Virus genome (UHGV): UHGV-0229283
Source of the DNA: a virus
Length of the DNA: 64,000 nucleotides
Strand: one strand, 5' to 3'
Within the stretch, counting starts at the first letter, position 1, and each line of letters begins with the position of its first letter. Of the stretch, positions 1 through 64,000 are shown piece by piece. The translations under genes and the position numbers were made by a program. The notes beneath the pieces were generated by a model. The model had not been told where the DNA came from. It did no database searches and saw only the letters and a program-made list of their open reading frames with translations.

Positions 1-379
1 TCTCGACCAATAAACAAAGTTCCATTGCTTCCTTCTGGAAGTTAGGGTTAGCTGCTCTTTTCTTAGCCCAATGACGTGAACCTGCATTGGTCAGGTGAGT
101 ACATTCCGGGAAACCAAAGACGATGTGAACATTGTCACCAACCATTTCTTTGATCTCTTGAGCTTGTTGAACGGTCTTGTCGTGGAAGAACCACATCCCG
201 ACTTTAACAAGGTCACCCTCGCGGGTGACTCCTGGTGAATGTTGACCATCAAAAGTCCAAACTTCATAGCCAGCCTCTAACCAAGGACGGGCCATGACCG
301 AAGTGTAATCATAAAGAATGATCACTTTCTTCTTCAAACGGCCTCCCTTAGTGGAAACTGACCCCTTGGTGATCGGCAT
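1..379 (-). CDS. hypothetical protein, 3' end truncated by window edge
   Basis: ATG at 379..377 opens a frame with no stop down to position 1 (MPITKGSVSTKGGRLKKKVIILYDYTSVMARPWLEAGYEVW...). It is absent from the ORF track only because it has no stop in the window. It overlaps the next upstream gene by about 30 nt in another frame. Confidence 0.45.
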   Translation of the reverse strand, partial: MPITKGSVSTKGGRLKKKVIILYDYTSVMARPWLEAGYEVWTFDGQHSPGVTREGDLVKVGMWFFHDKTVQQAQEIKEMVGDNVHIVFGFPECTHLTNAGSRHWAKKRAANPNFQKEAMELCLLVE

Positions 380-566
380 TTGTTACCGTACCCGTCATGG
401 AAATTGGAATAATTTTAACTAGGGTGTAGGTCAGATATCTAGCGCTTTCAGATTGCCCTGCGATAGTATATCCTTCATCAAGATGTTCTGCCAACACTTT
501 AGCCACATAATTTGGACCACTGTGGTTATTGAATTCGAATTCGACGACTTTAACTTCGTGTTTCAT
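348..566 (-). CDS. hypothetical protein
   Basis: ORF 348..593 trimmed to the internal start MKHEVKV. That start is preceded by GGAGGAG at a 6-nt spacing, and its ATG overlaps the TAA of the upstream gene (TAATG). Confidence 0.45.
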   Translation of the reverse strand: MKHEVKVVEFEFNNHSGPNYVAKVLAEHLDEGYTIAGQSESARYLTYTLVKIIPISMTGTVTNADHQGVSFH

Positions 567-850
567 TAAAACTCCTCCTCTTCCTGGAAGCAACCTACAA
601 TTTCAAGATTGCGAATATACTCGCGTAAATGATGGTATAGGACATCATCTGGAATGTCAACGTAGATCTGTTTATCTCCAGAGAATACAGCATAATACTC
701 CAAATCCTGGAAACCGTTGTAATCTACATCGCTTTCACGACTGTTACGGTCGCCTTCCATCACAGAATAAAGTGCTTCGACGGTGACGACACCCGCAGTA
801 GGGTGGTCATAACTGAATTCGATCTCTACAGGAAGTGCGGCTTTACTCAT
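566..850 (-). CDS. hypothetical protein (acidic C-terminus)
   Basis: 94-aa ORF on the minus strand, translationally coupled to its downstream neighbour. Confidence 0.5.
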   Translation of the reverse strand: MSKAALPVEIEFSYDHPTAGVVTVEALYSVMEGDRNSRESDVDYNGFQDLEYYAVFSGDKQIYVDIPDDVLYHHLREYIRNLEIVGCFQEEEEF

Positions 851-1079
851 TAAGTCCTCTCGCTTCTAAATTAATTACGAACGCGCCTTCTCCACGGCGA
901 AGCTCGGTATCATCACGCCAGCCACGGAACATTCCCCCGGCGCGACCATGAAAATATATGCACTTATCGGTTATCCGGGTAATCTCCCCGAATTCCCACT
1001 TTTTTGCTCCAGCATTGCCTTGAGAGAAGGCGATCTTGTCGCCAACTCTCGCCTCATTCCCAAAACAATCTTTGATCAT
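843..1079 (-). CDS. hypothetical protein
   Basis: 78-aa ORF in a tightly packed minus-strand operon. Confidence 0.45.
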   Translation of the reverse strand: MIKDCFGNEARVGDKIAFSQGNAGAKKWEFGEITRITDKCIYFHGRAGGMFRGWRDDTELRRGEGAFVINLEARGLNE

Positions 1080-1573
1080 TTAGACTCCAGTTCGGCCTTT
1101 AATTCAATATTCTGGTCAATCAGTGCCTCGATAAACTGAATTGCATGGACTGCTGCACTATGACAACCGTCATCAAACAACTTCCGGCTTACATCATTAC
1201 GTAAAGCGGCTGCATCACCATGCAGGCGAGTTTCCATATAAGTGCTTATGGTATTCCACGCGTTAGCACCAGAACTTAGATATTCCAAAACTGCCAGCAC
1301 ATTCTGAGGGCAGGCAGTCGCAATGTATGTTGCATCCATATCATTGCGCCAAGCCGAAAGATTACCTGTGTTCTCATGGCGCACAACCGGACCCATATTT
1401 CCGTCTGTCACAAACACTGTTTCCATGCCAGCATCTTCCGTTGAAAATGCAACCATAGCATGACCATGTGAATCTATCCACCACTTACCCGGTGTTGCTT
1501 GACTTGCGATGCGTTTCAAATCATCAATAAGTTTACAAATATTTTCACGATGTTTCATCTTCTGCGCCTTCAT
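1076..1573 (-). CDS. hypothetical protein
   Basis: 165-aa ORF; its start overlaps the neighbouring gene's stop. Confidence 0.5.
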   Translation of the reverse strand: MKAQKMKHRENICKLIDDLKRIASQATPGKWWIDSHGHAMVAFSTEDAGMETVFVTDGNMGPVVRHENTGNLSAWRNDMDATYIATACPQNVLAVLEYLSSGANAWNTISTYMETRLHGDAAALRNDVSRKLFDDGCHSAAVHAIQFIEALIDQNIELKAELESK

Positions 1574-1859
1574 AACGAGTTAGGGTCAATTTAGTAACAG
1601 TCAGGCTCACACCTTCTGAAGTTTCTACCACAAAAGTATTGTGGACACCATCTAAAACTACGACGATGAAGTCACCAACCGCAGGCGGCAGATCCGCAAG
1701 TTTCAGGGCAACCACTGCCTCTGCGTATTCACCATCATTGATGACTCGTATAGCGATATCATGTCCAGGACCTTGTTCTGTGAAGTCAAATACCCGAACT
1801 TCATTTTCTGTGGTTTCATCCTCTTTGGCAAAGAGCCAGTTAATTAGACGTTTGAACAT
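1545..1859 (-). CDS. hypothetical protein
   Basis: ORF 1545..1883 trimmed to MFKRLINW, which has a GAGGG Shine-Dalgarno at a 7-nt spacing. Confidence 0.45.
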   Translation of the reverse strand: MFKRLINWLFAKEDETTENEVRVFDFTEQGPGHDIAIRVINDGEYAEAVVALKLADLPPAVGDFIVVVLDGVHNTFVVETSEGVSLTVTKLTLTRYEGAEDETS

Positions 1860-2022
1860 TCTTCGCCCTCTTGACAATTTCATGAATTATATCTTGGAGT
1901 CTTTCCCACGCTTCCAGTTCAGCTTGCTGCATCTCATCGTGATAATCTTGAGCGATATCACGGAGTTTCATTAGCTTTTCTGTTGTTACCTTACTCAGGT
2001 CAGTGAAGTCTTCAACCTGCAT
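1840..2022 (-). CDS. hypothetical small protein
   Basis: ORF 1840..2133 trimmed to MQVEDF, preceded by AGGAGAG. The longer form would overlap the upstream gene by 122 nt. Confidence 0.35.
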   Translation of the reverse strand: MQVEDFTDLSKVTTEKLMKLRDIAQDYHDEMQQAELEAWERLQDIIHEIVKRAKNVQTSN

Positions 2023-2470
2023 TTTTGCTCTCCTCATAGAACTTAATCCACTTCTTAGTTGATTTGATACCACCTTCCAAAGACTTGTCCCTCTGAACCG
2101 CCACCTGCTCAACAATACGGTTCTGTAGAGCAAAACTCATGCGATCCCCCAACCTACGGAATGGATTCCCCTTGTACCCATTGCCATTATGGATGCTAAC
2201 TGCATCCTGTAACGAGATAAAGAATGGGCGACAAATCTTTTTACATCGAGGGAATGCAAGCTGGTAGCCAAAGCGACCATCTTTAACTTCTGGGAAGTTA
2301 GAAAGACGACGAGGGACATACCCATAAGCAGACATCATCTCGTCAAGAGAGGCCATTTGGATGTGGGTAGTGTCCATAGCTTTTTCAGAGCGAGGAACCT
2401 GCCATTGATTCCATACTTCAAGTTCTTTGCGGAACTTTTCTACCAGCTCCAGACGAGAATATGATGCCAT
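2012..2470 (-). CDS. hypothetical protein
   Basis: 152-aa ORF with an AGGAGAAAATAATG start context. Confidence 0.5.
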   Translation of the reverse strand: MASYSRLELVEKFRKELEVWNQWQVPRSEKAMDTTHIQMASLDEMMSAYGYVPRRLSNFPEVKDGRFGYQLAFPRCKKICRPFFISLQDAVSIHNGNGYKGNPFRRLGDRMSFALQNRIVEQVAVQRDKSLEGGIKSTKKWIKFYEESKNAG

Positions 2471-2479
2471 TATTTTCTC

Positions 2480-3787
2480 CTAAAATTTTCCTGGGAATGT
2501 GTCTTTGTAGAATTTAACAATTCTTTGGTCTACGATAATATCACGTTCTTTAACCGGACGCAACAATCTTAAACCTTTTGTAGAAGTGGCCCTGCTAAAG
2601 GCAACATAGGCCATCCCAGGAGCAAAAGCTCCATAACCAAAGTCTATATTAACCTCTGGCAAAGTCAAGCCTTGAGCTTTGTGAATGGTCACTGCATAAC
2701 CAAGGCGAATGGGTAAGTTTGTGTATGTTCCAACAACAATCTTTTCCAATTCCTCTTCAGTCTTACCATTCTTGATAACCTTTCTTGGGAAGTATTCAAC
2801 ATTTTCCCAGACATTCTTTTCGATCTCTACAACCTTGCCGTCTTCCAGTTCTACATCTACCGAAAACTTCCTTAGGGCCTTGATAATACCCCGTGTTCCG
2901 TTTACAAATTTAGGACCGTCTTCATCTGGATTCTGATCATTAACGGTGATCATGACACGAGTCCCTACCTTGAGGTGTAGACTCTCAGCAACTGGACGCT
3001 GGGCAAAATCTCCTGTTTTGGAGGCTTTGTAAATAACCTCTTCACCCGGTATCTGATCGTAATGCTTTTTGTTGATACGTTCCGCCGCGGCATTAGTTGA
3101 AGTCAGGGTAATCGCATTCAGTGCTGCACCTTTTGAATAGCACTGATTGTTGAGGAATTTAACTATTTCATCAATACGCTCGCCTTTCCTCATATGATTC
3201 AACAACGATGAAAAATGCACACTGTTTTGACGATAAATCTTGTCAAGAAGTACAGGGTATGGATTTATCTCTCCCCAAGTGTCTGAGAAACACGATAATT
3301 CTGTGCTGTGGAGTTCGAAGTAAGCGTTTTCTTCAGAATCTGTCAGAACTGGAGGGTTCTGAAAGAAATCACCAAACATTATGACCTGAAGACCGCCGAA
3401 AGCTTTCTTAGGCTCCCTTCTCGCAACACGTAGTTTCTGATCCATTTCCCACAATTTGTCGGCTCGCACCATAGATATTTCATCAATAATGATACGCTCA
3501 AGAGATTTGCTTTTTAAAAGTTTTTTAGGTTTAGTTTTTACTGTCTTACCATCATTTTCTGTGGCTATCCCCATTGATAACCCGAAAGCTCGATGAGTTG
3601 TCATTCCATCAACATTAAGTGAAGCGACCCCTGTCGGGGCCACTGTTAATGTTGAACTTGGATACAGGGATTGGATTGTTTTGATCAGATGGCTCTTGCC
3701 ACTACCACCAGGTCCCGTAATGAAAACGTTTTTGCCTTCAATGATAGCACCTAAGGCCTCTTCCGTTCCCACTCCAAAATCAGACAT
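2480..3787 (-). CDS. SF1B DNA helicase, Dda/RecD/Pif1-like
   Basis: Walker A GPGGSGKSHL and Walker B IIDEISMV. At 435 aa it is close in size to T4 Dda. Confidence 0.75.
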   Translation of the reverse strand: MSDFGVGTEEALGAIIEGKNVFITGPGGSGKSHLIKTIQSLYPSSTLTVAPTGVASLNVDGMTTHRAFGLSMGIATENDGKTVKTKPKKLLKSKSLERIIIDEISMVRADKLWEMDQKLRVARREPKKAFGGLQVIMFGDFFQNPPVLTDSEENAYFELHSTELSCFSDTWGEINPYPVLLDKIYRQNSVHFSSLLNHMRKGERIDEIVKFLNNQCYSKGAALNAITLTSTNAAAERINKKHYDQIPGEEVIYKASKTGDFAQRPVAESLHLKVGTRVMITVNDQNPDEDGPKFVNGTRGIIKALRKFSVDVELEDGKVVEIEKNVWENVEYFPRKVIKNGKTEEELEKIVVGTYTNLPIRLGYAVTIHKAQGLTLPEVNIDFGYGAFAPGMAYVAFSRATSTKGLRLLRPVKERDIIVDQRIVKFYKDTFPGKF

Positions 3788-5022
3788 TAATCCTCCTTAT
3801 CGAGATAAATTTCGTCCAGGATAGCACCCCTTACACCCACAACAATAACATCAGGAGCACCTGCTGGCTTTTCTTTTCCTGTCAATACCTCATAGCGGCA
3901 GCAGCGGCATTTCTTGTTATTGTAGTTATATGGTACGCTAACAATGTCTGCCGGGTCAACAGATACCTCAACCACATTACCATAATCACGGGCATATTCC
4001 TTGGAGGCGATATGTAAACCCTGGCTACAAGCTTTGGTTGGGTCATCTTCAACCATGTTTCTTGGCATAGTGACTGTGGTGTTAGCCCAGTTAGGGACCA
4101 AGCCTGTGAACCAGTCACGAGGACCATTCTCAGTGCGTTTAAGACCCTTGTAGGCCAAGATGTTGCCATTCTCCAGAATCTCGAACTTGTTATGCTCCAA
4201 GAAGTCGTACAGCATTTCAACCGATTTGTAAGAAGGATTGAGCATCAGCTTCCGCATGAACTCGACATAACGGTTATCGAACTTCCCCGTCTCGATATCG
4301 GAAACAATACGGCGAGCAATACCGCTTTCTTGTTTGATACCGTGCCAGTACAGAATTCCGTCTAGCAGCTTCATATCCGGTCCAAGGTCGATTGCCACTT
4401 CAGCTTTTGCAGCGATCCCCGCTTCAATAAGCGCTACGGCTTCGTCGATCTTGTTGTTTAACAGCAACATACCGACGTCGTTAAAGATTTCGCTGTTACT
4501 GCCCAGAGTATGAATGGTTCCATCTGGAAGTGTGATGGAAACGTTGCCTGGTGTCATGATGACAATGGGATCAGCTTTCGTGTCATCAACAACCGAAATC
4601 TTAATAGGCACAGGTGTAGGTTCTGGAAGCTGAGGAACAGTAACGCTCACTTCTACATCAGAAACCACGAACACCACTTCCCAGCGCTTACCACGCTTGC
4701 CAAGGTCCTTGACAACTCCCTCCTCTTTGTCATGTCCTGCTGTTGTCTTTGCATGATCGATAATCTTCGCATTCTGTACAGTCTTAGAGAATGCTCGGGC
4801 CTCTCCACGACTCGCAAAGAACATAGAGGCAGTTGGCGCAGGGTAAGTTTCCATATCGAAGGAAATCGTCTTTTCCGGGGAAGCACCAATACTGTCTTTG
4901 GGGACAACCATCCAACGCCCCTCTGCCAGCACCGCTGGGGATACACCACGGTCCACAACCTTCATACCACGACTTGCAGCACAAACACGAGCATCTGCAC
5001 GGGATTTAAAAAGATCACTCAT
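3787..5022 (-). CDS. hypothetical protein
   Basis: 411-aa ORF translationally coupled on both sides (ATGA overlaps). No recognisable motif. Confidence 0.55.
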   Translation of the reverse strand: MSDLFKSRADARVCAASRGMKVVDRGVSPAVLAEGRWMVVPKDSIGASPEKTISFDMETYPAPTASMFFASRGEARAFSKTVQNAKIIDHAKTTAGHDKEEGVVKDLGKRGKRWEVVFVVSDVEVSVTVPQLPEPTPVPIKISVVDDTKADPIVIMTPGNVSITLPDGTIHTLGSNSEIFNDVGMLLLNNKIDEAVALIEAGIAAKAEVAIDLGPDMKLLDGILYWHGIKQESGIARRIVSDIETGKFDNRYVEFMRKLMLNPSYKSVEMLYDFLEHNKFEILENGNILAYKGLKRTENGPRDWFTGLVPNWANTTVTMPRNMVEDDPTKACSQGLHIASKEYARDYGNVVEVSVDPADIVSVPYNYNNKKCRCCRYEVLTGKEKPAGAPDVIVVGVRGAILDEIYLDKED

Positions 5023-7010
5023 TATTTCTCTCCTTTGCTATCAATAAATTTACGATACTCAGCCACCTCTGGTGAGTTAAAATGCTCCATCGAGATGTGC
5101 TTCAGTAACGGGTAACGTTCTTTTACCTTGTTAATCAGGCTTTTCCCAACACGAATACGTCCATTGACGATTCTCTTCGCAGTTCTTTCTGCACTATAAT
5201 AACCTTTAACATGGTAAAGGGTACTAGCCATATTAACCTTTTCCTTGTATTCAGGATCTTTGACAACCTCTACACCTATTCCCTTTAAGTCGTCCAAGAG
5301 AGAGCGATACTCACGCTGTCTGGTTAACTGATTAAGATGATAATCCAACAGGTTTGAACTTGCAACCTTATAAAGGTCGTCCTGTGTAATCATCCTAACA
5401 TCATCATCCAGCCAACTCACTCGGTTTAAAGGTACGATGTATAATTTATCATCAATACCAAGATCTGACAAGAAGGTCTCCGGTTGATGACGGTTAGAAA
5501 GGTACGCCGTAGACCCAAGGTCACAAGTCCCTCGTGCCTGACCACCAGAATAGATCATGGCATATTTGATATCATCAAATTCCGCACGGGAGATACGTGT
5601 TTTCCTAATAGCTCCACTCTGCTCAATGATCCATACTGGATGCCCTGGTTCATACAGGCTATAGCCGCCATACTTTTTATCCGATTTCGATGCTGGACGC
5701 TTTTCCAAATCCGACAGCTTATGGATCATTCCCGCAAAGAATGGATTATCACACATTTGTGCCACACCAAGATTGTCCGTCAGATAGACGGCCTTGCCTG
5801 TTACATCAAACAACTGATTACATTTACTTCTAACCAGCTTATTGTCGTCGTTGTATACAAGATGGTAACCATTCATCATATCCGCATATGAATAGTCTTT
5901 GTCAGTTCTACGCTTCTCCCCGTGGCCGTTGTAAGTTACACATTCCTTGACGCTTACAGAGTCAACATAATCTCTGAACAATTCCGCAATGTATTTTGCG
6001 CCGTATTTTGTAGCAAACCACCCGCCAACTCGCTTCATATACTCCAGAACATCCGCAAGTTTTGGAAGCTTACGGAGTTCATGGTAAATTTCTTCACCAC
6101 GGCGATCAAGGGCCGTCTGAACGAATGTCTTAAGGCGCTCTTCGAAGCCACGGTCATTCTTGCCCTCGATAGTCCATTCACGTCCCGGATTGACATCGCA
6201 ATCCCCGATTGGGATGGACACCATCATCAGGGGCCATTCAGGGTTATTGCTCAGAAACTTTGATTTGTACGGCTGTTGTCCCATAACCACAACGCTATCA
6301 GCATTGTTAGATACCGACGAATACATTTCCAGCATCCAACCAGATTCTTCATCTTTGAACGTATACTGCACCGGGTAGGTACGGTCTCGAATAGATGAAG
6401 TCACAAATGGGTCATTGATCTCGTAAGGGAACTTAGCATAACGCAGGCAACTGATAATTGCACGGCGGTATTTCTCAGTCTCTGCCGGGTCAACGTTGAA
6501 TTTGATTTCAACACCATTTTCTTCTATGGTTTTTGACTCGTGGAGAGGCACAACCTCAGGTATCCCTTGGTCTTTATGAACAGAGTACACAGTTTTAGTA
6601 CCATCTTTGATGGAGATGACACTGAACATGTCCGTAACGGTGAACGGGGCCTTGGAACCAATACCTTTCGCACCGATCAGATCGTTGGATTCACGTTTGG
6701 TGGACGACCCCAGCATCATGAAGGTCTGGGTAACCATGTCAAAGTCCATCCCAATACCACCATCCTTGACAGAATACCACGGTTCTAGGTCAGTTGGGGA
6801 GTGGATGATAATCGGTTTATCCCGGCATCCGGCTTCTGTGTGTGCATCTACCGCATTGAACAGGGGTTCACGACAGGCAGCAAGGATCTTGTCCTCATAA
6901 ATACCATCGATCAAGATACTGAAAGTTTCAGCATTAATCGCGATACCAGCCTGATAGCGTTTGACGTTGGTACTAACTTCTACCTTCTTCTCATTACGCT
7001 CGATTATCAT
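5022..7010 (-). CDS. GHKL-family ATPase, Hsp90/HtpG-like N-terminal domain
   Basis: N-box REPLFNAVDA, G1 box VKDGGIGMD, G2 box GAKGIGSKAPF, and an ETFSIL motif resembling Hsp90 ETFAFQ. 662 aa. AGGAGAAG Shine-Dalgarno before the ATG. Confidence 0.6.
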   Translation of the reverse strand: MIIERNEKKVEVSTNVKRYQAGIAINAETFSILIDGIYEDKILAACREPLFNAVDAHTEAGCRDKPIIIHSPTDLEPWYSVKDGGIGMDFDMVTQTFMMLGSSTKRESNDLIGAKGIGSKAPFTVTDMFSVISIKDGTKTVYSVHKDQGIPEVVPLHESKTIEENGVEIKFNVDPAETEKYRRAIISCLRYAKFPYEINDPFVTSSIRDRTYPVQYTFKDEESGWMLEMYSSVSNNADSVVVMGQQPYKSKFLSNNPEWPLMMVSIPIGDCDVNPGREWTIEGKNDRGFEERLKTFVQTALDRRGEEIYHELRKLPKLADVLEYMKRVGGWFATKYGAKYIAELFRDYVDSVSVKECVTYNGHGEKRRTDKDYSYADMMNGYHLVYNDDNKLVRSKCNQLFDVTGKAVYLTDNLGVAQMCDNPFFAGMIHKLSDLEKRPASKSDKKYGGYSLYEPGHPVWIIEQSGAIRKTRISRAEFDDIKYAMIYSGGQARGTCDLGSTAYLSNRHQPETFLSDLGIDDKLYIVPLNRVSWLDDDVRMITQDDLYKVASSNLLDYHLNQLTRQREYRSLLDDLKGIGVEVVKDPEYKEKVNMASTLYHVKGYYSAERTAKRIVNGRIRVGKSLINKVKERYPLLKHISMEHFNSPEVAEYRKFIDSKGEK

Positions 7011-7052
7011 CTACTTCTCCTACTTTTTGCAGTTATTTATATTTAGTCTAAA

Positions 7053-7175
7053 GGCCGCTGTAGCCATACCTATTGCGTATGCTCCACAAATTTGTTCCCA
7101 ATACATGGGCTGTGACAGTGACAATATCACACACAGAGGGGTAATGCAAACAAATATTACTAAGAATTTCTTCAT
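7053..7175 (-). CDS. putative small signal-peptide or lipoprotein-like protein (40 aa)
   Basis: Unlisted short ORF MKKFLVIFVCITPLCDIV... with an AGGGGG Shine-Dalgarno, lying directly downstream of the secreted cell-wall hydrolase. Confidence 0.25.
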
Positions 7176-7179
7176 GAGT

Positions 7180-7710
7180 TCATGCCCCCTGAGAATCTTC
7201 TTTCTCTTTATAATATATATGGTTATCGATCCTGACTGTGCGTAGCATGGCCTTTGTCCAGTAGGGTTTTACTTTTCGTGAATGGTAGTGGGTTGCTCCA
7301 TGTGTTATGTCCAGAGCATCGTAGACGATCCTGTTTTGTTTATGAATCTTGATCAGAACTTTTGCAAACTCTTGTGCCTTCTCCCAGCGATCCTTTTCAT
7401 AGACTTTAAACGTTGTTCCTGAAGATGTCCAGGAGAATTGTCCGGGCTGGTAGACGATCTTTTTTACTGTTCCAGGGTACTTATCGTTATCCTTACGATT
7501 CAAAGTTACGAATGCGATCGACATTAACCCGGAATCACTCTCTCCACGAGCTTCTTTGTACATGTTGCAGGCTAAAATGTTTACCACTGTATCATCTTTT
7601 TTGCACAGATGAATTACCTTGGGCTTCTTTGCGTTGTCTTTAGCCAGTACAGGTGTGGTGGCTAGAGAAAACACACAGGCGGTTGCCAGAATCAGATTTT
7701 TCAATTTCAA
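7180..7710 (-). CDS. secreted cell-wall hydrolase, SleB/Hydrolase_2-like
   Basis: CNMYKEARGESDSG...YPGTVKKIVYQPGQFSW motifs. The likely start is a TTG giving the signal peptide MKLKNLILATACVFSLATTPVLA, with a GGAGTG Shine-Dalgarno. The ORF-track start at 7737 lies inside the tnpB terminator hairpin. Confidence 0.6.
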   Translation of the reverse strand: MKLKNLILATACVFSLATTPVLAKDNAKKPKVIHLCKKDDTVVNILACNMYKEARGESDSGLMSIAFVTLNRKDNDKYPGTVKKIVYQPGQFSWTSSGTTFKVYEKDRWEKAQEFAKVLIKIHKQNRIVYDALDITHGATHYHSRKVKPYWTKAMLRTVRIDNHIYYKEKEDSQGA

Positions 7711-7720
7711 ATTTACACTC

Positions 7721-7750
7721 CAAATTAAAAGCCCCATTGCGGGGCTAAGA
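7721..7750 (-). terminator. rho-independent terminator after tnpB
   Basis: On the minus strand, AGCCCCGCAATGGGGCT is followed by TTTTAATTT immediately after the tnpB stop codon. Confidence 0.5.
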
Positions 7751-7760
7751 TGCTATAATT

Positions 7761-9014
7761 TTACTTATGGGTCAACCCCTTATTAAGGATATTTTTTGCA
7801 GCATTAATGTCTGCATTCTCAGTATGACCGCAAGAAATACATAAAAATTTAGCTTGTGTTTTCCTGTTTTCTTTTGATACATACCCACATCCAGAGCACG
7901 TCTGAGAGGTATATGCTGGATTAACAATCATTAACTCACTTCCGTACCTGATCGTTTTGTAAGCTAACTGCATACGTACCGAGTATAGACTCATATTTAG
8001 AATCTCTCGGTTAAGCCCTGTTTTAGCCTTCACATTTTTACCAGGCTGTTCAATCGTTCCTTTTGACGATTTCGTCATATTGGAAACTTTCAAATCTTCC
8101 AGAACAATTTTGTAGGATTTTGTAGCCAACTTTTTAGTAAGTTTGTGGCAGGCGTCTTGGCGAATACTCCCTTGTTTGGACTTGCGTACAGTGATCATTT
8201 CGCCAAGCTTTTTGTATCTTGCGCTGCCTTTCTGGCATTTGGCTTGCTTACGTTGAAGAATACGAATACGTTCTTCAAGAGCCTTTAACGATTCTTTAGG
8301 ATACTCCTCATGCCATGCTGTTTCACTATCTGAATCATAGCATGTTGCATACTGTGCAACACCTAAGTCAACACCAACACACATTTCCCTTTTATTAGAG
8401 ATCTGATAATAATCTTCGTCAGGTATTTCAAAGATGAAAGCAACATACCAGTCACCAGCAGTTTTGCTGAACGTGGTATTCATAAGTTTCCCATTCAGGA
8501 TACGTGCAGGTATCTTATCTCCCAGTTTCATCTTTCCAAGTCTGTTGTGGATGATGTAAGCCCCAACGTCATCAAGATTCTTTTCCTTTTTGAAGTCTGT
8601 ATTGCTTAATTTAAAACCTTTCCTGCGATGCTTTGATTGAAACTTGGGTCTGCCTCCAAGCTTTTTGAAGCATCGCTGCCATGCCTCTTTGAGGTCATAC
8701 TTTATAGCAAGCTGGCCAACACTACCGGGTATCCCATTTAACCATGTGTGGATTCCTGAGCCTAACATTACTCCAGATTTTGTTGGCTTTTTAAAACCGA
8801 GAGGGTATTTACCTTGGTTAAAAAATTTATCGTATTCATTTATTTTTGCCAATTTCCATTTTTCATCAGGAGATAGGGTTTCTTGGTCTATGAAACATAA
8901 CCCTAATGCATAATTAAAAGCATAACGTCTGGCGTTGCTCCAATGAAGAAGAGTGCTGTTTTGGCGATTATTTGTACCAACTTTTGTTTTAAAACCTACC
9001 ATCATGATAATCAT
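7761..9014 (-). CDS. tnpB: IS200/IS605-family TnpB (OrfB), RNA-guided nuclease-like; no tnpA partner
   Basis: Split RuvC motifs are present: GVDLG (I), VLEDL (II) and ADINAAKNI (III). A C-terminal zinc ribbon CSGCG...CISCGH follows. 417 aa. Confidence 0.85.
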   Translation of the reverse strand: MIIMMVGFKTKVGTNNRQNSTLLHWSNARRYAFNYALGLCFIDQETLSPDEKWKLAKINEYDKFFNQGKYPLGFKKPTKSGVMLGSGIHTWLNGIPGSVGQLAIKYDLKEAWQRCFKKLGGRPKFQSKHRRKGFKLSNTDFKKEKNLDDVGAYIIHNRLGKMKLGDKIPARILNGKLMNTTFSKTAGDWYVAFIFEIPDEDYYQISNKREMCVGVDLGVAQYATCYDSDSETAWHEEYPKESLKALEERIRILQRKQAKCQKGSARYKKLGEMITVRKSKQGSIRQDACHKLTKKLATKSYKIVLEDLKVSNMTKSSKGTIEQPGKNVKAKTGLNREILNMSLYSVRMQLAYKTIRYGSELMIVNPAYTSQTCSGCGYVSKENRKTQAKFLCISCGHTENADINAAKNILNKGLTHK

Positions 9015-9099
9015 CTACCTGCGCTGTTAAAGTTCATTCCGACAGTACCACACTACGTGAGGAACGTGATAGAATGGAGAGTTCGTGCATACAGTCCAG

Positions 9100-9247
9100 A
9101 GGTTATCCCCACATATTTTGGGGGCACCTGATATCTGTGATACGCTAGGAGGACTACATCGGTTTATCCCACATTGTGGGGAACACGGGCAGCGATTTGT
9201 AGCGATCCGGGTTGGCCTCGGTTTATCCCCACGCATGTGGGGAACAC
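9100..9247 (-). CRISPR. mini-CRISPR array with type I-E-like repeats, 3 repeats and 2 spacers
   Basis: The minus-strand repeat is GTGTTCCCCACATGCGTGGGGATAAACCG (29 nt). Repeats lie at 9219-9247, 9160-9186 and a degenerate terminal copy at 9100-9128. Spacers are 32 nt (9187-9218) and 31 nt (9129-9159). The degenerate repeat sits at the leader-distal end. Confidence 0.7.
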
Positions 9248-9463
9248 TCTAACCGTAAACATATGGCAACCTTAGTGTTTTAAGCCCACTTAAAATCTAC
9301 CGAGTTGTGTTCCCAAATTTGTAGAGATAGGAGCAAAGCTCCTGAAGGACTTATGCAACTAAGTTGCAGCCCCCTTCTTCCTTCATAGACTCGCTAATGC
9401 TTATCTCCAGAAGCATAACTTCGGCGTTAACCACACCTAGAGGATTGGCTCCCAACAAGAGAC

Positions 9464-9492
9464 ACTATACAGTGTCTCTTAATTGGAGTCAA
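9464..9492 (-). promoter_or_regulatory. sigma70-like promoter driving leader, array and tnpB
   Basis: Minus strand: TTGACT, a 17-nt spacer, then TATAGT. The perfect palindrome AGAGACACTATACAGTGTCTCT (9458-9479) overlaps the -10 and +1, so it may be an operator. Confidence 0.5.
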
Positions 9493-9538
9493 CAATTATT
9501 TTCTAAGAATATCCCCTGAAACTGTTTTCACATTACCT

Positions 9539-9730
9539 TCAATAAACTTCTGTTCTGGTCTCACCACTTTTAATGATCCTCGCTTTTTGGGCATGATAGA
9601 CAAACTGTTTGTTCTCTTTAACAAACTTTTTGCCCTGTTCTTCGTCTTCGAAAATCAAGGTATCACACTCGGTGAAAGAATGTCCAGGCCTTTTTTCAAC
9701 AGACCGCGTTGTGGCTACAATGAGGGACAT
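9539..9730 (-). CDS. hypothetical protein
   Basis: 63-aa ORF with a TAATG overlap to the RNA ligase gene. Confidence 0.45.
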   Translation of the reverse strand: MSLIVATTRSVEKRPGHSFTECDTLIFEDEEQGKKFVKENKQFVYHAQKARIIKSGETRTEVY

Positions 9731-10716
9731 TAGCCCTCCTCACTCAGACGAGTCATGTACCATGCACGAGCTTTGTTGCTGATAAACTTGCCAACATCTT
9801 TCATGGTCATGGAGCTGGCTTCCAGAACATCACCCTCTTCCTTGTTGATGTCTCGGTTAATCCACCCAATGAATTCACCGATCTTAGTCTTGTCAAGACC
9901 GACTTCGCTGACACCCTGCTCAAGACGTGCTTCCGTCACAGCGTACTCAACGAACTCACGCATACTTGCGAGGCGTTCTGGGTCGATTGCCGCCAGGGTC
10001 TTAACTTTGGATACAGAGTGTTTATCACCTTTGACTTTAAACCACAGGCCAGAGATTTTAGAAAGCTCAGGATCTTTTGGAGACCAGACAATGCCTTCAC
10101 CGATACCTTCTACGCCAAAGAACTTACCTGCCGGGCATTTGTTTTCCACTTCACGAGTCAGTTCTGCCAGGTCATTCTGGACAAGTTCCGGCTCATTGAA
10201 TGGGATATTAGCCATCCAGTAACCGAAGTCAAGGATACTGTAGATACGAGCATCCGGCAATCCAATTCCAAACTGGAACGTTGGTGGTAGCCAGTTGAGG
10301 GTATCCGTTGCCTCATCCCGTCCCACAGCCACACGGAAGATAGCAAAGAACGGCTCTACTTCAGTGATGGCAACACCTTTCTGAATGCCACGCCCAGCCC
10401 ATTCACCAGCAATTTCAACCGGGAACTGGAACTCGACGTCATTGACTTCACACAGGTATTTAACCTGTGAAAGCAACTCTGCGGTGTCTTTTCGAGACAT
10501 GAAGGCCGCGAAGCCATTGTTATCGTCGCCTACAGTCACGACACGCTCTTTGGACTGGAAGACAACTTCATCCTCAGAGTGGAATACCACACTGCCATTA
10601 GTGCCGTGAAGCTTAACCGTACCGATGTACGGGATCAGGTACGCTTCCGGTGGCAACACCTTTCGCTTGATATTACCCTCTTCATCAATACCGTCGAACG
10701 TCAGTTTATCATGCAT
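9730..10716 (-). CDS. RNA ligase, Rnl2 family
   Basis: Nucleotidyltransferase motif I is KLHGTN (T4 Rnl2 has KIHGTN). The start is set at MHDKLTF so the lysine sits at the T4-like position. An alternative longer start lies at 10821. Confidence 0.6.
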   Translation of the reverse strand: MHDKLTFDGIDEEGNIKRKVLPPEAYLIPYIGTVKLHGTNGSVVFHSEDEVVFQSKERVVTVGDDNNGFAAFMSRKDTAELLSQVKYLCEVNDVEFQFPVEIAGEWAGRGIQKGVAITEVEPFFAIFRVAVGRDEATDTLNWLPPTFQFGIGLPDARIYSILDFGYWMANIPFNEPELVQNDLAELTREVENKCPAGKFFGVEGIGEGIVWSPKDPELSKISGLWFKVKGDKHSVSKVKTLAAIDPERLASMREFVEYAVTEARLEQGVSEVGLDKTKIGEFIGWINRDINKEEGDVLEASSMTMKDVGKFISNKARAWYMTRLSEEG

Positions 10717-10756
10717 GGTGCGGATAACCTGACGGAACTGTGCGGTGCTTGGGTAT

Positions 10757-10990
10757 TTAATTGGTTTTGTCAATTTTATTCTCCTCAAATAATTTGCTAA
10801 TGTGTCCGCCAGAAAGTTCAAGAACTACATATCTTTGTTGGTCATCAAAATACTGCTTCCCACCCCATGTTGCGTGGACAAGATTCCACGCATTCTTGGC
10901 AGCGCCAGAGCTAATCCATCCAATCTTGGCTTTGTGGTTCCAGAGGCATCTGTCAACAGTGTCATAGATGACAAAAACCAATTTACTCAT
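10757..10990 (-). CDS. hypothetical protein
   Basis: ORF 10757..11014 trimmed to MSKLVFVIY, which has a GGAGGG Shine-Dalgarno. Confidence 0.4.
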   Translation of the reverse strand: MSKLVFVIYDTVDRCLWNHKAKIGWISSGAAKNAWNLVHATWGGKQYFDDQQRYVVLELSGGHISKLFEENKIDKTN

Positions 10991-11171
10991 CAGGACCCTC
11001 CAGCTTCCAGCCACGACTATTCAGCCATTCGTCAATCTGAATACCCGTGCCGTCACCACTTGGTTTCTCTACCCCAAGTAGTAGTATGGCAAAGCTCTGA
11101 CCACGAGGGGCGTTATAGGTTAACACCGTATTACCCACATAAAGGTCGATCTTTTTGGTATGTGCTACCAT
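10983..11171 (-). CDS. hypothetical small protein
   Basis: ORF 10983..11306 trimmed to MVAHTKK so that it starts just after the macro-gene stop. Confidence 0.3.
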   Translation of the reverse strand: MVAHTKKIDLYVGNTVLTYNAPRGQSFAILLLGVEKPSGDGTGIQIDEWLNSRGWKLEGPDE

Positions 11172-11179
11172 ACCGTCTC

Positions 11180-11791
11180 TCAATTTAACCACGATAATCC
11201 AGTCCCCCCTGTGGATAATCCACATTTTGTCATTTCCCGAATGGCAGCGATCTGTTCTGATGTCAGAGGGCCGTCGTCTGGAGGGTAGTAACCAGGGATT
11301 TCCCATTCTTTCAAGACATAAACTGTCACATCACAATCAAAGAAGATTGATTTGATCATTGCCTCGATGACGTTCCAGTCACCGCCTGCAAGGCCCGCAC
11401 CAATTTTAGGGAAGCCAATTTTGTAGTCAGCCATAGAACCGTCTGTAAAGCTCTGTAAGAGCTTTTTCATTTCAACCATCGAATCATACAAGGCATTGTA
11501 GTCGAGGTCCCTGAGGCCCTGTTTACGGAGAGTATAGCCATATTGTGAGTACAGATTAAACCCTGCGACTGTACCGTCCTTCAGGAAGGCCATTGTATAG
11601 GTTCCAAGTTTGGCTTTATCACCCTTCTCGGTCTTGAGATCCGCAGCGTACATTTTGGGGAACGCTTCTTTGACCAACGGGGCGATACCCCTGCCCATAG
11701 CGCAATGGCAATTACAACCGTGAGCGAACACGTTAACTTCACCGTTCTTAACGGCCTCGATCAGGTCTCCAACTTTATATTTCAAGCTCAT
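11180..11791 (-). CDS. macro-domain (ADP-ribose binding/processing)-like protein
   Basis: Carries an HGCNCHCAMGRGIA motif typical of macro-domain proteins. Confidence 0.5.
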   Translation of the reverse strand: MSLKYKVGDLIEAVKNGEVNVFAHGCNCHCAMGRGIAPLVKEAFPKMYAADLKTEKGDKAKLGTYTMAFLKDGTVAGFNLYSQYGYTLRKQGLRDLDYNALYDSMVEMKKLLQSFTDGSMADYKIGFPKIGAGLAGGDWNVIEAMIKSIFFDCDVTVYVLKEWEIPGYYPPDDGPLTSEQIAAIREMTKCGLSTGGTGLSWLN

Positions 11792-11964
11792 TTACAACTC
11801 CTCTCTTTAAACTCTTTCATGGATTCAATAGCATCCGAACGATTTTTCGCGCAGACAACAAACACCCGATGACGTCGATAGGTGTATCCTGCCATAACAC
11901 AGTCGGCGGTGTCAAGCCACCAACACTCGTTTAGTTCAGAAGCCGGGAATTTGAATTTTGCCAT
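11788..11964 (-). CDS. hypothetical small protein (58 aa)
   Basis: Unlisted ORF MAKFKFPASELNECWW... with a GGAGAGAAAAG Shine-Dalgarno. Its stop overlaps the macro-gene start in an ATGA arrangement. Confidence 0.35.
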   Translation of the reverse strand: MAKFKFPASELNECWWLDTADCVMAGYTYRRHRVFVVCAKNRSDAIESMKEFKERSCK

Positions 11965-12112
11965 CTTTTCTCTCCACGTAATAAGGTAATCGCTTGATCA
12001 AGTCTTGAGGAGCACCATTTTCTGTCCAAGTGAGGCCTTGGTCACCAGAAACATAGCCTTTACCGTTAACAAACTTGCGCCAGATATTACGAAACTGGTT
12101 TTTGTAGATCAT
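11936..12112 (-). CDS. hypothetical small protein
   Basis: ORF 11936..12142 trimmed to MIYKNQF, giving an ATGA overlap with the upstream gene. Confidence 0.35.
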   Translation of the reverse strand: MIYKNQFRNIWRKFVNGKGYVSGDQGLTWTENGAPQDLIKRLPYYVERKDGKIQIPGF

Positions 12113-12363
12113 TCGATCACACTCCAGCCTTCGTCCTGCCATGCTTCACCACGATACCAGTCTGCCATAGGGCAACCGTCTTCTGCGTAGATACGCCCAT
12201 CAACCATTTCGAACCATTCATCAGAAGTGAAATATTGGTTACGGATACGTTTACCTTCACGCATGGCCTGCTTTGCTTGTTCCCAGGTTAAACAATGCAT
12301 ATCAATCATCCTTTCCGAATTTAACAACGTCTTCGTAGGACAACCCCGAACGAAGAAGAGCAT
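12109..12363 (-). CDS. hypothetical protein
   Basis: 84-aa ORF. Confidence 0.45.
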   Translation of the reverse strand: MLFFVRGCPTKTLLNSERMIDMHCLTWEQAKQAMREGKRIRNQYFTSDEWFEMVDGRIYAEDGCPMADWYRGEAWQDEGWSVIE

Positions 12364-12664
12364 CTTTAACTTTTTGTTTTTTCTCTTGCAAAACCTGCAA
12401 GTTTGATTTTACAACACCTTTGAAAGAACCACCTTCATAACAGGGGGGTTCGATCTCCGCAATCAAGTGATTAAGATCTGATTCTGGAGTTGCTTCAATG
12501 ACCAAGCTATTCTCAACGTCAATCCAGTATTGGTAGTGAGCGTGTTTGCCAATACTTTCCAGGAATTTGATTGCATGTGCCGGACTGTTTGCCTTTACGT
12601 AACCAAGTAGTTTAGTTGTACGGCCTTCGCAATCACCTTCGGTAGTAACTTTGTAAATTTGCAT
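12302..12664 (-). CDS. hypothetical protein
   Basis: 120-aa ORF. Confidence 0.5.
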   Translation of the reverse strand: MQIYKVTTEGDCEGRTTKLLGYVKANSPAHAIKFLESIGKHAHYQYWIDVENSLVIEATPESDLNHLIAEIEPPCYEGGSFKGVVKSNLQVLQEKKQKVKDALLRSGLSYEDVVKFGKDD

Positions 12665-12725
12665 GAGTCTATCCTCGTTTTGTTTGATACATGAAGAATA
12701 ACAGCCCCAAGAGGGGCTGTCAATA

Positions 12726-13922
12726 TTATTTTCCTTCGATAAGCTTAATATCTTCAGCGTAGTTGACCTGGAAGTCTGCCATAATTTTCATTATGATGGG
12801 CTTTGCCTTCAACAAACGTGCAGGAAGCTTGTCACGGTTGCTTGCAGTGGTCAACAGCGCCTTACCGAATGCATTTTCCTTGATGAACGACAAGAAAATA
12901 GAGCTTACGAAGTCTCGGTTCTGGTCCATAAAGTGATCATAAAGATACTGTAGGAAGTTTCCAGAGAATTCAATAATCTGGTCATCCGTGTAGTTGGTAT
13001 CTGCAATAGCCTTACGCAACCAAATAGCGCCTTCTGAACCCAAAATCCACAGGCTATCGGATGGAAGGTCTCCAGGATCTTGGGCAGTACCGTTCATAAC
13101 GTCTTCGATCGGGACCATATTACGAATCTTAGTGTGGTATGCCCACAGTTCAGCCATTAAAGGTGTGCCAATGAAGCCCTGAAGAGCAACCTTAGCCAGG
13201 TTGGCAGGCAGCAAATTAGCATCGTAATCGTACAATACATCACTGGCGTAAGTTAAAGTACGCGGTGTGGCGAAAGAAGGACACCCGATATCCAGCATTT
13301 CTTCATAGTTTTCAATAGCACTGTTCTTACGAGACAGAAAACCAATGATTGACGAATGAATACCGTTCTGCATGGCATAGTCTTCGATGAAGACCGATGC
13401 GCTATAGGTAAGCTCTACCAGCATCATACGGTTAGCCAAAGGAGCTTCCAGTGCAGTCACGGCAGTACCATCCCCAGCACGGTTACCCGCAGCAACCAGT
13501 ACAGCCCCTTCAGGGAACTGGTAGGTCCCGATTCGACGGTCCAGCATGATTTGGAATGCCAGTTTCTGAAGGTAAGGCTCTGCGTGGAGAAGCTCATCAA
13601 GAAACACAATACCTTTCCAGTTAGGATCACGGGGCCAGAAATCCGGCAAGGCGTACACTGTGCGAGTAACACCATTGTCATCGGTGTATGGAATCTGCAC
13701 CCCGGTGAGGTCAGTGTTATCTTTATCAGCCAAGCGGAAGTCTACCAGGTTATCACCAGGCCCGAAAAGAGAGTCTGCTATTTGCTTCACGGCCTGACTT
13801 TTACCAATACCTGCCCCACCGAAGATCATCAGTGAACGTTTGTGACGCTGGCAAAATTGTACGAGTGGTGGAAGATCTCGCAAAGTGATCCAGTTACCAG
13901 AAAAGATATTACGACTTGACAT
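12726..13922 (-). CDS. AAA+ ATPase, MoxR/AAA_5-like
   Basis: Walker A GGAGIGKSQ and Walker B IVFLDELLH. The start is moved to MSSRNIF, which follows AGGAGA at a 6-nt spacing. Confidence 0.7.
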   Translation of the reverse strand: MSSRNIFSGNWITLRDLPPLVQFCQRHKRSLMIFGGAGIGKSQAVKQIADSLFGPGDNLVDFRLADKDNTDLTGVQIPYTDDNGVTRTVYALPDFWPRDPNWKGIVFLDELLHAEPYLQKLAFQIMLDRRIGTYQFPEGAVLVAAGNRAGDGTAVTALEAPLANRMMLVELTYSASVFIEDYAMQNGIHSSIIGFLSRKNSAIENYEEMLDIGCPSFATPRTLTYASDVLYDYDANLLPANLAKVALQGFIGTPLMAELWAYHTKIRNMVPIEDVMNGTAQDPGDLPSDSLWILGSEGAIWLRKAIADTNYTDDQIIEFSGNFLQYLYDHFMDQNRDFVSSIFLSFIKENAFGKALLTTASNRDKLPARLLKAKPIIMKIMADFQVNYAEDIKLIEGK

Positions 13923-13985
13923 TATTTGTCTCCTGTAAATGAAATTCGGGAGAAGGATACATTTGATCCTCCCCCATTGCAATGA

Positions 13986-14363
13986 TTATTTATCCACCCA
14001 TACGCGATTTTCATCACACCAATCATAAAAATCTTTCATGATGTCGTTGAATTCCCGCAAGGGTGTATAATGGCGAATAGGATCAGCATCATACCCCTCA
14101 TTTTCACATTCTGCAATAGAGGCTAGCCAATCCGGGTATGTTGGAACATCCCGGAAATAGCCAATTATATCACACAGCTCATAATCGCAGCCATTATCCC
14201 AGTTGTCGTAGTTTGACTCGCGAGGGAATTTCCGTTCAAGACGGCGGGCTATCTCTTTAGCAAGCTCATGCACCGTTTTATCTGTCCAGTCTTCCCGACC
14301 ACATTCACCACTCCGCTTATCCCAGATGTCGCGGAGGTCCAGAGTTGTTTTCCAGTTAGGCAT
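13986..14363 (-). CDS. hypothetical protein
   Basis: The ORF-track start is GTG. The start is moved to MPNWKTT, which has an AAGGAGAGG Shine-Dalgarno. Confidence 0.45.
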   Translation of the reverse strand: MPNWKTTLDLRDIWDKRSGECGREDWTDKTVHELAKEIARRLERKFPRESNYDNWDNGCDYELCDIIGYFRDVPTYPDWLASIAECENEGYDADPIRHYTPLREFNDIMKDFYDWCDENRVWVDK

Positions 14364-14514
14364 TGTTCCTCTCCTTATATCTTCCTCGCCAAGGGCCGAA
14401 ACGCCCACATTTTAGACATTCCCAGCTGCGTTGCCCGTAAATGATGATCTTGCCGATTTCTTTATTTCGACAATTTGGGCAAGAGTATACTATCTTACCA
14501 CCTTTAGACAGCAT
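14356..14514 (-). CDS. zinc-ribbon mini-protein (52 aa)
   Basis: Unlisted ORF MLSKGGKIVYSCPNC...CLKCG with an AAGGTGA Shine-Dalgarno. It is translationally coupled to both neighbours. Confidence 0.35.
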   Translation of the reverse strand: MLSKGGKIVYSCPNCRNKEIGKIIIYGQRSWECLKCGRFGPWRGRYKERNNA

Positions 14515-14995
14515 TTTTCACCTTCCTCAACTCGAATTCATCGCCATAGCCTATCATATGGCCTTTGGCCGTGATCACCTTTTCTCCAAACACACTGCCA
14601 GTGCATTTACCAATGAAAACTTCTGGCATATCTTCTTCTGAAAGAAGAATATCCACAGTAAATTTACCATGATAGTGCCTTGCGTTGTAATGCGGCCCTT
14701 CATCATCTGTTTTATACCAGTATTTACCATTCCAGCGGTATTTGTTATGCCTGTACCATACATATGACCCCCAGGTGTCTTGTGCTATATGGTCCACTTT
14801 GGTAGTAATAAGTCGGCCTGTATTACGAAGTAGCTCGTCATATTGCTTTTCGTAAACTTCCACACGATTTTTCATACTGTTGTAATAGTTCTGGTAACGA
14901 TCAGCTCTGTTGACCATAACCCTGAGAAGGTTCTCAATAGGCGTACCTTTCTCAAGATGTTCTTCATAAAGTTGTTGACTTGTTTTGCTTTCCAT
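14504..14995 (-). CDS. hypothetical protein
   Basis: The start is moved to MESKTSQQ, which has an AAGGAGA Shine-Dalgarno at a 7-nt spacing. Confidence 0.5.
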   Translation of the reverse strand: MESKTSQQLYEEHLEKGTPIENLLRVMVNRADRYQNYYNSMKNRVEVYEKQYDELLRNTGRLITTKVDHIAQDTWGSYVWYRHNKYRWNGKYWYKTDDEGPHYNARHYHGKFTVDILLSEEDMPEVFIGKCTGSVFGEKVITAKGHMIGYGDEFELRKVKNAV

Positions 14996-15015
14996 ATCAA
15001 ATCTCCTTAAGAAAT

Positions 15016-15201
15016 TCATGACAAATACCATTTAAAACCACAGTTCGGGCAACAAGGTTCCTTAATCCGAAGCTGATCGGGGGCCTTTACAGGAGCATCT
15101 TTCAGGTTATAAGTCGAAAAACATCTCGCACATACTACAACCTTGTCAGGAATTTCCATTTCGAACCAAGGAAGGCCATTTAATTTTTTCGTAATGATCA
15201 T
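15016..15201 (-). CDS. zinc-ribbon mini-protein
   Basis: 61 aa with CARC...CCPNCG. ATGA overlap with the upstream gene. Confidence 0.45.
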   Translation of the reverse strand: MIITKKLNGLPWFEMEIPDKVVVCARCFSTYNLKDAPVKAPDQLRIKEPCCPNCGFKWYLS

Positions 15202-15707
15202 AATGTAGCCAACATGTTGATCGCTTCGTGGTGTTCTTTCATCTTTGTCAGACGAAGATACATGTCATGATACTTACGGACACGTAACAAATCCTTATCT
15301 GTCAGGCCTTTCAGGCGACGAACATCAGAGTTATGGCGCAGGTCTGCAAGCTTCACACGTACCGCATCATAGTTTTGGGCCAGGCGGTTAAAATACTCTT
15401 CCGGTGTCTGATTAGGGGTTTTCGTCAGAAGAACCACAGCATCCTTCACACGGTTCGAGAAGCCTAGCAGAACCAGATCCGCAGCGGTAACATCGGTGTC
15501 TTCAACCACATCATGAAGCGCGGCGATAGCCATAAGCTGAAAATCATCGGTCTTCAGGTAGTGCATTACCTTCAGCGGATGAAGGATGTACGGGTTACCA
15601 CCCTTATCTTTCTGATTCAGGTGGCCTTCTGCTGCAATTTTAATTGCTAAAGCAAGTTCTTGGGCCGGACTTAAAGCTTGAATACAACTCTTGTCTGTTG
15701 ATACCAT
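15198..15707 (-). CDS. HD-domain (p)ppGpp hydrolase-like protein (SpoT/RelA HD, small alarmone hydrolase)
   Basis: HLNQKDKGGNPYILHP...LHDVVEDT match the SpoT HD-domain signature. AGAGGAAG Shine-Dalgarno. Confidence 0.65.
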   Translation of the reverse strand: MVSTDKSCIQALSPAQELALAIKIAAEGHLNQKDKGGNPYILHPLKVMHYLKTDDFQLMAIAALHDVVEDTDVTAADLVLLGFSNRVKDAVVLLTKTPNQTPEEYFNRLAQNYDAVRVKLADLRHNSDVRRLKGLTDKDLLRVRKYHDMYLRLTKMKEHHEAINMLATL

Positions 15708-16666
15708 TTGACAGCTTCCTCTAGGTTAAAGGGTTTTATGTTCAGTCTATCGAAAGATTTTACGTTGTCAAGCCAAAATTCATCTTCATACCCTGCGATC
15801 GACATCATCATCAGTTCTTCTTCTGTTGGGGAGTCCCCCTCCATCATACTCTGTAACTTGGGGTCATATTCCAAGTGGAACATTGTTTCTTTCGGGGAAC
15901 AAACGAACATTGCCTTACGTGCCTTATTAGCGATCTTTCTGTTCATGATGTTGATAACCGAATGATTCAGTTGGCTACAAACACGATCGAACGCTGAAGG
16001 CTCAAGATAGTCAGAGTAAAGAACCAAATCACCACTGATAATCCTTACATTTTTAAGGGTGAATCTCTCCCCATTATGGGCCATCCAAGATTGGATAGGG
16101 GCATTTTTTTGATAGCCGGTGTATTCGACAACCAAACGGAGATCAAGATCATCTCCGTGTGACATCCCTACCAAAAGCTGCTTTACACACTCAAGAAAAT
16201 ACTTAGTATGGTAGTTAAAATTCCAGAACCCACTAAGAAATGCTTCGCCAAAACCATGACCGTGAATATTGATAGAGACTGTTTCTGCGAAGCGATGTGT
16301 CCAAGGGTCACCACCCGTAATATGTGTTTGGTGGTCTATTTCCATACGTGAAACATTTGTCTTCCGATTCATATCAAAACTATAATCCATGACATCCCCT
16401 GGAAGCCATTGCCAATAAAAAGGGCTACCATGCGTAGGAAGTTTATCAAGACATGACAAAACTATTTCCAATATCGGGTTAGAGTCCTGTACCCCTTGGA
16501 GATAATCTCTAAAGCGGGTGATGGGATTGTCAACATATTTGTCCATCTCAAGAGTTGACAGAAATCTCTCTTGAGCAGCCGCCTTCCCTTGTAACAACTT
16601 ATCTATGAAATCCCGCTCCTCATCCCAAGTATAGTTTGGTTTTACATTAATATCTACTTTGCTCAT
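15671..16666 (-). CDS. hypothetical protein
   Basis: Long ORF trimmed to MSKVDINV. His- and Asp-rich segments (HGHGFGE, SHGDD) hint at a metal-dependent hydrolase, but this is weak. Confidence 0.45.
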   Translation of the reverse strand: MSKVDINVKPNYTWDEERDFIDKLLQGKAAAQERFLSTLEMDKYVDNPITRFRDYLQGVQDSNPILEIVLSCLDKLPTHGSPFYWQWLPGDVMDYSFDMNRKTNVSRMEIDHQTHITGGDPWTHRFAETVSINIHGHGFGEAFLSGFWNFNYHTKYFLECVKQLLVGMSHGDDLDLRLVVEYTGYQKNAPIQSWMAHNGERFTLKNVRIISGDLVLYSDYLEPSAFDRVCSQLNHSVINIMNRKIANKARKAMFVCSPKETMFHLEYDPKLQSMMEGDSPTEEELMMMSIAGYEDEFWLDNVKSFDRLNIKPFNLEEAVKWYQQTRVVFKL

Positions 16667-16731
16667 AATCTCACTTACCCTCTTATACAAATAATGAACA
16701 AAGATACACCGCCACTTTTTAGAAATCAAGG

Positions 16732-16760
16732 GTTGACAACTCTTTTCCGAATGGTGATAA
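16732..16760 (+). promoter_or_regulatory. sigma70-like promoter for the rightward block
   Basis: TTGACA, a 17-nt spacer, then GATAAT, upstream of the gene at 16800. Confidence 0.4.
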
Positions 16761-16799
16761 TCACCTTACTAAGAACGGGTAAGACCCAAGGAGTTAGAA

Positions 16800-17711
16800 A
16801 TGTTTGATGTTAAAAAGAAATTTACCAACAGCGAGATTAAAAGTCTAGAAGAACGGTATCATAAAAAGGTAGAACGCACAAAGAAAAGGGGTTTAGAATT
16901 CTCCTTGACCCTTGATGACTGGTTCATGATGGGAGAAAAGCTTTTGGGCATTGGCCCGTGCGACTACACCAATATGAACTTTAGCACGAGGTCGGTACAT
17001 GGCGAAAAAGACCCATTGTATCCGACAGTTGAGCGCATTGACGATAAGAAAGGTTATGTTCGTGGAAATGTATGCGTTGTCTTGCAAAGAGCCAATGAAT
17101 TGAAAGATCGTTTGGTTGACAAGAAAACAGCCATCACTATAATTGATCCGCTAGACCGTGAGATTGTGCAGGCTATGATGCTGAATATGTCTAAAGACCA
17201 TCTCGAAAAACTGAAAACTAAATATATCCCACAACAGGAGACAAAAATGGACATGAAAGAACACATGGCAGAAGTAGAAAAGAATCACAACACCGACTAC
17301 AAAGAGCTTGCTGAACACGAACACAAACAACCGCCTGCGGCAGAAGAAACCACTGCACCTGTGGAAGTGGAGGCTGAACCGAAAGAAGCTATCAGTGTTG
17401 CACTGCCAGAAGATGTAGCTGTTGCGCTTGCCTATGCAAATTACTGCAATACTTTTGCAAATGTCGGTATGAAAGTAAGTGTGACATATGCTCAGTTCAA
17501 GGCCAAATATATTCGCAGCACCTGCGCAATGACCGGAGAGAAGCTTACTGGTGAGCCTAAATCCATTCTGATTCTGGATCTTAACATTGGCTTTGCCAAA
17601 GATAATTTCATCATCGTTTCCAAGAAAATGGAAACGGCTATGACTCAACTGATGATCCAGACGGGCCTTAGCCTGCCAAAAGTTACAGCAATGCTGAACA
17701 AGGTGGTGTAA
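16800..17711 (+). CDS. hypothetical protein
   Basis: 303-aa ORF, the first gene of a plus-strand block that diverges from the leftward operon. Confidence 0.55.
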   Translation: MFDVKKKFTNSEIKSLEERYHKKVERTKKRGLEFSLTLDDWFMMGEKLLGIGPCDYTNMNFSTRSVHGEKDPLYPTVERIDDKKGYVRGNVCVVLQRANELKDRLVDKKTAITIIDPLDREIVQAMMLNMSKDHLEKLKTKYIPQQETKMDMKEHMAEVEKNHNTDYKELAEHEHKQPPAAEETTAPVEVEAEPKEAISVALPEDVAVALAYANYCNTFANVGMKVSVTYAQFKAKYIRSTCAMTGEKLTGEPKSILILDLNIGFAKDNFIIVSKKMETAMTQLMIQTGLSLPKVTAMLNKVV

Positions 17712-17971
17712 TGTACGAGGATATCTTGGGCAGGCCAGCATCCCCTCCAGAGCAAAAAATGCTGAATGCTGGCTTCAGGCCGGGTCTTAGTTTCGGGGAT
17801 CTGGTAGAGACTTTCACAGAGAACGCGATTCGCGGAGCTATTGATGGGATCGTCTTGTTTGCTGTTCCTCACCTTCCTGGAGCGCCGGGTCCGCAATTGG
17901 CCTGGGGTTTCAGGATTGAAGGGATAGATGAATTTTTACCCCAAATTGCATTGCAAAGGGTGATGAATTAA
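17711..17971 (+). CDS. hypothetical protein
   Basis: 86 aa. Confidence 0.45.
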   Translation: MYEDILGRPASPPEQKMLNAGFRPGLSFGDLVETFTENAIRGAIDGIVLFAVPHLPGAPGPQLAWGFRIEGIDEFLPQIALQRVMN

Positions 17972-17974
17972 CCT

Positions 17975-18008
17975 ATAATAAGGCCATCGTAACTGATGGC
18001 CTTTTTTC
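17975..18008 (+). terminator. rho-independent terminator
   Basis: AAGGCCATCGTAACTGATGGCCTT followed by TTTTTC. Confidence 0.55.
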
Positions 18009-18020
18009 TTGGAGAAGAAA

Positions 18021-18647
18021 ATGAAATTAGTTTGTGGTATCGGTATAAATGACGCAGATTACAACGTAGTCCAGTTTCGGAATGGTAAGCAGGTTTGGAT
18101 ATGCCCTCACTATAGGGCGTGGAAGAGTATGTTGGGAAGGGTTACTGGTGTGTACACAGACGTGACGGTTGTTAACGCATGGAAGACTTTTTCAAATTTT
18201 AGGTTGTGGTCTGTAAAAAATGCTCCACGTTCGATGGAAGGTTATGTATTGGACAAGGATTTATTATCTTTTTCGAAAAAAGTATATGGCCCCCTTACGT
18301 GTGTATACATTCCAAAAACTTTGAACTCTTTACTGACAGTCGTCAAAGTAAACAAAAACGGCCTACCGCTTGGTGTGTCCAAGATGGATGATTTATTTGT
18401 TTCCCAGATTTCATACCTCGGGAAGAAGAAAGGTCTAGGTAGGTTTTTAAATCCTTCAGATGCTCACCGAGCATGGCAACAGGAAAAAGTAAATAATCTT
18501 CTTGACTATTCAACCAAGTATTATAAAGAATTGGATTTTAATCCCGTTGTTTATGATGCTATACTAACTATAGCAATGAAGATTCATAAAGAAGAGGTCT
18601 CTGGATTAGAAACAGTAAATCTCTTTACCAACAACATAATCTACTGA
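18021..18647 (+). CDS. phage paralog-family protein (paralog of 24484..25062)
   Basis: N-terminus KLVCGIGINDADY...YRAWKSMLGR parallels KVCGIGVNDAPF...YKDWHNMINRC in the other copy. The start is set at MKLV, after GGAG. Confidence 0.5.
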   Translation: MKLVCGIGINDADYNVVQFRNGKQVWICPHYRAWKSMLGRVTGVYTDVTVVNAWKTFSNFRLWSVKNAPRSMEGYVLDKDLLSFSKKVYGPLTCVYIPKTLNSLLTVVKVNKNGLPLGVSKMDDLFVSQISYLGKKKGLGRFLNPSDAHRAWQQEKVNNLLDYSTKYYKELDFNPVVYDAILTIAMKIHKEEVSGLETVNLFTNNIIY

Positions 18648-18658
18648 GGGAAATAACT

Positions 18659-20086
18659 GTGTATAAAGACGAGTCGGAGATGATCTCCAAGCTACAAGAT
18701 TCAGCACTGAAGAAAGTTCAGTCTGCCCGCATCGCTTTACTTACTAATCGACCATTCTACGGGACGCTATTAAGCGGTATGCCGCTGATAGTTGACTGTG
18801 CATGGCTTCCAACCGCAGCGACTGATCATCGCAACCTATACTTTAACCCAGAGTTCATTATGGGTATGCCTGTTGATCGCAAGAAAAAAGTCTTTGCTCG
18901 TATTGACAAGCATCCGATGATGACACAACAGCAAAAAGATGAATATAAAGAATATGTGGATGTCTTCTATCGTCAAAAAACCATGAAGGAAATTGTATTT
19001 ATTCTAATGCATGAGGTCCGCCATGTCACCAACGACCACATGTCTCGTGGGAAAACATTTGACCGTAGACGTTTCAATATCGCAGCCGATCACTATATCA
19101 ACACTGATCTGGTCAAGGAGTTGGGCCAGAAAGCTGAGAGTTTGAAATGGTTCACTCATAGACAAGTGTTTGATAAGTCAAAAGAATTTGGATTCCTTGC
19201 TTACTGCTATTGTGACTATCAGTACGAGGGGAAAACGGCTGAAGAAATTTATGCTCTTTTGCCTGGTGAAGCCGGGGATAGTAAAGGTAAGCCGCTGGGG
19301 GCGCACATCGGGGATTATGATAAAAACCTAGATATTCTGGGGTATACAGACCCACACCCACAGAAGTCTCCTGATCAGGAAGATGAGGATATGTCTTGGT
19401 CTGAGGACATGATTGACGCCGCTATGAAAGCCGCTGGCGGTGAAGGACCGAAAGAAGCCAGAGAATTAATCGCACAAAAAGGTAAACCGAAGATTAATTA
19501 CCTGCAAATAATTAAGCAACGGATGATTTCTCGTGTTAAATCTGATCGTACTTATCGGGTTTTAGGTCGTCGGTCCGGCGGGATGACAAAAGTTCTTCGT
19601 GATCACGGTGCTTTAACTAAGAAACAGTTCATGGTTATGCCGGGTAGAAAACGAACAGAAACTGTAGATATCGTAATCGGTTTTGACGTTTCAGGTTCTA
19701 TCTCTCGTCAAACAATGACACGTATCTTTAATGAGATCATCGCTTTGAGCACCCTGTACCAATGTTTCCGTATCACATTGTTCTGTTGGTCAACCCAAGT
19801 TGGCAACGTCAACGTGTACACACAGGACAACATAAAGGAAATTCTGGATTACAGAGTTACATCGACTGGTGGAACGACTGCGGCATGTGCTTTTGAGTAC
19901 ATCGATGAGTTTATTCCTAAGGCAAAAGAGGTTATAATCTTCACAGATGGTTACATCGAGGACCTGAGACATCGTGGCTCAAGCTGGGGACGTAAGTACA
20001 ACACTCTCTGGGTTATCTGCGGTGGTCGTAAGGGTTGGTTAGCTCCATTCGGGAAGGCGGTAGATTTGGATGAGCACTTTAAATAA
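18659..20086 (+). CDS. VWA-domain protein with N-terminal putative Zn-metallopeptidase (HExxH), DUF2201-like
   Basis: HEVRH zinc-binding motif, plus an IGFDVSGSIS MIDAS-like motif typical of a VWA fold. Confidence 0.6.
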   Translation: MYKDESEMISKLQDSALKKVQSARIALLTNRPFYGTLLSGMPLIVDCAWLPTAATDHRNLYFNPEFIMGMPVDRKKKVFARIDKHPMMTQQQKDEYKEYVDVFYRQKTMKEIVFILMHEVRHVTNDHMSRGKTFDRRRFNIAADHYINTDLVKELGQKAESLKWFTHRQVFDKSKEFGFLAYCYCDYQYEGKTAEEIYALLPGEAGDSKGKPLGAHIGDYDKNLDILGYTDPHPQKSPDQEDEDMSWSEDMIDAAMKAAGGEGPKEARELIAQKGKPKINYLQIIKQRMISRVKSDRTYRVLGRRSGGMTKVLRDHGALTKKQFMVMPGRKRTETVDIVIGFDVSGSISRQTMTRIFNEIIALSTLYQCFRITLFCWSTQVGNVNVYTQDNIKEILDYRVTSTGGTTAACAFEYIDEFIPKAKEVIIFTDGYIEDLRHRGSSWGRKYNTLWVICGGRKGWLAPFGKAVDLDEHFK

Positions 20087-20477
20087 GAAAGTTGTCCACA
20101 ATTTAGATTTTGAGGTTTACTTGATGGGGCTTGGTTGTTGTCTCATTGTGAACTTTGAAGTACAAAATGGTCATGATCTGACTGGCTATAGGTATGACAT
20201 CTTCTGTAACAGGAAGATTGTCGAGGTATATGGTGCCGGAGAAGGTGGTGAGAGGGAGATTATCATTTCCAGGGATTTCACGGATGATCCCCTCCATATC
20301 ACAGAAGAAGAGCTAAGTCTGGTCGAAGTTATGATGACACACTTGTCTCCATTCGAGAGAAGTTTGCACAAACTTGGATGTGATCTGGCTGTTCTTCACT
20401 ACAATGATGCATCTCAAGAGTATGCCCAAGAGGTTGTTAAAAATCACTTGAATAATTATCTGGAGGTAGAAACATGA
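20070..20477 (+). CDS. hypothetical protein
   Basis: 135 aa. Confidence 0.45.
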   Translation: MSTLNKKVVHNLDFEVYLMGLGCCLIVNFEVQNGHDLTGYRYDIFCNRKIVEVYGAGEGGEREIIISRDFTDDPLHITEEELSLVEVMMTHLSPFERSLHKLGCDLAVLHYNDASQEYAQEVVKNHLNNYLEVET

Positions 20478-20770
20478 GAATCTCTAAGAGTTTCAGTGTT
20501 TTATGCTCTTATGGGATGATATCCAATCTGAAGTTATCTTCAACGGATATCCGCATTTACCTGTACTTGAAATTCAGGTGGCAGTTCTTTCACAGCAAAG
20601 GCTCAGAGTTTTGTGAATCAACCACCACTATCTCTGAAGAGGTTGGTGTTTCTGAAAGGACTGTTCGTCGGTCTATGGAGAAATTAGAAGAGTTGGGATA
20701 CCTAGAGGTAGTCAACCGACCAGGAAAAACCAGCCTGTATATCACCAAAGATGAGGTGGCTATTAAGTAA
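20474..20770 (+). CDS. winged-HTH DNA-binding protein
   Basis: ISEEVGVSERTVRRSMEKLEELGYLEV is a helix-turn-helix signature. ATGA coupling to the upstream gene. Confidence 0.5.
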   Translation: MRISKSFSVLCSYGMISNLKLSSTDIRIYLYLKFRWQFFHSKGSEFCESTTTISEEVGVSERTVRRSMEKLEELGYLEVVNRPGKTSLYITKDEVAIK

Positions 20771-20993
20771 CCAACCCCGGACACTGGTGACCGGACACCC
20801 AGGACATGGATGACCTACGACATAATAAAGAATAAAACAATAAAGATAATAAAACCTAAAACATAGATCTTTATAAAAAGATCTTGATCTATGGTTTAGT
20901 TAGTGTATAGTTAGTTTCAAGAGGAAGTGATGAATCACTTCAGATGTGTGGAAGTGCAATGTGTTCGGAGCCACGGGCGACAGGAGCTTCTAA

Positions 20994-21245
20994 ATGCGAC
21001 GATTAACTGGGGGCGGCGCGAGCCGTACTGAGATGGAAGTTATAAAACTACGAAAAACGTGGAATAACCTTGTTGGTGGAAGACGAGGTACGGTAAAAAT
21101 GCATTTGGTGGCCAGCTTTATTGACCAAGGTCAACACGTTGCAACATATCGTTGGTGGTCAAGAAAATATGGCTGGCAATATGAGACCAAACCTGCATAC
21201 CTTTATGCACAGACATGGCGGCTAATGGAAAAATGGAATGACTAA
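20994..21245 (+). CDS. hypothetical protein
   Basis: 83-aa ORF after a 220-bp AT-rich spacer. The start is uncertain. Confidence 0.35.
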   Translation: MRRLTGGGASRTEMEVIKLRKTWNNLVGGRRGTVKMHLVASFIDQGQHVATYRWWSRKYGWQYETKPAYLYAQTWRLMEKWND

Positions 21246-21308
21246 ACAACAAGCTTGGACACTTGACAATGGCGAAGCACTAGATTCAACCCTAAACAAG
21301 GATAAAAA

Positions 21309-21569
21309 ATGAAAACGATCCGTATCCGTCAACACCGTGGTGGCCTGTTGGAAAGCAAACAAACAGAGAAAGAAATTCCTGCCACCAAAGAAGCTGTGCT
21401 TGAATACGTTGTAGATTCTGGTATGATTATGACTATGCTTCCTCTGGGAGCTGATGATGTTGTAGTTGTGCCTTACTATGAAGATGGTAAGGACAAGATT
21501 TATATGGTGAAGGTATTTTCCATGCCCTTCGGTTTTATCGAAACTGTTGGAAATTTAACACTTAACTAA
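21309..21569 (+). CDS. hypothetical protein
   Basis: 86 aa. Confidence 0.5.
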   Translation: MKTIRIRQHRGGLLESKQTEKEIPATKEAVLEYVVDSGMIMTMLPLGADDVVVVPYYEDGKDKIYMVKVFSMPFGFIETVGNLTLN

Positions 21570-21594
21570 AGTTATCTTAAGAGGAGATTACAAA

Positions 21595-22251
21595 ATGGGT
21601 TCATGGCCTTTTCTGATTTATGTGATTGATGTTCTGACTACAGACGGTAATTATGGTGGTTGGGTTGCTCTGATGCTTATCTCTGCTCTCGCATACGCCG
21701 CCTGCTATTTCGGTCAGAAGATTTATGAAGATCTTGAGAAGAATGGTACAGCCTTAGGGTATCAGTTCTTCGAAGGTGAAAACCTGATTCTTAACCAAGA
21801 CTGGAATGGATGTAAGGCCGGGGATACGATTGAAATCGTTACGGTATGGAACAGTGATAATACGCTTCGAGTTCGCTTGCCGAATGGAAGGGTCTCCAGC
21901 AACGATATTAAGCAGTCCACAATCTACAAAGTAACCCGGAAGGAAGGCCAATCAACAACACCTGTTGTGGTAAAGGATGTTACCAAAGGTCCACGTAAGA
22001 TCGCAGTCTTTGGCATGGTTATATGTTTCCTAGGTATCCTGTACGCTAACTTTATGCCGCAGAAAGAGACGGCCTATAAGATGCTGGCAGCGTATGTAGG
22101 TCAGAATGTGGTTGAGTCACCACGTACACAACAACTGGCGGACAGTACGATCAAGTATCTTGATGCTCAAATCAAGAAATATACTGATGAGCTTGATGCC
22201 ACTACGAAAAAAGAAAAGGCAGAGAAATCTAAGGCGGAGGATAAGCAATAA
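21595..22251 (+). CDS. membrane protein with lysine-rich C-terminus
   Basis: Strong AAGAGGAG Shine-Dalgarno and two hydrophobic helices. Confidence 0.55.
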   Translation: MGSWPFLIYVIDVLTTDGNYGGWVALMLISALAYAACYFGQKIYEDLEKNGTALGYQFFEGENLILNQDWNGCKAGDTIEIVTVWNSDNTLRVRLPNGRVSSNDIKQSTIYKVTRKEGQSTTPVVVKDVTKGPRKIAVFGMVICFLGILYANFMPQKETAYKMLAAYVGQNVVESPRTQQLADSTIKYLDAQIKKYTDELDATTKKEKAEKSKAEDKQ

Positions 22252-22505
22252 TGGAAAAATACTTAGAGGTTGAAGAGGATACTGAATTTTACCGTGGTCG
22301 AGCACAAGTTATGGAATCTTGCTGTAAAGGAATGATTCTTATCCAACTGTGGATGACGGATAAGACCACTGATGACCTGGACAGTGCAGGCATTCGTCTC
22401 ACTCGTACTCAGGCCCGTCAGGTAGCAAACCACCTGAATAATCTGGCAGATCAACTCTTCTTTGAAGAACAAGAGAGTAAAAAAGGTGCAAATGAAACTA
22501 TTTGA
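22251..22505 (+). CDS. hypothetical protein
   Basis: 84 aa. Confidence 0.45.
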   Translation: MEKYLEVEEDTEFYRGRAQVMESCCKGMILIQLWMTDKTTDDLDSAGIRLTRTQARQVANHLNNLADQLFFEEQESKKGANETI

Positions 22506-22845
22506 TCGTAGGCGGATAGCACTTGACTTTGATGATACTTTCACGTTAAATCCAACCATGTGGCAACACATTGTTGACCTGATGATCATCGAGGGTGATT
22601 TTGATGTTCGTTTCGTTACCTTCCGATATCCGACTGATAATAACTCGGACATTGAGTTCTGGGCTAATGAGCTGGATATCAAAGTAATCTACTGTGGTGG
22701 TGTACAAAAGGCCCAAGTGTGTGCAGAAAACGGCTGGACACCAGATGTCTGGATTGATGATATGCCAATCCTGATCCCAATGAAACAACAACTCCAGGGC
22801 ATGATCCTTGGTATTGAAAAGAACGAGGGTAAGCATGAAAAATAA
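22492..22845 (+). CDS. HAD-superfamily hydrolase-like protein
   Basis: An LDFDDT (DxDxT) motif sits right after the chosen start MKLFDRRR, which has a GGTG Shine-Dalgarno. Confidence 0.45.
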   Translation: MKLFDRRRIALDFDDTFTLNPTMWQHIVDLMIIEGDFDVRFVTFRYPTDNNSDIEFWANELDIKVIYCGGVQKAQVCAENGWTPDVWIDDMPILIPMKQQLQGMILGIEKNEGKHEK

Positions 22846-22987
22846 AGAAAAGTATGCAGATAGTCTATATAAGATGCTCTATGATATCTGCAAAGCTCGA
22901 CCAATAGGAAGCTCAAGAGGCTTCCTGATTGCAAAGGCCAAACGTCTCATCAAAGAGATTGAAGAAGAGGAAAAACTCAATGGCTAA
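22835..22987 (+). CDS. hypothetical small protein (50 aa)
   Basis: Unlisted ORF with a GAGGGTAAG Shine-Dalgarno. Confidence 0.3.
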   Translation: MKNKEKYADSLYKMLYDICKARPIGSSRGFLIAKAKRLIKEIEEEEKLNG

Positions 22988-23390
22988 GTTAGGAAAGCGT
23001 GGATATCCAGCACTATACCTGAAAGGCAGTAATGCTTGGTATACCGGGTATGCCCATGACTGGAAGATGGAAGATAAGGTGGATGTTTCCGATCGTCATG
23101 AAATTCGCGAGCTGAAACTCCAGTACACTGGATTCAGTCGTGGTCGTTCTGCTGCGAATATTGAAATGGTCGATCAAGACGGGAACAAGTTCCTGATGTC
23201 AATGTCTGGGTTTGATTTGTTGATGAAAATAGTCGATGCACCAGCAAGTGTCAAAAGACCAGAAAAGCTTGGTGGGTATGATATTCTCCGCGTCACCCAG
23301 CATGGCGGCGGCGGTGTCTGGTACATTGGTTCATTTTGTCAAACAAAACAAGGCCAGAACTATTTTATTGAACCTGTGGAGGTAAGATGA
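22980..23390 (+). CDS. hypothetical protein
   Basis: The start is moved to MAKLGKRGYP, which has an AAGAGGAAAA Shine-Dalgarno. Confidence 0.5.
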   Translation: MAKLGKRGYPALYLKGSNAWYTGYAHDWKMEDKVDVSDRHEIRELKLQYTGFSRGRSAANIEMVDQDGNKFLMSMSGFDLLMKIVDAPASVKRPEKLGGYDILRVTQHGGGGVWYIGSFCQTKQGQNYFIEPVEVR

Positions 23391-23545
23391 TGAGCTTGGA
23401 AAAACGATCTAAATATTTGGTTTTTAAGTTCTGGGAGACCATGTATGATGTCTGCTACCTGGTGTTTGGAAACCTCCCGGTAACTTTCGATGTCAAACAC
23501 AAGATGAATATGGCGTATATGCGCTACCAAATGAAACGTGACTGA
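23387..23545 (+). CDS. hypothetical small protein (52 aa)
   Basis: Unlisted ORF MMSLEKRSKYLVFKFWE... coupled to the upstream gene by an ATGA overlap. Confidence 0.3.
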   Translation: MMSLEKRSKYLVFKFWETMYDVCYLVFGNLPVTFDVKHKMNMAYMRYQMKRD

Positions 23546-23562
23546 AAAACAGATGCTATGAT

Positions 23563-23602
23563 ACCCCGTATGATGCGTAGAAACGCCGTGGCGGGGTTTT
23601 TA
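23563..23602 (+). terminator. putative terminator
   Basis: A compound GC hairpin (CCCCG...GCGTagaaACGC...CGGGG) followed by TTTTT. Confidence 0.4.
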
Positions 23603-23671
23603 GCACATAAGGTAGGAAAACGTACTGCCTTTTCATAAAACCCCTCAGAATTGATTACAGGACGCTACACG

Positions 23672-24487
23672 ATGACTACTATTTTAAACACTCTCGAACT
23701 TATCCCCCATAACAAGGTTAGTTATGATTTTCCTAACGTGCGCGGCGACCTTGAAAGGCTTTACCTTGATGCAGTATATGCCCTTGGTGGTGTAGAATTC
23801 TCTACTGACGAGACTGATGAGAGGACTTTCAATCAGGCCAAGGCCAGCGTGGAAAGTGTGCTTGATGACCTTAAGCAATACGCTACAGGTTCAGAGGTTG
23901 AAGGGCTTCTCGATTATGCAAAAGACACTGAACGTGCCTTTGTTGAAAGAGGTGAGTATGTACTCAATGCCATGCGGCGCATGAACAAGTTCAGTAAGGA
24001 TATCTTAGATATCGACAATACCTGGAACAGAGAAGACATTGCAAATGGTGTTGCCTGGATCGCAGAGCAACTGGGTGAGATGTTTGATGGAGGCTCCCAT
24101 ATACGGTACATGATGCAGAATCGAGGATGGCGAGACCTGTATCTTGATTACCTCGTGAACCTTGTCGGTAACCCGGTAGTAGAGGTGCTTGCACATTATT
24201 CTTCTGCTCATGATTTGGTGTATGGTGTCGATGGTCGTATCAAGATTTCTGATAATACCGTTACACTTATGAATGGCCCTACTTCCTTGGTCCTTTCTCC
24301 TATTCCCGGTGATATGCGTATTGTTTACACAGTCCCAGGAAAGACAGAACGGTTCCTGATTTCTGTATTGAGCACATTTTTCATTGACATTTGTAATCCG
24401 ACTCCAGATGAGATTCAAATGTATGAGATTTCTACAGGTACAACCTATGATATCCGTAAATGGAAGGAGATATTTGGAGGTAGATGA
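23672..24487 (+). CDS. hypothetical protein
   Basis: The ORF-track start is TTG. The start is moved to MTTILNTLEL. Confidence 0.5.
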   Translation: MTTILNTLELIPHNKVSYDFPNVRGDLERLYLDAVYALGGVEFSTDETDERTFNQAKASVESVLDDLKQYATGSEVEGLLDYAKDTERAFVERGEYVLNAMRRMNKFSKDILDIDNTWNREDIANGVAWIAEQLGEMFDGGSHIRYMMQNRGWRDLYLDYLVNLVGNPVVEVLAHYSSAHDLVYGVDGRIKISDNTVTLMNGPTSLVLSPIPGDMRIVYTVPGKTERFLISVLSTFFIDICNPTPDEIQMYEISTGTTYDIRKWKEIFGGR

Positions 24488-25062
24488 TGAATTTAAATTC
24501 TGAGATGGAATCAATACCGTCTACAAAACATCGAGGTAAGGTCTGTGGTATAGGGGTTAACGATGCGCCTTTTACCACCAGTATGCGTAAAGATGGTAAG
24601 ATGTATCACCACACAGCCTATAAAGATTGGCATAACATGATAAATAGGTGTTATAGTGGAAAGTACCCATCTTATCGGGGGGTTGTTGTATCTGAAGAAT
24701 GGCACCACTTCATGGATTTTTATCTTTGGTGGCAGATGAATTATCATGATGGTTTTCAACTTGATAAGGACCTCTTTGGTGATAAGTTAAAATACAGCCC
24801 TGCAACATGCAGATACATACCTTTGTGGATGAACTGTTCTTTACATGGTGGTGGTAAACCTGGTGTACATTACCACAAAGCCTCTGGCCTTTATCGCTCA
24901 GGAAAGGATGGGATATTTGGTACATTTGAGGATGAGGATTCTGCTTGGAAAGTTTGGCGTAATAATTTTGTAAATACAAAAGATTATGATATTTGGAACA
25001 GCCTGGATATTTCAATCAGGGAGAGATTTTGTAAATTGAAAGACATTTGTATGATATTTTAA
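24484..25062 (+). CDS. phage paralog-family protein (paralog of 18021..18647)
   Basis: Shares the CGIG(V/I)NDA...W...M..R motifs with the other copy. Confidence 0.5.
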   Translation: MMNLNSEMESIPSTKHRGKVCGIGVNDAPFTTSMRKDGKMYHHTAYKDWHNMINRCYSGKYPSYRGVVVSEEWHHFMDFYLWWQMNYHDGFQLDKDLFGDKLKYSPATCRYIPLWMNCSLHGGGKPGVHYHKASGLYRSGKDGIFGTFEDEDSAWKVWRNNFVNTKDYDIWNSLDISIRERFCKLKDICMIF

Positions 25063-25301
25063 TTTTACATGATATTTTAAAATTCGAAATGGTTTTCAAA
25101 ATCGTTTTTGAAACGGATTTCATCTTCCCTGCAAATTTTTAAATAAAGAGTTTTGGGAGTAGGTTATCTCAAACCTTTGTGGAAGCTATGTCGAAAAATG
25201 ATGCACAAGTGTATGATTGCTATAGGTATCTTGGCATCAAGATTGGACATTTATCTCAAATAGGCGAAAAAGATATCTCAAATTTTCAGGTAGAAAACTC
25301 T

Positions 25302-25510
25302 GGGTTCTCGATCGACTTTTCGTTTTCAAAAACGTATTTGCTCTCACTATCAAAAAATTTTTCTCTATATCAACCGGGTTCTCGATCGGTTTTTCAAAAT
25401 CGAGATCGTAAATGTTTTTTCTCTAGAAAAAATTTTTCGGCCCGGTTCTCGATCGAGATCTCAATTTCCAGATCGTATTTGTTTTCTTACGCGAAAAAAT
25501 TTTTTAGGGG
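25302..25510. repeat. three degenerate tandem repeats of about 70 bp
   Basis: Each unit begins GGTTCTCGATCG (at 25302, 25376 and 25444) and ends in an AAAAAATTTTTC tract. The region is AT-rich and ORF-poor. Confidence 0.5.
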
Positions 25511-25883
25511 TATCGCTCAGTATATCACATGAAAATCAGAAGTCAATATTTAAATTTTTTGTTGAATGAGAAGCATTCTTATTTAGTTATTTGAATGATA
25601 ATCATTCTCATTTGCTGAATGACAGGCACCCCCGGTGTTTTGTACTCCGGTTTCAATGTTCCCGCTATGTGTATAATATAGGATACACGGCCCCAGGTTG
25701 CAAGCGTCTTTACAATTCTTTACAAATAGACTTTAGGCGAGCTACCGGCGATCCACCTTCCAACCAGGTCTCCGCGCCTGGTATGTTAGCCCCGCCTTTC
25801 CGCCGTGGGGTGGCGTCTCTTCTCCTGTCTGATAAATATAACCCATGTCGGGGCCGTTTGCAAGCCCCGCGATAAAATATTTT

Positions 25884-26069
25884 TTACTCCCAGGAGTCCG
25901 CGAGCACTTCCCCATTTTCCGCTACAATTCTCACCCTGGTAAATCCTGCATTATACATTTTCAACGCGAAGGGTAAAGGCACGATCCTAACCTGGGGCGC
26001 TGCGCTTTCCGTCTCCCAGGTGGAAAGGGTGACCATTGTCTCACTCGTTGTTACTTTTGCGTTTTCCAT
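25884..26069 (-). CDS. hypothetical small protein (61 aa), block-type RBS
   Basis: Preceded on the minus strand by AAAGGTAAACGAAATG, which is identical to the Shine-Dalgarno used by plus-strand genes in the block. Confidence 0.45.
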   Translation of the reverse strand: MENAKVTTSETMVTLSTWETESAAPQVRIVPLPFALKMYNAGFTRVRIVAENGEVLADSWE

Positions 26070-26173
26070 TTCGTTTACCTTTATTTGTGGGCGTCCTTAT
26101 ATAGTACACTAACCAGGCCTGGGCGCAAGCCCACACGAACAAAAATATTTTTAATTTATTTTCATCCAGGGGA

Positions 26174-26202
26174 TTGACGGCAATTAGTAAAGCGCTTACT
26201 AT
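26174..26202 (+). promoter_or_regulatory. sigma70-like promoter
   Basis: TTGACG, a 17-nt spacer, then TACTAT, about 45 nt upstream of the gene at 26250. Confidence 0.45.
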
Positions 26203-26249
26203 CCATCTCATCAGGTCCCCCGTCGCCCACACTTAAAAGGTAAAATAGA

Positions 26250-26543
26250 ATGAAAATTTCCGCTAACAAACAATTGATCGACACTGTAAAAAATTATATC
26301 CGCCACCCGTATGAGTTCGGTGGGTATCCGAAAATTTTAATTATGCGTGATGGTGGTTGCCTTTGCTCAAAGTGTACGCATGAAAATTTTACCCGCCTAT
26401 TGGAAGAATTAAGGGATGAGAGTGATCTGGCATGGATGCCAGCCGATGTGGGTATTTTCTGGGAAGGTGCGGATTTCCCATGTGGTAATTGCCAGACTCC
26501 GATCCCTAGTGCATATGGAGATCCCGAAGAAGAAGAAGAATAA
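26250..26543 (+). CDS. zinc-ribbon protein with polyglutamate C-terminal tail
   Basis: AAAAGGTAAAATAGAATG start context. Contains CLCSKC...CGNC and ends DPEEEEE. Confidence 0.55.
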   Translation: MKISANKQLIDTVKNYIRHPYEFGGYPKILIMRDGGCLCSKCTHENFTRLLEELRDESDLAWMPADVGIFWEGADFPCGNCQTPIPSAYGDPEEEEE

Positions 26544-26551
26544 ATATTTAA

Positions 26552-26587
26552 TTGACACGGGCCAGTGTCCGGGGTTACAATCCCCGG
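26552..26587 (+). promoter_or_regulatory. sigma70-like promoter with the -10 in a hairpin loop
   Basis: TTGACA followed by GGTTACAAT. The -10 lies inside the hairpin CCGGGGTTACAATCCCCGG. Confidence 0.4.
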
Positions 26588-26631
26588 ACCTGACAATCAA
26601 AACAAAAAACTACACAAATCGAGGTTACAAC

Positions 26632-26799
26632 ATGAAAAACATTTCTTTTACTACCCGTGACCAGGCCCGCGCTTTTGCCCGTAATGTTAACAGCAAGGTA
26701 ACCACGGCGGCGCGTTTACGTCAACCTGTTAAAGATGGCGCCGGGCAATGGGTTATCCCTGGGATCAACCACGGCAAAACCTTATCCCTGGCTAAATAA
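26632..26799 (+). CDS. hypothetical small protein (55 aa)
   Basis: ORF 26416..26799 trimmed to MKNISF, which has a CGAGGTTACAACATG start context. Confidence 0.45.
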   Translation: MKNISFTTRDQARAFARNVNSKVTTAARLRQPVKDGAGQWVIPGINHGKTLSLAK

Positions 26800-26892
26800 A
26801 ATATTTTATCCTGGGCGCTTGCTTTCAGTTAGCGCCTTTGATAAAGTGTTTTCTCAGGCGGCAAGGGCCGCGATAAATCGAGGTAAAAAGCA

Positions 26893-27678
26893 ATGTCTAC
26901 GTTTAAACTTAATAATGGTCTGGTTGTCAACTCTGAATCCGAGATCGTGCATAGTGTACCTGGTAAAAAATCCACAGCAAAAAAGGGTTATGTATTATAT
27001 AAAGGCCCGTCAGTCCTGGATAAGGCCCCGATCGTGGTCATTGCTACAATGTCAACCGCTAACGATAAAACAGGCGACATGGTTCAAACCTGGATCATGC
27101 GAGAAGATGTTAGCCCACTGGAAGCAAGCGCGAAAAAACTTGATTCCTCCGTTTGCGGTATGTGTCCCCATCGTACCAGCTTAAACGGCGCTTGTTATGT
27201 GACGCTACACCAGGCCCCACTGTCAGTCTGGAAGTCTTACAAAAAAGGCAACTATAAAGACCTTGATTCTCGCGATCTGGTACATTTTGCGGGTCGTCAT
27301 ATTCGTTTAGGTTCCTACGGTGATCCGGCGGCGGTTCCTTTTGAGGTATGGCAAAACATGATCAACCATACGCAAGGTAATACGGGGTACACTCACCAGA
27401 TCAACCATAAGAATTTTGATCATCGTATCGCTACCATTTGCCAGATCTCCGCCGATACGGAAAAACAAGCGATCACAGCATGGCGCAAGGGTTATAAAAC
27501 TTTTCGCGTGAAAACTCCCAACATGCGCCGCCTGGAAGGGGAGATCACTTGCGTTAATACAACTCACAATATTAGCTGCTTAGATTGCGGCTTATGCGAT
27601 GGTAAACGCGCCAACGTCGTGATCGACGTTCACGGCAGATCCGCAAAAAGATTCGATAAATTCGAACGTATCATTTGA
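26893..27678 (+). CDS. hypothetical protein with Cys clusters (CGMCPH, CLDCGLCDG)
   Basis: 261 aa with a CGAGGTAAAAAGCAATG start context. Confidence 0.55.
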   Translation: MSTFKLNNGLVVNSESEIVHSVPGKKSTAKKGYVLYKGPSVLDKAPIVVIATMSTANDKTGDMVQTWIMREDVSPLEASAKKLDSSVCGMCPHRTSLNGACYVTLHQAPLSVWKSYKKGNYKDLDSRDLVHFAGRHIRLGSYGDPAAVPFEVWQNMINHTQGNTGYTHQINHKNFDHRIATICQISADTEKQAITAWRKGYKTFRVKTPNMRRLEGEITCVNTTHNISCLDCGLCDGKRANVVIDVHGRSAKRFDKFERII

Positions 27679-27751
27679 CAACCGCCACACGATAACAGAT
27701 AATACAAATCAGCCGGGGAATTCTCCCCGGCCCTAGCAAGGGTAAAATATC

Positions 27752-28021
27752 ATGGCAATGAATCTCAGGTCTTTAAAGCTTATGCGCGATTTTAACAAGT
27801 GTTTTCACCAGGTCGCCCAGTATGGCGAGTGTATCAGCATATCAAAAGAGGCCTACAACGTGGATCACTTCCATCACGGCCCTGATTGCCTGATCTCAGT
27901 CCTTGTTAAAAAATTTAACTATCTTGGGCATGAATTCACCTTTAAGATCTCAGATCTTGATAATAAATATTATCTAGCTGGCGATATATGCGCCGCTGGC
28001 TGGAAAGATTTAAGAAAATAA
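27752..28021 (+). CDS. hypothetical protein
   Basis: 89 aa. The CCGGGGAATTCTCCCCGG hairpin sits directly upstream of its Shine-Dalgarno. Confidence 0.5.
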   Translation: MAMNLRSLKLMRDFNKCFHQVAQYGECISISKEAYNVDHFHHGPDCLISVLVKKFNYLGHEFTFKISDLDNKYYLAGDICAAGWKDLRK

Positions 28022-28097
28022 TATTTGACACCAGGCCCGGAAAGGGCCTATAATTACCAGGCACCAACAAACTAAACACTAAACGAGGTAAAATATC

Positions 28098-28610
28098 ATG
28101 GGCTGGACTGGCATTTATTCTAATCTTAATAACAAAAAATTTGTTGAAAATTATCTGACTGATAACCGCGTGATCGAAACTTCTGTTGTAGGCAATGAAG
28201 TTTATCAACTTGCAAGGGCGAGGGATGAAAGTCTTTACATTCGTGTAACAATTCTTTCTCGTAAAGATGGTATGGTCTTTTATAAAGATATGGATGAAAC
28301 CTGCGGCCCGTGTTATTATAACTGTCCTGAAAAATTCCTTAAGCGATCCATGCAAAAAGATGAATTTTCCGTTAATTGGCGTGCCGCTTGCCGTAAACAT
28401 GCCAAATACAAAAAAGAGCAGAAAGCATTGATTGACCGGATCAAGATCCTGAAAAACGGCGATCGCGTGGAAATGGTATCCGGTCGTGTGGTTGTCTTTG
28501 AGTTCCCACATAACCGCGCCCGATTTGCTGGACGCCTGGCGGATGTTGCACCAGGTAAACAAAATTCTCTTTTTGCATGGTCTTATAAAGACGTTGCAAA
28601 GATTCTTTAA
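28098..28610 (+). CDS. hypothetical protein
   Basis: 170 aa with a GAGGTAAAATATCATG start context. Confidence 0.55.
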   Translation: MGWTGIYSNLNNKKFVENYLTDNRVIETSVVGNEVYQLARARDESLYIRVTILSRKDGMVFYKDMDETCGPCYYNCPEKFLKRSMQKDEFSVNWRAACRKHAKYKKEQKALIDRIKILKNGDRVEMVSGRVVVFEFPHNRARFAGRLADVAPGKQNSLFAWSYKDVAKIL

Positions 28611-28669
28611 ACCGCTATACTGATTAAAGCCGGGGAATTGTCCCCGGCATAACCTAAAAGGTAAACAAA

Positions 28670-29053
28670 ATGGCCTACATGAATAAAGAGAAGAAAGCTA
28701 AAATTGTTGAAGCGGTTAAAGCTGTATTGCCGAAGGGTTGGAAAGTTACGTTTAAAGTAATTCACTATTCTACGATCCGTTGTACCGTTCGATCCGCGCC
28801 GTTCAATTTGAATGATGTTTTAGATTTAACAGATTGGGAACGGGAAAACGGGCACAAGGATTTAAACACATACCACTATGAAAGATATTGCAAAACTCCT
28901 GAATTCAAAAAGGCTGTTGGCGAAATCATCGAGGCATTAAATACAGATAATTATAACAATAGTGATATAATGACAGATTATTTTGATGTCGGTCACTATA
29001 TCGGCCTACATTTTGGCGGCCATGATAAGCCATTTAAAAACAGCGCCGCGTAA
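28670..29053 (+). CDS. hypothetical protein
   Basis: 127 aa. The CCGGGGAATTGTCCCCGG hairpin is followed by AAAAGGTAAACAAAATG. Confidence 0.55.
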   Translation: MAYMNKEKKAKIVEAVKAVLPKGWKVTFKVIHYSTIRCTVRSAPFNLNDVLDLTDWERENGHKDLNTYHYERYCKTPEFKKAVGEIIEALNTDNYNNSDIMTDYFDVGHYIGLHFGGHDKPFKNSAA

Positions 29054-29159
29054 TATGAAAGAATTGTTGATTCTACTCATATTTTGTTATTATGCAAAAA
29101 TTCACGTCAGGATCTGGCGTGTTATAAAATGGTTTTACTACTGGTACAGGGTTAAAACA

Positions 29160-29417
29160 ATGTTCCACTATATAGAATATCGCTTCCAGGGGGAGGATTA
29201 CCACACCAGGAGATCCGGGCCGTTAAATGATTTGGAGGGTAGCGGCCTGATTTGTGAGATTAAACACCGGGGAGGCGTGGTCCTGGTACATAAAGAGGGA
29301 TCCTTCGACTACATCGAAGAGCTGATCGAATATCGCAAAAAACAGATCGCGGAATGGCGAGCGGAAACATACAACCACAGGGGATCAAGATATGACAGCA
29401 AAAAGCCGCAACTTTGA
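29160..29417 (+). CDS. hypothetical protein
   Basis: ORF 28983..29417 trimmed to MFHYIEYRF, which has a GGGTTAAAACAATG start context. The upstream part looks like a promoter or regulatory module. Confidence 0.4.
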   Translation: MFHYIEYRFQGEDYHTRRSGPLNDLEGSGLICEIKHRGGVVLVHKEGSFDYIEELIEYRKKQIAEWRAETYNHRGSRYDSKKPQL

Positions 29418-29607
29418 GAAGATGACAAGCCAGCGCGATCGCCTTGCTTTTGGTGAGACTAACGAGCGGCGCGAGCGTAACAATAAACGGCATAAGCCGG
29501 AACGGATCGCGGTTCAATGGTCGCCGGACCAGTATGATCCGAAGCTAAATAAACGCATCGCCGATCGTAAGCGTAATTTGCAGCGATACGCCGTAGCAGG
29601 TGAATAA
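29392..29607 (+). CDS. hypothetical basic protein
   Basis: 71 aa, Arg- and Lys-rich. Confidence 0.4.
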   Translation: MTAKSRNFEKMTSQRDRLAFGETNERRERNNKRHKPERIAVQWSPDQYDPKLNKRIADRKRNLQRYAVAGE

Positions 29608-29640
29608 CCAGTCCGGGGAATTATCCCCGGTTTTTTTTAT
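29601..29640 (+). terminator. rho-independent terminator
   Basis: CCGGGGAATTATCCCCGG followed by TTTTTTTT. Confidence 0.6.
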
Positions 29641-29941
29641 GCAAAAAAGTGAATTTAGCGAGATCTCAGCGTAGCAATGCACTTACCAGGGTTACAGATT
29701 GAAGCGCTTAGAATCGATTTGAGGGCGTTTTAGATGGTATCCGATAACCGCGCCCCGCTCAAAACGTCGCAAATTTAGTTACCGGTTGAAACTAATTGCA
29801 TAACAGCGATTTTCTATGCACATCACTGCATATGAGAACAGTTCTCAACAATTCTTAAAAATATTTGTTGCATCCTGGCGGCGTTATGCTATCCTTTAAT
29901 CAGTGGCGGAATTCACCGCCACACTGAAAAAGGTAAACACT

Positions 29942-30118
29942 ATGGAAAAGCAAAACATGTATAAAACGGCCTATAGTTCTGAATTTTGTTGTTATGTTGG
30001 GATTAATCGCGCTTGGAAAGATTCAAATGGTAAATGGATTTTTGAGTGTTCAAATGTGGCAAAGGGCCTAGATAATTTCCTTTTTCGTGAGTCAGAACTA
30101 GAAAAATTTTGTCTTTAA
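29942..30118 (+). CDS. hypothetical small protein (58 aa)
   Basis: ORF 29903..30118 trimmed to MEKQNMYK, after AAAAAGGTAAACACTATG. Confidence 0.45.
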   Translation: MEKQNMYKTAYSSEFCCYVGINRAWKDSNGKWIFECSNVAKGLDNFLFRESELEKFCL

Positions 30119-30121
30119 TTG

Positions 30122-30151
30122 TTGACACTGGTTAATGTGTGGGGTTATACT
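30122..30151 (+). promoter_or_regulatory. repeated early-type promoter (copy 1)
   Basis: TTGACACTGGTTAATGTGTGGGGTTATACT, then CACATTGACAAGTGAAACAAA. Confidence 0.55.
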
Positions 30152-30196
30152 TCCTACACATTGACAAGTGAAACAAATAACCAAAAGGTAAACAAC

Positions 30197-30481
30197 ATGC
30201 AAAACGTAAAATCTGAAATCGCCGCTCTTGAATCAAAATTCCTGGGCAAAATGGTGTATCATAACTATGGTCAAATCGCTTTTGGCGTGGTAACCGGAAT
30301 CGATGATCGCGATCCCAATAAATTACGTTTACGCGTGAAGTTTACCCGCAACAATACTCCGGCGCATATCAAAAAATATGACAACCGCGCGGATCGTGTT
30401 CGTTGCTTACTCCCTCAATCTGTTACCGTGTCCCGTGTTCAATATGGGATCTATAATCAGACAAACCAGATCAACAAATAA
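30197..30481 (+). CDS. hypothetical protein
   Basis: ORF 30119..30481 trimmed to MQNVKSE, after AAAAGGTAAACAACATG. The 5' part of the ORF is the promoter. Confidence 0.55.
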   Translation: MQNVKSEIAALESKFLGKMVYHNYGQIAFGVVTGIDDRDPNKLRLRVKFTRNNTPAHIKKYDNRADRVRCLLPQSVTVSRVQYGIYNQTNQINK

Positions 30482-30519
30482 TCAATAGCGGGGCCTTGCG
30501 CCCCATTAAGGCGGCTACC

Positions 30520-30738
30520 ATGTTTGGATTTATTATATTGGCTTGTCATATTTCTGTTAGTTCGATGGCATTACAATGTGATTGGAATGTTAAAAAAACA
30601 TTCCCCACGGAACAGGCTTGCAACGTGTACGAAAACGAATACACGTTAGGCAAAGGCGAGCAGATCGGGATCTGCGATGAGTTAGACCCCGGCGTTAAAG
30701 AAGGCGATAAGCGCCCTATTCTCACCCTCAAAAAGTAA
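30520..30738 (+). CDS. putative secreted or lipoprotein small protein
   Basis: MFGFIILAC... is a hydrophobic N-terminus with a possible lipobox ILAC. Several Cys residues. Confidence 0.45.
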   Translation: MFGFIILACHISVSSMALQCDWNVKKTFPTEQACNVYENEYTLGKGEQIGICDELDPGVKEGDKRPILTLKK

Positions 30739-30748
30739 GGTAACGATC

Positions 30749-30940
30749 ATGTTTGAAGTATTCGCGGGTATGTGCTTTTATGGTGCGCTGGCTTTAAAAC
30801 AGTGTGATGATTATGTAGTAGAAAGCTATGATGATCAATTGACTTGCGAGATCGTCGCCGTTGACTATCAGCGCCAGGGGCGCTGGATTAATCCGGCCTG
30901 CATACCATCGCCGGAAGTCGAACCGATGCCGGAAAGCTAA
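30749..30940 (+). CDS. hypothetical protein
   Basis: 63 aa with a TAAGGTAACGATCATG start context. Confidence 0.5.
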   Translation: MFEVFAGMCFYGALALKQCDDYVVESYDDQLTCEIVAVDYQRQGRWINPACIPSPEVEPMPES

Positions 30941-31023
30941 AATAATCATTGATCCCCCGGCCCGGTTAGGTTATATTACTTGGACCGGGCAAGATTGGCC
31001 CACTAACAAAAAGGTAAAATAGT

Positions 31024-31347
31024 ATGGAAAAGGCAAACAAATTTTTCTTTCTGGAAAATGTTAATGACAATGTTAATTGTGACTTTAATCGCCAGGGTGA
31101 AAAAACCATGCTAGTATTTTGCCATGAGAATGACAGCGAACAAACGGACCGTTTAACCGTCCTGATCCGTACTGAAAAATCTATTCAATCCCATAGCGGA
31201 AAACTTGAAAACCGCCACTTTATCGCCTACACGCTTGAAAGAAGCGGAGTAACAATAAAACAGGCTGACAGCCTGCCTATAACTACCCCGGATCTGGTCT
31301 GGATGTTTACAACTGCTATTGTTAACGATGTTTTCCGTTCTAACTGA
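31024..31347 (+). CDS. hypothetical protein
   Basis: 107 aa with an AAAAAGGTAAAATAGTATG start context. Confidence 0.55.
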   Translation: MEKANKFFFLENVNDNVNCDFNRQGEKTMLVFCHENDSEQTDRLTVLIRTEKSIQSHSGKLENRHFIAYTLERSGVTIKQADSLPITTPDLVWMFTTAIVNDVFRSN

Positions 31348-31360
31348 TTGAGAAAATTAA

Positions 31361-31395
31361 TCTGAAAAGTCGCTTGCAAACGTGAGCGACTTTTA
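31361..31395 (+). terminator. rho-independent terminator
   Basis: AGTCGCTTGCAAACGTGAGCGACT followed by TTTTATT. Confidence 0.55.
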
Positions 31396-31452
31396 TTATA
31401 TTTAATGCACAGGGCGGCAATGGTGCGACGGCCCAAAATAAAGGTAAACGAA

Positions 31453-31617
31453 ATGAAACTTTCCCAGCAATTTGCTCAAGAATGCCGCGAAGAAGCGAAG
31501 TATTATTTTGATCGCGCCTTGCAAGCGAAAGCAGAAGGCCTGAATTATTCCCGCCGTGTTTGCTTACAGGTCGCTTTATTGAATCGCAAAAACGCCCGTA
31601 AATGGGCCGCCGAATAA
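31453..31617 (+). CDS. hypothetical small protein (54 aa)
   Basis: ORF 31405..31617 trimmed to MKLSQQF, after AAAGGTAAACGAAATG. Confidence 0.45.
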   Translation: MKLSQQFAQECREEAKYYFDRALQAKAEGLNYSRRVCLQVALLNRKNARKWAAE

Positions 31618-31621
31618 TTTG

Positions 31622-31650
31622 TTGACACTGGTTAATGTGTGGGATAAGAT
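31622..31650 (+). promoter_or_regulatory. repeated early-type promoter (copy 2)
   Basis: TTGACACTGGTTAATGTGTGGGATAAGAT, then CACATTGTCAAGTGAAACAAA. Confidence 0.55.
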
Positions 31651-31703
31651 ACCCGCACATTGTCAAGTGAAACAAAAAAACCACACAAAACGAGGTAAAC
31701 AGA

Positions 31704-32474
31704 ATGACCACTAAAATCACCGTTACTTATTACATCGACTCCGGCAAGCTGAATGCAATGTATACATTGCGCCGCCGTAATTTTGGCGGTGGCGTTTTTG
31801 TAGATTCTTACATTTGCAATCTTTCAACCGATCCCCAAAAAGCAGAAAATAAAGCAAAGGAATATTTTGATCGAGTAACCGCGCGGATCGCCAATACAGA
31901 AAACTTTGAGCAAGTTTTTGCAGGCTATGCGGATTTTGAGCTGGGGCAACGTCGCGGTAAATTGTCGATCGTCGATACGGCCCGGATCGAAGAAATCGAA
32001 GCGGGGCGCTTTCCGTTTGGCAAGCATTGCGGTAAAACGTTTGCCGATGTTAAAGAATCATATGTTTTATTTTTTGCTGATATGGCAAACAAGCCAGACA
32101 ACGGCCCGGTAATGGAAGCATTAAGCGCGGCTTGTTTGGGCTATGCTCTTGATCATGGGTACATTGCAGCCCGTGACCAAAAACGCGCCGAGCGTAAGGC
32201 CGAGGATTTAAAAAGCAACTGGATCGGCAACATTGGCGATCGCCTGGTTTTTGAGGGTGAGATCGTTTTTTCTTATCTAAAAATTGATGAGTGGAGTTTA
32301 TCATCTTACTATATTATAAAAATTCGCCAGGGTGACGATCTGGTTACCTACATCGGATCAAAAGAGTTAGGCCCGGTTGGCGCGGTTATTAAGTTTAAAG
32401 CTACCGTCAAAAAACATGATACATATCAAGATGTTAAAACAACCGTTGTAAACCGTCCCGCCATTATGGCATAA
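31704..32474 (+). CDS. hypothetical protein with DUF3820-like FPFGKHCGKTF motif
   Basis: 256 aa with an ACGAGGTAAACAGAATG start context. The (M/F)PFGK(H/Y)xGKT motif resembles DUF3820 and the ExoX C-terminal motif. Confidence 0.5.
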   Translation: MTTKITVTYYIDSGKLNAMYTLRRRNFGGGVFVDSYICNLSTDPQKAENKAKEYFDRVTARIANTENFEQVFAGYADFELGQRRGKLSIVDTARIEEIEAGRFPFGKHCGKTFADVKESYVLFFADMANKPDNGPVMEALSAACLGYALDHGYIAARDQKRAERKAEDLKSNWIGNIGDRLVFEGEIVFSYLKIDEWSLSSYYIIKIRQGDDLVTYIGSKELGPVGAVIKFKATVKKHDTYQDVKTTVVNRPAIMA

Positions 32475-32522
32475 TGTACACCAGGCCCCGGATCGCCGGG
32501 GCAACTTTTAGAGGTAAACAAA

Positions 32523-32813
32523 ATGAAAAATGTTAACGCGCTGTTAGAAAAGGCTGAAAAATTAGTCTGGGCGGAAATAGAAAAGAAAGTAACAAAAATT
32601 CTACTGAGTGAACGCAACGCAGCGCGGGGCTTTATTTGTTGTATGGGCGGTTATTTCTGGATCGACAGCAACGGCGATGCAATAGACGATCGCGCCTGGA
32701 TGAATCCTGTTTTCAATATCTTTGATAAATACGATGATGCTTTCAAGCTTACGGGGATCGGTTGGCGCTGGGATCTGGTTAATGGCGAGGTTGTAAAAAC
32801 AACCGATTGGTAA
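32523..32813 (+). CDS. hypothetical protein
   Basis: 96 aa. The hairpin GGCCCCGGATCGCCGGGGC is followed by AGAGGTAAACAAAATG. Confidence 0.55.
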   Translation: MKNVNALLEKAEKLVWAEIEKKVTKILLSERNAARGFICCMGGYFWIDSNGDAIDDRAWMNPVFNIFDKYDDAFKLTGIGWRWDLVNGEVVKTTDW

Positions 32814-32969
32814 ATGCAAATGATACGTTTTCTCAATATGCGATCTGGTAAAATTTATCGCTGGATTGAAAACCGTGTTTTGGTTGAAACGACAAAAGGC
32901 TGGCGACGTGTAGATCACTTGCGCCCCGCCGATCTGGCTTGCTTTCCTTTCATGGGGATTAAAAAATGA
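32814..32969 (+). CDS. hypothetical small protein (51 aa)
   Basis: Unlisted ORF MQMIRFLNMRSGKIYRW... coupled to its neighbours by TAAATG and ATGA overlaps. Confidence 0.35.
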   Translation: MQMIRFLNMRSGKIYRWIENRVLVETTKGWRRVDHLRPADLACFPFMGIKK

Positions 32970-33433
32970 TTAGTGTACGAATGTTTTATTACGATGAATT
33001 ATCAGAACAGGCAAAAGCCGCCGCCCGCGCTAACGTTGTGATCCCCGAGGTGGAAGCACTGATTCGTAATGTTGGCAACGCTCGCCAGGCCTGGAAGGAA
33101 AACATTCACCGGGCAATTAATGACCCTTATCACGTCCGCCGGATCTACAATGGACAAATGGCGCTTTACAAAATCCGGCACCAGGGCGAGGCTTATTTGA
33201 TACCCTACATCCGGCAAAACTGCACAATTTATCTGGCCGATGGATCATATGTTTACTATGATTGCAACAAAAAACGGATCGCTATTGTTAACAGTGGTTA
33301 TCATGGATTATTACCCGACGATCTCCAGGTGGCGGCGCGTGATGAATATGTAAGAGTAAACGATCGAGGCCCGGCATACTTTAGAAAATTATATTCCGAC
33401 ATTGCAAAGGCGAAGAGATCCGGCCCGGCATGA
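32966..33433 (+). CDS. hypothetical protein
   Basis: 155 aa. Confidence 0.55.
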   Translation: MISVRMFYYDELSEQAKAAARANVVIPEVEALIRNVGNARQAWKENIHRAINDPYHVRRIYNGQMALYKIRHQGEAYLIPYIRQNCTIYLADGSYVYYDCNKKRIAIVNSGYHGLLPDDLQVAARDEYVRVNDRGPAYFRKLYSDIAKAKRSGPA

Positions 33434-33800
33434 TAGGAAAATCTTTACAATTCCAGGGCTTGTTTTCGGTCCTGGTTTTTGTTATTCTGTTTTTGAAGCG
33501 GCAACGATGGACACCGGAGGAAAGTCACCGGAGGTGCCCGCCATTCTGGTAATGAGAATTACTCTCAACAACGCCTAAAATCTTATGCAAAATAGTGAAT
33601 ATGGCGAGATCTCCGATAAAATGGACTAGGGTACAGCCTGGACGAAAAACCGCTTAAAACTCGTTACAGGGCGTTTAAAGGCCATATAAAAACAACTTGA
33701 CACGGGAAAACGGCTAAAAAGTAATTTCACCATGAAATCAATTGCATAGCGATGCATAAAGATGCAAAAAGTGAATAATGTAAAGATACGTAAAGAGCTA

Positions 33801-33829
33801 TTGACAGCGATCCCCGCTTATATTATTAT
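33801..33829 (+). promoter_or_regulatory. sigma70-like promoter
   Basis: TTGACA, a 17-nt spacer, then TATTAT, upstream of the gene at 33879. Confidence 0.4.
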
Positions 33830-33878
33830 TTATCTCGTAGGGCAAACAAACGAAAACAACTTAACGAGGTAAACGAAA

Positions 33879-34238
33879 ATGACTATCATCAATCTGAATT
33901 CTACTGTTAAAGGTAAAGATTTTGGCGGCGTAGTAGATCATGATCCGATGTGGTCGCTTTCAGTTTTCAAAGGCGATTTAATCGACGTCGTTACCCTGGA
34001 TGGCCCGAGCGACGATTACAAATGTGAAATTCATCTCACTAACTGGTACACTAACAAAACTTATGCTCTTGATCGCGTGATTATCGGTAGAATTGAATCA
34101 CTGACAGACGAAGAGACCGGGCAAGATTTTGATTATTATATCAATAGCTCTGATCGCGCTGATCGTCTGCTGCAAAAGATTAAAGAAAAAGGCGTTATTG
34201 ATTTAGCTCTTTGGGTGGACGTTACAGAAAGCAACTAA
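33879..34238 (+). CDS. hypothetical protein
   Basis: 119 aa with an ACGAGGTAAACGAAAATG start context. Confidence 0.55.
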   Translation: MTIINLNSTVKGKDFGGVVDHDPMWSLSVFKGDLIDVVTLDGPSDDYKCEIHLTNWYTNKTYALDRVIIGRIESLTDEETGQDFDYYINSSDRADRLLQKIKEKGVIDLALWVDVTESN

Positions 34239-34242
34239 GTTA

Positions 34243-34275
34243 ACAGATTAAAAGGCGTTTAGATGAGCGCCTTTT
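34243..34275 (+). terminator. rho-independent terminator
   Basis: AAAGGCGTTTAGATGAGCGCCTTTT followed by GAT. Confidence 0.55.
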
Positions 34276-34313
34276 GATAAGTTATCACCAACAATCAAAA
34301 GAGGTAAAAAACA

Positions 34314-34643
34314 ATGACTAAATCAGAATTCTTTAAAATGCTGGATAATCATCTAGAATCACACAACTACACTTTCGATCATTTTGGAAATCGAATCAAG
34401 CGAGAGGATCGCCAGTATACAGCAAACGAGATCGAGGCCTTCACACATAGCGAACCAGAAGAGAAGATCGTGAAACTTAAAGCGGCGGATTCAAATTATC
34501 CTTGGATTTTTCATTCTTCCGGTTGGTGCCTTGCGGATTGTTGGTATATCACCGCTATCTCACATAGAACAAAAGCGGCGGCAGAAAAGCAACATAAGAT
34601 TTTTACCCGCTGGATCGCTGAGTATAAAGAGCTTAACAAATAA
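34314..34643 (+). CDS. hypothetical protein
   Basis: 109 aa with an AGAGGTAAAAAACAATG start context. Confidence 0.55.
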   Translation: MTKSEFFKMLDNHLESHNYTFDHFGNRIKREDRQYTANEIEAFTHSEPEEKIVKLKAADSNYPWIFHSSGWCLADCWYITAISHRTKAAAEKQHKIFTRWIAEYKELNK

Positions 34644-34691
34644 TCAAACCGGGGCGCTAGCCGCCCCGCTATCCTTTGAGGTAAAGCAATT

Positions 34692-34922
34692 ATGATTAAT
34701 ATTAGTGTTGACAAGTTAGCCGAAATCATCCAGAAGGCAGGAGATGAGAAATACGGCGTAAATGATTTTTATTTCATCGGGCAGTATGAGGACGGTCGCT
34801 ATTATGGCGTGTTGTCTAACAAGGTGAAAAGCCGTAGCAGCGCCGCACAATTGCGCCGCCCGGAGTTTTTAGAACAAAAGGGCCTTAAAGTAATAAAAGT
34901 AATGAAACGCAAAAAAGGTTGA
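34692..34922 (+). CDS. hypothetical protein
   Basis: 76 aa. A CGGGGCGCTAGCGCCCCG hairpin lies upstream. Confidence 0.5.
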   Translation: MINISVDKLAEIIQKAGDEKYGVNDFYFIGQYEDGRYYGVLSNKVKSRSSAAQLRRPEFLEQKGLKVIKVMKRKKG

Positions 34923-35134
34923 TGATTATGAAAACTGTAAAAGCAAAAGATTTAAAAGGCGGAATGATCATCGAATTACCGGACATTGCACCAGGCTTTA
35001 AACCTGGTTTAGTGACTATCACACAAATAGAAATCGAAGCGCCCCACATTGTGGAAGTATCTTTCTATTACAAAAAGCGCTATATGGCCGACCTTTATCA
35101 CCCTGAGGCGGAATTTAAACTAATCAGTGAATGA
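34919..35134 (+). CDS. hypothetical protein
   Basis: 71 aa with an ATGA overlap. The start could instead be MKTVKAK, 9 nt downstream. Confidence 0.5.
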   Translation: MMIMKTVKAKDLKGGMIIELPDIAPGFKPGLVTITQIEIEAPHIVEVSFYYKKRYMADLYHPEAEFKLISE

Positions 35135-35237
35135 GGCTGTAAAGAAAAGGCAAACCGCTTGCCTGGCCAGATGTTTTCGACTATTATTTATTTCAGGGCG
35201 GGAAGATAACCAACCCGCAAAACCGAAGGTAAATAAA

Positions 35238-35408
35238 ATGTCAAATATCCGCTACAATATCAAAAGCACTTCAAAAACCGGTTATGTGTCTTATGTTCGC
35301 CAGGGGTCTACAATGGCTTGGACCTTTGAAGAATGTATGAAAATTGTTACTACGCTTTCAGGTGATGATCGCTATATGGGCGTTTTATTTGAGATTGAAT
35401 TAGCTTAA
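35238..35408 (+). CDS. hypothetical small protein (56 aa)
   Basis: ORF 35127..35408 trimmed to MSNIRYNIK, after CGAAGGTAAATAAAATG. Confidence 0.45.
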   Translation: MSNIRYNIKSTSKTGYVSYVRQGSTMAWTFEECMKIVTTLSGDDRYMGVLFEIELA

Positions 35409-35440
35409 ACATCGGGGCGCTATTGCAGCGCCCTTTTTCG
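35409..35440 (+). terminator. rho-independent terminator
   Basis: GGGGCGCTATTGCAGCGCCC followed by TTTTT. Confidence 0.6.
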
Positions 35441-35482
35441 TGTGTTATTCTTTTACCTCCCTCATTAAACGAGTAACACCAA

Positions 35483-35746
35483 ATGACAAACATGATTTAC
35501 ACTGTAAGCAAAACAAGCCTTTTACGCGCTACCCTGCTGGCTTGCCTTATTGCTTTAGTGTCTAATACGTGTTTTAACTGGCTGGCTTGCCTGGTAACGA
35601 CGGAAACAATGGCGCAAGGGTTTAACACCATGATCGACGTTTTACAATTGACGTTTTACACTCTGATTAAACTTAATCGCTTTAATCGTTTAGACCGTTA
35701 TGATCTCCCTTTCTTGATCGCTGGCCTGCTGGCTATCGCGCTGTAA
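35483..35746 (+). CDS. small membrane protein
   Basis: 87 aa with two or three hydrophobic helices. It is the last gene of the block. Confidence 0.5.
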   Translation: MTNMIYTVSKTSLLRATLLACLIALVSNTCFNWLACLVTTETMAQGFNTMIDVLQLTFYTLIKLNRFNRLDRYDLPFLIAGLLAIAL

Positions 35747-35764
35747 GGCTCCACTACTCCCCAA

Positions 35765-35800
35765 AAATAATGCCGGGCAACTCCCGGCTTTTGTGTTTTT
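35765..35800 (+). terminator. rho-independent terminator
   Basis: GCCGGGCAACTCCCGGC followed by TTTTGTGTTTTT. Confidence 0.55.
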
Positions 35801-36160
35801 ATATGTTAGGTTTTATCAATCAATAATCAAAAAGTGATAGGTGACTAAAACCTGCATAATCGAGATCTCCAGGCGGTAACCCACTAGCCAGGGTAAGAGA
35901 TAAAGCCTCTCAGAATGGCGCATATTGCGCTTAAAAGGGTATGGCCCTACCTAACAACCCCAACAATTAATAACGCATGTTATTAACTGAATAAAACATG
36001 CATTTTTAAGCATTATGTATGCATAGTGTGAGAATCACTCTCAAATGATAACTTTTATCATCTAACCTATTGTGTGAACTGGTTTTATTGAGCATAAAAA
36101 TAAAATCTTGTCAAATAAAAATCGTTCGCGTAATCGTGGGGAGTGGCGCGAGCGTAGCGA

Positions 36161-36364
36161 GCGACACAATAACACTAGGGTAACTCAAATGCGAACAAAT
36201 CGCATTCTCGTTCGCGTTATCGTGGCTCGTAGACGCTACGATCAAGGACGAAATTATTACAGTGTATTATCATTACATCCGTAATGATTAGCAATGGAAC
36301 TTTATCACATCGCCACGATAACACCGATCAACTATCGTTGATCGCCCTAGTGTTATTGTGTCGC
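36161..36364. repeat. perfect 20-bp inverted repeat pair flanking ATCGTGG/CCACGAT iterons
   Basis: GCGACACAATAACACTAGGG at 36161-36180 and its exact reverse complement at 36345-36364. Between them are CGCGTAATCGTGG, CGCGTTATCGTGG and CGCCACGATAACACC. Confidence 0.5.
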
Positions 36365-37491
36365 TGGTGATGGTAACACCCCGTTATTATTATGTGATTA
36401 AATGAAATTTAATGGTTGACAAATAGCAATAAATCACTTGCCAATGTGGGCCTATGGCCTATGGAAAGGCCTGTTTTTGAGCATGGAAGAAGTGTAAACT
36501 GTCAAGTGTTTTTATTATCGAAAATTCCTATCAATGCCTTGCGTGGCAATAAAGAAAATAGTTACTTATTGTAACTATTTCAATGCTTTAGCATTGCCGG
36601 GTATCCGGTCCGTAACGGGCTTATGTGAGAATAGTTATCATTGGGGAAATGCTCAAAGTATAGCTGTGTGTTAAACACGATTCTCTCTCCTTGTCAAGCT
36701 TTTATTTATAAATTTACAAAATATTTATATTTGCGGAATGATTCTCATTTCGAAATTGAATTCGAAATCGAAATAATAATGATTCTCATTCGTCATCTCA
36801 TTCACAAAACAACCCTAAAACATGAATAATCACACATGAAACTATCACCACAGTAACAGTCACACCATGTAATGACCTGAAGCGGCTGGCCTATGCGTCA
36901 CACTGGTAACATTGGGGCATTATTAGCTTGCTATGTGTTGTTGGTCAGTGCGTATAACGTGTTTTATGTTAAATGGTGTAATTCATATAAATATAAGCTT
37001 GTCAATAGCAAATCGTGCTCTAAGCTGGCAAACCATATGCTTGCTATATGTCACATTTGATTATTATTAGTTTCGGCAAGTAACTATCATGCCTGAAGAG
37101 GCCCCGAGGAACCGGGAACCGGATCGACCTTGCCCATGATATTTTGTAAAGATCCGTAAAAATATTTGACGCCCGGAGCTGTCCGTCTAGCACCGCAGAT
37201 GGTGAGAACAGGATATTTTTCGGCAAGTGATATTTTCGGCAGGGGGCCTGTTTTGATTTCCCCACGGGGGAAGGGGTGGTTATACGGGGAAAACAGGGGC
37301 CTGTTTACGGTATCGACATATCGGGGAGTCCCTTCAGATTGTGTGTTAATGAAATGAGTACGTAGTACAATGAGAATCATTCTCATTTACAGACAACCGG
37401 GCAGGTCCGGTGATTGTTTCGTGCAGCCTCAGCACCTGTTGCTGTGTGCAGGATAACAGGGTTGCCTATTCAGGTCAACCCCTTCGTGCGG

Positions 37492-37779
37492 TCACCACTG
37501 ATGAAATCTTTTGTGCTCCCATCTCGCCCGGCTGATGATACACCACATAGCCTGTTCATCATAGAAACCAAGCGCTTTAAGCTCTTGCTTCACATCGCTC
37601 AACTGTGCGTATAAATAAAGCTTTTTACTACCTTGACGCAGGAGGATAGCTGGTACAAGTGTCTTTGCATAGTCCAACAACACCTCTATTCTCTGCCTTT
37701 TCCCTTCAGATTTCTTGCGTGGGCAATTCCTGATGTGTGCCAGTTTTGCTGGCGCTTTTACTACTTTGTTGAAAGCCAT
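37492..37779 (-). CDS. hypothetical basic protein
   Basis: 95 aa, Lys- and Arg-rich. It is the most promoter-distal gene of the leftward block that begins near 41.9 kb. Confidence 0.5.
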   Translation of the reverse strand: MAFNKVVKAPAKLAHIRNCPRKKSEGKRQRIEVLLDYAKTLVPAILLRQGSKKLYLYAQLSDVKQELKALGFYDEQAMWCIISRARWEHKRFHQW

Positions 37780-38195
37780 AGAGGTTCCTTAAAGAATGGT
37801 TGTGATGATCAGACATTGTTGTGTGGTTCTCATCATTGCATGGGTGGCCTGGCCCGTTGGAGGGTCGTTATTGTCATCATCGTCATCTACGAATAAGGTA
37901 AGGACCACCACCACGATGGCAACAATCCCCAACACCCAAAGAACTATAAGTCCCATCATTCATCCTTCTTAGCCACTGGCCCAATAGATACGTACAACAT
38001 CATCCCATAAGGGATAAGGATCAGGAGCACTGTAATCAGCATCCCTAGTAATAAGAAACCCATGTCGTCCATAAAATTCTCCTCGTGTAATTGATAGAGG
38101 GAGTATAATCGCCGAGCCTGTTTACGTCAAGGTAAATTGATGCTCCACTTTAGATAAAAGAAAAGGAGCCTCTTCAGACTCCCTTGTGGTGTGGG

Positions 38196-38624
38196 TCAGA
38201 TATTCTTGACTGCGATCAGGTTTGGGACATACGTACATGTTGGGGAGTAAGTGGTGTCCTTCCTGCGAAGCTGTGTCTTGCACAGAGAAGCATGTGATTG
38301 TGTGTCCACAGGCTCTCGGTCATAGAACGGATATCCGCTGCACATGTACGGGCGATCCTCGTAAATTGAGCACTTGTTGTCTTTCAGCTTTGTGCAGGTA
38401 AAGTAGCTGGTGAAGTGATTTGTTCCTTTACCAACTTCCTCACGACCTGCAACAACAAGAGGATTCCGTTTGTAGGCCTCATCCCTGGAGATTGGTTTCA
38501 TCATCTCCCCGTGGATAGCAGATATTCTTCCGGCCCTGATTTTTTCGTGGAAGTCTTCGTGGGTGATGTTGTCTATGGCGATAACTTCACAACAGGCACT
38601 GCAATTATGGCAATGTTTTATCAT
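38196..38624 (-). CDS. CxxCxxCC zinc/iron-chelating domain protein (YkgJ/UPF0153-like)
   Basis: HCHNCSACCEV motif near the N-terminus, with additional Cys residues. Confidence 0.5.
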   Translation of the reverse strand: MIKHCHNCSACCEVIAIDNITHEDFHEKIRAGRISAIHGEMMKPISRDEAYKRNPLVVAGREEVGKGTNHFTSYFTCTKLKDNKCSIYEDRPYMCSGYPFYDREPVDTQSHASLCKTQLRRKDTTYSPTCTYVPNLIAVKNI

Positions 38625-38909
38625 TTATAACCTCATCCAGGTTTGATAGTCAGCTTCTGTGTGGTGCTCATCCCGTGCAACCTTTTGTGGTGGAGCAGGG
38701 TTCTTTGCAGCAGCTTCCATGATTCCCCGTGGGTCGGGGTCTTCAATCAGGTGTTTGTGTTCATCACAGGCGTAATGCTTGTACCAGTCACGCAGTCCCC
38801 ACGGTGGTTGGTATTTCGTCATAACTGTGCAGCGCCTGCGGATGCCAATGGCTTTGCAGAATTTGCAGTAGGTTATAGGTTTGCACTTCTTCAGCGGGAT
38901 ATGTTTCAT
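38625..38909 (-). CDS. Cys-rich hypothetical protein
   Basis: 94 aa with CKFCKAIGIRRRC...YACDEHKH. Confidence 0.45.
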   Translation of the reverse strand: MKHIPLKKCKPITYCKFCKAIGIRRRCTVMTKYQPPWGLRDWYKHYACDEHKHLIEDPDPRGIMEAAAKNPAPPQKVARDEHHTEADYQTWMRL

Positions 38910-39112
38910 TAATAGTAATCCTCAGGTCCACCCATATACCAGGAGTCTGGTGCATCACCCAGATCAGCCTCTCCCCAGTCACGGCTCTTTTTGCCTTTGG
39001 TCTGTTCCTTTCCAAAAAGAGCAGTCCCGTCAAGAAGGTGGCCCATAGCTTTCTCGCCCTTTTTGACGATCCTTCCACGGGCATTCCATTCTTCAAATGT
39101 TCTGTAGGCCAT
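38909..39112 (-). CDS. hypothetical protein
   Basis: 67 aa. Confidence 0.4.
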   Translation of the reverse strand: MAYRTFEEWNARGRIVKKGEKAMGHLLDGTALFGKEQTKGKKSRDWGEADLGDAPDSWYMGGPEDYY

Positions 39113-39121
39113 AATTTTCCA

Positions 39122-39367
39122 TCACCAAAGAATTACATAGTTATGCTTCAAGCATCTCTTCATACCATGAAGGTCGGCCTGAATGCACAAGATGACCAGC
39201 TCACGATCGAAAGATGTCATGCCGTCTTCATGGCAACTCTTTACATAGTTTTCGATCCAAACTTCATCTGTTAACAGCGCCTCTGTGGTAGCAATTTCTT
39301 GCTTTATCCACTCACGCTCTTCAGGTGTTATTGGGGTCCCCATCCTTGCATCCGTAAAGATATTCAT
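39122..39367 (-). CDS. hypothetical protein
   Basis: ORF 39122..39400 trimmed to MNIFTDARM, which has a GGGAGATGA Shine-Dalgarno. Confidence 0.45.
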   Translation of the reverse strand: MNIFTDARMGTPITPEEREWIKQEIATTEALLTDEVWIENYVKSCHEDGMTSFDRELVILCIQADLHGMKRCLKHNYVILW

Positions 39368-39546
39368 GGTGTCATCTCCCACCAAACATTGAACATCCAT
39401 GCTGAAAGAAATGCATGGGCAATCATCATGAGACCAGGGAAAACAAACGGATCTTCTTTTTTACGAAGCAGGAGTGTTAATCCCTGCAACCCACAGCAAA
39501 CCGTGTTCAAAATGAACAAGAAAAACGTAAATACTAAGACAAACAT
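39364..39546 (-). CDS. small membrane protein
   Basis: ORF 39364..39597 trimmed to MFVLVFTFFLFIL. Hydrophobic. Confidence 0.35.
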   Translation of the reverse strand: MFVLVFTFFLFILNTVCCGLQGLTLLLRKKEDPFVFPGLMMIAHAFLSAWMFNVWWEMTP

Positions 39547-39758
39547 ATCCTTACTCCCAAAGACCAAAGTGATTAAGTACCGCGATGATGAGAACAATGG
39601 CTACGACTTTCAGGATAAAAGGCAGACATCCGAGGTTCTCATAAACACCGCTTCTTTCCGCATTGAAGTGATCGCGGACGATCGCTCTCATTATCCAGAA
39701 ATTCATAGCTCCTCCTCTTGATTAGATACCCTGAGGATATATTACTATCCATGAGGTG

Positions 39759-40001
39759 TCAAGGCTCTTTTCCAAAAAGAATACGATCATGACCGACAAT
39801 AGCCTTCGTCTTTTCCTTCAGAGCGAACCGCTTTGTCCAGTCAGCCATGTCCTGAATGTACCAACAAGCCTCTGCCGCTGCACGAATATTCGCTACATAT
39901 TCGAGTGCGCCCTGATACCCACGAGAAACACCCTCCGCCCACCGGATACCGCCCCTTTTTGCTTCCAGATGCTCTAATGCCTTCTTAACATTTTCCATCA
40001 T
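39759..40001 (-). CDS. hypothetical protein
   Basis: ORF 39759..40076 trimmed to MMENVKK, which has a GGAGGT Shine-Dalgarno. Confidence 0.4.
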   Translation of the reverse strand: MMENVKKALEHLEAKRGGIRWAEGVSRGYQGALEYVANIRAAAEACWYIQDMADWTKRFALKEKTKAIVGHDRILFGKEP

Positions 40002-40299
40002 CGACCTCCAGCAGATATTTTTGCCAGCGGCGCATACTGACATCATGGAGTTTACGACTGCCAAGGAGATTTGCAATCTTCCATGATTTTACTTCAGGAA
40101 ATTCCTTTTTTACAACACCTTGAAGATGCCCGTTTATTTTTCTACGGGTCTCCACTGCACGTTTATAACCTTTAGTTTTGAACAGGCTACACCAGGTGTC
40201 TCTGGTATTTGCATCGATGCTGAAACTTCTCATCACTAACTGGAAGATACGCTGGCGGTGGCCCGTGCATGTCTCATCGAGGACATAATAATTTTTCAC
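39985..40299 (-). CDS. hypothetical protein
   Basis: 104 aa. Confidence 0.45.
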   Translation of the reverse strand: MKNYYVLDETCTGHRQRIFQLVMRSFSIDANTRDTWCSLFKTKGYKRAVETRRKINGHLQGVVKKEFPEVKSWKIANLLGSRKLHDVSMRRWQKYLLEVDDGKC

Positions 40300-40386
40300 A
40301 AGAACTCCTTCACAAAAAGATCGACGGCAAAATCCAGGCCCCGGCGTAGCGGGGGTACTGGATTTGGACGGCGCGGCGCTTCGCGC

Positions 40387-40935
40387 CTATACACGATCCC
40401 CAAACAGTTTTTCAAAGCTAGCCATTCTTTCTTTCACCCGTTCAGGGTCTGCGGACAAGAAGTGGCGACTATCGCCCCTGATAAGTGTTCCAGTGTAGCC
40501 GATACTTTTATTAAAGGCTGTGGCGATGTCTTCCACAGCATATCCTCTCTTGTGCAGTTCCCTTATGACCGCGACATCCTCGTCACTAAGTGCTTGATTT
40601 CCAGCCTTGATGTTCTTAGCAGTACCTTCGGGACCATTTTTACCCTTCACCATCCCTGTAACCTCATAAAAGTATTCCGGGATTCTTGAAGGAACCAGCA
40701 CAGGATCTCTTAATCGGACGGCCTTTATAACCTTGTGGTATGAGATTCCCATCATTTCGGCTACTTTCGTCAAAGGCCATTTGGTGTACTTCTTGATGGC
40801 TTTCAGAAAGATAACCTCCTCGTTTGAGAGCGATCTCCCATTGGGGGTCCCACTCGGGTCCCACCATTGGTAATCTCTTGCCATCTGCTGTAAAGACTGC
40901 GTTCCCATAGCCATATTTTTGCTTTCTATCTTCAT
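40387..40935 (-). CDS. putative DNA-binding protein with two HTH-like segments
   Basis: TKVAEMMGISYHKVIKAV and VEDIATAFNKSIGYTGTLI both look like helix-turn-helix segments. Confidence 0.5.
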   Translation of the reverse strand: MKIESKNMAMGTQSLQQMARDYQWWDPSGTPNGRSLSNEEVIFLKAIKKYTKWPLTKVAEMMGISYHKVIKAVRLRDPVLVPSRIPEYFYEVTGMVKGKNGPEGTAKNIKAGNQALSDEDVAVIRELHKRGYAVEDIATAFNKSIGYTGTLIRGDSRHFLSADPERVKERMASFEKLFGDRV

Positions 40936-41102
40936 TCACCGCCACTCCATCTTTACGCAACCGTAGCCTTTGTCCTTACATTTTACCATCTGCCGAATGG
41001 CCTCGTCAAAGCTTTCGCCCTGCCAGAATACGTAATATTTATACTCACCCTCGTGGGCGTTTGTCCAGTATTGGACAGTAAAAGTGCTTCCCATATTAAC
41101 TC

Positions 41103-41285
41103 CTAATGATCGCCAAAAATACGTAGAAGGGAGAGATTAGTCCAGAAGGCAAAGGACATCCCAAACAGCAACATCCCGACAAAATCATGGGACTCGGCAG
41201 TTTGTGCCAACCCAGTCCCCATCACAAAGGACATGAAAACACATCCCAGGGTTTTCCAGATTTCAATCATATAGACCCTTCCCAA
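41103..41285 (-). CDS. small membrane protein
   Basis: 60 aa with two hydrophobic helices. Confidence 0.35.
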   Translation of the reverse strand: MGRVYMIEIWKTLGCVFMSFVMGTGLAQTAESHDFVGMLLFGMSFAFWTNLSLLRIFGDH

Positions 41286-41512
41286 ATCTCAAAGTTGTTG
41301 CCGAGACTGGGGAGGACGTGCTCATTAATCTGAGTGCATCGATAGCCCTCTCCTCCAAACATGGTTCCCAAGCTGTAGACTATGTACAGACTACCTTTTT
41401 GAGAAAGGTAGGTGTAAATGCCCTGCAACCACTTCGGGTCCCTGAAGTAAATTCCATTGCTCCGAGATTTCTTCAGAGCAGACTTTATCAAAACCAAATC
41501 ATCGTAAATCAT
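41267..41512 (-). CDS. hypothetical protein
   Basis: 81 aa. Confidence 0.45.
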   Translation of the reverse strand: MIYDDLVLIKSALKKSRSNGIYFRDPKWLQGIYTYLSQKGSLYIVYSLGTMFGGEGYRCTQINEHVLPSLGNNFEIWEGSI

Positions 41513-41524
41513 ATTTTATCCTCA

Positions 41525-41773
41525 TTAAGGCTTGGAAGGAGGGGCTGGTGGTGGGCCTGGTCGCAACATCTTAGCAGAGACTGCGGCGATAATCTCTTCC
41601 CGTGTGGGATAGTAAATGCACTCATCCTCTTTTTCCTGGACGTGCTCTGCAATCTTTGACATTGCACTTTCTTTCGTCAAAGAGGGATTCCAAATGGTTA
41701 GCCACAGGAACCCAAAGAATTTTTCCTGCACCCACCATCGCCCACCCTGACATTTTAGCCTAAATTTATTCAT
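41525..41773 (-). CDS. hypothetical protein
   Basis: ORF 41525..41881 trimmed to MNKFRLKCQGG, which has an AAGGGGG Shine-Dalgarno. This gives ATGA coupling to a short upstream ORF. Confidence 0.4.
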   Translation of the reverse strand: MNKFRLKCQGGRWWVQEKFFGFLWLTIWNPSLTKESAMSKIAEHVQEKEDECIYYPTREEIIAAVSAKMLRPGPPPAPPSKP

Positions 41774-41915
41774 TGTAAGAAACCCCCTTAACATAACGCC
41801 AAGTTTTACGGTAATATGCCAGCCACTTGGCAAGCTCGTCTTCACCGACACCAGATTTGCACAAATACCAGCCGTTGTCAACGCTTACCCGTCCATAGAT
41901 GCAAAATTTTTTCAT
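41766..41915 (-). CDS. hypothetical small protein (49 aa)
   Basis: Unlisted ORF MKKFCIYGRVSVDNGWYLCKSG... with a GGGAGG Shine-Dalgarno. Confidence 0.3.
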   Translation of the reverse strand: MKKFCIYGRVSVDNGWYLCKSGVGEDELAKWLAYYRKTWRYVKGVSYNE

Positions 41916-41991
41916 ACGCCTCCCCATGATTTCTCCTTTGAAATTGTTTATCTTGGCATTATGACAGAAAGAGAGGTCTTGTCAACAGTTG

Positions 41992-42020
41992 ATTGATACC
42001 AAATTTGTTGGTATAATCAT
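41992..42020 (+). promoter_or_regulatory. near-consensus sigma70 promoter
   Basis: TTGATA, a 17-nt spacer, then TATAAT, upstream of the gene at 42046. Confidence 0.5.
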
Positions 42021-42045
42021 TTAAAAAATATGGAGGGGGGTTGTT

Positions 42046-43011
42046 TTGGAACACCATGTTACCACACAATATAGAAGATCTGGGGTACTAGTTTATATGG
42101 TTTGTATTGTAGGCTACGAAGAGTTCGGAGGTTTCGAAGTTCCCGCGTTAGTTTATAATTATCGGAAGAACGAAGTCAGAAGCCTGCTTAATCGTAAAGT
42201 AGTGGAGTTCAAAAACCTGAAAAAGGAGAGAGGCCTAAAGGGGGTCCCACCTAAGATGGAAAAACCCCCTAAGAAAATTTCCAGAGCTGGCCCAGCAAAG
42301 ACGGCGAAAAAAGGGATGTATAAAGTCAGAGAATCTGAAAGAACCAATGCAAAAGGCCACCATGTGTATATCGATTACAAGTGCCCTGTTTGTCGCAAGG
42401 ATGTGTTTTCAAAGGCGGGTATTTGTGATGGTTGGTTCACTATGAGGAGATCCGATTTTGAAAGCGGGAAACTCGCGTGCAGGTGTAGTAGTAGCTATAG
42501 ATACACTGAAAGACAAAGAATTTTCCAGATTGAGAGCGTGGCGAGAAATTTGGAATTTATTGGTTGGGTAAGTGGGTATGAAGGCAAGAATGCAAAGACA
42601 CTAGAGATCACGATGAGGTGCCAAAAACATGGTGATTTTATTACTACCTTCGACCGACTTTACCATAAGGGGTGTGGGTGTCCTGAATGTGCGGGTAAAA
42701 ACCAAAAGTTTTCATATATCCATCTTATCGAGGGTGAGCAAGGTTTTAAATTCGGTATCAGTAAAGACCCAAAATATAGGATATCAAAGATGAACTCCAT
42801 GAACAGGGCCAAGGCTAAGAACATAGGTGTCTGGGAGTTCTCCTCAGCAGAAAAGTGCAAAAAAGCAGAGAAGGAATGTAAAAAAAGAGTAGTCACAGGC
42901 TTTATATCAAAGGAATACATGAAAGATGGGTGGACTGAAACAGCTTCTGTGCTAGACTTAGAAAAAGTCATCTCCATCTATGAAAAACATGGTGGAAAAA
43001 GAATCAAATAG
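42046..43011 (+). CDS. T5orf172 (GIY-YIG superfamily)-domain protein with Zn-finger-like Cys pairs
   Basis: TTG start after GGAGGGGGG. C-terminal YIHLIEGEQGFKFGISKDPKYRISKMN matches the T5orf172 pattern. Cys pairs CPVC and CGCPEC. Confidence 0.55.
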   Translation: MEHHVTTQYRRSGVLVYMVCIVGYEEFGGFEVPALVYNYRKNEVRSLLNRKVVEFKNLKKERGLKGVPPKMEKPPKKISRAGPAKTAKKGMYKVRESERTNAKGHHVYIDYKCPVCRKDVFSKAGICDGWFTMRRSDFESGKLACRCSSSYRYTERQRIFQIESVARNLEFIGWVSGYEGKNAKTLEITMRCQKHGDFITTFDRLYHKGCGCPECAGKNQKFSYIHLIEGEQGFKFGISKDPKYRISKMNSMNRAKAKNIGVWEFSSAEKCKKAEKECKKRVVTGFISKEYMKDGWTETASVLDLEKVISIYEKHGGKRIK

Positions 43012-43019
43012 GAGATAAA

Positions 43020-43259
43020 ATGTCAGAACAAATTCTCGAACAAGACAAGTACAAAATTTACGAAATCGTCCTCATCGATGGTCAATACGAGGCAACCATT
43101 CGGGATATCTATACCCGGACTGTCCGCAAGGACGAGGATACCGTTGAGGTCTATGTGTCTTATCGTCTTCACGAGAAAGATTGGTGGTATGAGGAGATTC
43201 TCCCACACCGTGTACAAAAGCTAAATGGCGAACTTAACTTTGGAGATAAAAAATGCTAG
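43020..43259 (+). CDS. hypothetical protein
   Basis: 79 aa. Confidence 0.5.
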   Translation: MSEQILEQDKYKIYEIVLIDGQYEATIRDIYTRTVRKDEDTVEVYVSYRLHEKDWWYEEILPHRVQKLNGELNFGDKKC

Positions 43260-43549
43260 AATTAGAAGATAGTGGTATGCCTGATCGTAACGAGCCAGAC
43301 CATAAGGTTTGTGTTGATTCCATCTGCCTGCTGTATGGATTCTCGGAGGATAATATCCTTAATGGAAAACGCTGTCTTGTGCTGGAGAAGACCATCCTCG
43401 GTGTAAATGGATATTACCCTCGTCACGAATCTTGGTTTCTTTGCCACGTTGATGGACTTCCATATCTGCATGATATCCGAGTTGATCACTTGATGCACTT
43501 GGATGATTCAGATCATCTCGTGATAGAAAAGCTATCCAAAGGTCAATAA
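43253..43549 (+). CDS. hypothetical protein
   Basis: 98 aa. Confidence 0.5.
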   Translation: MLELEDSGMPDRNEPDHKVCVDSICLLYGFSEDNILNGKRCLVLEKTILGVNGYYPRHESWFLCHVDGLPYLHDIRVDHLMHLDDSDHLVIEKLSKGQ

Positions 43550-43581
43550 AAAAAAACCCGGCAATCGCCGGTTTTTTTTTA
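43548..43581. terminator. bidirectional rho-independent terminator
   Basis: AAAAAAAACCCGGCAATCGCCGGTTTTTTTTT lies between convergent genes. Confidence 0.65.
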
Positions 43582-43953
43582 TACATCTTTCAACCATTCA
43601 TTCCTTTCGGTATAAATCATACGGTTTTTCTTCTTCCTGTTGAGGGCAGCAGGTATCACCTGAATATTATCACCACAGTTAAGGCCGGACACTTTAGTTG
43701 CCCTGAGGGGAAGCATGTGGTCTGGTTCCCACTTTATTCCAGTATCTTCACAGCGAACAGAACACAAGTGGTCAGCCTCATCTCTGACAAACTCATCCCA
43801 CTCACTATGGAGGGTAGCACGTTTCTCTGCTTCAATACGAGCAAGACGAATACGAAGTTGTTCTGCTTTACCTTCCGGTGTGGAACGCCGCTGACGATCA
43901 ATCTCACGACGACGGGCGGCATACTGACGATAATACTCCTGACGATCTCTCAT
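43579..43953 (-). CDS. HNH-nuclease-like protein
   Basis: EPDHMLPL...NIQVIPAALNRKK looks HNH-like. Arg-rich N-terminus. Confidence 0.45.
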   Translation of the reverse strand: MRDRQEYYRQYAARRREIDRQRRSTPEGKAEQLRIRLARIEAEKRATLHSEWDEFVRDEADHLCSVRCEDTGIKWEPDHMLPLRATKVSGLNCGDNIQVIPAALNRKKKNRMIYTERNEWLKDV

Positions 43954-43965
43954 AAGAATCTCCTC

Positions 43966-44445
43966 TTAGTGCAAGGTCAGAAATACCGTCAACAGGCCGT
44001 AGAGAACTGCCGCCAGGAGAAACCAGCGGTTATTGGAATTTCTGAACCAGTCTTTTACTCGGTATTTTACACCTAGCGTTTTCTTGTGTTCACTGATAAT
44101 CCTATCCAACGATCTATAGAGATCACGAATAGAGGCTTCGAACCCTTCATAACTATCAAAGGCCTCTTCCAGATGTTCTGGATCGAGCTTCCCCATGTCT
44201 CCAACACGAAAAGTGTAAGTTGTTGGTCTTATGGTATTTGAACCCCTAGTGACATCCAGACGACCAACTTTTATAGAAAAAAGGATGCCGTTTTTGGCAT
44301 CCCTTATGACGAGAACTCGTTCTTCTGTCACAGGCTCCCTTACGAGAGCGATGCAACCTTTTGAGTTTTCTATAAAACCCTTTTCCAGCAGAGTATGCCA
44401 GTGCTCTCGAAGGATAGGGTGTTCACGTACAATCTTTTGAAACAT
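43966..44445 (-). CDS. hypothetical protein
   Basis: 159 aa. Confidence 0.5.
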   Translation of the reverse strand: MFQKIVREHPILREHWHTLLEKGFIENSKGCIALVREPVTEERVLVIRDAKNGILFSIKVGRLDVTRGSNTIRPTTYTFRVGDMGKLDPEHLEEAFDSYEGFEASIRDLYRSLDRIISEHKKTLGVKYRVKDWFRNSNNRWFLLAAVLYGLLTVFLTLH

Positions 44446-44517
44446 ACTAACCTCCTATCTTAATGATAGATCCATTTTATCATGAAAAACAGGGTTATCA
44501 TATAAGATAGGGACGAT

Positions 44518-44748
44518 TCAGCACTTAAAACTGCACTTGGGACAAGGACAAGAGATACCGTGGAAGCATAAACCCGTGCCATCTTTTCTAACACCAGTGC
44601 CACCACAATTCGGACAAGAGTCATGCAAGCACTTCACAGTTCCGGTATCACCTGAAGAAGGCCATACAACTTTCTCGATGCATTGCTGGGCATAGTATCT
44701 TTCTCTCATAATCTTTGCCTGTTCTGGAGTGAGAAGACCATAACTCAT
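44518..44748 (-). CDS. zinc-ribbon mini-protein
   Basis: CPNCGGTG...CPCPKCSFKC. Confidence 0.45.
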   Translation of the reverse strand: MSYGLLTPEQAKIMRERYYAQQCIEKVVWPSSGDTGTVKCLHDSCPNCGGTGVRKDGTGLCFHGISCPCPKCSFKC

Positions 44749-44907
44749 ACTGTATACCCCTTACATTGTAGCCAAACAAAGAAATCCTCCATCCAATCTT
44801 CCTGATCTCTGGTGTCGGGCCAGTTCTCAGGCTCTTCGGAGAGATTCCTGTGCATTTTATATTCTGATTGCCATTCTGAAATCAGTTCTACCATTCTACC
44901 CATAAAC

Positions 44908-45120
44908 TCAAGCTGTCGCATTTCTTCTCCTCATAACATAGTGGATTAAGGCCCCGAAGGGCCATGCAAAACCGATGGCAAAACAAATTTCAGACCAATC
45001 CCGATCCGTCTTGGCCTTATAGATTTGCTTCAGGACTGTGTCCTTTTCCATCCTGATTGAGTATACCACGGCTATGATTGAATATGCAACACCAAATATC
45101 CCTACCAGCGCTTCAATCAT
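44908..45120 (-). CDS. small membrane protein
   Basis: 70 aa with two hydrophobic helices. Confidence 0.45.
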   Translation of the reverse strand: MIEALVGIFGVAYSIIAVVYSIRMEKDTVLKQIYKAKTDRDWSEICFAIGFAWPFGALIHYVMRRRNATA

Positions 45121-46190
45121 ACCAGTTTACTCCAACACATATCTTGAGCCGTCATGAGAACCCTGGCAAACAGGTCAAGATCCGCCATTTTAGGAAGCTG
45201 TGTCTTTTTGTACAAATCTCCCCGGATATAATGGTCCTTCTCGTCAGCCCATGAGAGCAGTTCGTCAAGAGTCCACTTACCAGCCCGGATATCGAGGAGT
45301 TCCTGAGCATCAGGACGCTTCACGAGGACCTTCCCATCAGAAAGAATCTCTTCTGCCATACGCATCAGCCGTACAAGGTGCATCGCATGTTTCGTGTCAT
45401 AACCAAAATCAACTTCGAGCTGGTGACGAACTTCATTTCGGTTCTGTTTCCATGTCCAATAGTTACGATGCTTCTCTTTGGCCTGCTTGTGTTCCTCTGC
45501 CAAATATTTGACAATAAAGACAGGTTTTCTCCGCTTGTCAGAATCAGAAAGTTGCTGATAGTCAACATGGCGAATTGAACCGTCAGCATTGAACATCCCT
45601 GAGCTACTGAAGTTTTCCATCACCCCATAGATATCGTTCCCATAAGGTACAAGGATACACATATCGTTGAGATTGTTCATTGCTTCCATGAAACGATCAT
45701 GTTTAATTGCCCCGGCAAGGAATTCGTTCTCACTATAGTTGTGAACTAATCGGAAGAATTCCTTTTGCGTAGGCTTTTCTTCAGGTTGCGGATTGCTGAT
45801 CCACTTATCATGACCGCGAATACGCTTAAGCTGTGCCATCGCATAGCCAGAAAAGGAGAACGCTACCTTACTGGTCAGTAGCGCCGGAGCCATTGTGCGA
45901 AGATATTCATAAACTTCAGAGGTTTGCAGAATATCCTTATCATCGACAAACATCAGTTCGATAATGTTGGGGTTCATCTCTGCAAACAATTTCATGAAGT
46001 TTGTCAGCTCATAAATCTTCCCATCCTCTTCATCTTTCAGCGTCTGCTCTTTGATGTTAAAGAACGGAGTGCGAATGAATTTAGGAGGGGCGCAGAACAG
46101 ACCCCGGATATCCACATCACTAGTTGGCAGATTTGTGCCATAAGCCAAACTTCCTGAGTGGCATCGCATCACTTCGAAATTTTCCATCAT
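45117..46190 (-). CDS. Pol-beta-superfamily nucleotidyltransferase (CD-NTase/OAS/archaeal-CCA-like GS...SDxD motif)
   Basis: HSGSLAYGTNLPTSDVDIRGLF is the hG[GS]x9-13[DE]h[DE]h nucleotidyltransferase signature. 357 aa. Confidence 0.6.
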   Translation of the reverse strand: MMENFEVMRCHSGSLAYGTNLPTSDVDIRGLFCAPPKFIRTPFFNIKEQTLKDEEDGKIYELTNFMKLFAEMNPNIIELMFVDDKDILQTSEVYEYLRTMAPALLTSKVAFSFSGYAMAQLKRIRGHDKWISNPQPEEKPTQKEFFRLVHNYSENEFLAGAIKHDRFMEAMNNLNDMCILVPYGNDIYGVMENFSSSGMFNADGSIRHVDYQQLSDSDKRRKPVFIVKYLAEEHKQAKEKHRNYWTWKQNRNEVRHQLEVDFGYDTKHAMHLVRLMRMAEEILSDGKVLVKRPDAQELLDIRAGKWTLDELLSWADEKDHYIRGDLYKKTQLPKMADLDLFARVLMTAQDMCWSKLV

Positions 46191-46196
46191 CTCTCC

Positions 46197-46571
46197 TTAG
46201 GAGGTTACCAGTTTCATCGGGCGTTTCATATCCCAAAAGTTCAGGAGGCCCTGACACAGTTGCTTTGTTGGCAGACCATCTTTATTCATCGGGGCTTCGT
46301 CACGCAGACGGCGGATCTCTTCAAGCAGAAGGATTACCTCATCTGGATAATAACCAGTAGGCTCTTCCGCCTTGATCATACAGATACCAGGTTTCCACTT
46401 AGACAAAGAGTAACGACTCTCGTCTTCTTTCCGGTTAGGGTATGCATCAACCAACACCTTAGCCAGCTTGCCACGGATCTGCTTTACAATGCCGGGTTTT
46501 AGTTCATTGTACCCGAAATAAATATAAACAGAGTCGCCAACCTTGAGAGTATCGCCACGAACATCATTCAT
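46197..46571 (-). CDS. hypothetical protein
   Basis: 124 aa. Confidence 0.5.
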   Translation of the reverse strand: MNDVRGDTLKVGDSVYIYFGYNELKPGIVKQIRGKLAKVLVDAYPNRKEDESRYSLSKWKPGICMIKAEEPTGYYPDEVILLLEEIRRLRDEAPMNKDGLPTKQLCQGLLNFWDMKRPMKLVTS

Positions 46572-46572
46572 G

Positions 46573-47064
46573 CTATTCTCCTTTCAGTCGGAAAGATTTG
46601 ATCATGGTAATCAAGTCTTTCTCCACTTGGGTATAGTTGTGGATAACATTTCCCATCTCATCACGATACTGATTCGCAATTTGTGGACCTGACAGTTGAC
46701 CTGGTCGGTATACGAGATCCGCAACTTCCATGTATTGTGGATTGTACATATACTCTGGTAGTACAACAGCAACTGCCGTCATTGCCCCGTTAAGAGCATC
46801 CTTTTCCTCGCAGAACGAGGCCCACGGGTACGTAGCTGAAACAGGGATCAGCTTTTCACACAGGGATTGAAGGCTTGACTGATAACCGCCATTAAGAACA
46901 ATGATAGTCTTATCTTCATCAGCCCATTCCAATACTAACTTACCTGCCTTTGTCTTGGCAGGGGTGTAGTCACGGAATACCTCAGCGATCGCATGAGCGG
47001 ACTGAATTCCGGCATGGATACCTGCAATATACTGATTTACTACGCAATACATACGTGTCTTCAT
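46573..47064 (-). CDS. putative peptidyl-tRNA hydrolase, Pth2-like
   Basis: RMYCVVNQYIAGIHAGIQSAHA resembles the Pth2 pattern KMVLVVRxDLxMGKGKxAAQCSHA. The assignment is tentative. Confidence 0.4.
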   Translation of the reverse strand: MKTRMYCVVNQYIAGIHAGIQSAHAIAEVFRDYTPAKTKAGKLVLEWADEDKTIIVLNGGYQSSLQSLCEKLIPVSATYPWASFCEEKDALNGAMTAVAVVLPEYMYNPQYMEVADLVYRPGQLSGPQIANQYRDEMGNVIHNYTQVEKDLITMIKSFRLKGE

Positions 47065-47279
47065 TATTTCTTTCTCCTGTACACAACTGTCCTACTATTC
47101 AGATGCTTCCCTACCCAACCACAAATGGCACATAAAATAGCTAACCACCAAAAAACACCACAGACCAGGGAAATTAAAATATCTTCGACCCTCAGTAAAT
47201 CTTGTTCACGAAGGGTGTGGTAAATTACAGCCCCTGCCATGATGATACCGAGAACAATATAAATAATGGCAAAAATCAT
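47064..47279 (-). CDS. small membrane protein (holin-like)
   Basis: 71 aa with two transmembrane segments and a basic C-terminus. Confidence 0.45.
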   Translation of the reverse strand: MIFAIIYIVLGIIMAGAVIYHTLREQDLLRVEDILISLVCGVFWWLAILCAICGWVGKHLNSRTVVYRRKK

Positions 47280-47587
47280 TTCCCTTTCCTTTCCTTCACA
47301 AACTTAACCAGAAGAAACATCCCCAAGCCTATGGCCGCAGTTATGGCAAAGAATATAAATGCGGGAAGAAGCAGAACCCCCAGCCCTATGATTACCGGAA
47401 GGAATAAACCGCACATAACAGCTATAAACGCTGGGATTCCATATTTATCCCATGTGGTGTCGTCCTCTGCACGATAAACGAGACCAACACACAATCCAGC
47501 CAAGACACTTAGAACGACAACCAGCAATTCTGCGTTATTAAAGATAAATCTCCATACAGGGAGTACAACGTCATCAAGATAATTCAT
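47276..47587 (-). CDS. membrane protein
   Basis: The start is moved to MNYLDDVV, which has an AAGGATAG Shine-Dalgarno. Three hydrophobic helices. Confidence 0.45.
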   Translation of the reverse strand: MNYLDDVVLPVWRFIFNNAELLVVVLSVLAGLCVGLVYRAEDDTTWDKYGIPAFIAVMCGLFLPVIIGLGVLLLPAFIFFAITAAIGLGMFLLVKFVKERKGK

Positions 47588-47591
47588 TTTT

Positions 47592-47801
47592 CTATCCTTT
47601 TTTGAAGAACTCTGTGTATTTAAACATAGCACCCTTGTAGCTTGGATGCAAGCGATAATTACAACCTTTTTCGATACACCAGGCTGTGGCCTTGTTACGC
47701 AGGGCTACTAAACCACACCAAGCACAAACTTGCTTCCCTGCATGTTTGTCCAGAAAGAAATGATGTTTCTCGTAGGTGTACTCTTCTTTGTCCTTAGGCA
47801 T
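47592..47801 (-). CDS. zinc-ribbon mini-protein
   Basis: The start is moved to MPKDKEEY, which has a GGAGGAG Shine-Dalgarno. Contains CAWCG...C..KGC. Confidence 0.4.
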   Translation of the reverse strand: MPKDKEEYTYEKHHFFLDKHAGKQVCAWCGLVALRNKATAWCIEKGCNYRLHPSYKGAMFKYTEFFKKG

Positions 47802-48021
47802 TATTCTGCTCCTCCAGCCAATTCCCAAGTTCATTCCTGGTCTGTTTGAAAGACTCAAGTTCAAGCAGTTTTTCATCTTTTTCCGTGAGCCTGTCTGCCA
47901 GGTTGAAAAGTCTTGCTAACGCATGGTTGAGCAGCGTTCTCTCAAACAGAGTCGCCCAAGAAATTCCTTTAAAACTGATTGCGTGATCAGCCCCATACTC
48001 AGTTATATCGAAGATTTCCAC
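47794..48021 (-). CDS. hypothetical protein
   Basis: 75 aa. Confidence 0.4.
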   Translation of the reverse strand: MEIFDITEYGADHAISFKGISWATLFERTLLNHALARLFNLADRLTEKDEKLLELESFKQTRNELGNWLEEQNNA

Positions 48022-48042
48022 CTTCTCTATGCGGAAAGGAAG

Positions 48043-48252
48043 CTATCCATTTTTCCACACAAGAAATTTCCTTTTCCCTTCATTTCTGGTCCTAAAGTTG
48101 TTCGCCTCTTTTTCCAAGAACTTAAGGAATTCCCAAGCCGGGCAATCACATCTCGCCACAAGTCGAGCATACTCTGCCTTCGCGTCTATAGTATTCTTTG
48201 GAGAGCGTCTTATCCACCACAAGTTGAAATCTTCGTGACTTACAAGTTTCAT
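48043..48252 (-). CDS. hypothetical protein
   Basis: 69 aa with an ATGA overlap to cca. Confidence 0.45.
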   Translation of the reverse strand: MKLVSHEDFNLWWIRRSPKNTIDAKAEYARLVARCDCPAWEFLKFLEKEANNFRTRNEGKRKFLVWKNG

Positions 48253-49496
48253 GGTCTCTCCTTAAGAACATTACGGATTGCATCGATACGTGCAACACGG
48301 ATCGCCTCACCGATCTCCTTACCGCTTTTGCCTTTCTCTAGCATTGCGGAAGATACCTCCTTGCTGTCCGTATTTACAACCGCCTCGAAAGCATCAACGA
48401 GAATTTTTCCTTGCGGGTATTCCTTATCTGCGTGCATGGCACCACGACCACGGGCATCGCAGAAACAAGCGTCTGCTAAGGCAAACACCTTGTCCTGTGT
48501 CTTCTGACTAGCCACGTTACCTGCGGCTTCGAAAAGCTTCATCATGGAACGTGGCTTGATTCCTTTATTATTCCCACGGCCCAAAATGCAATGCACACGA
48601 GTATGGTGCTCTGTCACGTACAGTGCAATATCCCTGAATTCGTTAGGAACTCGAATCCGACTGCACAGCGTCCGCACAGGATCAAGACCGGCCTCTTCAT
48701 GACCGAGGAGATTACCGTACTTACGGAAAGTGATCGCCTTTCCAAAGTCATGGCACAGCACCGCAAATTTCACCTGAGGAGGGCAAAAGGTTTTGTCTGC
48801 ATGATGTAGACACATTAATGTATGAATGAAAGCGTCTCCCTCCGGGTGATGTTCTGGTGGCTGCTCTACTCCACGTAGGGCATCCAGTTCTGGAAGTTCA
48901 CCCATAATCGCCATGTGGTAGGCGTAATTATGGAAGTTTTTGGAATTTAAGGCCTTTTCCATTTCTTTCCATTTCCGCTCAGGGCTAATCTCCGCAAGAC
49001 GGTGACGATTATTAAACATAAGTGTGTATGTTTTATGGTCAACAGACCAACTCTCACCCAACTGAGACTTAAGACGGAAAAGACGCAGAATACGCAGCGG
49101 GTCATCCATGAACGCCGACGTAGTATGACGAAGAATCATATTCGACAGGTCATGCATACCATTGAACGGGTCAATGATAAATCCTGTCTCCATGTCTTTA
49201 GCCATCGCATTGATCGTCAGGTCACGACGCGATAAATCCTCTTCCAGAGTTACATCCGGGCTGAAGAAGGTCTCAAAGCCAGTATGGCCCTCACCCGTTT
49301 TGCGCTCAGTACGGGCCAGTGCGTATTCTTCTTTGGTTTCAGGATGCAAGTACACCGGGAAAGCAGCGCCAACCTGGGTGAAACCTTTTTCAATCATCTC
49401 TTCGTGTGTTGCACCCACAACCACGTAATCACGGTCATGAACTGGACGACCCAGCAGACCATCACGAACAGCGCCACCTACCAGATATACTTTCAT
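48249..49496 (-). CDS. cca: CCA-adding tRNA nucleotidyltransferase with HD domain
   Basis: The N-terminus MKVYLVGGAVRDGLLGRPVHDRDYVVVG is nearly identical in pattern to bacterial Cca. 415 aa. Confidence 0.8.
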   Translation of the reverse strand: MKVYLVGGAVRDGLLGRPVHDRDYVVVGATHEEMIEKGFTQVGAAFPVYLHPETKEEYALARTERKTGEGHTGFETFFSPDVTLEEDLSRRDLTINAMAKDMETGFIIDPFNGMHDLSNMILRHTTSAFMDDPLRILRLFRLKSQLGESWSVDHKTYTLMFNNRHRLAEISPERKWKEMEKALNSKNFHNYAYHMAIMGELPELDALRGVEQPPEHHPEGDAFIHTLMCLHHADKTFCPPQVKFAVLCHDFGKAITFRKYGNLLGHEEAGLDPVRTLCSRIRVPNEFRDIALYVTEHHTRVHCILGRGNNKGIKPRSMMKLFEAAGNVASQKTQDKVFALADACFCDARGRGAMHADKEYPQGKILVDAFEAVVNTDSKEVSSAMLEKGKSGKEIGEAIRVARIDAIRNVLKERP

Positions 49497-49505
49497 CTTT
49501 TCTCC

Positions 49506-49772
49506 TTAGAAATTGTCTGTGTTGATGAAGTGTATACCGTTCTTCTTCAACAAGTCAACCTTTAATTTCCGTAAAAGAAGATCGTGGTCTTTTTTAATGG
49601 AAATAAGGGTATTCCTATGACCATCTATCTCATGTGACGGCCTCACATGGAGGACCTTTTCGCAACTGTATGTGCCAGATGCCGTTTTCACATCAAAATT
49701 CTCTTGCAGATCACCCAAAACAACAGTGTAATACGGATACAGGTCATATTTCACAAATGCAGTTACTTTCAT
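49506..49772 (-). CDS. hypothetical protein
   Basis: 88 aa. Confidence 0.45.
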   Translation of the reverse strand: MKVTAFVKYDLYPYYTVVLGDLQENFDVKTASGTYSCEKVLHVRPSHEIDGHRNTLISIKKDHDLLLRKLKVDLLKKNGIHFINTDNF

Positions 49773-49776
49773 AGTC

Positions 49777-50061
49777 TTACCACATCACGTAAGTTTTATA
49801 AATTTGGGGAAGATTGTTTTTATTCATGAAGATATCGTACTCTTCAAGACCATTTTCACCTTCAACGAAAAATGTAAACTGGACACTGTTCCAGTGTTTT
49901 CCATGCTCATTCAGAGTTATGGCTGTGCTGCTACGATCAATAGCAACTTCAAGCACAGAGAGAATTTCTTCCTCATCATGAGTTTTCAAAAACTCTTTTG
50001 CTCGTTTCTCATCATAAGGCCAACCCGCATTCGGGTTAGTAAGCTTTGCGTAAAGATTCAT
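49777..50061 (-). CDS. hypothetical protein
   Basis: 94 aa. Confidence 0.45.
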   Translation of the reverse strand: MNLYAKLTNPNAGWPYDEKRAKEFLKTHDEEEILSVLEVAIDRSSTAITLNEHGKHWNSVQFTFFVEGENGLEEYDIFMNKNNLPQIYKTYVMW

Positions 50062-50366
50062 TCAGTAATCTCCAGCTCTTCTGCGGTATACACATCGTTA
50101 CCTTCGTACATATCATTGCCAATACGGACAGCAAAGGTACGATCAACAATCTGGCCGAATCTTGAAGTTCTTGATCCTCCTCCCGTGGTTAAGTAGACAT
50201 CCCGAAGAGTGCGTGAGGTCACGCACAACGTATCATCGGAATAAACAGCCACCTCTGTACCAGCAGGGATTGCTACGACTGTTGTTACCCTTTGACCAAC
50301 AGTAGACGGTGTTCCCATAGCTTCATTACACAGGTCTTTAATAACGGTATAAGTTTTATTGGTCAT
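50058..50366 (-). CDS. hypothetical protein
   Basis: 102 aa. Confidence 0.5.
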   Translation of the reverse strand: MTNKTYTVIKDLCNEAMGTPSTVGQRVTTVVAIPAGTEVAVYSDDTLCVTSRTLRDVYLTTGGGSRTSRFGQIVDRTFAVRIGNDMYEGNDVYTAEELEITE

Positions 50367-50694
50367 TGTGTCTCCCCCAAGTATTCATATAATAAACCAG
50401 ATCCTTAAGTGAGCGTTTGTCGGATAGTGGATAAATACCATCTGAAGGGACGCCACCAGAAGCTAGCATTTTGTTCAATCGATTATACACGGCCTCAGGA
50501 CGATTGCAACGTTTAATTTTCCATTGCTCCCCATCCGGGCTAAAATCTTTCTCTTCACAAGAAACATGGATCAGGTCGCCCATGTACTCTTTGAATTTGA
50601 TGGTGTGCATAGGACGGTGATAAATGTAGAATTTCATAGCAATCTCCTCTGATACGAGAAGCATAATTGAAGCTGTGTAGGGAGTCAAGCACAA
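50356..50694 (-). CDS. hypothetical protein
   Basis: 112 aa. Confidence 0.5.
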   Translation of the reverse strand: MCLTPYTASIMLLVSEEIAMKFYIYHRPMHTIKFKEYMGDLIHVSCEEKDFSPDGEQWKIKRCNRPEAVYNRLNKMLASGGVPSDGIYPLSDKRSLKDLVYYMNTWGRHNDQ

Positions 50695-50720
50695 AAACTA
50701 AAAAACCCGCCGAAGCGGGT

Positions 50721-51002
50721 TTACCATGTAATATACAATCGTGCTCTAATGCCTTGCATAGAGGGTTCAACTTCTACGACATCAACCTCGAAACCTCCAC
50801 CACGAAGATCAGCAATAATATGAGGCAAATAATCAAGCAGGTGATCCGGCAGATCTATCACCATCCCCATCCCCAAAAGTCCCTTCTTGGCACATTGGTG
50901 AATCCCCTCTACCATGTTGTCGTACAACTGGTTCATCTCGGGGGGGATTGCTGCGTTTGCGATTTCTGCGATCCCCCGCATCTTGCTTGCGGCACTCATC
51001 AT
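50721..51002 (-). CDS. hypothetical protein
   Basis: 93-aa ORF overlapping the low-complexity 3' tail of the HNH ORF. One of the two overlapping frames is probably not translated. Confidence 0.35.
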   Translation of the reverse strand: MMSAASKMRGIAEIANAAIPPEMNQLYDNMVEGIHQCAKKGLLGMGMVIDLPDHLLDYLPHIIADLRGGGFEVDVVEVEPSMQGIRARLYITW

Positions 51003-51531
51003 CTCTCAAGTTCTCCTTGTGCAATTCTTTACGCATAGAAATAGCTTTTGATTTTGCATCCTCAAATTTATCAAACCACCCACCATGATAATCAACCCCC
51101 TCAAGGGTAACCTTGACCTTCCATTTCTTGCGTAACTTATTGAAACTTACACCACGCACACCAGAGGTGTTTCTAGTTGAAGTTTTTGAGTTCTGTGCAT
51201 TTTTTGAATGGTCGCTTTCCCTTAAGTTGCTTGGATGGTTGTCAAGTTTGTTACCGTTCTTATGGTCCAGTATACTTTCGGGCCATCTTCCGTGATGCAG
51301 GAAAAAGACCACAACATGCTCTCTGTAATGGAGACCTTGCAACTGGATTATCCTATACCCAGTCTTCCTGTTTAATGCTCCAGCCACCTTACCAGAAAAC
51401 AAAGTGTTGTGACGGCGCTCTGTTCTGGTTAGATCCCCTTCCAACTTTCTCCAATAAACAGTTGCACCCTCTAATCTGAGGTATCTTTTAATGGCTTCCA
51501 TCTGGCTGTGCCCAGTAGATCGGCTTTTCAA
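50833..51531 (-). CDS. HNH homing endonuclease with AP2 DNA-binding domain
   Basis: HNH motif IDHKNGNKLDNHPSNLRESDHSKN and AP2-like segment SGVRGVSFNKLRKKWKVKV. TTG start in the ORF track, with an alternative ATG at 51501. The C-terminal 60 aa are low complexity. Confidence 0.6.
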   Translation of the reverse strand: MKSRSTGHSQMEAIKRYLRLEGATVYWRKLEGDLTRTERRHNTLFSGKVAGALNRKTGYRIIQLQGLHYREHVVVFFLHHGRWPESILDHKNGNKLDNHPSNLRESDHSKNAQNSKTSTRNTSGVRGVSFNKLRKKWKVKVTLEGVDYHGGWFDKFEDAKSKAISMRKELHKENLRDDECRKQDAGDRRNRKRSNPPRDEPVVRQHGRGDSPMCQEGTFGDGDGDRSAGSPA

Positions 51532-52015
51532 GTCCTAACCTCCCATGTTTGTCCCATATAAAATAACCATACCCAGAACCATCTGTTTTTCCATCGTCGG
51601 TAAAAGAGGGCCTCTTGGACAGAATAATAAGGTGATCTAAAGGGTTTTGTTTCCAAAACTCCCATCTCGCCATACTCTCAAGGAACCCTAACCTCAAAAG
51701 CATAATCACGACATCGGCATCGTCAAGTGCTTTTGTCACAAACTCTTGGGCCAATGAATATGGCGGGTTGGTGATGATGCAATCAACATGATTTGGATAA
51801 TAGGTATTGAGATAATCCACACCTTCACGAATTTCCCCCCAAGCTGAACCGAGAGGCATGTGATTATAGAACCTCCCAGACGCTCTACAAGGTTCCAGGT
51901 ATGTCCATGAGGGGTTAATAGGGATAACATCCAAAAGGGCCTGTACGGCCCATTCAGGGGTTTCATATACGTCATGGTCCCTACGTTCCCTCTTTTTCTT
52001 CAGAGGAGCACTCAT
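51488..52015 (-). CDS. DNA N6-adenine methyltransferase
   Basis: IITNPPY is the NPPY motif IV. Confidence 0.7.
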   Translation of the reverse strand: MSAPLKKKRERRDHDVYETPEWAVQALLDVIPINPSWTYLEPCRASGRFYNHMPLGSAWGEIREGVDYLNTYYPNHVDCIITNPPYSLAQEFVTKALDDADVVIMLLRLGFLESMARWEFWKQNPLDHLIILSKRPSFTDDGKTDGSGYGYFIWDKHGRLGLEKPIYWAQPDGSH

Positions 52016-52941
52016 TACTCGGCATTCCCAAAGGTATCGATGATAACTTCACCTGCTGTCAGGAGAGCTTCGATTAGTGCTTGGCGATCACGAGAGGTAA
52101 TCTCCAGTGCCTTTTCTTCTCCTTGTGCAATAGCCCCAACCTGTGACAGAATGCTTTGCAGCTCATCGATGTTGAAGATATCGAAATCAGAGGCCTTCAG
52201 GTTTCTCACATCCAACGAGAAAGTCTCACCATCGACATGTACCTTCAGGACAACACTGCGGTCAGGATCTCCAGTAACAGTGTCCTCTTTCTGGGTATCT
52301 TTCACACCAACAGGGGTTACGATCGGATTTTTACCGGATTTCATCCTTTCGATATTTTTATCATCCAAAATCACTGCGCGGGTTCGTTTCGTGATCTCAA
52401 CTTCATCCAGCCACACCTGCCCGCCACCTTTGATTGTGTTGATCTCCCCGTCGGTCAATACACCTTTGTAGAAATAATCGATTAAGCGATCGAAGTGTTG
52501 TTTATAGAACAGCACCTGGGTATAAATATTAGCCCCATCACCAAATGCCCCGCCCTGATAGTTATGGAACATAAACTCCGTCATTGGGGCGACAGTTCGC
52601 TCTTTAGAAGCCAGCCATAAGATTGTTCCAGCAGAACACACCTGCCCCTCTGCATGGGTAACTACAGTTGCTTGACTCTCGCGCATCGCACTAACATAAG
52701 CCATTGCGATATCTACACGACCACCGTAAGTGTTGATGATAACACGCACCATATCGTCTGGGTTGGCTTGACGTATTTGTTGCAATTTATTGAAATGATC
52801 TTCCATATAATCCAAATCATGAATATAGATCACATGCTCATGAGAGGGCATTGGATAGCAGAAAGAACCTTCCCCACCAAAACCACCGCCAAAACCAAAG
52901 TAATTCTTTTTGTCGTTATTCTGCATCTTGTGTCTCCCCAT
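52015..52941 (-). CDS. ClpP-family (S14) serine protease-like protein
   Basis: INTYGGRVDIAMAY...GQVCSAGTIL...FHNYQGG is consistent with a ClpP Ser/His active-site arrangement. Confidence 0.65.
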   Translation of the reverse strand: MGRHKMQNNDKKNYFGFGGGFGGEGSFCYPMPSHEHVIYIHDLDYMEDHFNKLQQIRQANPDDMVRVIINTYGGRVDIAMAYVSAMRESQATVVTHAEGQVCSAGTILWLASKERTVAPMTEFMFHNYQGGAFGDGANIYTQVLFYKQHFDRLIDYFYKGVLTDGEINTIKGGGQVWLDEVEITKRTRAVILDDKNIERMKSGKNPIVTPVGVKDTQKEDTVTGDPDRSVVLKVHVDGETFSLDVRNLKASDFDIFNIDELQSILSQVGAIAQGEEKALEITSRDRQALIEALLTAGEVIIDTFGNAE

Positions 52942-53410
52942 TCGCGTCTACAATCAGTTGTCGTAATGTGTATGCATTACGTAACAACCAGTCTATATTG
53001 AACCCTGAATCATCATCCACAAGGACTTGGTCGCTGTACTTAAAGCACAGGAGTACCCTCTTGGCGCGTTCTGAGGCTACTGCCGCTTGATGCAACAGCG
53101 TAAAGTGGTTAAGCTCTTCTTTGGTCAAACTCACGTACTGAGATTTTCCATCTAGGTAAATCAAATGTTCCAACAGGTCACGACGATCCGGGAACATCCA
53201 AGAGGCATCCCGCTCGGCAGCGGAACGACTATAAATCATCCGGGTAAAGAACCCGTCATTCATTCTATAAAGTGATTCAGCCACAATCTTTAGATAGAGA
53301 TTGTAATACTTTGTCACCTCGGACTCGAAAAATTCAGGCTCGACGACTCCACAATTCTTCAGTTCCATCAGTCTCCGATGGGAAAGAATCCCATGAATAC
53401 TAACTGTCAT
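52916..53410 (-). CDS. hypothetical protein
   Basis: 164 aa. Confidence 0.5.
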   Translation of the reverse strand: MTVSIHGILSHRRLMELKNCGVVEPEFFESEVTKYYNLYLKIVAESLYRMNDGFFTRMIYSRSAAERDASWMFPDRRDLLEHLIYLDGKSQYVSLTKEELNHFTLLHQAAVASERAKRVLLCFKYSDQVLVDDDSGFNIDWLLRNAYTLRQLIVDANGETQDAE

Positions 53411-53417
53411 ACTCCTC

Positions 53418-53729
53418 CTATCGAGCTATAAGGTACTTAATACTTCCGTCTTTCTCACGGTGACCGATATCTACCACATAGTACGGTCCGAACTTGTCAA
53501 CGTTCACCTTGTCACCAACGAATAACTCTCTCTTACTTTGGTACTCAATGGATTCCAGGAAGTATCTGAATAAATCAGTATCGTCTGTGTTACAGATGTT
53601 TTTCATCCCGCCATCCTTGTAAGTAATGAAAATCACTTTGTTACCGATTTTACCAACTGACCAGCCCTGCCCATCAACTTTAACGAGACAATAAGAATTA
53701 TTAAGCTTATCGCGAAATCTGGATGCCAC
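53418..53729 (-). CDS. hypothetical protein
   Basis: 103 aa. Confidence 0.5.
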   Translation of the reverse strand: MASRFRDKLNNSYCLVKVDGQGWSVGKIGNKVIFITYKDGGMKNICNTDDTDLFRYFLESIEYQSKRELFVGDKVNVDKFGPYYVVDIGHREKDGSIKYLIAR

Positions 53730-54345
53730 GTTTTTCCTCCAAGGATCTTAAGAACCTCTCCAACAAGGCTAGTTTATCAGGTGTGTTCAGGTTAAGAACC
53801 CGAACTCCGTACTTTCTGGCTAAATTAACTGCGGTTGCAGTACCTCCCTTAGGATTTCCGTTCCTATCTTCTTTGGCATAGTACAAACAAAATGCAGAGG
53901 GACGTGTATCGAGGATATTGGCCCCCAAGACTTGATGCACATTACGAGAATGGAGCGCAAAAGCTCCTCTTTTTCTTTTAAGAGCTTCAAAATTAGGATG
54001 AATCTCCTCAACCAGTGCCTCACGTACAACCTTTTGGTCGGGAATAAGATAATCAAGATAATCTAAAGGATAATCCCAGAGATCCCAGAGATTATCATTG
54101 TCAGATGCAAATCCATCCCAGGGAATATAGATCTCCGCCAAATGTGTACGATACTCTTCTTGCTTCCCATTGTCAAGAGATTCGTAATATTTTTGCATTC
54201 CGACCTGGAATGCTTCATCTGCACCACCTGCTTTTCCACTTCTCAAGGTGAATCCGCACCTTGCAAGGCGGAAACCAGCATCTTCCATGATGCTGATAAC
54301 CTCAGGAGGGGTCTCCCTCGACCCCACACCTGTATAATAAGCCAT
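53707..54345 (-). CDS. DprA/Smf-like Rossmann-fold (SLOG) protein
   Basis: YTGVGSRETP...RSGKAGGADEAF resembles the DprA GSR...SGxAxGxDxxA pattern. Confidence 0.45.
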   Translation of the reverse strand: MAYYTGVGSRETPPEVISIMEDAGFRLARCGFTLRSGKAGGADEAFQVGMQKYYESLDNGKQEEYRTHLAEIYIPWDGFASDNDNLWDLWDYPLDYLDYLIPDQKVVREALVEEIHPNFEALKRKRGAFALHSRNVHQVLGANILDTRPSAFCLYYAKEDRNGNPKGGTATAVNLARKYGVRVLNLNTPDKLALLERFLRSLEEKRGIQISR

Positions 54346-54354
54346 AATCCTCCG

Positions 54355-55143
54355 TTACGAAGCCAGTGGAGTATAGCGTCCTTCTGCACGGTCGGCGATT
54401 AACGCCTTGGCAATGTCACGAACCATACCACCACGGACGATGTCATCATCTGGGTTGTCGAAGTTTACAATACCCACACCCGCGATCCCGTTCCGGCTCA
54501 GGAAATCTTCCACCCACTCCAGACCGGAGATTCCGTGGATATCTTTCTGAGAGGCATCCCCCATGACCACGAGTGTACAGTTGTCAGAGATACGTGTGAT
54601 GATACTCAACATTTCCTCTGGGGTACTCTGCTGGGCTTCGTCGATCAGGAGATAGCTTCTTTCATCGAATGAACGACCACGGATGCTTTCCAATTCCTGA
54701 ACTTCAATACGCCCATTCAGACCATCTTTAAGCGCATTGTAATAGGCACCGTCGCCCATACGTTTACGGATGGTGTCTAACATGTTACGAACATACGGGA
54801 AGAGTTTTTCCAACGATGTTCCCGGTTTGAAGCCGGAGGTTTTACCCGTCTGCACATAAGGGCGAGCGACAATGATCTTGTCGAGTTCATTCTTACGGAG
54901 CAGATCAGCAGCGTAGGCCGATGCCAGGTAAGTTTTACCTGTACCGAAGATACCTTTTGCGATAACAATATTGCAAGTTTGCAACTTGTGAAGGTAATCT
55001 TGCTGCTTGTCATTCAGAGGAGTCAGCGGTGGAGCGCTATTCCTTTCCTCATCGAATTTAGGGTGGTGCTTGGCTTGTCTCTCAGCACGTTGTTGCTGGC
55101 GAACGCTGAGTTTGGTTGCACGAGCCTCTTTGCTTCTTCCCAT
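54355..55143 (-). CDS. phoH: PhoH-like ATPase
   Basis: Walker A GIFGTGKTYLA. The overall layout matches the PhoH family, and the ATG follows an AAGGAGAA Shine-Dalgarno. Confidence 0.85.
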   Translation of the reverse strand: MGRSKEARATKLSVRQQQRAERQAKHHPKFDEERNSAPPLTPLNDKQQDYLHKLQTCNIVIAKGIFGTGKTYLASAYAADLLRKNELDKIIVARPYVQTGKTSGFKPGTSLEKLFPYVRNMLDTIRKRMGDGAYYNALKDGLNGRIEVQELESIRGRSFDERSYLLIDEAQQSTPEEMLSIITRISDNCTLVVMGDASQKDIHGISGLEWVEDFLSRNGIAGVGIVNFDNPDDDIVRGGMVRDIAKALIADRAEGRYTPLAS

Positions 55144-55153
55144 GTGGTTCTCC

Positions 55154-55708
55154 TTAAGAGGTTAGAACAGATTTTGCCTTTTTGTAGTATGCGGTTCTTT
55201 CTGCGAGGTGGTTAGTCCCGCCATTTACCAGCTTGGTGATTTTGGTGATATCATCAGCATCGCAAGCGGCGTTGATGTTTCTCATGTTCCAGTACCAACC
55301 AGCGCTGTCAACTGCATATTTCGGCTGTTCAAGTAATTCAGGGTGATTGACGAGATCCAACCCTAAGGCTTTACCACAAGCTTTGTAGTTTGCAAGCCCG
55401 GTGACTTGGATCAGACCACGTCCCTTGTACTTAGCTCCGTCACCATCCTTTTCTGGTGTATTGCCAAGTCGCTTTGCAATTGGTCCGGTATCATACTTAT
55501 TAAAGTAGGCATTGTTTCCAAGCTCTCTGGTATACAGGAACTCTGCGGACTCCACACCGATTTGGGAAAGGAATCCGGCAATGCGGTTGACAGTATTAAT
55601 ACCACCCTTCTCAAACAAATCATTCAAAGGACCAATAAACTTGGCATTTCTGCCAGCCTTCGCGCCATTCGGAAATATTTTGTTGAGTTGTTCCAGCGTA
55701 AGTTTCAA
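55154..55708 (-). CDS. endolysin, glycoside hydrolase family 19 (chitinase-like)
   Basis: GFLSQIGVESAEF...YKGRGLIQVTGLANY are GH19 catalytic-region motifs. The likely start is the TTG preceded by AAGGAGGT at a 5-nt spacing; the ORF-track ATG lies 45 nt upstream at 55753. Confidence 0.75.
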   Translation of the reverse strand: MKLTLEQLNKIFPNGAKAGRNAKFIGPLNDLFEKGGINTVNRIAGFLSQIGVESAEFLYTRELGNNAYFNKYDTGPIAKRLGNTPEKDGDGAKYKGRGLIQVTGLANYKACGKALGLDLVNHPELLEQPKYAVDSAGWYWNMRNINAACDADDITKITKLVNGGTNHLAERTAYYKKAKSVLTS

Positions 55709-55727
55709 AAGACCTCCTTTTTTCAGG

Positions 55728-56108
55728 TTAGGCCTCTCCCACCGCCTCTTCAAAAGCCGCTTCGAGCTGGGAGGCTACCCCATGAATCTTGATCGTAATC
55801 TTCTCTTGGAAGATCGCGTATCTCAGCTCTTCTTCTGTCAAAGCCTCTGCCAACTGGCAGACCAATTTATCAAACACTTTCTGTTGAACCCCTGTAGAGA
55901 GAGTTTTACGAAGGCGTTCTTTTTTCTCCTTTATTTCCTTGGCAAAATATACGTCTTTCTCTCCCTTCACCATGTTCTGGAGACTTTCAACCTGCACCTG
56001 CAATCCAGTAGCAAAATCTCCGATCAGTCGGTCCCACACCAGAGAAACAAACTCCTTTGCCAGAGAAGGTCGTAAGTCAGTGGTTACAACTGCGGCCTTT
56101 TTTGACAT
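55728..56108 (-). CDS. hypothetical protein
   Basis: 126 aa. Confidence 0.5.
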   Translation of the reverse strand: MSKKAAVVTTDLRPSLAKEFVSLVWDRLIGDFATGLQVQVESLQNMVKGEKDVYFAKEIKEKKERLRKTLSTGVQQKVFDKLVCQLAEALTEEELRYAIFQEKITIKIHGVASQLEAAFEEAVGEA

Positions 56109-56248
56109 TAGTAACCCCCGCGAGCGGCAGCGTCTGCTGCAAGTTGCTGAAGTTCTTCATCAGAAGAGCGTTTATTCTTCGGCTTTTTGCCACGCAGTTC
56201 CAGAGCCAGTTCCTTGGTATATGCCTTACGCAGTGCTTTCTTACTCAT
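56108..56248 (-). CDS. hypothetical small basic protein (46 aa)
   Basis: Unlisted ORF MSKKALRKAYTKELALELRGKKPKNK... with a strong GAGGAGAATTCGAATG start context. It has a TAATG overlap with the downstream gene. Confidence 0.35.
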   Translation of the reverse strand: MSKKALRKAYTKELALELRGKKPKNKRSSDEELQQLAADAAARGGY

Positions 56249-56327
56249 TCGAATTCTCCTCTAAATTTCCTGCCGGACAGATTTCTCGGCAGGATTACAT
56301 AAATCATACAGACAGAAGGTTGCTATG

Positions 56328-56600
56328 TCAACAGGATTTCATATGTTTTTGCACAAAAGCAATGAAGTCATCAGCGCCACCAATGTACTCCGTTGAGGAG
56401 TCCGTCTCACGGAAAATCTGCGGGACGGTGCGAGGGATAACCGGGGCGCACTGCTCCACCAGCTCTTCCTTGGTGTAATTCTTCCCGAGTGTCAGATAGA
56501 TATACTCGATCCCGTTTGCAATGGCGAACTCCTTCGCGCGGGTGCAGTGCTGGCAGTTCTCCTTACCATAAATGGTAAAGGTGGAATTCTTCAGATTCAT
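56328..56600 (-). CDS. nrdH: glutaredoxin-like protein, NrdH-type
   Basis: FTIYGKENCQHCTRAKEF carries the CxxC motif. 90 aa, directly downstream of nrdB. Confidence 0.7.
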   Translation of the reverse strand: MNLKNSTFTIYGKENCQHCTRAKEFAIANGIEYIYLTLGKNYTKEELVEQCAPVIPRTVPQIFRETDSSTEYIGGADDFIAFVQKHMKSC

Positions 56601-56609
56601 TGTTACTCC

Positions 56610-57698
56610 TTAAAAATCCCAGACTTCGTCTTCAGCGTCATTGACTGTCGCATTAAGACGATAATCGGTGTTTGTTTGTTCCTGATTCGCATTCTGTTGC
56701 TTGGAAGGATTCATCCAAACATCCATGAACGGGAGAGGATCACGTTTTGGTGCTACGAAATCTTTTTCAATGCCGTAGTAATCGTAGATCGGAGCACAGT
56801 TCCAGTCAGTCCAATCTTTCAGCAATGGAGCGTTCAACCCGATGATCGCACGGCCTTCACTGAAGAGATAATCGCCCCAACCATATTCATTGGTACGAAC
56901 TTCATCCAGAATTGCTTTCAGCTCGTGCTTGATTGCGATAAAACTGGCCTTCCATACCGGGTCTTTCAGAAGGATATCGATAACTCCGAAATCCATCTTG
57001 GTATGCAGCATCTCATCCAACATAATTTTCTGCACTAGCTGCCCCACCTGGACAAACACACCCTGTTCTGCAAGAGCGAACGTACAGGCAAAGCTAGAGA
57101 TGAATTCAATACCTTCCAGCCCCAACAGGGAGAACATAGCTCTCAGGATTCCTCGACGGATTTCCTCTTTGTCGACAGAGTCCGGGTCAATACGGTATCG
57201 AGCACCGAGGATCTCTAATTCACGCATGAATTTGACAATGACTCCAGAGCGTTCAAGGACTGCTTGGTTGTTCTGAATATCTTCAATGATCTGGCGAGAA
57301 TTAGGCAGACATTGACGAACGATATCAGAATACGTCAGAGCATGTAGGACTTCAATCTCTGATTGCTTCATCATCATGGCGAACAGTTCACTATTCGTGA
57401 TGAACGGTGCAAACAGACAGATGATAGACTGTGCTGCAACACTATCAGCTTCCCATTGCCACATCAGGGTCTGCACCATGACGTCGTAAGTCGATTTGCT
57501 GCAAGTAGCAAAGTCAGTGATAGACTGGCTCAGTTCAACTTCATCTTCTGACCAGTCCTGTTCTTTCTGCTTTTTATACAGGTCAAACAGTTGCGGATAC
57601 TTTTTATTGATGGAGTCATACATCCCCATCTGTTGACCAAGGAACAGTGGGTAGTCCCCGGTCTTATGCGCGGTGTTTTCTACGTTAAAAACTGCCAT
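56610..57698 (-). CDS. nrdB: ribonucleotide reductase class Ia beta subunit
   Basis: Di-iron ligand region EGIEFISSFACTFALAE and EMLHT. 362 aa. GAGGAGAG Shine-Dalgarno. Confidence 0.9.
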   Translation of the reverse strand: MAVFNVENTAHKTGDYPLFLGQQMGMYDSINKKYPQLFDLYKKQKEQDWSEDEVELSQSITDFATCSKSTYDVMVQTLMWQWEADSVAAQSIICLFAPFITNSELFAMMMKQSEIEVLHALTYSDIVRQCLPNSRQIIEDIQNNQAVLERSGVIVKFMRELEILGARYRIDPDSVDKEEIRRGILRAMFSLLGLEGIEFISSFACTFALAEQGVFVQVGQLVQKIMLDEMLHTKMDFGVIDILLKDPVWKASFIAIKHELKAILDEVRTNEYGWGDYLFSEGRAIIGLNAPLLKDWTDWNCAPIYDYYGIEKDFVAPKRDPLPFMDVWMNPSKQQNANQEQTNTDYRLNATVNDAEDEVWDF

Positions 57699-57704
57699 TT
57701 TCTC

Positions 57705-57730
57705 TCCTCAAAAACGGGGCCGAAGCCCCT
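57705..57730 (-). terminator. UUCG-tetraloop hairpin between nrdA and nrdB (terminator or attenuator)
   Basis: On the minus strand, GGGGCTTCGGCCCC is followed by GTTTTTG. Confidence 0.45.
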
Positions 57731-57735
57731 ACAAC

Positions 57736-60048
57736 TTATAAAGAACAACTTTCGCAATAAGGATCTTCAGTATCCCCGGCGATAAGTGGTGCAACAGCCC
57801 TTGTCTCTTCCTCAGCTTTTGCTTTAGCATGAAGTTCCTCAGTGAGGGAGTCTCCCGCCCCAACCTTGGAGTTCAGGTAATACCATGTCTTCATTCCCAT
57901 CTTCGTGGCGCGAATCAGATACCCAAGTTGTTGTTTCATGGAAATCTTACCATCCGGCAACTGGGTATAGTCGATGTAAAGATCCGCACTAATTGCTTGC
58001 CCTGCGAACTTCTGAATGATTGCATAGATATCAATCAAGTCATTCGTATCGATATCCCAAGCCGATGTGTAATATTCCTTCAGCTCTTCATACTCAGGCA
58101 CGATAAACAGCACAGAGCCTTGAGGGGATTTCTTGAAGATCACATGGTCACGTACTGGATACAGGCCATTTGTTGTGTTGGTAGCCAATGATGAACTTTC
58201 GTTCGGCATATAAGCTTCCAGAACACTGTTACGGATACCACCATTTTCGATGATTTCCTGGCGCAAAGTTTCCCAGTCCTGCTTCAGGCTCGGATTCTTC
58301 ACGACACTATCAACTGCCTTATTATAGGTATCGATAGGCAACCAACCCTGCGGGTACTTAGTCTTATTCATCCACGGAGCAACACCACGCTCTTTAGCCA
58401 GTCGCAGACTTGCCCTATGCAGACTGAAGCTATGCAGTTCTGCCAGATCGTGAACTAACTGTTTGCTCTCAGGAGAACCATACGCGACTTTGTGTTTCGC
58501 GATGTAGTGTGCAAGGTTGGTTAGGCCAACACCAATCGAACGACGAGATTCGGCTGTGTACTTCATATTCTCATACGGATAGTCCATGATATCCATAACG
58601 TTGTCGATCATCAGGACGGTGTAGTAAGCAACATCCTCGTACTCTTCTTCAGAAATACGACCAGCAACAAGAGAGGCGATAAAGCACAATGCAACTTCAC
58701 CATCATCAACAGTCGGGTTGAAAATGTTCCGCATATCTGTATACCCTTTTGTTGGCAGACAGATTTCTTGACACAAGTTAGATGAATAGATTGTCTCAAG
58801 AAATGGCGTATGACGGTTCATTTCGTCAGGCCAGTAAACATAAAGACGACCAGTTTCTGCACGTTGAGTGATCAGCTCCATTGCCAGATCACGCGCCTTC
58901 ACCCAAGTTTTTGGAATCTTCGTATCTGCTGCTACACGGGCAACCTCAGCATCAAACTCCTGCATTGTCATTCGGAACATACCCTCATGCAACTGAGGGG
59001 CATCCTTATATGACACCAACATCCAGTCCAGATTCTTAGCCACTCGATTCATGAACGAGTGGTTGACACCGATCGAATAGTCCATCGTGTTGATACGCTT
59101 TGAGGTAACCGTCATCGGATTACGCAGGCGCATCAGTTCTTCAACTTGCGGGTCTAACGCAAGGAAAGACACCGTTGCAGAACCACCACGGGATTGTTGA
59201 CGATTTTCCTTAACACCAACATCAATTCCACGGTAATACGGGAGTTTACCCATGTGTTTGATCGTATTGTCACGAACACCATCGCCGATAGAGCGGGAGG
59301 ACAGGTAATAACCGATTCCTGCCTGTGCTACCGTCATAGTGTACGCCACTTCACGAGCAACACCAATACTTTTTGCTGTATCGTCTGCTTTGATAATGCA
59401 ACAGGATGCATATCCCGTTTTACCAGTACGCAGACCATTCAGGTACGGCGTTGGCGCATTGATCTTAAGGTCAGAGAGATACGTATACAGTCTGATGACG
59501 TCATTCTTCCTACGGGATAATGGCATATTCTTCATAACAGCCATAGCAATACCCATGAACATCATCTGTGGGGATTCGAACAGGATATCATTGATGTTAT
59601 CTTTGATACCATACTTATCCCGGAACTGTTTCAGAACCGCATACCCATAACTCAGGTCCTTACTGTGGTCAATGACTTGATCAAAGTTTAACAGCTCAGG
59701 TCCAGTATAGCCCATTTCTTCCCAGTACCCACGCATCACCATGTCCTGGTAAAACTCGGTAAGGCTTGGTATTTTCTTAAATCCGCCAAAAGCTTCCTTG
59801 TAGATTTGTCCAATCAGGACGCGCCCAGCCATCCGTGAATGGGCTTCGTCTTTACGACTCACACAGGCGTCGATCAATGCCTGGTTAACTTCACGAGTGG
59901 TGCAGCCGTCATACAGTCGCTTATATGCATCCATTGAGATATACGACCAGTTACCATTACCGTCATCACCAAAGATAGCGGCCTTGTTTAGACGTTCTGG
60001 TTCAAATGGAACCACACTGCCATCACTCTTCACAACTGTATTGATCAA
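57736..60048 (-). CDS. nrdA: ribonucleotide reductase class Ia alpha subunit
   Basis: 770 aa with an ATP-cone N-terminus and a C-terminal CESCSL redox Cys pair. TTG start after an AAGGGG Shine-Dalgarno. Confidence 0.9.
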   Translation of the reverse strand: MINTVVKSDGSVVPFEPERLNKAAIFGDDGNGNWSYISMDAYKRLYDGCTTREVNQALIDACVSRKDEAHSRMAGRVLIGQIYKEAFGGFKKIPSLTEFYQDMVMRGYWEEMGYTGPELLNFDQVIDHSKDLSYGYAVLKQFRDKYGIKDNINDILFESPQMMFMGIAMAVMKNMPLSRRKNDVIRLYTYLSDLKINAPTPYLNGLRTGKTGYASCCIIKADDTAKSIGVAREVAYTMTVAQAGIGYYLSSRSIGDGVRDNTIKHMGKLPYYRGIDVGVKENRQQSRGGSATVSFLALDPQVEELMRLRNPMTVTSKRINTMDYSIGVNHSFMNRVAKNLDWMLVSYKDAPQLHEGMFRMTMQEFDAEVARVAADTKIPKTWVKARDLAMELITQRAETGRLYVYWPDEMNRHTPFLETIYSSNLCQEICLPTKGYTDMRNIFNPTVDDGEVALCFIASLVAGRISEEEYEDVAYYTVLMIDNVMDIMDYPYENMKYTAESRRSIGVGLTNLAHYIAKHKVAYGSPESKQLVHDLAELHSFSLHRASLRLAKERGVAPWMNKTKYPQGWLPIDTYNKAVDSVVKNPSLKQDWETLRQEIIENGGIRNSVLEAYMPNESSSLATNTTNGLYPVRDHVIFKKSPQGSVLFIVPEYEELKEYYTSAWDIDTNDLIDIYAIIQKFAGQAISADLYIDYTQLPDGKISMKQQLGYLIRATKMGMKTWYYLNSKVGAGDSLTEELHAKAKAEEETRAVAPLIAGDTEDPYCESCSL

Positions 60049-60057
60049 ACTTTCCCC

Positions 60058-60288
60058 TTATTCTTCTTCAAATTGAGACAAAAACTCATCTGCCTCGTCA
60101 ACAACCTGATCGTCTTTCTCGTTTTGATCTGGCGCAACGATGTTAACTATTTTACCAGAAAACTCATCATAGTAAACATCGTCGTACATTTTACTGTCAT
60201 CGGTTAAATCGTTGAAGTAGAGCCACCCGGCATAATGATGCTTATCATCGAAGCCACGGTCTTTCCATTTCGTTTTTTCTTTACTCAT
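60058..60288 (-). CDS. hypothetical acidic protein
   Basis: 76 aa. Confidence 0.45.
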   Translation of the reverse strand: MSKEKTKWKDRGFDDKHHYAGWLYFNDLTDDSKMYDDVYYDEFSGKIVNIVAPDQNEKDDQVVDEADEFLSQFEEE

Positions 60289-60764
60289 TCGTCCTCCAGG
60301 CCAAACACATCGCCCAGACGAGCTTCGTCTTCAATATCGAAAGTGATTTCAAATGTCTCTGGTCGATCACCTCGCTTGGTATACTTGCGGGTGTTAACTT
60401 TTTCAATTACAGGGATGTCGTAAGGAAGATCTAAAACAAATTCCATATCACTGCCTGAATAAACCCCTACATCAAGGATTTCAACACCGTTGTATATCTT
60501 CGCGTATTTATAATCGGGTCGCATTTCTCCTACAAAAATCATTGTCTTACGATACGTCGATGGCATGTTGGCACATCTTACATTTTTGTTTTGGAACACA
60601 GTTACGTGTTTAGGATTCCCATCTTTATCGGTAACCTGAAAACCGAGTGCGTATAAGGCAGCGCGGAGGTCATTATCTTTCTGGACATCAAACCCTGGGA
60701 CCGTTCTCAGGAAGTCAATGGTGACCGAAATGTGTTGGGGTGGCTTGCGTTTTTCTTTACTCAT
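60285..60764 (-). CDS. hypothetical protein
   Basis: The start is moved to MSKEKRK, which has a GGAGAT Shine-Dalgarno. Confidence 0.5.
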   Translation of the reverse strand: MSKEKRKPPQHISVTIDFLRTVPGFDVQKDNDLRAALYALGFQVTDKDGNPKHVTVFQNKNVRCANMPSTYRKTMIFVGEMRPDYKYAKIYNGVEILDVGVYSGSDMEFVLDLPYDIPVIEKVNTRKYTKRGDRPETFEITFDIEDEARLGDVFGLEDE

Positions 60765-60844
60765 GTAATCTCCATTCTGCCTGACAAGGGGCAAAATCGC
60801 CCCTAATTAATATGCTTCTAAGATACGAATTAACGATATCTTTG

Positions 60845-61831
60845 TCAACCTGAAATTGCATTGTCAGGCACTAACTGGCGATGTTGTATCCAACCACGAA
60901 GGTTGCCGGACCAAAGTTGTCCTTGACGATCTGCGTGTGTGATACCCTCTTCCCAAGATACCGCATATCCGGGGATATTCACACTTGGGTCATAGCCATA
61001 TTGACTGAACTCACCCTTCATAGGTGTAGCCTGATGTTCAAATGGAGAAGCATGAACTTTATTACCACTGACCAACTTCTCATAGATATCCAGAGCCTTT
61101 TCTTTGCTCGTATTCAGAACACGATAAGACACCTGAGCACAACAAGATGCGGAAATAGCCAAAGCCTCTTCTAGGGTCAGCATTACAGGCTTGTTCTCTT
61201 CGTCAAGAACGCAATAGCCTTCAAATACTGCACACTCTTTGTCATCGATATCTTCAAAGCCATAAACGTGATCAACGTATGGTGTATGCCACTGTCCCGG
61301 TTCAAGAGGGTCTGGGATAGAATTATCTCTAGCCTCTTTCATTGCCTTAGCTAGTTCATAGATCGTCGGGTCAGCATCCGGGTCAACCCGCAGCCAGAAG
61401 AAATTATTCCAGTCTGTAGCGGTGACAACTGTCTTCATTCTTTGGTATGGTTCCAGAAGGCGGTTTGCAATCTGCTTGTGATAACCAGCATCTGCAAATT
61501 CTGCTGCAAACCGGGCTGCACTAAGTCCTGCGAGTTTCCACCATTCTTCTGCCGAGTACCCATCACCAAGCTGTGCTGAGTGCTCCCCGGCATCCTGCAT
61601 TCCAGGTTGGTTCTTACCAAACTTCACAGGCATTGCAGGATTTTGCTGAACCTGCTCGATCATTTTCTTAATCGGAATAGCACGACTGCTCATCGCATTC
61701 CGACTTAACAGTCGGTGAGTCATCAACTCACTGTGAATAATTCGTGGATATTCAAGCTCGAAAGTTGTGATCCGAGAACCAGAAGGTGAAATGCTGTCAG
61801 CTACAATTTTTACGGAAATCAAATTACTCAC
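60845..61831 (-). CDS. thyX: flavin-dependent thymidylate synthase, ThyX-like
   Basis: MTHRLLSRNAMSSRA resembles the ThyX RHRxxSxxxxSxR motif, though with T in place of the first R. It sits in a nucleotide-metabolism cluster. GTG start after AGGAG. Confidence 0.5.
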   Translation of the reverse strand: MSNLISVKIVADSISPSGSRITTFELEYPRIIHSELMTHRLLSRNAMSSRAIPIKKMIEQVQQNPAMPVKFGKNQPGMQDAGEHSAQLGDGYSAEEWWKLAGLSAARFAAEFADAGYHKQIANRLLEPYQRMKTVVTATDWNNFFWLRVDPDADPTIYELAKAMKEARDNSIPDPLEPGQWHTPYVDHVYGFEDIDDKECAVFEGYCVLDEENKPVMLTLEEALAISASCCAQVSYRVLNTSKEKALDIYEKLVSGNKVHASPFEHQATPMKGEFSQYGYDPSVNIPGYAVSWEEGITHADRQGQLWSGNLRGWIQHRQLVPDNAISG

Positions 61832-62141
61832 TCATTGCTCCTAATTTCTCAATAATCTTGTCTTGGTTTTCAGCCATACGAGCGGCGACGGCAGTTTCAA
61901 CTAACAGGTCAAGTTCAGCAAGACGGTCTTTGTATTTGATCTGGGGGATAATAATCTCTTCCAGCTCGCGGAGAGAGAATAAGTTCAGATAGACGTCATA
62001 AAAAAGACCTTTATTAAAATCCGCATCAATCCCCATGATATCCGCAGTCAGTCCTGTGCCTGGGAACATACCTTCAATAACACGATTCACACGAGCCGTT
62101 GCTTGTGTACGGATGTGTTCCGCCATTTCATCCTTTGTCAT
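61824..62141 (-). CDS. hypothetical protein
   Basis: 105 aa. Confidence 0.45.
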   Translation of the reverse strand: MTKDEMAEHIRTQATARVNRVIEGMFPGTGLTADIMGIDADFNKGLFYDVYLNLFSLRELEEIIIPQIKYKDRLAELDLLVETAVAARMAENQDKIIEKLGAMSE

Positions 62142-62338
62142 TTTCCAACCCTCTTAATTTTGTAGTTAACATTTGGATCAAGGTCTGCCTTGAACACCAA
62201 GTAGCGGTTAAGCACATTCTTACACATGTCGCTTGTCGCTTTGAATGAGTACACGAAATTATCCTTCTCATCGAATACTTCGTACCACTTACCCTGACGG
62301 GCGATGAAATCACCGCCCTCGCATCTATTCCTTTTCAT
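62138..62338 (-). CDS. hypothetical protein
   Basis: 66 aa. Confidence 0.45.
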   Translation of the reverse strand: MKRNRCEGGDFIARQGKWYEVFDEKDNFVYSFKATSDMCKNVLNRYLVFKADLDPNVNYKIKRVGK

Positions 62339-62991
62339 CAGGAGAGGTCCAGAATAAAGTCCTGAATATGACTCCAGTCGGATGTCTCAAGGTCAATCGA
62401 GACTTTCAACTCCTCAGATTGGTCATACGGAGTCCAGAACTTAATCTTAAGTACGTCATCTCCGAACTGATTCAGGAATTCATTGCGATCATCAATAATG
62501 ACGTCAAGCTTAAGACCTGCTTTGTTCTTCGTCGCATAAAAACCATGACCAGAACCCGGCTCAAGGCTGAAGAACTCTTCTGTCTCACGTTTCAAGAAGC
62601 GTACCTTAGACGAAAAGTGTCCCTTTTTGCAGTATGATACAAATTGGTTGAAGTGGCCAGCTTCAGCAAATGCGGCCACTGCTTCAACAGCGCCAGGGCG
62701 TGGTTTCAGCCTATCGTACAAATAAGGATCTTCCCAGAACTCATACGGAGGTAATTGATTCACCTTCGCGGGTGGAAAATATTTAGAAAGATTATAGTAA
62801 GTCTTCCCCTGTGGGTTCGGGGGTGGCAAACTACAGTCCGCCTTAACGCCATACATCAGTTCCAACCAATGAAGCCAAGGAGTACCAGAATCTACAAAAG
62901 TTAGATCGACATCAATACCTATATTCATCGGTTTACGCATCATCTTCTCCATAGCTAATTGACCTAGCCCACTCAAGGATCTCTTCTGCAC
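62338..62991 (-). CDS. HAD-superfamily hydrolase (5'-nucleotidase-like)
   Basis: IGIDVDLTF carries the DxDxT motif. Confidence 0.45.
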   Translation of the reverse strand: MQKRSLSGLGQLAMEKMMRKPMNIGIDVDLTFVDSGTPWLHWLELMYGVKADCSLPPPNPQGKTYYNLSKYFPPAKVNQLPPYEFWEDPYLYDRLKPRPGAVEAVAAFAEAGHFNQFVSYCKKGHFSSKVRFLKRETEEFFSLEPGSGHGFYATKNKAGLKLDVIIDDRNEFLNQFGDDVLKIKFWTPYDQSEELKVSIDLETSDWSHIQDFILDLS

Positions 62992-63538
62992 AATCGATCA
63001 TAGCGCCCTCTTTGTTATCAAAGTCACGTTCATGACCTCGGATACCATCAAGGTATAACCAGTTACGACTGTCATTCCCCCAATCATAACCTTTTCGGTG
63101 GATACGTGCAAGGAAGAATTCACCACCAGTCGAGTATGCATAATCTGACAACTCTTTGATTTCCTCAGCAAAGCCACCATCTGAGAATACAATCACCTCG
63201 TCGTTGGCATAGGTCTGCTTCAGCTTTTCCACAGCAGCTTTACCGAATGCTGACTTTCCGAACAACGGCTTGATTACCTTCTCAGAGCAATGGATCATCC
63301 ATTCGCGGGGAGAAACAAAGAAGCCGTCTATCATCAGGTAAGGTGTTGGTTTCTCTTTGTAGCGGCGCGTGTACAGAGAGTCCCATAGCTCGCGAGAGAT
63401 ACCTGCACTTCGAATAGCGACCTCAAAAAGGAGTTCCTTCACCTCTTCGTGGTTGATGTTTGGGTTACCTTTACAAAGGTACGCAGAAATCTCATCTTTA
63501 CCGCTCTGTGGTGGAGCATTCAGAACAATGATATCCAT
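62933..63538 (-). CDS. P-loop kinase, dNMP-kinase-like
   Basis: VLNAPPQSGKDEIS resembles the phage dNMP kinase P-loop. Confidence 0.5.
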   Translation of the reverse strand: MDIIVLNAPPQSGKDEISAYLCKGNPNINHEEVKELLFEVAIRSAGISRELWDSLYTRRYKEKPTPYLMIDGFFVSPREWMIHCSEKVIKPLFGKSAFGKAAVEKLKQTYANDEVIVFSDGGFAEEIKELSDYAYSTGGEFFLARIHRKGYDWGNDSRNWLYLDGIRGHERDFDNKEGAMIDCAEEILEWARSISYGEDDA

Positions 63539-63723
63539 TAGTACCCCGTATACTGTTGGAGTGCATCAATGATGTCAAGACAAGCACCTAACTTATCAAA
63601 GCTTTCTTCGTTATCCTCAACCTCTACAACAGCCTCGATCCTTACACGTAAGGATTCGATCTGCTCTCGCAGCCAATCATCATCTGCGGCATCAGGAACT
63701 TTAACAACAATTTCTCTTCCCAT
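63538..63723 (-). CDS. hypothetical small acidic protein
   Basis: ORF 63538..63903 trimmed to MGREIVVKV, which has an AAGGAGA Shine-Dalgarno. Confidence 0.35.
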   Translation of the reverse strand: MGREIVVKVPDAADDDWLREQIESLRVRIEAVVEVEDNEESFDKLGACLDIIDALQQYTGY

Positions 63724-63758
63724 AGGATCTCCTTTGCAAAGGGCCGAAGCCCTTAAAG

Positions 63759-63983
63759 TTAAACCAAAATATTTGACAGCAGTTGCGCTCGTTTCTCTTT
63801 CGAGAGAAGGTTTGTTCTCCCACGGCGCTGTTGCCCGGTGACCTTGTGACGGTAACGTTGGTACTTGCCAAGATTGGTGTAATGGAAACCATCCTCTATC
63901 CACTCGCTCATATCCAGAACACCATCAACATACAGATCGAAGTTAGGCAGACGAGAATCCCAAGGCATGAAGATTTCGTACAA
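63759..63983 (-). CDS. hypothetical protein
   Basis: 74 aa. Confidence 0.4.
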   Translation of the reverse strand: MYEIFMPWDSRLPNFDLYVDGVLDMSEWIEDGFHYTNLGKYQRYRHKVTGQQRRGRTNLLSKEKRAQLLSNILV

Positions 63984-64000
63984 CTCTTGGTTCGATAAAA

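Follow-up and report, generated by a model that had tools for sequence, protein, structure and literature searches.

The window, a 64,000-nt (64-kb) stretch of DNA, comes from a Klebsiella Mydovirus-like phage (Vequintavirinae), its closest matches being Mydoviruses at 93-97% identity. Between an HNH-endonuclease gene and a leftward gene it carries a block of about 26 rightward ORFs encoding 40-261 aa, together with a single leftward gene (25884..26069). The block appears to comprise three transcription units, A, B and C, whose boundaries we infer from the sequence:

24484..25062: HNH endonuclease gene, adjoining the left border of the block
25063..25883, no strand: conserved non-coding left border
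25300-25504: three tandem GATC-rich repeats of ~67-74 nt, inside ORF 25179..25532
25567-25581 and 25596-25610: left-border palindromes
26174..29638, + strand: putative unit A, starting at promoter 26174-26202
26250..26543, 26632..26799, 26893..27678, 27752..28021, 28098..28610, 28670..29053, 29055..29417 and 29422..29607, + strand: unit A genes
26893..27678, + strand: 261-aa, enzyme-like gene of unit A
26552, 27675, 28025 (12/12 matches): internal promoters of unit A
27711-27732 and 28628-28649: hairpins of unit A
29613-29630: terminator hairpin of unit A, then a run of eight Ts
29608..29941, + strand: E1, long non-coding intergenic element, a diverged copy of E2/E3 (family D13)
29833-29847: palindrome TGAGAACAGTTCTCA of E1, which also holds a GCGAGATCTC core
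29942..33483, + strand: putative unit B (repeat families D9 and D15)
29942..30118, 30197..30481, 30520..30738, 30749..30940 and 31024..31347, + strand: first five genes of unit B
31453..31617, 31704..32474, 32523..32813, 32814..32969 and 32966..33433, + strand: last five genes of unit B
31704..32474, + strand: 256-aa gene of unit B, C-terminal OB fold
30119-30180 and 31619-31679: two copies of a ~62-nt promoter/palindrome module in unit B
30949 and 31374: further promoter-like sites of unit B
30489-30505 and 32484-32502: hairpins of unit B
33453-33475: terminator of unit B
33553..33878, + strand: E2, long non-coding intergenic element, with palindrome 33553-33567
33801..35795, + strand: putative unit C
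33879..34238, 34314..34643, 34692..34922, 34928..35134, 35238..35408 and 35483..35746, + strand: unit C genes
34650-34668: hairpin of unit C
35414-35434 and 35772-35788: terminators of unit C
35747..37491, no strand: gene-poor region of 1.7 kb, on which both small-gene blocks converge
35790-36110: element E3, within the gene-poor region
36029, 36626, 36772 and 37371: palindromes in the gene-poor region
36160-36180 and 36345-36365: perfect 21-nt inverted repeat
36674..37187, no strand: counterpart of the 514-bp direct terminal repeat (the physical genome ends), single copy in the window
37492..37779: leftward gene bounding the block at the right

The initial annotation described about 27 small ORFans of 50-260 aa, nearly all rightward. 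Orientation and size need little correction; true ORFans, however, they are not, since PHROG families were assigned to 22 of the 28 block ORFs scanned and Pfam families to two, and one ORF has more than 940 metagenomic homologues. That nearly all products are without known function holds after sequence searches of Pfam, PHROGs, NCBIfam and PDB, and no paralogy was found among the block proteins. Of the two largest, one resembles a Cys-rich enzyme of wide conservation, the other a nucleic-acid binder with an OB fold. The gene at 33879..34238 is a homologue of T4 gp30.8 (Pfam PF06019, E = 4e-28), and the leftward gene encodes a 61-aa DUF7170 protein (Pfam PF23776, E = 1e-25); its substitution periodicity fits coding on the - strand, and it diverges from the 26070-26249 intergenic region.

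Several parts of the locus seem to be non-coding. ORF 25179..25532, with which the region opens and which is annotated as a CDS in relatives, probably does not encode a protein, judging from substitutions of 54/39/55 with no codon periodicity, as against 24/17/138 in a real gene; coding periodicity was likewise looked for and not found in ORF 37087..37386. Positions 25533-25883 are 85% identical to the Seunavirus sequence over more than 310 nt, and E2, in which promoter 33801-33829 and two copies of ATGCAAAAnAGTGAATA lie, shares 86% identity with Seunaviruses across ~320 nt. At the right end, the terminal repeat_region of phage DP maps to 36674-37187 at 97% identity, and in KPP-1 a 514-bp terminal repeat was identified from twofold read coverage and PhageTerm (PMC9862379); by this mapping, the block adjoins the repeat and with it the predicted physical end of the genome. 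The rV5 equivalent of the gene-poor region is a 2.6-kb ORF-free gap.

A start-site signal is present at each of the ~26 rightward ORFs, with these stereotyped initiation regions:

26238, 26881, 28086, 28659, 29931, 30186 and 31012, + strand: motif copies, first half, laid out as A-rich leader, AGGTAAA, N4-6 and ATG
31442, 31693, 32512, 33867, 34302, 34679 and 35227, + strand: motif copies, second half, with the same A-rich-leader layout
26621, 27739, 30736, 32808 and 34913, + strand: close variants of the motif
26238..35240, + strand: span of the stereotyped translation-initiation regions

AGGTAAA-N4-6-ATG occurs 16 times in the 64 kb and 15 times in the block, where ~0.5 copies would be expected by chance. 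The motif had been given a spacer of N5-6; its recurrence far exceeds chance, but the spacer is mostly N4-5 (nine matches with N4 vs 0.25 expected, six with N5 vs 0.20, and one case of N6). The leftward gene uses it too, as had been proposed, with AGGTAAACGAAATG at 26067-26080 on the - strand starting 25884..26069. AGGTAA is carried by 13 of 25 block genes vs 1 of 105 elsewhere in the window, whereas GGAG/AGGA ribosome-binding cores precede none of those 25 and 69 of the 105 (66%); GGAG and AGGA are also 2- to 5-fold depleted on the sense strand throughout the block. Genome-wide, the motif is confined to the block in one Mydovirus and one Seunavirus (14 of 15 copies in KNP2 and 14 of 17 in LNA4), the block being 7-8% of either genome. 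The genes that it precedes are not homologous to each other.

Could such a signal serve as a regulatory address? A dedicated factor, for instance a translational repressor or a sequence-specific endoribonuclease, would then bind AGGTAAA regions, or attack GGAG-type ones and leave the AGGTAAA type untouched, and the whole block would be switched on and off as one post-transcriptional regulon. The confinement of the motif in two genera, its retention before non-homologous genes, and the complete avoidance of GGAG/AGGA cores together with their depletion along the sense strand all speak for this. T4 provides a precedent for reading ribosome-binding regions: its RegB nuclease cuts GGAG in early ribosome-binding sites, and its RegA represses a set of initiation regions. 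In T4 as in the block, an early gene class is distinguishable by the sequence of its ribosome-binding region, but T4 early genes carry the GGAG that the early-type block avoids, so that the resemblance is one of logic only. No regulator was identified within the 64-kb window, recombination between modules would by itself make the motif uniform, and in rV5, a member of the same subfamily, the motif is not prevalent (2-3 copies in 30 kb). We therefore consider a regulatory address unlikely, although it is compatible with the modular shuffling discussed below.

Promoters, hairpins and operators had also been said to recur, and all three signal classes are indeed repeated in the block. Nine promoters in the window have at least 11/12 matches to the sigma-70 consensus, and five of them lie in block intergenic regions, all on the + strand; the unit B promoter is weak or uncertain. 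Promoter-like sites overall are in modest excess (48 vs 34 +/- 6 in shuffled sequence). The hairpin family AGCCGGGGAATTNTCCCCGGC occurs three times, and block stems fold at -13 to -30 kcal/mol, those of unit B reaching -29.6 and -26.4 kcal/mol (z ~-5). Stem-loops lie over the -10 box or between -35 and -10 at 26565, 28033, 30134, 31634 and 30959, others 10-14 nt upstream of the ribosome-binding site, and one stem differs between the window and KpS8 by a compensatory change (GTGTGG/CCTACAC to GTCTGG/CCAGAC). The palindrome TGAGAA-N3-TTCTCA has seven matches vs 0.38 expected, all between 25567 and 37385. A ‘private regulatory grammar’ is thus supported, and its repeated signals also mark breakpoints of gene gain and loss.

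Base composition tells a different story from the initial annotation, which held the region to be richer in G+C: GC is 0.427 in the block vs 0.442 in the window outside it, which places the block at the 20th percentile among equal-sized windows, and in Seunavirus LNA4 the homologous span has 0.443 vs 0.463 for the complete genome. Codon usage is distinct: the RSCU distance between the block and the remainder of the window is 2.86 vs 1.27 +/- 0.19 for random equal-size gene sets, i.e. ~8 standard deviations. The block also has the more host-like codon set of the two (r = 0.68 with an E. coli K-12 sample; other blocks, 0.22-0.45). AAG, TTC, TAC and AGT are under-used, and by standard anticodon-codon pairing these would be expected to be read by tRNAs that KNP2 encodes (Lys-CUU, Phe-GAA, Tyr-GUA and Ser-GCU); the argument from phage tRNAs is nevertheless mixed, because TTA is commoner in the block despite a tRNA-Leu(UAA).

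Host-like codon usage off the genome norm, small uncharacterised products, a unique HNH endonuclease gene at the left border and single genes present or absent among near-identical phages are what might be expected of a laterally acquired, compositionally foreign island with anti-defence genes, as originally suggested. Comparison with relatives makes this origin very improbable. The block is collinear in 12 of 12 Mydovirus loci examined and partly so in Seunaviruses GAP31 and FENT2, down to nucleotide-level conservation; block, gene order and non-coding elements are kept across the two genera, and ~12 genes belong to a core shared by all 12 Mydoviruses. GC does not exceed the genome average in the window or in two complete relatives. 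Lateral acquisition as an island is refuted by the synteny: the gene set is not foreign, and synteny is kept while single genes vary. Nor did Pfam, PHROGs, NCBIfam and PDB sequence searches or two structure predictions yield a relative among anti-defence families, and the likely nature of the two largest proteins points elsewhere.

If the block is inherited vertically and syntenically, as the sequence comparison indicates, how do single genes come and go between close relatives? Single-gene losses are flanked by direct repeats of the start-site motif or ATTTGACA, and windows at the repeated start-site or -35 motifs, which cover 11.5% of the sequence, contain 20 of 40 junction clusters (p = 2e-9). 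In overlapping alignments, the repeated 7-29-nt motif itself lies at the deletion joint. An extra gene of KpS8 comes with a promoter, a hairpin and an AGGTAAA start site of its own; it is placed precisely at the -35 box belonging to the 30122 promoter, and this box is duplicated on both sides. Two large deletions have unrelated intragenic 9-11-nt microhomologies at their ends, so that general microhomology-mediated deletion operates too, and the flanks of the block are mosaic as well. Since alignment ends stop at a shared motif regardless of the crossover, the junction enrichment means that motifs bound variable segments and does not prove strand exchange inside them.

It is conceivable that the shared signals merely reflect selection for efficient expression by the host machinery, their coincidence with junctions being a by-product of whole-gene gain and loss. 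The motif pairs with the 16S rRNA 3' end over just 4-5 nt (AGGU) in a context averaging 45% A, whole-gene indels end in intergenic DNA anyway, and the authors who described the PeSL cassettes considered below themselves infer the crossover site. However, intergenic location alone accounts neither for the repeated motif at the deletion joint nor for the -35 box duplicated by an inserted gene, and efficient expression gives no reason for the use of GGAG/AGGA elsewhere in the genome, the other terminal small-gene block included. This alternative appears quite unlikely.

The block is thus probably the right-terminal early-gene block of a Mydovirus, of the kind that rV5-like Klebsiella phages have beside their genome end, and a hyperplastic accessory region of single-gene modules. 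Each module would have some or all of four signals: a near-consensus sigma-70 promoter; a stem-loop, rich in GC, that lies over or between -35 and -10 or else shortly upstream of the ribosome-binding site; a leader rich in A; and AGGTAAA-N4-5-AUG. Three longer non-coding segments, which are conserved, contain a palindromic operator and each follow a U-tract terminator, may split the block into about three units. Host RNA polymerase would transcribe it directly after infection, stem-loops might attenuate or stabilise read-through transcripts, and every gene would be translated from one moderately strong, unstructured type of initiation region with a codon set closer to that of the host than the rest of the genome uses. 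Genes may be inserted, deleted or replaced via recombination between repeated start-site and -35 motifs, so that each would move with its own signals. The products are unrelated to one another and presumably act as accessory or host-takeover factors. Of the earlier description as an accessory early or host-takeover island, the early and accessory character stands at the sequence level (near-consensus sigma-70 promoters ahead of many genes, small uncharacterised proteins, variable genes, position by the genome end), while host takeover is presumptive and the early timing is suggested by promoter sequence and analogy.

Features of this kind have precedents. In rV5, 88 small ORFs surround an ORF-free gap (Kropinski et al. 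2013, PMC3606486); the region is homologous, with two convergent small-ORF blocks flanking a non-coding gap and scattered sigma-70-type promoters, but lacks the AGGTAAA start-site class, and that paper does not describe start-site uniformity, a codon-usage difference, a terminal-repeat position or motif-bounded indels. [quoted passage not shown] 1998 describe it, is a terminal cluster of ~26 small early genes in several operons, placed in a 12.4-kb terminal region or terminal redundancy. In those passages it resembles the block in gene number and size, position near a terminus, several operons, mostly unknown products, and promoters and ribosome-binding sites typical of highly expressed genes. 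It differs in that the module is placed in the terminal redundancy, whereas the block lies beside a 514-bp, non-coding repeat, and in that host shut-off has been shown for SPO1 genes, the block being known from sequence alone; sequence homology between the two is absent.

A close parallel is offered by the PeSL (promoter-early stem-loop) cassettes that T4-like phages carry in their hyperplastic regions (Arbiol et al. 2010, PMC2839356; Comeau et al. 2014, PMC4122927). The block belongs to a Vequintavirinae lineage and its sequences are dissimilar; AGGTAAA-N4-5-ATG, and not the promoter, is its most uniform and most recombined part; many of its modules show a hairpin and a start site but lack a promoter; and promoter and terminator activity and mini-circles were demonstrated for PeSL, whereas the block modules are read from DNA. 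Yet both have an intergenic module in which a sigma-70 consensus promoter is combined with a GC-rich stem-loop over or between -35/-10 and, at the 3' end, with a Shine-Dalgarno sequence and start codon; in both, modules precede small genes of unknown function and bound insertions, deletions and replacements between close relatives, an inserted gene bringing its own module. The gene turnover of the block matches the modular shuffling of PeSL cassettes.

The 11.8-kb region and its flanks are 93-97% identical to Mydovirus phages of Klebsiella, Proteus and Raoultella (Vequintavirinae, rV5-like myoviruses), and parts of the region also match Seunaviruses (GAP31, FENT2, 4MG, PVP-SE1 and others) at about 81-83% identity. 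The gene layout, based on heuristic gene calls, is the one described by the initial annotation:

24484..25062, HNH-endonuclease gene, left border of the block
25884..26069, minus strand, the single leftward gene
up to 35746, plus strand, about 26 rightward genes of 40-261 aa
3' of 35746, gene-poor stretch of 1.7 kb before the leftward block
from 37492, minus strand, leftward gene block

In all annotated relatives the block genes form a run of 'hypothetical proteins', and the genome paper on rV5 describes '88 mainly small ORFs' around an ORF-free stretch (PMC3606486). The best-supported reading of this block, judged from comparison of the sequences, is that it would be a vertically inherited, terminal, early-type accessory block made up of single-gene modules.

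An earlier proposal saw here a G+C-rich, possibly laterally acquired island. Direct computation rules out a GC-rich island in the window as well as in relatives: the G+C content of the block is 0.427 versus 0.442 for the rest of the window (20th percentile among equal-sized windows), the homologous span of the Seunavirus LNA4 has 0.443 versus 0.463 for its genome, and in KNP2 the cassette span has 0.433 (computed without excluding N) versus 0.446 for the genome (N excluded). Lateral acquisition likewise loses ground, given that the G+C is not deviant and that the block is collinear in all 12 Mydovirus loci compared and partly so in two Seunaviruses, GAP31 and FENT2 (the rV5 region was compared too; a scan of IMG/VR contributed only three of the loci, one of them phage Ro1). 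Synteny among relatives thus largely refutes the 'island', whereas an identical gene set in all of them is not what was found. About 12 block genes occur in all 12 Mydoviruses, usually at >93% amino-acid identity, many of them also in the Seunaviruses at 40-92%; genes 26250, 28098 and 34314 exist as divergent alleles, and others are patchy:

27752..28021, in 4 of 12 loci
29942..30118, in 6 of 12 loci
31453..31617, in 2 of 12 loci
32523..32813, in 2 of 12 loci
33879..34238, gp30.8-like gene, in 7 of 12 loci

The flanks are mosaic, as the block is. The HNH gene at 24484-25062 is without counterpart at this position in all 12 Mydovirus loci, other HNH genes accounting for weak matches (32-41%) elsewhere in four loci; the 1-kb segment 42000-43000 is likewise unique at its position, and both look like recent mobile-gene insertions. 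In four deposited records (OY978784.1, OY978796.1, OY979426.1 and OY757067.1) the annotation does not line up with the sequence: genes for tail, portal and terminase are placed over DNA 96% identical to the small-gene block, and for this reason the OY-series annotation (e.g. K18PH07C1) was disregarded.

Could codon usage nevertheless mark the block as foreign? It does differ from the flanks, as the initial annotation had suggested checking: GC3 is ordinary (0.445), and the RSCU distance of the block to the rest is 2.86 versus 1.27 +/- 0.19 for random gene sets of equal codon number. Preferred in the block are GGC, CGC, CCG, GCG, AAA, TTT, TAT and TTA; under-used are GGT, AGT, AGA/AGG, AAG, TTC and TAC. 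The correlation with 43 genes of E. coli K-12, a sample that stands in for Klebsiella, is r = 0.68 for the block versus 0.22-0.45 for the other four blocks; of 24 block genes, 13 are closer to E. coli than to the phage core, as compared with 0-6% of genes elsewhere. Such a deviation may be taken as the mark of an island; a difference in expression class explains it equally well. The 19 tRNAs of KNP2 include Lys-CUU, Phe-GAA, Tyr-GUA and Ser-GCU, and by standard anticodon-codon pairing these four should read codons enriched outside the block. The pattern would fit translation of the block genes before phage tRNAs accumulate, with TTA as the exception.

The position of the block in the genome follows from the terminal repeat. 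The deposited sequence of phage DP carries a 514-bp repeat_region at both ends, which maps to 36674-37187 of the window with 97% identity, and a 514-bp direct terminal repeat was established for KPP-1 by twofold coverage and PhageTerm (PMC9862379); the window thus reads through a collapsed terminal repeat. On this mapping, the block forms the final 11 kb of the linear genome and is transcribed toward the end, and the leftward block from 37492 is the first part, also transcribed toward its end. The repeat itself is gene-free, and the block stops 0.9 kb before it. The leftward block apparently has a single strong predicted promoter at 41985; its genes overlap, and its ribosome-binding sites are of the ordinary GGAG type. 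Where this block begins, the 0.8 kb that follow the terminal repeat (37250-38000) are the most variable part of the 30 kb compared, aligning in 11-35% of relatives. About 0.3-0.5 kb upstream of the repeat lies a perfect 21-nt inverted repeat in non-coding DNA (AGCGACACAATAACACTAGGG; 36160-36180 and 36345-36365, 164 nt between the arms), near a site of 52-65-nt insertions in relatives.

Within the block, intergenic spacers recur in three kinds, namely promoter modules, hairpin-only spacers and long non-coding spacers, and the recurring promoters, hairpins and palindrome on which the proposed private regulatory grammar was built are borne out at the level of sequence. Promoter modules are ordered alike: a GC-rich stem between the hexamers or around the -10 box, then an A-rich leader, then the start signal. 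Of the nine sites in the window that agree with the promoter consensus at 11 or 12 of 12 positions, five fall in the block, all on the plus strand and intergenic. The elements are:

26552, 27675, 28025, 30122 and 33801, plus strand, predicted TTGACA-17/18-TATAAT promoters, 11-12 of 12 matches
31622, predicted TTGACA-17/18-TATAAT promoter, 10 of 12 matches
26565-26587, 30134-30163, 31634-31663 and 30959-30990, stems enclosing the -10 box
28033-28049, stem between the -35 box and the -10 box
27711, 28628 and 29611, hairpin-only family AGCCGGGGAATTNTCCCCGGC
30489, 32484 and 34650, further hairpin-only spacers
29613, 33453, 35414 and 35772, predicted U-tract terminators

The promoter-associated stems have energies of -14 to -30 kcal/mol, with z down to -5.4. 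Modules 30119 and 31619 are copies of each other (-29.6 and -26.4 kcal/mol, z about -5), and a compensatory stem change distinguishes the window from KpS8. Each hairpin-only stem sits 10-14 nt 5' of the start signal. From the U-tract terminators, about three transcription units may be inferred for the block. A 40-aa ORF annotated in some relatives (33430-33552) overlaps the terminator-like hairpin at 33453-33475, extends into the long non-coding spacer that follows, and may not be a gene.

The start signal itself is strongly overrepresented. AGGTAAA-N4-ATG occurs nine times in the window versus 0.25 expected, the N5 form six times versus 0.20 and the N6 form once; 15 of the 16 copies lie in the block, including the minus-strand copy before the leftward gene, which upholds the common start signal described earlier. 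AGGTAA lies within the 18 nt preceding the start in 13 of 25 block genes versus 1 of 105 genes elsewhere (rough gene calls, whole window). A GGAG or AGGA core precedes none of the 25 versus 69 of the 105, and GGAG and AGGA are 2- to 5-fold rarer on the sense strand of the block than on those of the four remaining gene blocks. In GAP31 and FENT2, the homologous blocks have the signal before 13-14 genes, some without a homologue in the window, and there it is usually preceded by a hairpin of the GCCGGGGA-N4-TCCCCGGC type. Genome-wide, KNP2 has 15 copies of AGGTAAA-N4-6-ATG (13% of that record is N) and the complete LNA4 has 17; in each, 14 fall in the block, which in LNA4 makes up 8% of the genome. 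Two readings of the signal can be discarded. A trait of the whole subfamily is ruled out by rV5, which has only 2-3 copies in its homologous 30-kb small-ORF region, and gene duplication is ruled out by the block proteins not being paralogues, all-vs-all BLASTP having found no match between any two at E <= 0.01. Taken together with its spread across relatives, this makes the signal one that is common to unrelated genes and a trait of the Mydovirus-Seunavirus clade.

Why would unrelated genes share an A-rich initiation region, AGGTAAA-N4-5-AUG, that is confined genome-wide to the terminal block in two genera and goes along with a complete lack of the GGAG/AGGA cores found at two-thirds of the other genes? 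Rather improbably, the phage could have two separately addressable classes of ribosome-binding site. A dedicated post-transcriptional switch would then recognise this region, or be kept off by it, and so set the entire early regulon on or off without any change in transcription. Such a switch might be, for instance, a repressor of translation or an endoribonuclease specific for Shine-Dalgarno sequences, with a logic like that of RegA/RegB. The strict split into classes, together with the shift in codon usage, makes early-versus-late translational control directly testable, and AGGTAAA-N4-5-ATG offers a practical marker for the extent of the early accessory block, and for where its genes start, in such genomes. 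Our literature search found neither a transcriptome study of Vequintavirinae nor a description of regulatory elements of Mydovirus.

The same motifs recur where genes have come and gone. Single-gene absences are joined via short direct repeats, the flanking alignments overlapping by 7-29 nt in the relative, and the joint repeat is the start-site motif in most cases:

absence 27756-28085, joint repeat GGTAAAATATCATGG, start-site motif
absence 29956-30182, joint repeat AAAAGGTAAACAnnATG, start-site motif
absence 31457-31683, joint repeat AGGTAAACnnAATGA, start-site motif
absence 33886-34297, joint repeat GAGGTAAAnnAnAATGACTA, start-site motif
absence 32519-32807, joint repeat GGTAAA, start-site motif
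absence 27681-28022, joint repeat ATTTGACA, -35 region (one case)

Replacement blocks begin at TTGACG (26179) or TTGACA (27680) and finish at a start codon or ribosome-binding site. In KpS8 an extra gene sits precisely on the -35 box of promoter 30122, flanked on both sides by TTGACA and bringing its own promoter, hairpin and AGGTAAAGATATG start. Overall, 20 of 40 distinct junction clusters fall in start-site or -35 windows, which cover 11.5% of the sequence (p = 2e-9, binomial; junctions are BLAST segment ends from 12 phylogenetically non-independent loci). Large deletions in Ro1 and NDO71 (n = 2) have unrelated intragenic 9-11-nt repeats at their joints, so ordinary microhomology deletion also occurs. 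As far as alignments can show, the variable units are bordered by the motifs, which are also what is found at the joints; an alignment inevitably continues into any common motif and does not give the exact crossover point. On the best-supported reading, the repeated promoter, hairpin and start-site signals have a double role: they drive expression, and they are the joints at which genes are preferentially gained, lost and replaced.

The long spacers, about 330 nt each, form a further repeated component:

29608-29941, non-coding element E1
33553-33878, non-coding element E2
35790-36110, non-coding element E3

They are diverged copies of one element with common patches (GCGAGATCTC, CGCTTAnAA, GGGCGTTT and TGAAAnnAATTGCATA), each containing one TGAGAA-N3-TTCTCA palindrome and each following a hairpin with a U-tract. 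Between genera, E2 keeps 86% identity along some 320 nt, above most block proteins. None of the three matches Rfam, and in the region as a whole no tRNA or known RNA family reaches Rfam gathering thresholds (two sub-threshold matches at E < 1 are at chance level). The palindrome has seven matches versus 0.38 expected, and within the 64 kb all of them are confined to 25567-37385; its sites are 25567, 25596, 29833, 33553, 36029, 36626, 36772 (a variant, found with a longer 19-nt pattern) and 37371. It resembles the 7-1-7 form of the Fur box (TGAGAAT-C-ATTCTCA versus TGATAAT-N-ATTATCA); a Fur box proper is ruled out, there being no match to the 19-bp consensus GATAATGATAATCATTATC within three mismatches. 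A 47-nt direct repeat (25594-25640 and 37369-37415, 74% identical), consisting of the palindrome followed by a CCGG-rich hairpin, brackets the block, the non-coding region and the terminal repeat, close to the limits of 25560 and 37400 assigned initially. At the left end, the ORF 25179-25532 (phrog_25933; a CDS in relatives) shows substitutions by codon position of 54/39/55 versus 24/17/138 for a real gene over 14 loci, contains three tandem GATC-rich repeats of 67-74 nt ending in AAAAAATTTTT, with a period not divisible by 3, and is likely a non-coding repeat. The 350 nt 3' of 25532 are 85% identical to Seunaviruses, making 25063-25883 a conserved non-coding stretch of about 0.8 kb, whose repeats could possibly be origin-like iterons or a protein-binding array.

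What do the block proteins do? PHROG families cover 22 of the 28 block ORFs scanned, all of function unknown save two implausible labels, and there are only two Pfam families, DUF7170 (the leftward gene) and Phage_30_8/T4 gp30.8 (33879..34238). NCBIfam gave nothing for the ten largest proteins and PDB sequence searches nothing significant for the four largest; structure models were made for two. RefSeq relatives and PHROGs label 26250-26543 (97 aa) 'DNA ligase' and 35238-35408 (56 aa) 'exonuclease', names that are implausible given these sizes and the lack of a Pfam or NCBIfam domain, and that look like propagated annotation errors. With a likely non-coding repeat called as a CDS besides, annotation in such blocks is poor. 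The 261-aa protein of 26893-27678 is a member of a very widespread family, with >940 homologues about 50% identical, among them marine and Pseudomonas sequences, and has seven invariant cysteines and a GHTGYTHQ motif; its model is confident, has no close solved relative, weakly resembles radical-SAM enzymes, and the family appears to be one of uncharacterised enzymes. Nothing in the proteins searched points to anti-defence, and on this coverage the suggested anti-defence role is not supported as stated.

Among known systems, the closest parallel is provided by the promoter-early stem-loop cassettes (PeSLs), for which modular shuffling was described in T4-like phages by Arbiol et al. and Comeau et al. 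(PMC2839356, PMC4122927). In sequence terms, the block likewise has intergenic sigma-70 consensus promoters, stem-loops between or over the -35 and -10 boxes or adjoining the promoter, and modules that end 3' in the Shine-Dalgarno and start codon of the downstream gene; these are concentrated in a variable region, before small genes without known function, and where close relatives differ by an inserted, deleted or replaced gene, the block motifs form the borders. PeSLs, however, belong to the T4 superfamily and the window phage to the Vequintavirinae, which makes the resemblance one of analogy, not descent, and in the block, by contrast, it is the start site that is the most uniform element. 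On the best-supported reading, PeSL-type shuffling appears here in another lineage, suggesting that 'mobile regulatory cassettes', so far described only in T4-like phages, also operate in unrelated large phages of Klebsiella, Salmonella and Cronobacter, a group used in therapy and biocontrol. As a cluster of some 25 small genes at the terminus, equipped with strong predicted promoters and ribosome-binding sites of their own, the block also recalls SPO1's host-takeover module; no homology of its proteins to SPO1 proteins was found, and the SPO1 module lies inside the terminal redundancy, whereas the block lies beside the 514-bp repeat. Finally, rV5 offers a likeness within the Vequintavirinae themselves, in the form of two convergent small-ORF blocks around an ORF-free stretch.

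Follow-up and report, generated by a model that had tools for sequence, protein, structure and literature searches.

Fur-box-like palindromes in the early-gene block and around the terminal repeat of a virulent Klebsiella phage as candidate host Fur operators

A virulent Klebsiella myovirus (Mydovirus, Vequintavirinae) carries Fur-box-like palindromes along the borders of its early-gene block and inside it, and we consider it fairly probable that these are operators for Fur, the iron-sensing repressor of the host, probably placing transcription that enters origin-like and terminal regions under a block that depends on iron or copy number. We demonstrate the Fur-box sequence identity of the sites, the anatomy of the modules to which three of them belong, and their conservation, and we infer Fur occupancy and its consequence. 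The window, i.e. the entire stretch of DNA analyzed, covers 64 kb of a genome of ~145 kb.

Inventory and identity of the sites

We scanned the window for the 7-1-7 palindrome TGAGAATNATTCTCA, counting mismatches. The perfect copy that the original prediction had placed at 37371-37385 was recovered with no mismatch. Three copies carried a single mismatch (25596-25610, 33553-33567 and 36029-36043) and four carried two (25567-25581, 36626-36640, 36774-36788 and 29833-29847). The near-perfect copies named beforehand were among them, and TGATAACTTTTATCA was present at 36046-36060, with minor corrections: the site assigned to 25566-25580 exists but lies one base further on, at 25567-25581, and two predicted half-sites are present at amended coordinates, AATGATTCTCATT at 36737-36749 instead of 36739-36751 and the second at 36778-36790 instead of 36778-36792. 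All eight matches with at most two mismatches fell between 25.5 and 37.4 kb (11.8 kb of the 64 kb, 18% of the window), in agreement with the proposed concentration along the borders and in the interior of the early-gene block. The suggested comparison with shuffled sequence gave an enrichment, with 13 matches at up to three mismatches against 5.5 ± 2.6 in dinucleotide shuffles, a count reached in none of 100 shuffles. Scoring the extended 19-mer AATGA(G/T)AATNATT(C/A)TCATT yielded 12 matches in the window against 1.7 in shuffles (shuffle maximum 5); the sites at 25594-25612 and 37369-37387 match it at 18/18 positions, and the E. coli consensus at 15/19. The palindromes are real and non-random.

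Small ORFs overlap two of the sites (33402-33578, and 37087-37386, whose ATG lies inside the palindrome). Either relatives differ in these regions by indels that are not triplets, or the ORF runs across a terminator and a promoter; judged by this comparison the Fur-like sites are non-coding, as had been claimed.

To score the sites against Fur, as had also been proposed, we used an independent position weight matrix (PWM) built solely from 11 published Gram-negative iron boxes. The window's top five scores were at 25591/25597, 37366/37372 and 36775, with 15.4-18.5 bits, inside the leave-one-out range of true iron boxes. Scores of at least 12 bits occurred six times in the window, against 2.0 in simulations. 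The small matrix is noisy, and because one of 40 simulations reached 23 bits, the significance of any single site is modest. The weaker members scored poorly, 36029 and 36626 ranking outside the top 30 and 29833 being unlisted. The argument rests on clustering and on conservation across phages, not on single-site scores.

The description of the sites as Fur-box-like held, since the 19-mer equals published consensuses. Not supported was the suggestion that G and C at position 4 of the halves indicate a Fur-family regulator of divergent type or a repressor dedicated to the phage: the Fur-box consensus of Xanthomonas campestris, with which the sites at 25594-25612 and 37369-37387 are identical, is AATGAgAATcATTctCATT (PMC1790865), TGAGAAT halves are frequent among Acinetobacter Fur boxes (PMC3055841), and the E. 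coli-type box GATAATGAGAATCATTATT has the same G as the phage halves (PMC10665472). The 19-mer also resembles the Shewanella and Bacillus consensuses. The copy at 25596 is closer to the Fur 7-1-7 consensus than the 13 of 15 matches it had been credited with, departing from TGATAATNATTATCA at a single position instead of two. In a set of 78 distinct phage boxes, G or T occupies position 6 and C or A position 14, every pairing of them occurs (G-C 28, G-A 16, T-C 19, T-A 12), and the two vary independently (odds ratio 1.1). The positions read directly by Fur, the guanine of TGA and the thymines (PMC4506495), are nearly invariant in the phage boxes, and position 4 of each half is free.

The exact 19-mer is present in more than 120 bacterial genomes. 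Exact copies lie upstream of genes for TonB receptors and iron ABC transporters. Ten genes that start at most 90 nt from it, hand-picked out of 23 candidates and none from Enterobacterales, included four TonB-dependent receptors, two Peripla_BP_2 proteins, one PepSY_TM protein, one ABC ATPase and one SDR, so that 8 or 9 of the 10 are of iron-uptake types. Bacterial Fur boxes (the E. coli 19-bp GATAATGATAATCATTATC and 7-1-7 forms, and that of Xanthomonas) and the phage boxes have in common their sequence, dyad, tolerance at position 4 and 6-bp-shifted overlap, the last described for E. coli Fur clusters (PMC2189734). The phage boxes differ in lying on a virulent genome, adjoining no iron gene, downstream of a predicted start, often in 29-bp arrays and beside iterons and termini.

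Modules, terminal repeat and conservation

Three sites are part of a repeated, conserved module (M1, M2 and M3) in which a sigma70-like promoter is followed by a leader of ~55 nt and then a box near +67; one or two boxes are centered ~65-95 nt past the start. Promoters and transcription starts are predictions throughout. The elements of M1 and M2, with neighboring features, are:

25300-25504, no strand: three direct repeats of ~64-74 nt (iterons, CCGGGTTCTCGATCG...AAAAAATTTTT), directly downstream of the M1 boxes
25565-25583, no strand: Fur-like box B2 of M1, 19-mer AATGAGAAGCATTCTTATT (core 25567-25581; 16/18)
25594-25612, no strand: Fur-like box B1 of M1, AATGATAATCATTCTCATT (core 25596-25610; 18/18; best PWM match, 18.0-18.5 bits)
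25613-25668, minus strand: M1 leader, conserved, ~55 nt (alignment A1; leader-only HMM, nhmmer E=3e-11)
25675-25703, minus strand: predicted M1 sigma70-like promoter, TTGCAA-17-TATATT (hexamers kept across phages, spacer varying)
25700-25863, minus strand: very conserved non-coding "part C" (25700-25828) with its promoter
29833-29847, no strand: degenerate box TGAGAACAGTTCTCA, copying in part the M2 box and the TCTCAACAA..TAAAA downstream of it; weakest member
33460-33488, plus strand: predicted M2 sigma70-like promoter, TTGTTT-17-TATTCT, inside the terminator hairpin 33453-33475 (alignment A1)
33495-33550, plus strand: M2 leader (alignment A1; nhmmer E=1.5e-11)
33551-33569, no strand: Fur-like box of M2, AATGAGAATTACTCTCAAC (core 33553-33567; 15/18; PWM 10.2 bits)

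Transcription of the M1 leader is predicted to run leftward, toward the boxes. In alignment A1 the -10 element has a near-invariant A2 and an invariant T6. The spacing from B2 to B1, 29 bp, is the dominant array spacing in other phages, and B1 is overlapped by a second site shifted by 6 bp (25588-25606). The 25588/25594 arrangement has equivalents in JES2013, ESCO5, alia, KEY, phi1_175008, 4MG and T5; the shifted secondary sites are weaker (14/18). The B1 19-mer is identical in ESCO5, phi1_175008 and Mydo, DNA homologous to the M1 leader occurs in rV5-, CR3-, phAPEC8-like and other phages, and similar iterons are found in CR3, SSE121 and JES2013. Part C has its own predicted minus-strand promoter (TTGCAA-17-TATATT, 25835-25863) and matched no family in an Rfam search. 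The M2 leader is oriented in the same direction as the early genes, and its box is overlapped by a weak promoter-like sequence (ATGAGA-18-TAAAAT, 33552-33581). Folding stability of the leaders was not significant, most z values lying from -1 to +1, and no consensus structure emerged from RNAalifold.

The sites outside the modules cluster around the terminal repeat, its flanks included, where M3 also lies:

36027-36062, no strand: two neighboring boxes, TGAGAATCACTCTCA (36029-36043) and the site at 36046-36060, upstream of the terminal repeat
36188-36206, no strand: palindrome AATGCGAACAAATCGCATT; Seunaviruses have a strong Fur-like box, AATGATAATACTTATCATT, at the equivalent position
36624-36642, no strand: box TGTGAGAATAGTTATCATT (core 36626-36640), 32 bp ahead of the terminal repeat
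36674-37187, strand not applicable: 514-bp direct terminal repeat, the physical genome ends, mapped by homology
36737-36790, no strand: the half-site at 36737-36749 and box AATAATAATGATTCTCATT (36772-36790), both within the terminal repeat
37369-37387, no strand: perfect box of M3, AATGAGAATCATTCTCATT (core 37371-37385; 18/18; PWM 15.4-17.3 bits)
37388-37478, minus strand: M3 leader (37388-37443; nhmmer E=8e-8) and predicted sigma70-like promoter TTGACC-17-TATCCT (37450-37478)

The repeat was placed by its 97% identity, over its full 514 bp, to the repeat_region annotated in phage DP; PhageTerm demonstrated a 514-bp direct terminal repeat in KPP-1, a related phage (PMC9862379). The M1 boxes (25565-25612) lie ~11.6 kb from the right end so inferred, ~8% of the genome, and the M3 promoter is predicted to fire toward the terminal repeat and left genome end. 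Several of these sites are kept in relatives. The TGAGAATCACTCTCA box is retained by SSE121 and EspYZU12, though not by 4MG, its neighbor is kept in Seunavirus as TGA(T/G)AACTTTT(A/C)TCA, and the box at 36624-36642 is conserved in position in KpS11 and Seunavirus, with its right half TTATCAT retained. The sites inside the repeat, 63-116 bp from its left boundary, are conserved in Seunavirus, and the box there scores 17/18 and 16.5 bits.

Site positions are conserved between genera at about 73% identity, and in one relative with a complete genome the boxes with scores of 16/18 or more, six in total, all fall in ~11 kb of 146 kb, the homologous region; we read both as signs of selection. Hundreds of genomes of related and T5-like phages contain arrays of this motif, in conserved control regions. 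Arrays are present in rV5-like phages, Certrevirus, Seunavirus, phi92-like and phAPEC8-like phages, a Vibrio phage and T5-like phages; a spacing of 29 bp is common in those of the rV5-, phi92- and phAPEC8-like phages and of the T5 injection stop signal. The leader of the rV5/phi92 type was not found at the T5-like loci searched. The arrays suggest that these phages couple early events to the host iron regulator Fur. The modules, the terminal-repeat location and the arrays across lineages, including the T5 injection stop signal, were absent from the original prediction.

Candidate readers of the boxes

Under our preferred reading, each module promoter would transcribe its ~55-nt leader and then run into the Fur box or boxes, M1 being directed into the three iterons, M3 into the terminal repeat and M2 along the early genes. 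In an iron-replete cell, a Fur-Fe2+ dimer would occupy the boxes on the incoming genome and block or damp transcription, or other DNA transactions, across the origin-like and terminal regions. The block would be lifted under iron limitation, or as Fur is diluted over many replicated phage genomes with ~8-10 boxes each. The arrays could also titrate Fur away from host promoters. Fur usually represses from a position over the -35 and -10 elements of a promoter; the M1-M3 boxes lie ~58-76 nt downstream of the predicted start, the weak promoter-like sequence at 33552-33581 being the only one to overlap a box, and this speaks against the reading. Clusters in such a downstream position are noted by Chen et al. 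to repress weakly (PMC2189734).

The boxes might instead serve as operators for a dimeric DNA-binding protein that the phage itself encodes in an early ORFan; its specificity would resemble or mimic that of Fur, and it would regulate early transcription, replication or packaging. We regard this as possible, though unlikely. Most early ORFs are ORFans, and the early block is rich in small proteins without assigned function. In the rV5/phi92 lineage the box is tightly linked to a leader specific to phages, and the regular 29-bp arrays and the frequent ATTCGCATT variant half-site, neither of which we could document for host Fur regulons, resemble a dedicated phage system more than typical host promoters. 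However, T5-like phages have arrays of the identical motif without the leader, and the motif cannot be told apart from the Fur boxes of bacteria, including the exact 19-mer upstream of iron-uptake genes. The search for a phage Fur-like or HTH protein that had been recommended yielded no shared candidate: tblastn with E. coli Fur gave no homologue among records of Vequintavirinae, Stephanstirmvirinae or T5-like phages, and, within the 64 kb covered, none of 20 ORFs from 26.2-39.4 kb, most of them ORFans, has an HTH or Fur domain in Pfam. We therefore favor a host factor as the reader, given a motif found in several lineages, a leader absent from the T5-like loci searched, and the lack of a Fur homologue or HTH domain in these searches.

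Three further readings were considered. That the palindromes are structural cis-signals of DNA or virion machinery (entry pausing, end recognition, packaging or origin) seems rather improbable to us, even though the sites cluster at the terminal repeat and beside iterons, the T5 injection stop signal (annotated 9552-9721, near the FST shear point) contains the same palindromes, and the bounded early block makes up the last ~11.6 kb (~8%) before the inferred right terminus, T5 first-step-transfer DNA being 7.9%. The sequence specificity of the half-sites points to reading by a protein, the DnaA boxes that stand out in the T5 signal are not enriched here, and such a role is compatible with Fur as the reader, which makes it a partial rival only. 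Because the module promoters are predicted to transcribe through palindromes able to fold in RNA, the latter could also act as A/U-rich hairpins for processing, termination or protein binding; this we hold to be highly improbable. Only 2 of 137 deviations in the phage boxes are compensated, and half-sites that vary independently without compensation fit a protein that binds DNA as a dimer rather than a hairpin in RNA; neither cruciform nor hairpin pairing is under selection. Moreover, AATGATAATCATTCTCATT, conserved better than any other site, lacks symmetry and has a mismatch whichever strand is read, the stems would be weak, A/U-rich and without a U-tract, no Rfam family matched, and boxes exist where no leader or promoter was found, in the T5-like arrays and the terminal repeat. 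The noise of the small matrix and the poor scores of the weak members (29833, 36029 and 36626) speak for chance matches in A+T-rich non-coding DNA, but chance is hardly credible given the enrichment over shuffles, the confinement of close matches to 18% of the window, the positions conserved across genera and the arrays in hundreds of genomes.

The T5 injection stop signal and other phage systems

The T5 injection stop signal (iss), with its palindromes palE-palJ and DRC repeats, contains the same 19-mer family as the window. In T5 (AY543070), AATGAGAATCATTATCATT lies at 9656 and AATGAGATTGATTCTCATT at 9691, and the iss boxes (9552-9721) are followed by GTGCAAATCCGACA iterons. Both loci have arrayed boxes with adjoining direct-repeat iterons at the inner edge of a terminal early-gene segment of ~8%. 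They differ in that the T5 iss has paired DnaA boxes and lies in a 10-kb terminal repeat, whereas the window has a 514-bp repeat and a promoter-leader unit, which was not seen at the T5-like loci searched. The DnaA box TTWTNCACA matched 11 times in the window against 7.6 expected; the sole match near a box region, 25668-25676, falls in the M1 promoter/leader start, and no paired matches occur.

A published analysis of T5 lists the iss palindromes without mention of Fur. As a wider and doubtful proposal, host Fur operators may be arrayed in virulent Enterobacterales phages of two or more unrelated lineages (T5-like, and rV5/phi92/phAPEC8-like), at the inner edge of a terminal host-takeover segment of ~8%; the T5 iss palindromes would be Fur boxes, and Fur on the entering DNA would help to pause or gate entry, early transcription or origin firing. 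If true, this would account for the long-unexplained T5 palindromes, make phage commitment iron-dependent, and predict that rV5-like phages too enter in two steps.

In Shiga-toxin phages, stx1 provides a Fur box on a temperate-phage cargo gene. Host Fur sites on phage DNA, as in the window, are also found at sitABCD of lambdoid coliphages (PMC6969025). In both cases the sites control one cargo operon of bacterial type within a lysogen, whereas the sites described here lie in the early, terminal and origin-like control regions of a strictly lytic phage itself. The Spo0A sites of the Bacillus phages phi29 and Nf (PMC2731898) differ in regulator, host, signal (sporulation rather than iron) and layout, with no sequence relationship. 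They nevertheless resemble the candidate sites of the window as host global-regulator sites in a virulent phage, through which early transcription and replication follow the physiological state of the host.

Fur-box-like palindromes around the early block and the genome ends

Mydovirus phages of Klebsiella and Proteus (Vequintavirinae), among them vB_Kpn_K18PH07C1, Mydo, KpS8 and KB57, are 95-97% identical to positions 24000-39000 of the window. These relatives are virulent myoviruses of ~145 kb, and their annotation delimits a plus-strand block of small hypothetical genes at ~26.2-35.7 kb, with a large non-coding region on each side (25063-26250 and 35750-37490). Because consensus sigma70 promoters are numerous in this block, which the original prediction called a cassette, we interpret it as an early block run by host RNA polymerase. 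The only recognisable early proteins are a homologue of T4 gp30.8 (PF06019, Phage_30_8, E=4e-28; 33879-34238) and a DUF7170 protein (E=1e-25; 25884-26069). The label "DNA ligase" carried by a gene of the relatives (26250-26543, 97 aa) has no Pfam support, and a tRNA/tmRNA scan found none.

The original prediction described Fur-box-like 7-1-7 palindromes at the edges of this block and inside it. All of the listed sites are present, two of them displaced by 1-2 bases, and their resemblance to boxes of Fur, the bacterial ferric uptake regulator, is well supported at the sequence level. The window contains 13 matches to TGAGAATNATTCTCA with up to three mismatches, versus 5.5 ± 2.6 in shuffled sequence (none of 100 shuffles reached 13), and all eight matches with up to two mismatches fall between 25567 and 37385. 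The extended motif is a 19-mer, AATGA(G/T)AATNATT(C/A)TCATT, with 12 matches in the window and 1.7 in shuffles. When the window was scored with a Fur matrix built solely from 11 published Gram-negative iron boxes (PMC10665472), its five best matches were the sites at 25591/25597, 37366/37372 and 36775 (15.4-18.5 bits), and the scores of the phage sites fall inside the leave-one-out range of the true published sites. Given the small size and the noise of this matrix, more weight falls on clustering and conservation than on any single score. In the complete genome of a relative, KNP2 (146 kb), all six sites with at least 16/18 matching positions lie inside the homologous ~11 kb. We conclude that the observation of the palindromes is confirmed.

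The window also holds the physical genome ends. A 514-bp direct terminal repeat was mapped to 36674-37187 through its 97% identity with the repeat annotated in phage DP, and several public records of relatives begin or finish within it; a 514-bp direct terminal repeat was determined in the related phage KPP-1 by read coverage and PhageTerm (PMC9862379). Boxes lie before, inside and after the repeat:

Boxes of the terminal region
36029-36060: boxes ~630 bp before the terminal repeat
36624-36642: box ending 32 bp before the terminal repeat
36737-36749 and 36772-36790: boxes inside the terminal repeat
M3 box (see modules below): 182 bp after the terminal repeat

In an alignment with KpS11 and three Seunaviruses (~73% identity), most of these boxes are conserved in position, with their letters drifting inside the Fur-box pattern; Seunavirus has AATGATAATACTTATCATT where Mydovirus carries the palindrome AATGCGAACAAATCGCATT (36188-36206). 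An ORF at 37087-37386, which starts in a palindrome and covers the M3 box and the flank of the terminal repeat, was rejected as a gene because of the many non-triplet indels between relatives.

Promoter-leader-box modules and their relatives in other phages

Three boxed loci of the window share a repeated unit made of a predicted promoter, a leader and one or two boxes (M1-M3), whose orientation was deduced from the conservation of promoter hexamers across modules.

Promoter-leader-box modules of the window
25703>25675, minus strand: M1 promoter, TTGCAA-17-TATATT
25668>25613, minus strand: M1 leader
25594-25612 and 25565-25583: M1 boxes, 29 bp apart
25300-25504: three iterons of ~64-74 nt, into which M1 is directed
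33460-33488, plus strand: M2 promoter, TTGTTT-17-TATTCT, within a terminator hairpin (33453-33475)
33495-33550, plus strand: M2 leader
33551-33569: M2 box, the module being directed along the early genes
37478>37450, minus strand: M3 promoter, TTGACC-17-TATCCT
37443>37388, minus strand: M3 leader
37369-37387: M3 box, the module being directed toward the terminal repeat

Across 21 distinct modules from 15 phages, compared partly by eye, A2 of the -10 hexamer is near-invariant and T6 invariant, the -35 hexamer reads TTGxxx and the spacer is free to vary. The starts of M1, M2 and M3 are predicted near 25668, 33495 and 37443, and the box is centred at about +67 from the predicted start. An HMM of the leader alone recovered exactly the M1-M3 copies in the window and two copies in the whole KNP2 genome, with no match in T5, the T5-like phage KEY or the Vibrio phage locus. 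At 29833, part of the M2 box and of the sequence downstream of it recurs in degenerate form. A plus-strand promoter overlapped by the box (TTGAAT-18-cAGAAT) was set aside: the "CAGAAT" of this candidate keeps the hexamer phase of the box, so that an operator extension explains it equally well, and the minus-strand promoter keeps its hexamers while its spacer varies. Two small ORFs that are annotated or can be called over such regions are probably spurious: 33402-33578, which spans the terminator hairpin and promoter of M2 as well as its leader, and one at 9755-9904 of another phage record (L001). A second repeated element, TTATGCAAAA(A/T)AGTGAAT(T/A)T(A/G)GCGAGATCTC, occurs at 29637-29667 after a terminator and at 33583-33613 after the M2 box; its GAGATCTC core is also found in the third iteron, at ~25455.

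Sequences surrounding the M1 and M3 boxes remain conserved well outside Mydovirus.

Boxes in homologous non-coding regions of other phages
SSE121 and W70: 1 each
rV5-like JES2013: 2+1
Vibrio phage: 2
CR3, ESCO5 and phi1_175008: 4 each
phi92-like alia: 4-5

Of 50 pairs of neighbouring boxes, 28 are spaced by 29 bp, more than by any other distance. The T5-like Erwinia phage KEY carries about nine boxes beside iterons, in an array that matches ~600 phage records, many of them T5-like, where it sits at ~9.5-10 kb or ~100 kb, at the inner ends of the long terminal repeats. In T5 itself (AY543070), boxes at 9552-9721 lie inside the annotated injection stop signal (iss, 9140-10149) and are followed by GTGCAAATCCGACA iterons. 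A comparative analysis of T5 by Davison listed these palindromes and the DRC repeats, described their function as "impossible to guess" and did not mention Fur (10.1101/866236). The early block bounded by the M1 array (25565-37187) makes up the final ~11.6 kb up to the inferred right terminus, or ~8% of a 145-kb genome; the first-step-transfer DNA of T5 amounts to 7.9% and ends at the iss with the same boxes. A Fur-dependent gating role shared by T5 and this phage is a speculative reading of this parallel, and we regard it as unlikely. DnaA boxes, as found in the T5 iss, are not enriched in the window.

Fur as the candidate reader of the boxes

Fur boxes belong to textbook knowledge. At 37369-37387, the perfect copy agrees in every letter with the Xanthomonas campestris Fur-box consensus AATGAgAATcATTctCATT, which has been aligned with the Shewanella and Bacillus consensuses (PMC1790865). 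The original prediction took G and C at position 4 of each half as a sign of a divergent regulator. This is unsupported: Fur boxes of Acinetobacter baumannii often contain TGAGAAT halves (PMC3055841), and the box GATAATGAGAATCATTATT is listed among published Gram-negative iron boxes (PMC10665472), so that the same letters in Xanthomonas, Acinetobacter and Gram-negative boxes amount to ordinary Fur-box variation. A set of 78 distinct phage boxes varies at position 6, with G in 44 and T in 31, and at position 14, with C in 47 and A in 29; the TGA/TCA triplets and the central AAT.ATT hardly change. These near-invariant positions fit the contacts in Fur-DNA structures, where a conserved G is read by Arg57, thymines by Tyr56 and the narrow A/T minor groove by Lys15 (PMC4506495). 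Many boxes are accompanied by secondary sites shifted by exactly 6 bp, an overlap known from E. coli Fur clusters (PMC2189734). Among the matches listed, the exact 19-mer is present in at least 120 bacterial genomes. Ten bacterial genes starting within 90 nt of it, a hand-picked sample from which Enterobacterales are absent, encode four TonB-dependent receptors, two Peripla_BP_2 binding proteins, and one each of PepSY_TM, ABC ATPase, SDR and DUF2325 proteins. These neighbours support the Fur-box identity, short of proof.

Because the module promoters transcribe through the boxes, a role as RNA hairpins was also weighed. The half-sites combine as G-C (28), G-A (16), T-C (19) and T-A (12), with an odds ratio of 1.1, so the halves vary independently; only 2 of 137 departures from the consensus are compensated on the opposite arm, and asymmetry is seen in AATGATAATCATTCTCATT, the most widely conserved site. 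Such a pattern argues for a dimeric protein reading two half-sites rather than selected base pairing, and it is the signature of such a protein site that the box sequences bear. An outer stem of the leader (AUAGCGGG/CCCGCUAU type), with A-U > G.U > G-C changes, was seen by eye only. RNAalifold on a 21-sequence leader alignment gave essentially no consensus structure (-0.35 kcal/mol), and single-sequence folds of the leader on both strands were no more stable than shuffles; with both comparisons negative, we do not claim a structured leader RNA. Rfam searches of the whole window (gathering threshold) and of 25000-26300 (E<=10) returned nothing credible.

Which protein, then, would read the boxes? 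A phage-encoded Fur is rejected: a tblastn search of 50,697 phage records with E. coli Fur, whose 99% match to a Salmonella contig validated the query, detected no homologue in the phage lineages concerned. As for the dedicated phage repressor of the original prediction, the 20 ORFs flanking the sites contain no HTH or Fur domain; the only domain matches among neighbouring ORFs are Phage_30_8, CxxCxxCC and DUF7170. The product of a phage ORFan is a less probable rival reader. That the motif is common to lineages which do not share the leader favours a host factor of their gamma-proteobacterial hosts, and Fur fits this part. We consider host Fur a rather probable reader of the boxes.

Phage-borne Fur boxes are known on cargo genes of temperate phages, whereas here they lie in the own non-coding control DNA of a strictly lytic phage. 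Sequence identity to Fur boxes, module anatomy, conservation and the protein-site signature are established, and the Fur-box reading of the element is well supported as far as sequence goes: virulent phages would here use Fur operators in their control and terminal DNA. In the mechanism we propose, Fur-Fe2+ would occupy the boxes and keep transcription from M1 out of the iterons, that from M3 out of the terminal repeat and that from M2 out of the distal early genes; a block to running transcription is proposed instead of promoter occlusion because the boxes lie downstream of the start sites. Iron limitation would lift the block, as would diluting Fur among replicating genomes (~8-10 boxes each), and the arrays could reciprocally derepress host Fur targets. 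Downstream Fur clusters have been reported as weak repressors (PMC2189734), which counts against this mechanism, and no documented host precedent for 29-bp arrays was found. Within the open-access literature searched on Fur in these phage groups and at promoters of lytic phages, the sites are nowhere described as Fur boxes. If Fur binds, the early programme of Klebsiella, E. coli and Salmonella phages in therapeutic use would respond directly to iron status or to titration of Fur by replicating genomes, the iron regulon of the host could be derepressed by the phage, and the old puzzle of the T5 iss palindromes would become testable by simple assays.

Conserved DNA beside the arrays

Further elements accompany the boxes. 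Just upstream of M3, in an operon, lies a gene for a CxxCxxCC (YkgJ-type) protein of 142 aa with a putative zinc- or iron-chelating domain (38196-38624, minus strand). Between Mydovirus and Seunavirus, conservation is unusually high in the non-coding DNA at 35950-36670, ahead of the terminal repeat. Here GACACAATAACAC at ~36160 and GTGTTATTGTGTC at ~36350 form long-range inverted repeats, TCGTTCGCGT(A/T)ATCGTGG is directly repeated at ~36123 and ~36210, and several CTTGTCAA motifs are present; the region probably acts in cis in packaging, replication or entry.

Beside M1, a non-coding element of ~130 nt (part C; within 25700-25863, minus strand, ...CTACCGGCGATCCACCTTCCAACCAGG-loop-CCTGGTATGTTAGCCCCGCCTTTnCGCCGTGGGGTGGCG) keeps 72-85% DNA identity across phages ranging from Mydovirus to the phi92-like and phAPEC8-like groups. 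A conserved promoter on the minus strand belongs to the element (TTGCAA-17-TATATT in the window, TTGACA-17-TATACT in ESCO5), and its indels are not multiples of three. Part C has no Rfam match, its predicted folding is weak, with weak alifold energy on both strands, and it shows no covariation in an alignment too conserved to reveal any. Part C may act as an sRNA, perhaps containing a small pseudoknot (CGCC..CCCC..GGCG..GGGG), or as DNA to which a protein binds. In Raoultella phage Ro1 (L027), part C is interrupted by an ORF of 197 aa (6420-7013, minus strand) that has no Pfam match and whose C-terminal half looks AP2-like by eye; it may represent a homing-endonuclease-type insertion into very conserved DNA.

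Follow-up and report, generated by a model that had tools for sequence, protein, structure and literature searches.

A 514-bp terminal repeat and a conserved fold-back element in the gene-free gap of an rV5-like Klebsiella phage

The window analysed here, meaning the whole 64-kb stretch of DNA, belongs to a Klebsiella myophage of the genus Mydovirus (rV5-like, Vequintavirinae) with a large, 145-kb genome. We found that a segment at 35800-37490 without a credible gene holds a 514-bp direct terminal repeat (DTR) and, beside it, a nested fold-back element. While the DTR or genome-end region is already known for relatives of this phage, the fold-back element is undescribed and strongly conserved. 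We put a probability of roughly 0.6 on the reading that this is a short-DTR genome-end region whose fold-back acts in cis, as DNA, in terminus-linked reactions, and the fold-back probably assists the phage in the cutting, copying or packaging of the genome ends.

Results

Gene context and coding content

Two convergent small-gene clusters point toward the two genome ends, and the convergent transcription proposed in an earlier reading made from the sequence only was evident, as plus-strand genes stop at 35746 and minus-strand genes begin at 37492. The terminator that closes the plus-strand cluster has an identity of 0.99 among Mydovirus relatives, and its counterpart in phage Mydo is annotated on both strands. 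Repeats are dense throughout 35800-37490, with none of them found elsewhere within 64 kb. The earlier claim that the region has no credible ORF was borne out, as in close relatives the longest ORFs (55-99 aa) are interrupted by in-frame stops or frameshifts and in other genera they are no longer intact at all, and assessment of coding potential ruled out four candidates. These include a 55-aa ORF at 36893-37060 which is called by several annotators, and where substitutions are spread without bias over the three codon positions (144/153/151). Likewise, 'CDS F10B_0202' of the related Escherichia coli phage Gotham, which is placed over a 52-bp conserved core, looks spurious, and a tRNA/tmRNA search of the whole window detected none. 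A gap of this kind, devoid of ORFs and placed where transcription units converge, appears as a 'non-coding' box in the genome map of rV5, the type phage of the subfamily (Kropinski et al. 2013, PMC3606486), although that paper offers no explanation for the box and describes neither termini nor a fold-back there.

The features of the gene boundary and the genome ends are as follows, with strand given where one applies.

35772-35788, both strands: bidirectional intrinsic terminator, GCCGGGcaactCCCGGC with T-runs on either strand, closing the plus-strand small-gene cluster
36674-37187: DTR of 514 bp, starting AACACGATTCTCTCTCC and ending GGAGCTGTCCGTC, in one copy, which is the concatemer-junction form
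36736-36791, minus strand: most conserved DTR core, two AATGAGAATCATT boxes (36737-36749 and 36778-36790) around three TCGAAAT repeats
37179-37193: sequence across the right DTR boundary, CTGTCCGTC/TAGCAC (the slash marks the boundary), a candidate terminase cut or recognition site
37188-37491: unique sequence immediately inward of the opposite genome end, GC-rich and indel-rich, paralogous to ~25594-25650, with GGGGCCTGTTT at 37243 and 37296, a Fur-like palindrome AATGAGAATCATTCTCATT at 37369-37387 (an indel) and, at 37396-37420, a hairpin followed by a T-rich tail

The genome ends lie within the gap

Homology to mapped repeats shows 36674-37187 to be the 514-bp DTR of this phage. In phage KPP-1 a 514-bp DTR was mapped at MT438396.1:116316-116829 by its twofold coverage and with PhageTerm (PMC9862379), and 36674-37187 aligns to it without gaps at 96.9% identity. 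The record of phage DP carries an identical 514-bp repeat_region at both of its ends, which again aligns gaplessly to 36674-37187, so that the KPP-1 and DP repeats share the same boundaries with the window at 96-97% identity; furthermore, the record of phage KP12 breaks at the position equivalent to 37187. Gotham has a mapped DTR of 459 bp in an equivalent gene context, and the short DTRs of KPP-1, DP and Gotham, like that of the window, all occupy a non-coding stretch on which small-gene clusters converge, with no material difference between them. Because 36674-37187 is homologous to an experimentally mapped DTR, the genome ends, and thus the concatemer junction, are located here, which gives substance to the earlier suggestion of a phage terminus or pac site. 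The DTR sequence occurs only once in the window because the assembly is circularly permuted.

Across 19 genomes the DTR keeps a fixed length of 514-516 bp (exactly 514 bp in the 14 of Mydovirus, 515-516 bp in the five of Seunavirus type) even though identity drops to 30-90%, and the flanks are rich in indels. Within the repeat the core at 36736-36791 retains an identity of 0.82-0.88 to other genera. The boundary CTGTCCGTC/TAGCAC is unique in the window and invariant across genera in all of the 12 genomes displayed, while its flanks diverge. Older restriction and Bal31 work described the relatives PVP-SE1 and PhiTE as 'terminally redundant and circularly permuted' (PMC3475682), and therefore some genera may have ends of another structure, unless a short DTR was overlooked in that work.

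A nested fold-back lies beside the terminal repeat

On the plus-strand-cluster side of the DTR we identified a nested fold-back, together with the following flanking elements.

35950-36121: conserved block, rich in A and T, whose palindromes are TTAATAAC-gcat-GTTATTAA (35964-35989), ATGCAT twice, GAGAATCACTCTC, GATAACTTTTATC and CTTGTCAA (36107)
36122-36139, plus strand: site S1, the first motif copy TCGTTCGCGTAATCGTGG, outside the fold-back
36143-36159, plus strand: near-invariant leader GTGGCGCGAGCGTAGCG, continuing into AGCG, the first bases of the left arm of H1
36155-36370: nested fold-back of four main helices, spanning ~206 nt from one outer end of H1 to the other (36160-36365)
36160-36180 / 36345-36365: H1, the closing helix, 21 bp and perfect, arms 164 nt apart
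36188-36194 / 36200-36206: Ha
36216-36226 / 36312-36322: H2, an 11-bp invariant helix carrying motif copies S2 and S3
36228-36240 and 36269-36288: inner hairpins of the fold-back
36325-36332 / 36337-36344: Hc, with two invariant GATC sites in the stem
36366-36673: variable spacer from fold-back to DTR, 225-308 bp long (19 genomes), with TTGACAA at 36416-36422, a terminator-like hairpin and T-run at 36456-36481, and CTGTCAAG at 36499-36506

The inverted repeat flagged earlier as 20 bp is therefore present as a perfect 21-bp pair, and it forms the closing helix of a folded element that is supported by covariation. The ATCGTGG iterons of the same reading correspond to GTWATCGTGG, which occurs at 36130 (+), 36216 (+) and 36313 (-), three times in 64 kb against 0.23 expected; direct and inverted copies do exist, but one lies outside the inverted repeat, so not all are bracketed by it. 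That outer copy, S1, is conserved across genera with variation in the W position alone. The AT-rich stretch with ATGCAT palindromes was likewise found, at 35950-36121, and it has an identity of 0.67-0.89 to Seunavirus-type genomes compared with 0.2-0.5 in flanking genes. Far from being hypervariable or absent in relatives, the core of the region is thus conserved above the flanking genes.

Between the fold-back and the DTR the sequence is less constant. The spacer segment 36550-36620 is present or absent among relatives, and the small hairpins noticed previously, CAATGCTTTAGCATTG (36581-36596) and TGCCTTGCGTGGCA (36535-36548), are real but sit in this poorly conserved, indel-rich spacer. The recurrence of GGCCTGTTT was also verified, with copies at 36468, 37245 and 37298 against 0.5 expected and no other copy in the window. 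The stretch 37100-37400, which had been singled out for structure prediction, is not unusually structured, as the part analysed (37188-37345, GC-rich) folds like shuffled sequence with z-scores near 0 (+0.40 and -0.07), which led us to reject it as a structured RNA, and no Rfam family matches anywhere in the gene-free region. The overall proposal of a candidate origin or structured RNA locus therefore held in its terminus or pac component and in its inverted repeat, which closes a covarying fold, but not in RNA as the favoured reading.

The fold is maintained by compensatory change

A covariance model of the fold-back found a single copy per genome in 28/28 genomes and contigs, the metagenome scan having contributed only six contigs, and in every case the element is located 200-310 bp inward of one DTR copy (~310 bp from the end in the window). 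In the alignment, which was fitted to the model and is therefore biased toward structure, 99.7% of cells were paired, compared with 93.1% after shuffling and 22-60% when the partners were slid. In the same model-fitted alignment double-sided changes were seen at 18 of 46 pairs, compared with 6.3 +/- 1.3 in shuffles (0/500 shuffles reach 18), and one-sided changes of the G·U type at no pair among 67 variant cells. The closing helix and the internal hairpins thus show strictly Watson-Crick compensatory changes across four genera. RNAalifold recovered H1, Ha, H2 and Hc, and folding z-scores lay between -10.6 and -11.9 for both strands and also when the sequence was folded as DNA.

Re-coded forms extend this pattern. 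Erwinia phages have a re-coded element closed by a perfect 22-bp helix of unlike sequence, and Gotham and rV5 have a re-coded counterpart with a perfect 18-bp helix, placed 200 bp from the mapped DTR and carrying a repeated motif of its own, ATAGTTGCC. This E. coli rV5-type element is also preceded by a counterpart of the leader (GGCGCGACGGAGTCGC in Gotham).

At the gathering score Rfam gave no match in the 64-kb window, and permissive scans of the window, the element region and the paralogous site returned chance-level matches only (E of 1.3 or worse). In the literature we found no published description of the fold-back element and no transcriptomes for it in Vequintavirinae. Two further candidates were set aside. 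The record of phage SalP219 starts inside the fold-back, which might be taken for a terminus, but the overlap of exactly 127 nt between its ends is an artefact of k-mer assembly. A 17-mer, GTTCGCGTTATCGTGGC, is shared with prophage-like contigs of 25-34 kb that have no further similarity, and by a rough estimate we took these as chance matches.

Alternative readings of the region

We considered it unlikely that the fold-back and the AT-rich block form the replication origin of the phage. Under such an arrangement 35950-36120 would serve as unwinding element, an initiator would use the GTWATCGTGG copies as its iterons, and hairpins exposed by the unwinding would signal priming or helicase loading, a layout broadly like oriV of RSF1010-type replicons. 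As in iteron origins such as lambda ori or plasmid oriV, a conserved AT-rich block adjoins repeated motifs (here three copies of the invariant motif) and nested inverted repeats, and the motif is genus-specific (GTTATCGTGGC, compared with ATAGTTGCC in Gotham), as expected of the target of a cognate DNA-binding protein; in addition, skew analysis did not locate the rV5-type origin (PMC3606486). However, two direct copies and one inverted copy do not make a tandem iteron array, inspection revealed no DnaA-box-like sequence, and no initiator gene is adjacent. The element is also tightly linked to the DTR in all genera, which is not required of an origin, and the GC-skew maximum in this region merely tracks the switch in transcription direction.

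An undescribed structured non-coding RNA of ~210-330 nt, transcribed from one strand and acting in trans as a decoy or regulator, appeared to us a rather poor explanation. Several strongly covarying helices, together with loops that carry inserted hairpins (Mydo, SalP219, rV5), are typical of RNA families, and PhiTE, a related phage, expresses a functional non-coding RNA, pseudo-ToxI, elsewhere in its genome, although this is a different kind of locus, made of 36-nt tandem repeats. The minus strand was the more stable in 24/24 copies, by ~9 kcal/mol and with slightly more G·U pairs, which would fit a minus-strand RNA too, but base composition confounds this strand comparison, which used minimum free energy and the number of G·U pairs. 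A T-tailed hairpin with a conserved T-run follows ~90 nt downstream of the fold-back (36456-36481). Nevertheless, no helix pair of the model passes via G·U despite many switches from A:U to G:C, H1 is perfect in every genome, both strands fold, and Rfam holds no match. A strong bidirectional terminator upstream would stop read-through, and inspection of the sequence and the alignment revealed no sigma-70-like promoter directed into the fold-back. The putative -10 elements upstream (TAATCG, TGATCG, TTATCG, GAATCG) and their spacing are unconserved, so we discarded a promoter reading of the CTTGTCAA...ATCGTG motifs, the more so as TTGTCAA is frequent (30 copies in the window). We therefore disfavour RNA as the form of the folded element, because wobble variation is missing and no promoter is convincing.

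Host Fur might bind the Fur-box-like palindromes and make this an iron-responsive regulatory region, which we judged improbable. Scoring of the whole window against the 19-bp Fur consensus placed the best two sites, with 15/19 matches, at 25591 and 37366, and one of 14/19 at 36775, in agreement with the Fur-like boxes reported earlier. The AATGAGAATCATT boxes of the DTR core are Fur-box-like in minus orientation, this motif has seven matches against 0.27 expected, confined to three loci in 64 kb, and the Gotham DTR has similar AATGAGAAT...ATCATT boxes. Yet the palindrome at 37357-37387 is an indel absent from most close relatives (only the window and P8734 carry it, 12 of the 19 aligned genomes having been inspected), the boxes overlap no convincing promoter, and AT-rich palindromes mimic Fur boxes easily, as shown by 61 sites in the window with matches of at least 13/19.

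Finally, the 21-bp inverted repeats could in principle be an inverton or a small non-autonomous mobile element, since perfect arms surround a 164-bp segment and change together between lineages, which would then reflect concerted evolution and not folding, but this very remote reading is already largely refuted: the segment between the arms is never inverted in 28/28 genomes and contigs or in six rV5-type genomes, the element is single-copy at a fixed position in four genera with no target-site duplication flanking its arms, and homogenisation of the arms cannot explain the co-varying internal hairpins (five of seven pairs in Ha).

Discussion

How the fold-back may act at the genome ends

Returning to a short-DTR genome-end region with a fold-back acting in cis, we envisage the following course. 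The virion chromosome would carry the DTR at both ends, whereas replicating concatemers would hold it once per junction. The fold-back would form in a single-stranded or supercoiled region and function there in cis, as DNA, with the invariant motif copies as putative binding sites for a phage protein, which may be the small terminase or a different protein of end processing or initiation. This complex could mark the concatemer junction for recognition, for cutting at the conserved boundary CTGTCCGTC/TAGCAC and for duplication of the single DTR copy. Since the distance between fold-back and DTR varies from 225 to 308 bp, a rigid cleavage complex is disfavoured.

Such a junction-marking role may be likened to that of the pac/hairpin region left of the terminal repeat of T7, where a DNA hairpin has been proposed as an intermediate of repeat duplication. 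Chung and Hinkle reportedly described the T7 concatemer junction in 1990, with pac signals and a hairpin near the repeat. The two systems resemble each other in having a short DTR, a single copy per junction that needs duplication, and cis signals with a DNA fold-back on one side. They differ in that there is no sequence similarity and that the phage studied here is a myovirus without an RNA polymerase of its own; moreover, its fold-back is a nested inverted repeat that branches several times over ~206 nt and includes an invariant repeated motif, while that of T7 is a simple short palindrome, and the part we assign to it in processing is inferred. Processing of T7 concatemers requires duplication of the repeats, and a DNA hairpin that includes the terminal repeat was seen during T7 infection (PMC4281155).

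Short motif copies in direct and inverted orientation near the cut site, and the two GATC sites in Hc, are reminiscent of other phages. Terminase sites are built from repeated boxes in lambda (the R sites of cosB), SPP1 (pacL and pacR) and P1 (a pac with GATC hexamers). We know of no dependence of these lambda, SPP1 and P1 sites on covarying long-range pairing.

A wider proposal, which we put forward tentatively and at less than even odds, is that the ~170-260-nt fold-back represents an undescribed structural signal used throughout the subfamily, whether as a multi-branched DNA cruciform, a single-stranded DNA fold or RNA. It would be read by a genus-specific phage protein and would direct junction recognition and DTR duplication, or else end-proximal initiation of replication, in rV5-like phages.

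Significance for the Vequintavirinae

The rV5-like phages of this subfamily are widely isolated and serve as candidate therapeutics against Klebsiella, E. coli, Salmonella and Cronobacter. The start point of most of their GenBank records is arbitrary, several records have invented small ORFs across this region, and some members are described as circularly permuted in older papers. Conserved boundaries for the ends would benefit both annotation and engineering, for instance when safe insertion sites are chosen or packaging-competent constructs designed. As a cis-acting candidate the fold-back stands out clearly, in that compensatory changes across genera and an invariant motif make a mutational test straightforward, and it could address how short repeats are duplicated or recognised outside the T7 paradigm. 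If the wider proposal is true, a subfamily-wide signal of this type would be a tractable model for end formation in large myophages with short DTRs.

Non-coding region and related phages

The gene-free region at 35800-37490 lies, as the sequence-only reading had noted, between convergent transcription units, with plus-strand genes stopping at 35746 and minus-strand genes starting at 37492. It has no credible ORF: the four longest are broken in close relatives and lost altogether in other genera, and a 55-aa ORF called by several annotators shows equal substitution counts across the three codon positions. The repeats and small perfect hairpins described in that reading are also present in the sequence, with the perfect inverted repeat measuring 21 bp, while the ATCGTGG iterons (as GTWATCGTGG) and the recurring motif GGCCTGTTT each occur three times in 64 kb, all within this region (expected 0.23 and 0.5, respectively). 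The main features are:

35772-35788, both strands: bidirectional terminator that closes the plus-strand genes
36130 (+), 36216 (+), 36313 (-): GTWATCGTGG copies one to three
36160-36180 / 36345-36365: H1, closing helix of the fold-back element
36188-36194 / 36200-36206: Ha, internal hairpin
36216-36226 / 36312-36322: H2, internal helix
36366-36673: spacer
36674-37187: direct terminal repeat (DTR)

Using megablast, 1.9 kb around the region matched 53 phage records, all of them ~145-kb Klebsiella, Proteus or Raoultella myophages of the genus Mydovirus (Vequintavirinae, rV5-like), with BIS47 the top match (97%). A more sensitive search also matched most of the region to the Salmonella, Cronobacter and Escherichia Seunavirus group at 70-76% identity. 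ARAGORN detected no tRNA genes in the 64-kb window, with 17-26 reported in relatives, and GATC is frequent (5.4 per kb). Several public records have annotation problems (OY978796.1, OY978784.1, OY757067.1, OY979426.1, MG0656xx records and PQ002170.1). The four OY entries draw features named 'terminase large subunit', 'major head protein' or 'tail spike/tail fiber' across this non-coding region, and their coordinates therefore look shifted; ~20 rV5-type genomes carry a Campylobacter phage label, and Salmonella phage R7 is classed under Demerecviridae.

Direct terminal repeat and genome ends

Two GenBank records terminate at one shared query point, and the phage DP record has identical copies of a 514-bp repeat_region at both ends, covering exactly 36674-37187. 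In KPP-1, ~twofold coverage is reported at MT438396.1:116316-116829, where PhageTerm confirms a 514-bp DTR and T7-type packaging (PMC9862379); this interval aligned to 37187-36674 with 0 gaps and 96.9% identity. Measured from one boundary to the other, the repeat is exactly 514 bp long in 14 Mydovirus genomes, and five Seunavirus-type genomes have 515-516 bp. The right boundary lies within 15 bp (CTGTCCGTC|TAGCAC) that show no change in any genus examined, with diverging flanks. DTR homologues show many substitutions (30-90% identity between genera) and essentially no indels (514-516 bp, n=19 genomes), which implies a constraint on length or phasing; the neighbouring non-coding DNA is indel-rich. 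A 459-bp repeat has been mapped in the same context in Gotham, a related E. coli phage (PMC7471380), and the rV5 genome paper left a 'non-coding' box between convergent units unexplained (PMC3606486).

From the homology with the relatives KPP-1, where the repeat is mapped, and DP, the conserved boundary and length, and the Gotham context, we infer that the window presents the genome ends in concatemer-junction form, the terminal repeat being already known biology in relatives. Older restriction and Bal31 work described PVP-SE1 and PhiTE as circularly permuted (PMC3475682), which is at odds with the boundary conservation and constant length seen in the Seunavirus group. The original observation is confirmed and its interpretation, as an origin, structured RNA or pac site, partly supported, with genome termini mapping here by DTR homology; structure prediction had been suggested for 37100-37400, where the stretch 37188-37345 was not unusually structured in a fold test.

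A covarying fold-back element beside the DTR

In a 19-genome alignment the highest between-genus conservation fell not in the DTR but in block 35950-36375, where the inverted-repeat arms are 92-96% identical and the sequence between them is variable. The arms co-vary strictly, pairing as AACACTAGGG/CCCTAGTGTT, AACACGAGGG/CCCTCGTGTT, AACACGGGAG/CTCCCGTGTT and AACACGAGAG/CTCTCGTGTT in different lineages, with an additional A:T to T:A switch in the Salmonella group, and an internal hairpin changes from AATGCGA/TCGCATT to AATGATA/TATCATT. In Erwinia phages the architecture is retained, and the perfect helix there is 22 bp long and differs in sequence. RNAalifold recovered four helices, and a covariance model hit each of 28 genomes and contigs exactly once, with no second copy in the 64-kb window. 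In the model-fitted alignment, from which pair counts were taken, standard pairs made up 99.7% of 1210 cells (93.1% in shuffles, 22-60% when partners were slid). Both sides changed in 18 of 46 pairs (shuffles 6.3 +/- 1.3, 0/500 reaching 18), and no pair varied on one side only. The element folded far better than shuffles (z = -10.6 to -11.9), whether treated as DNA or as RNA of either strand. H2, an 11-bp helix (GTTATCGTGGC/GCCACGATAAC) made of motif copies two and three, never varies, and the first copy sits just outside the fold-back. An inverton or mobile element was rejected, given one orientation in all genomes, a single fixed copy and co-varying internal hairpins.

Loops take up extra hairpins in some lineages (e.g. 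Mydo, SalP219). Hairpin-rich ~53-nt inserts occur sporadically in unrelated lineages, one in the Ha loop (at 36195), near-identical in Mydo and Salmonella phage SalP219, and another at ~36096 in Mydo and Ro1, which suggests small modules exchanged between genera. Salmonella phages R7, SSE121 and PVP-SE1 have a ~92-nt insertion right after the H1 right arm, flanked by a duplicated 13-mer (GTGTTATAGTGTC, the end of that arm) and holding an AAAGGGG...CCCCTTT hairpin, which looks like a duplication-mediated or mobile insert.

The Gotham record, which is reverse complemented relative to the window, has a counterpart ~200 bp inside the mapped DTR, with a similar leader (GGCGCGACGGAGTCGC), an 18-bp perfect long-range inverted repeat and a fold z of -12.6; its interior holds several direct and inverted copies of a different short motif, ATAGTTGCC. 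Its arm differs from the window at ~8 positions, each matched by a compensating change in the opposite arm. This counterpart was found in ~120 records and is invariant in six divergent genomes with variable flanks, some genomes having a 33-nt insertion in the central loop. All four Vequintavirinae genera covered (Mydovirus, Seunavirus, Henunavirus and Vequintavirus) thus have the fold-back and its position beside one DTR copy in common; the repeated motif is genus-specific. A leader-like motif, TCGAGCGTAGCGAGAAC, occurs a second time in the Gotham record (134792-134819), near the other genome end, in an intergenic gap with a terminator on one side and a strong sigma-70-like promoter on the other.

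Variable flanks and a paralogous module

Sequence varies, with many indels, in both the spacer and the right flank (37188-37491). Most Mydovirus relatives have a ~56-nt segment that is missing at 37208/37209; it is bounded by a direct repeat (CAGATGGTGAGAAC), so slippage probably deleted it here, a short way inside the genome end. The Fur-like boxes noted earlier are present; the window's two top Fur-consensus matches (15/19) are at 37366, in this region, and at 25591. In 12 of the 19 aligned genomes, those inspected at this site, the palindrome at 37357-37387 is an indel that the window has in common with P8734 alone. It belongs to a truncated paralogue (37357-37455) of the module at ~25565-25836, for which conservation extends to 363 phage records. 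The surrounding ORF-poor module (25280-25900) has no Rfam match and a fold z of -0.88, and comprises:

25301-25504: GGGTTCTCGATCG-containing units, ~67 bp each
25565-25612: two Fur-box-like palindromes, after the GGGTTCTCGATCG units
following the palindromes: GC-rich sequence, ~290 nt

Its 25707-25836 portion reaches far beyond Vequintavirinae, with ~84% identity in phi92, phAPEC8-like and Certrevirus phages.

Possible function of the fold-back

The invariance of H2 and of the motif copy outside the fold-back points to candidate sequence-specific protein binding. H1 and Ha vary freely, always with compensation, which points to a probable pairing requirement. The main rival to the end-processing reading favoured below is a replication origin, with which the AT-rich block and iteron-like repeated motif are consistent. 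Next comes a structured RNA, which loop insertions, a nearby T-tailed hairpin and slightly better folding of the minus strand (a strand test confounded by base composition) would fit; however, wobble variation is zero in the model pairs, both strands fold, no conserved promoter was found reading into the fold-back and a strong terminator lies upstream, and we therefore favour a DNA-level structure.

The fold-back lies 200-310 bp from the DTR in all genera, and this linkage, persisting across a variable spacer, suggests that it takes part in reactions tied to the termini. In short-DTR phages each concatemer junction carries a single repeat copy, which must be recognised, cut and duplicated. During T7 infection a DNA hairpin containing the terminal repeat has been observed (PMC4281155). 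Based on the DTR linkage, these junction needs and the T7 hairpin, we favour a reading in which the fold-back would act in cis as a packaging or end-processing element. Within the reach of Rfam and the searchable literature it is undescribed, and its best place is among the signals that short-DTR phages use in cis for end processing or packaging.
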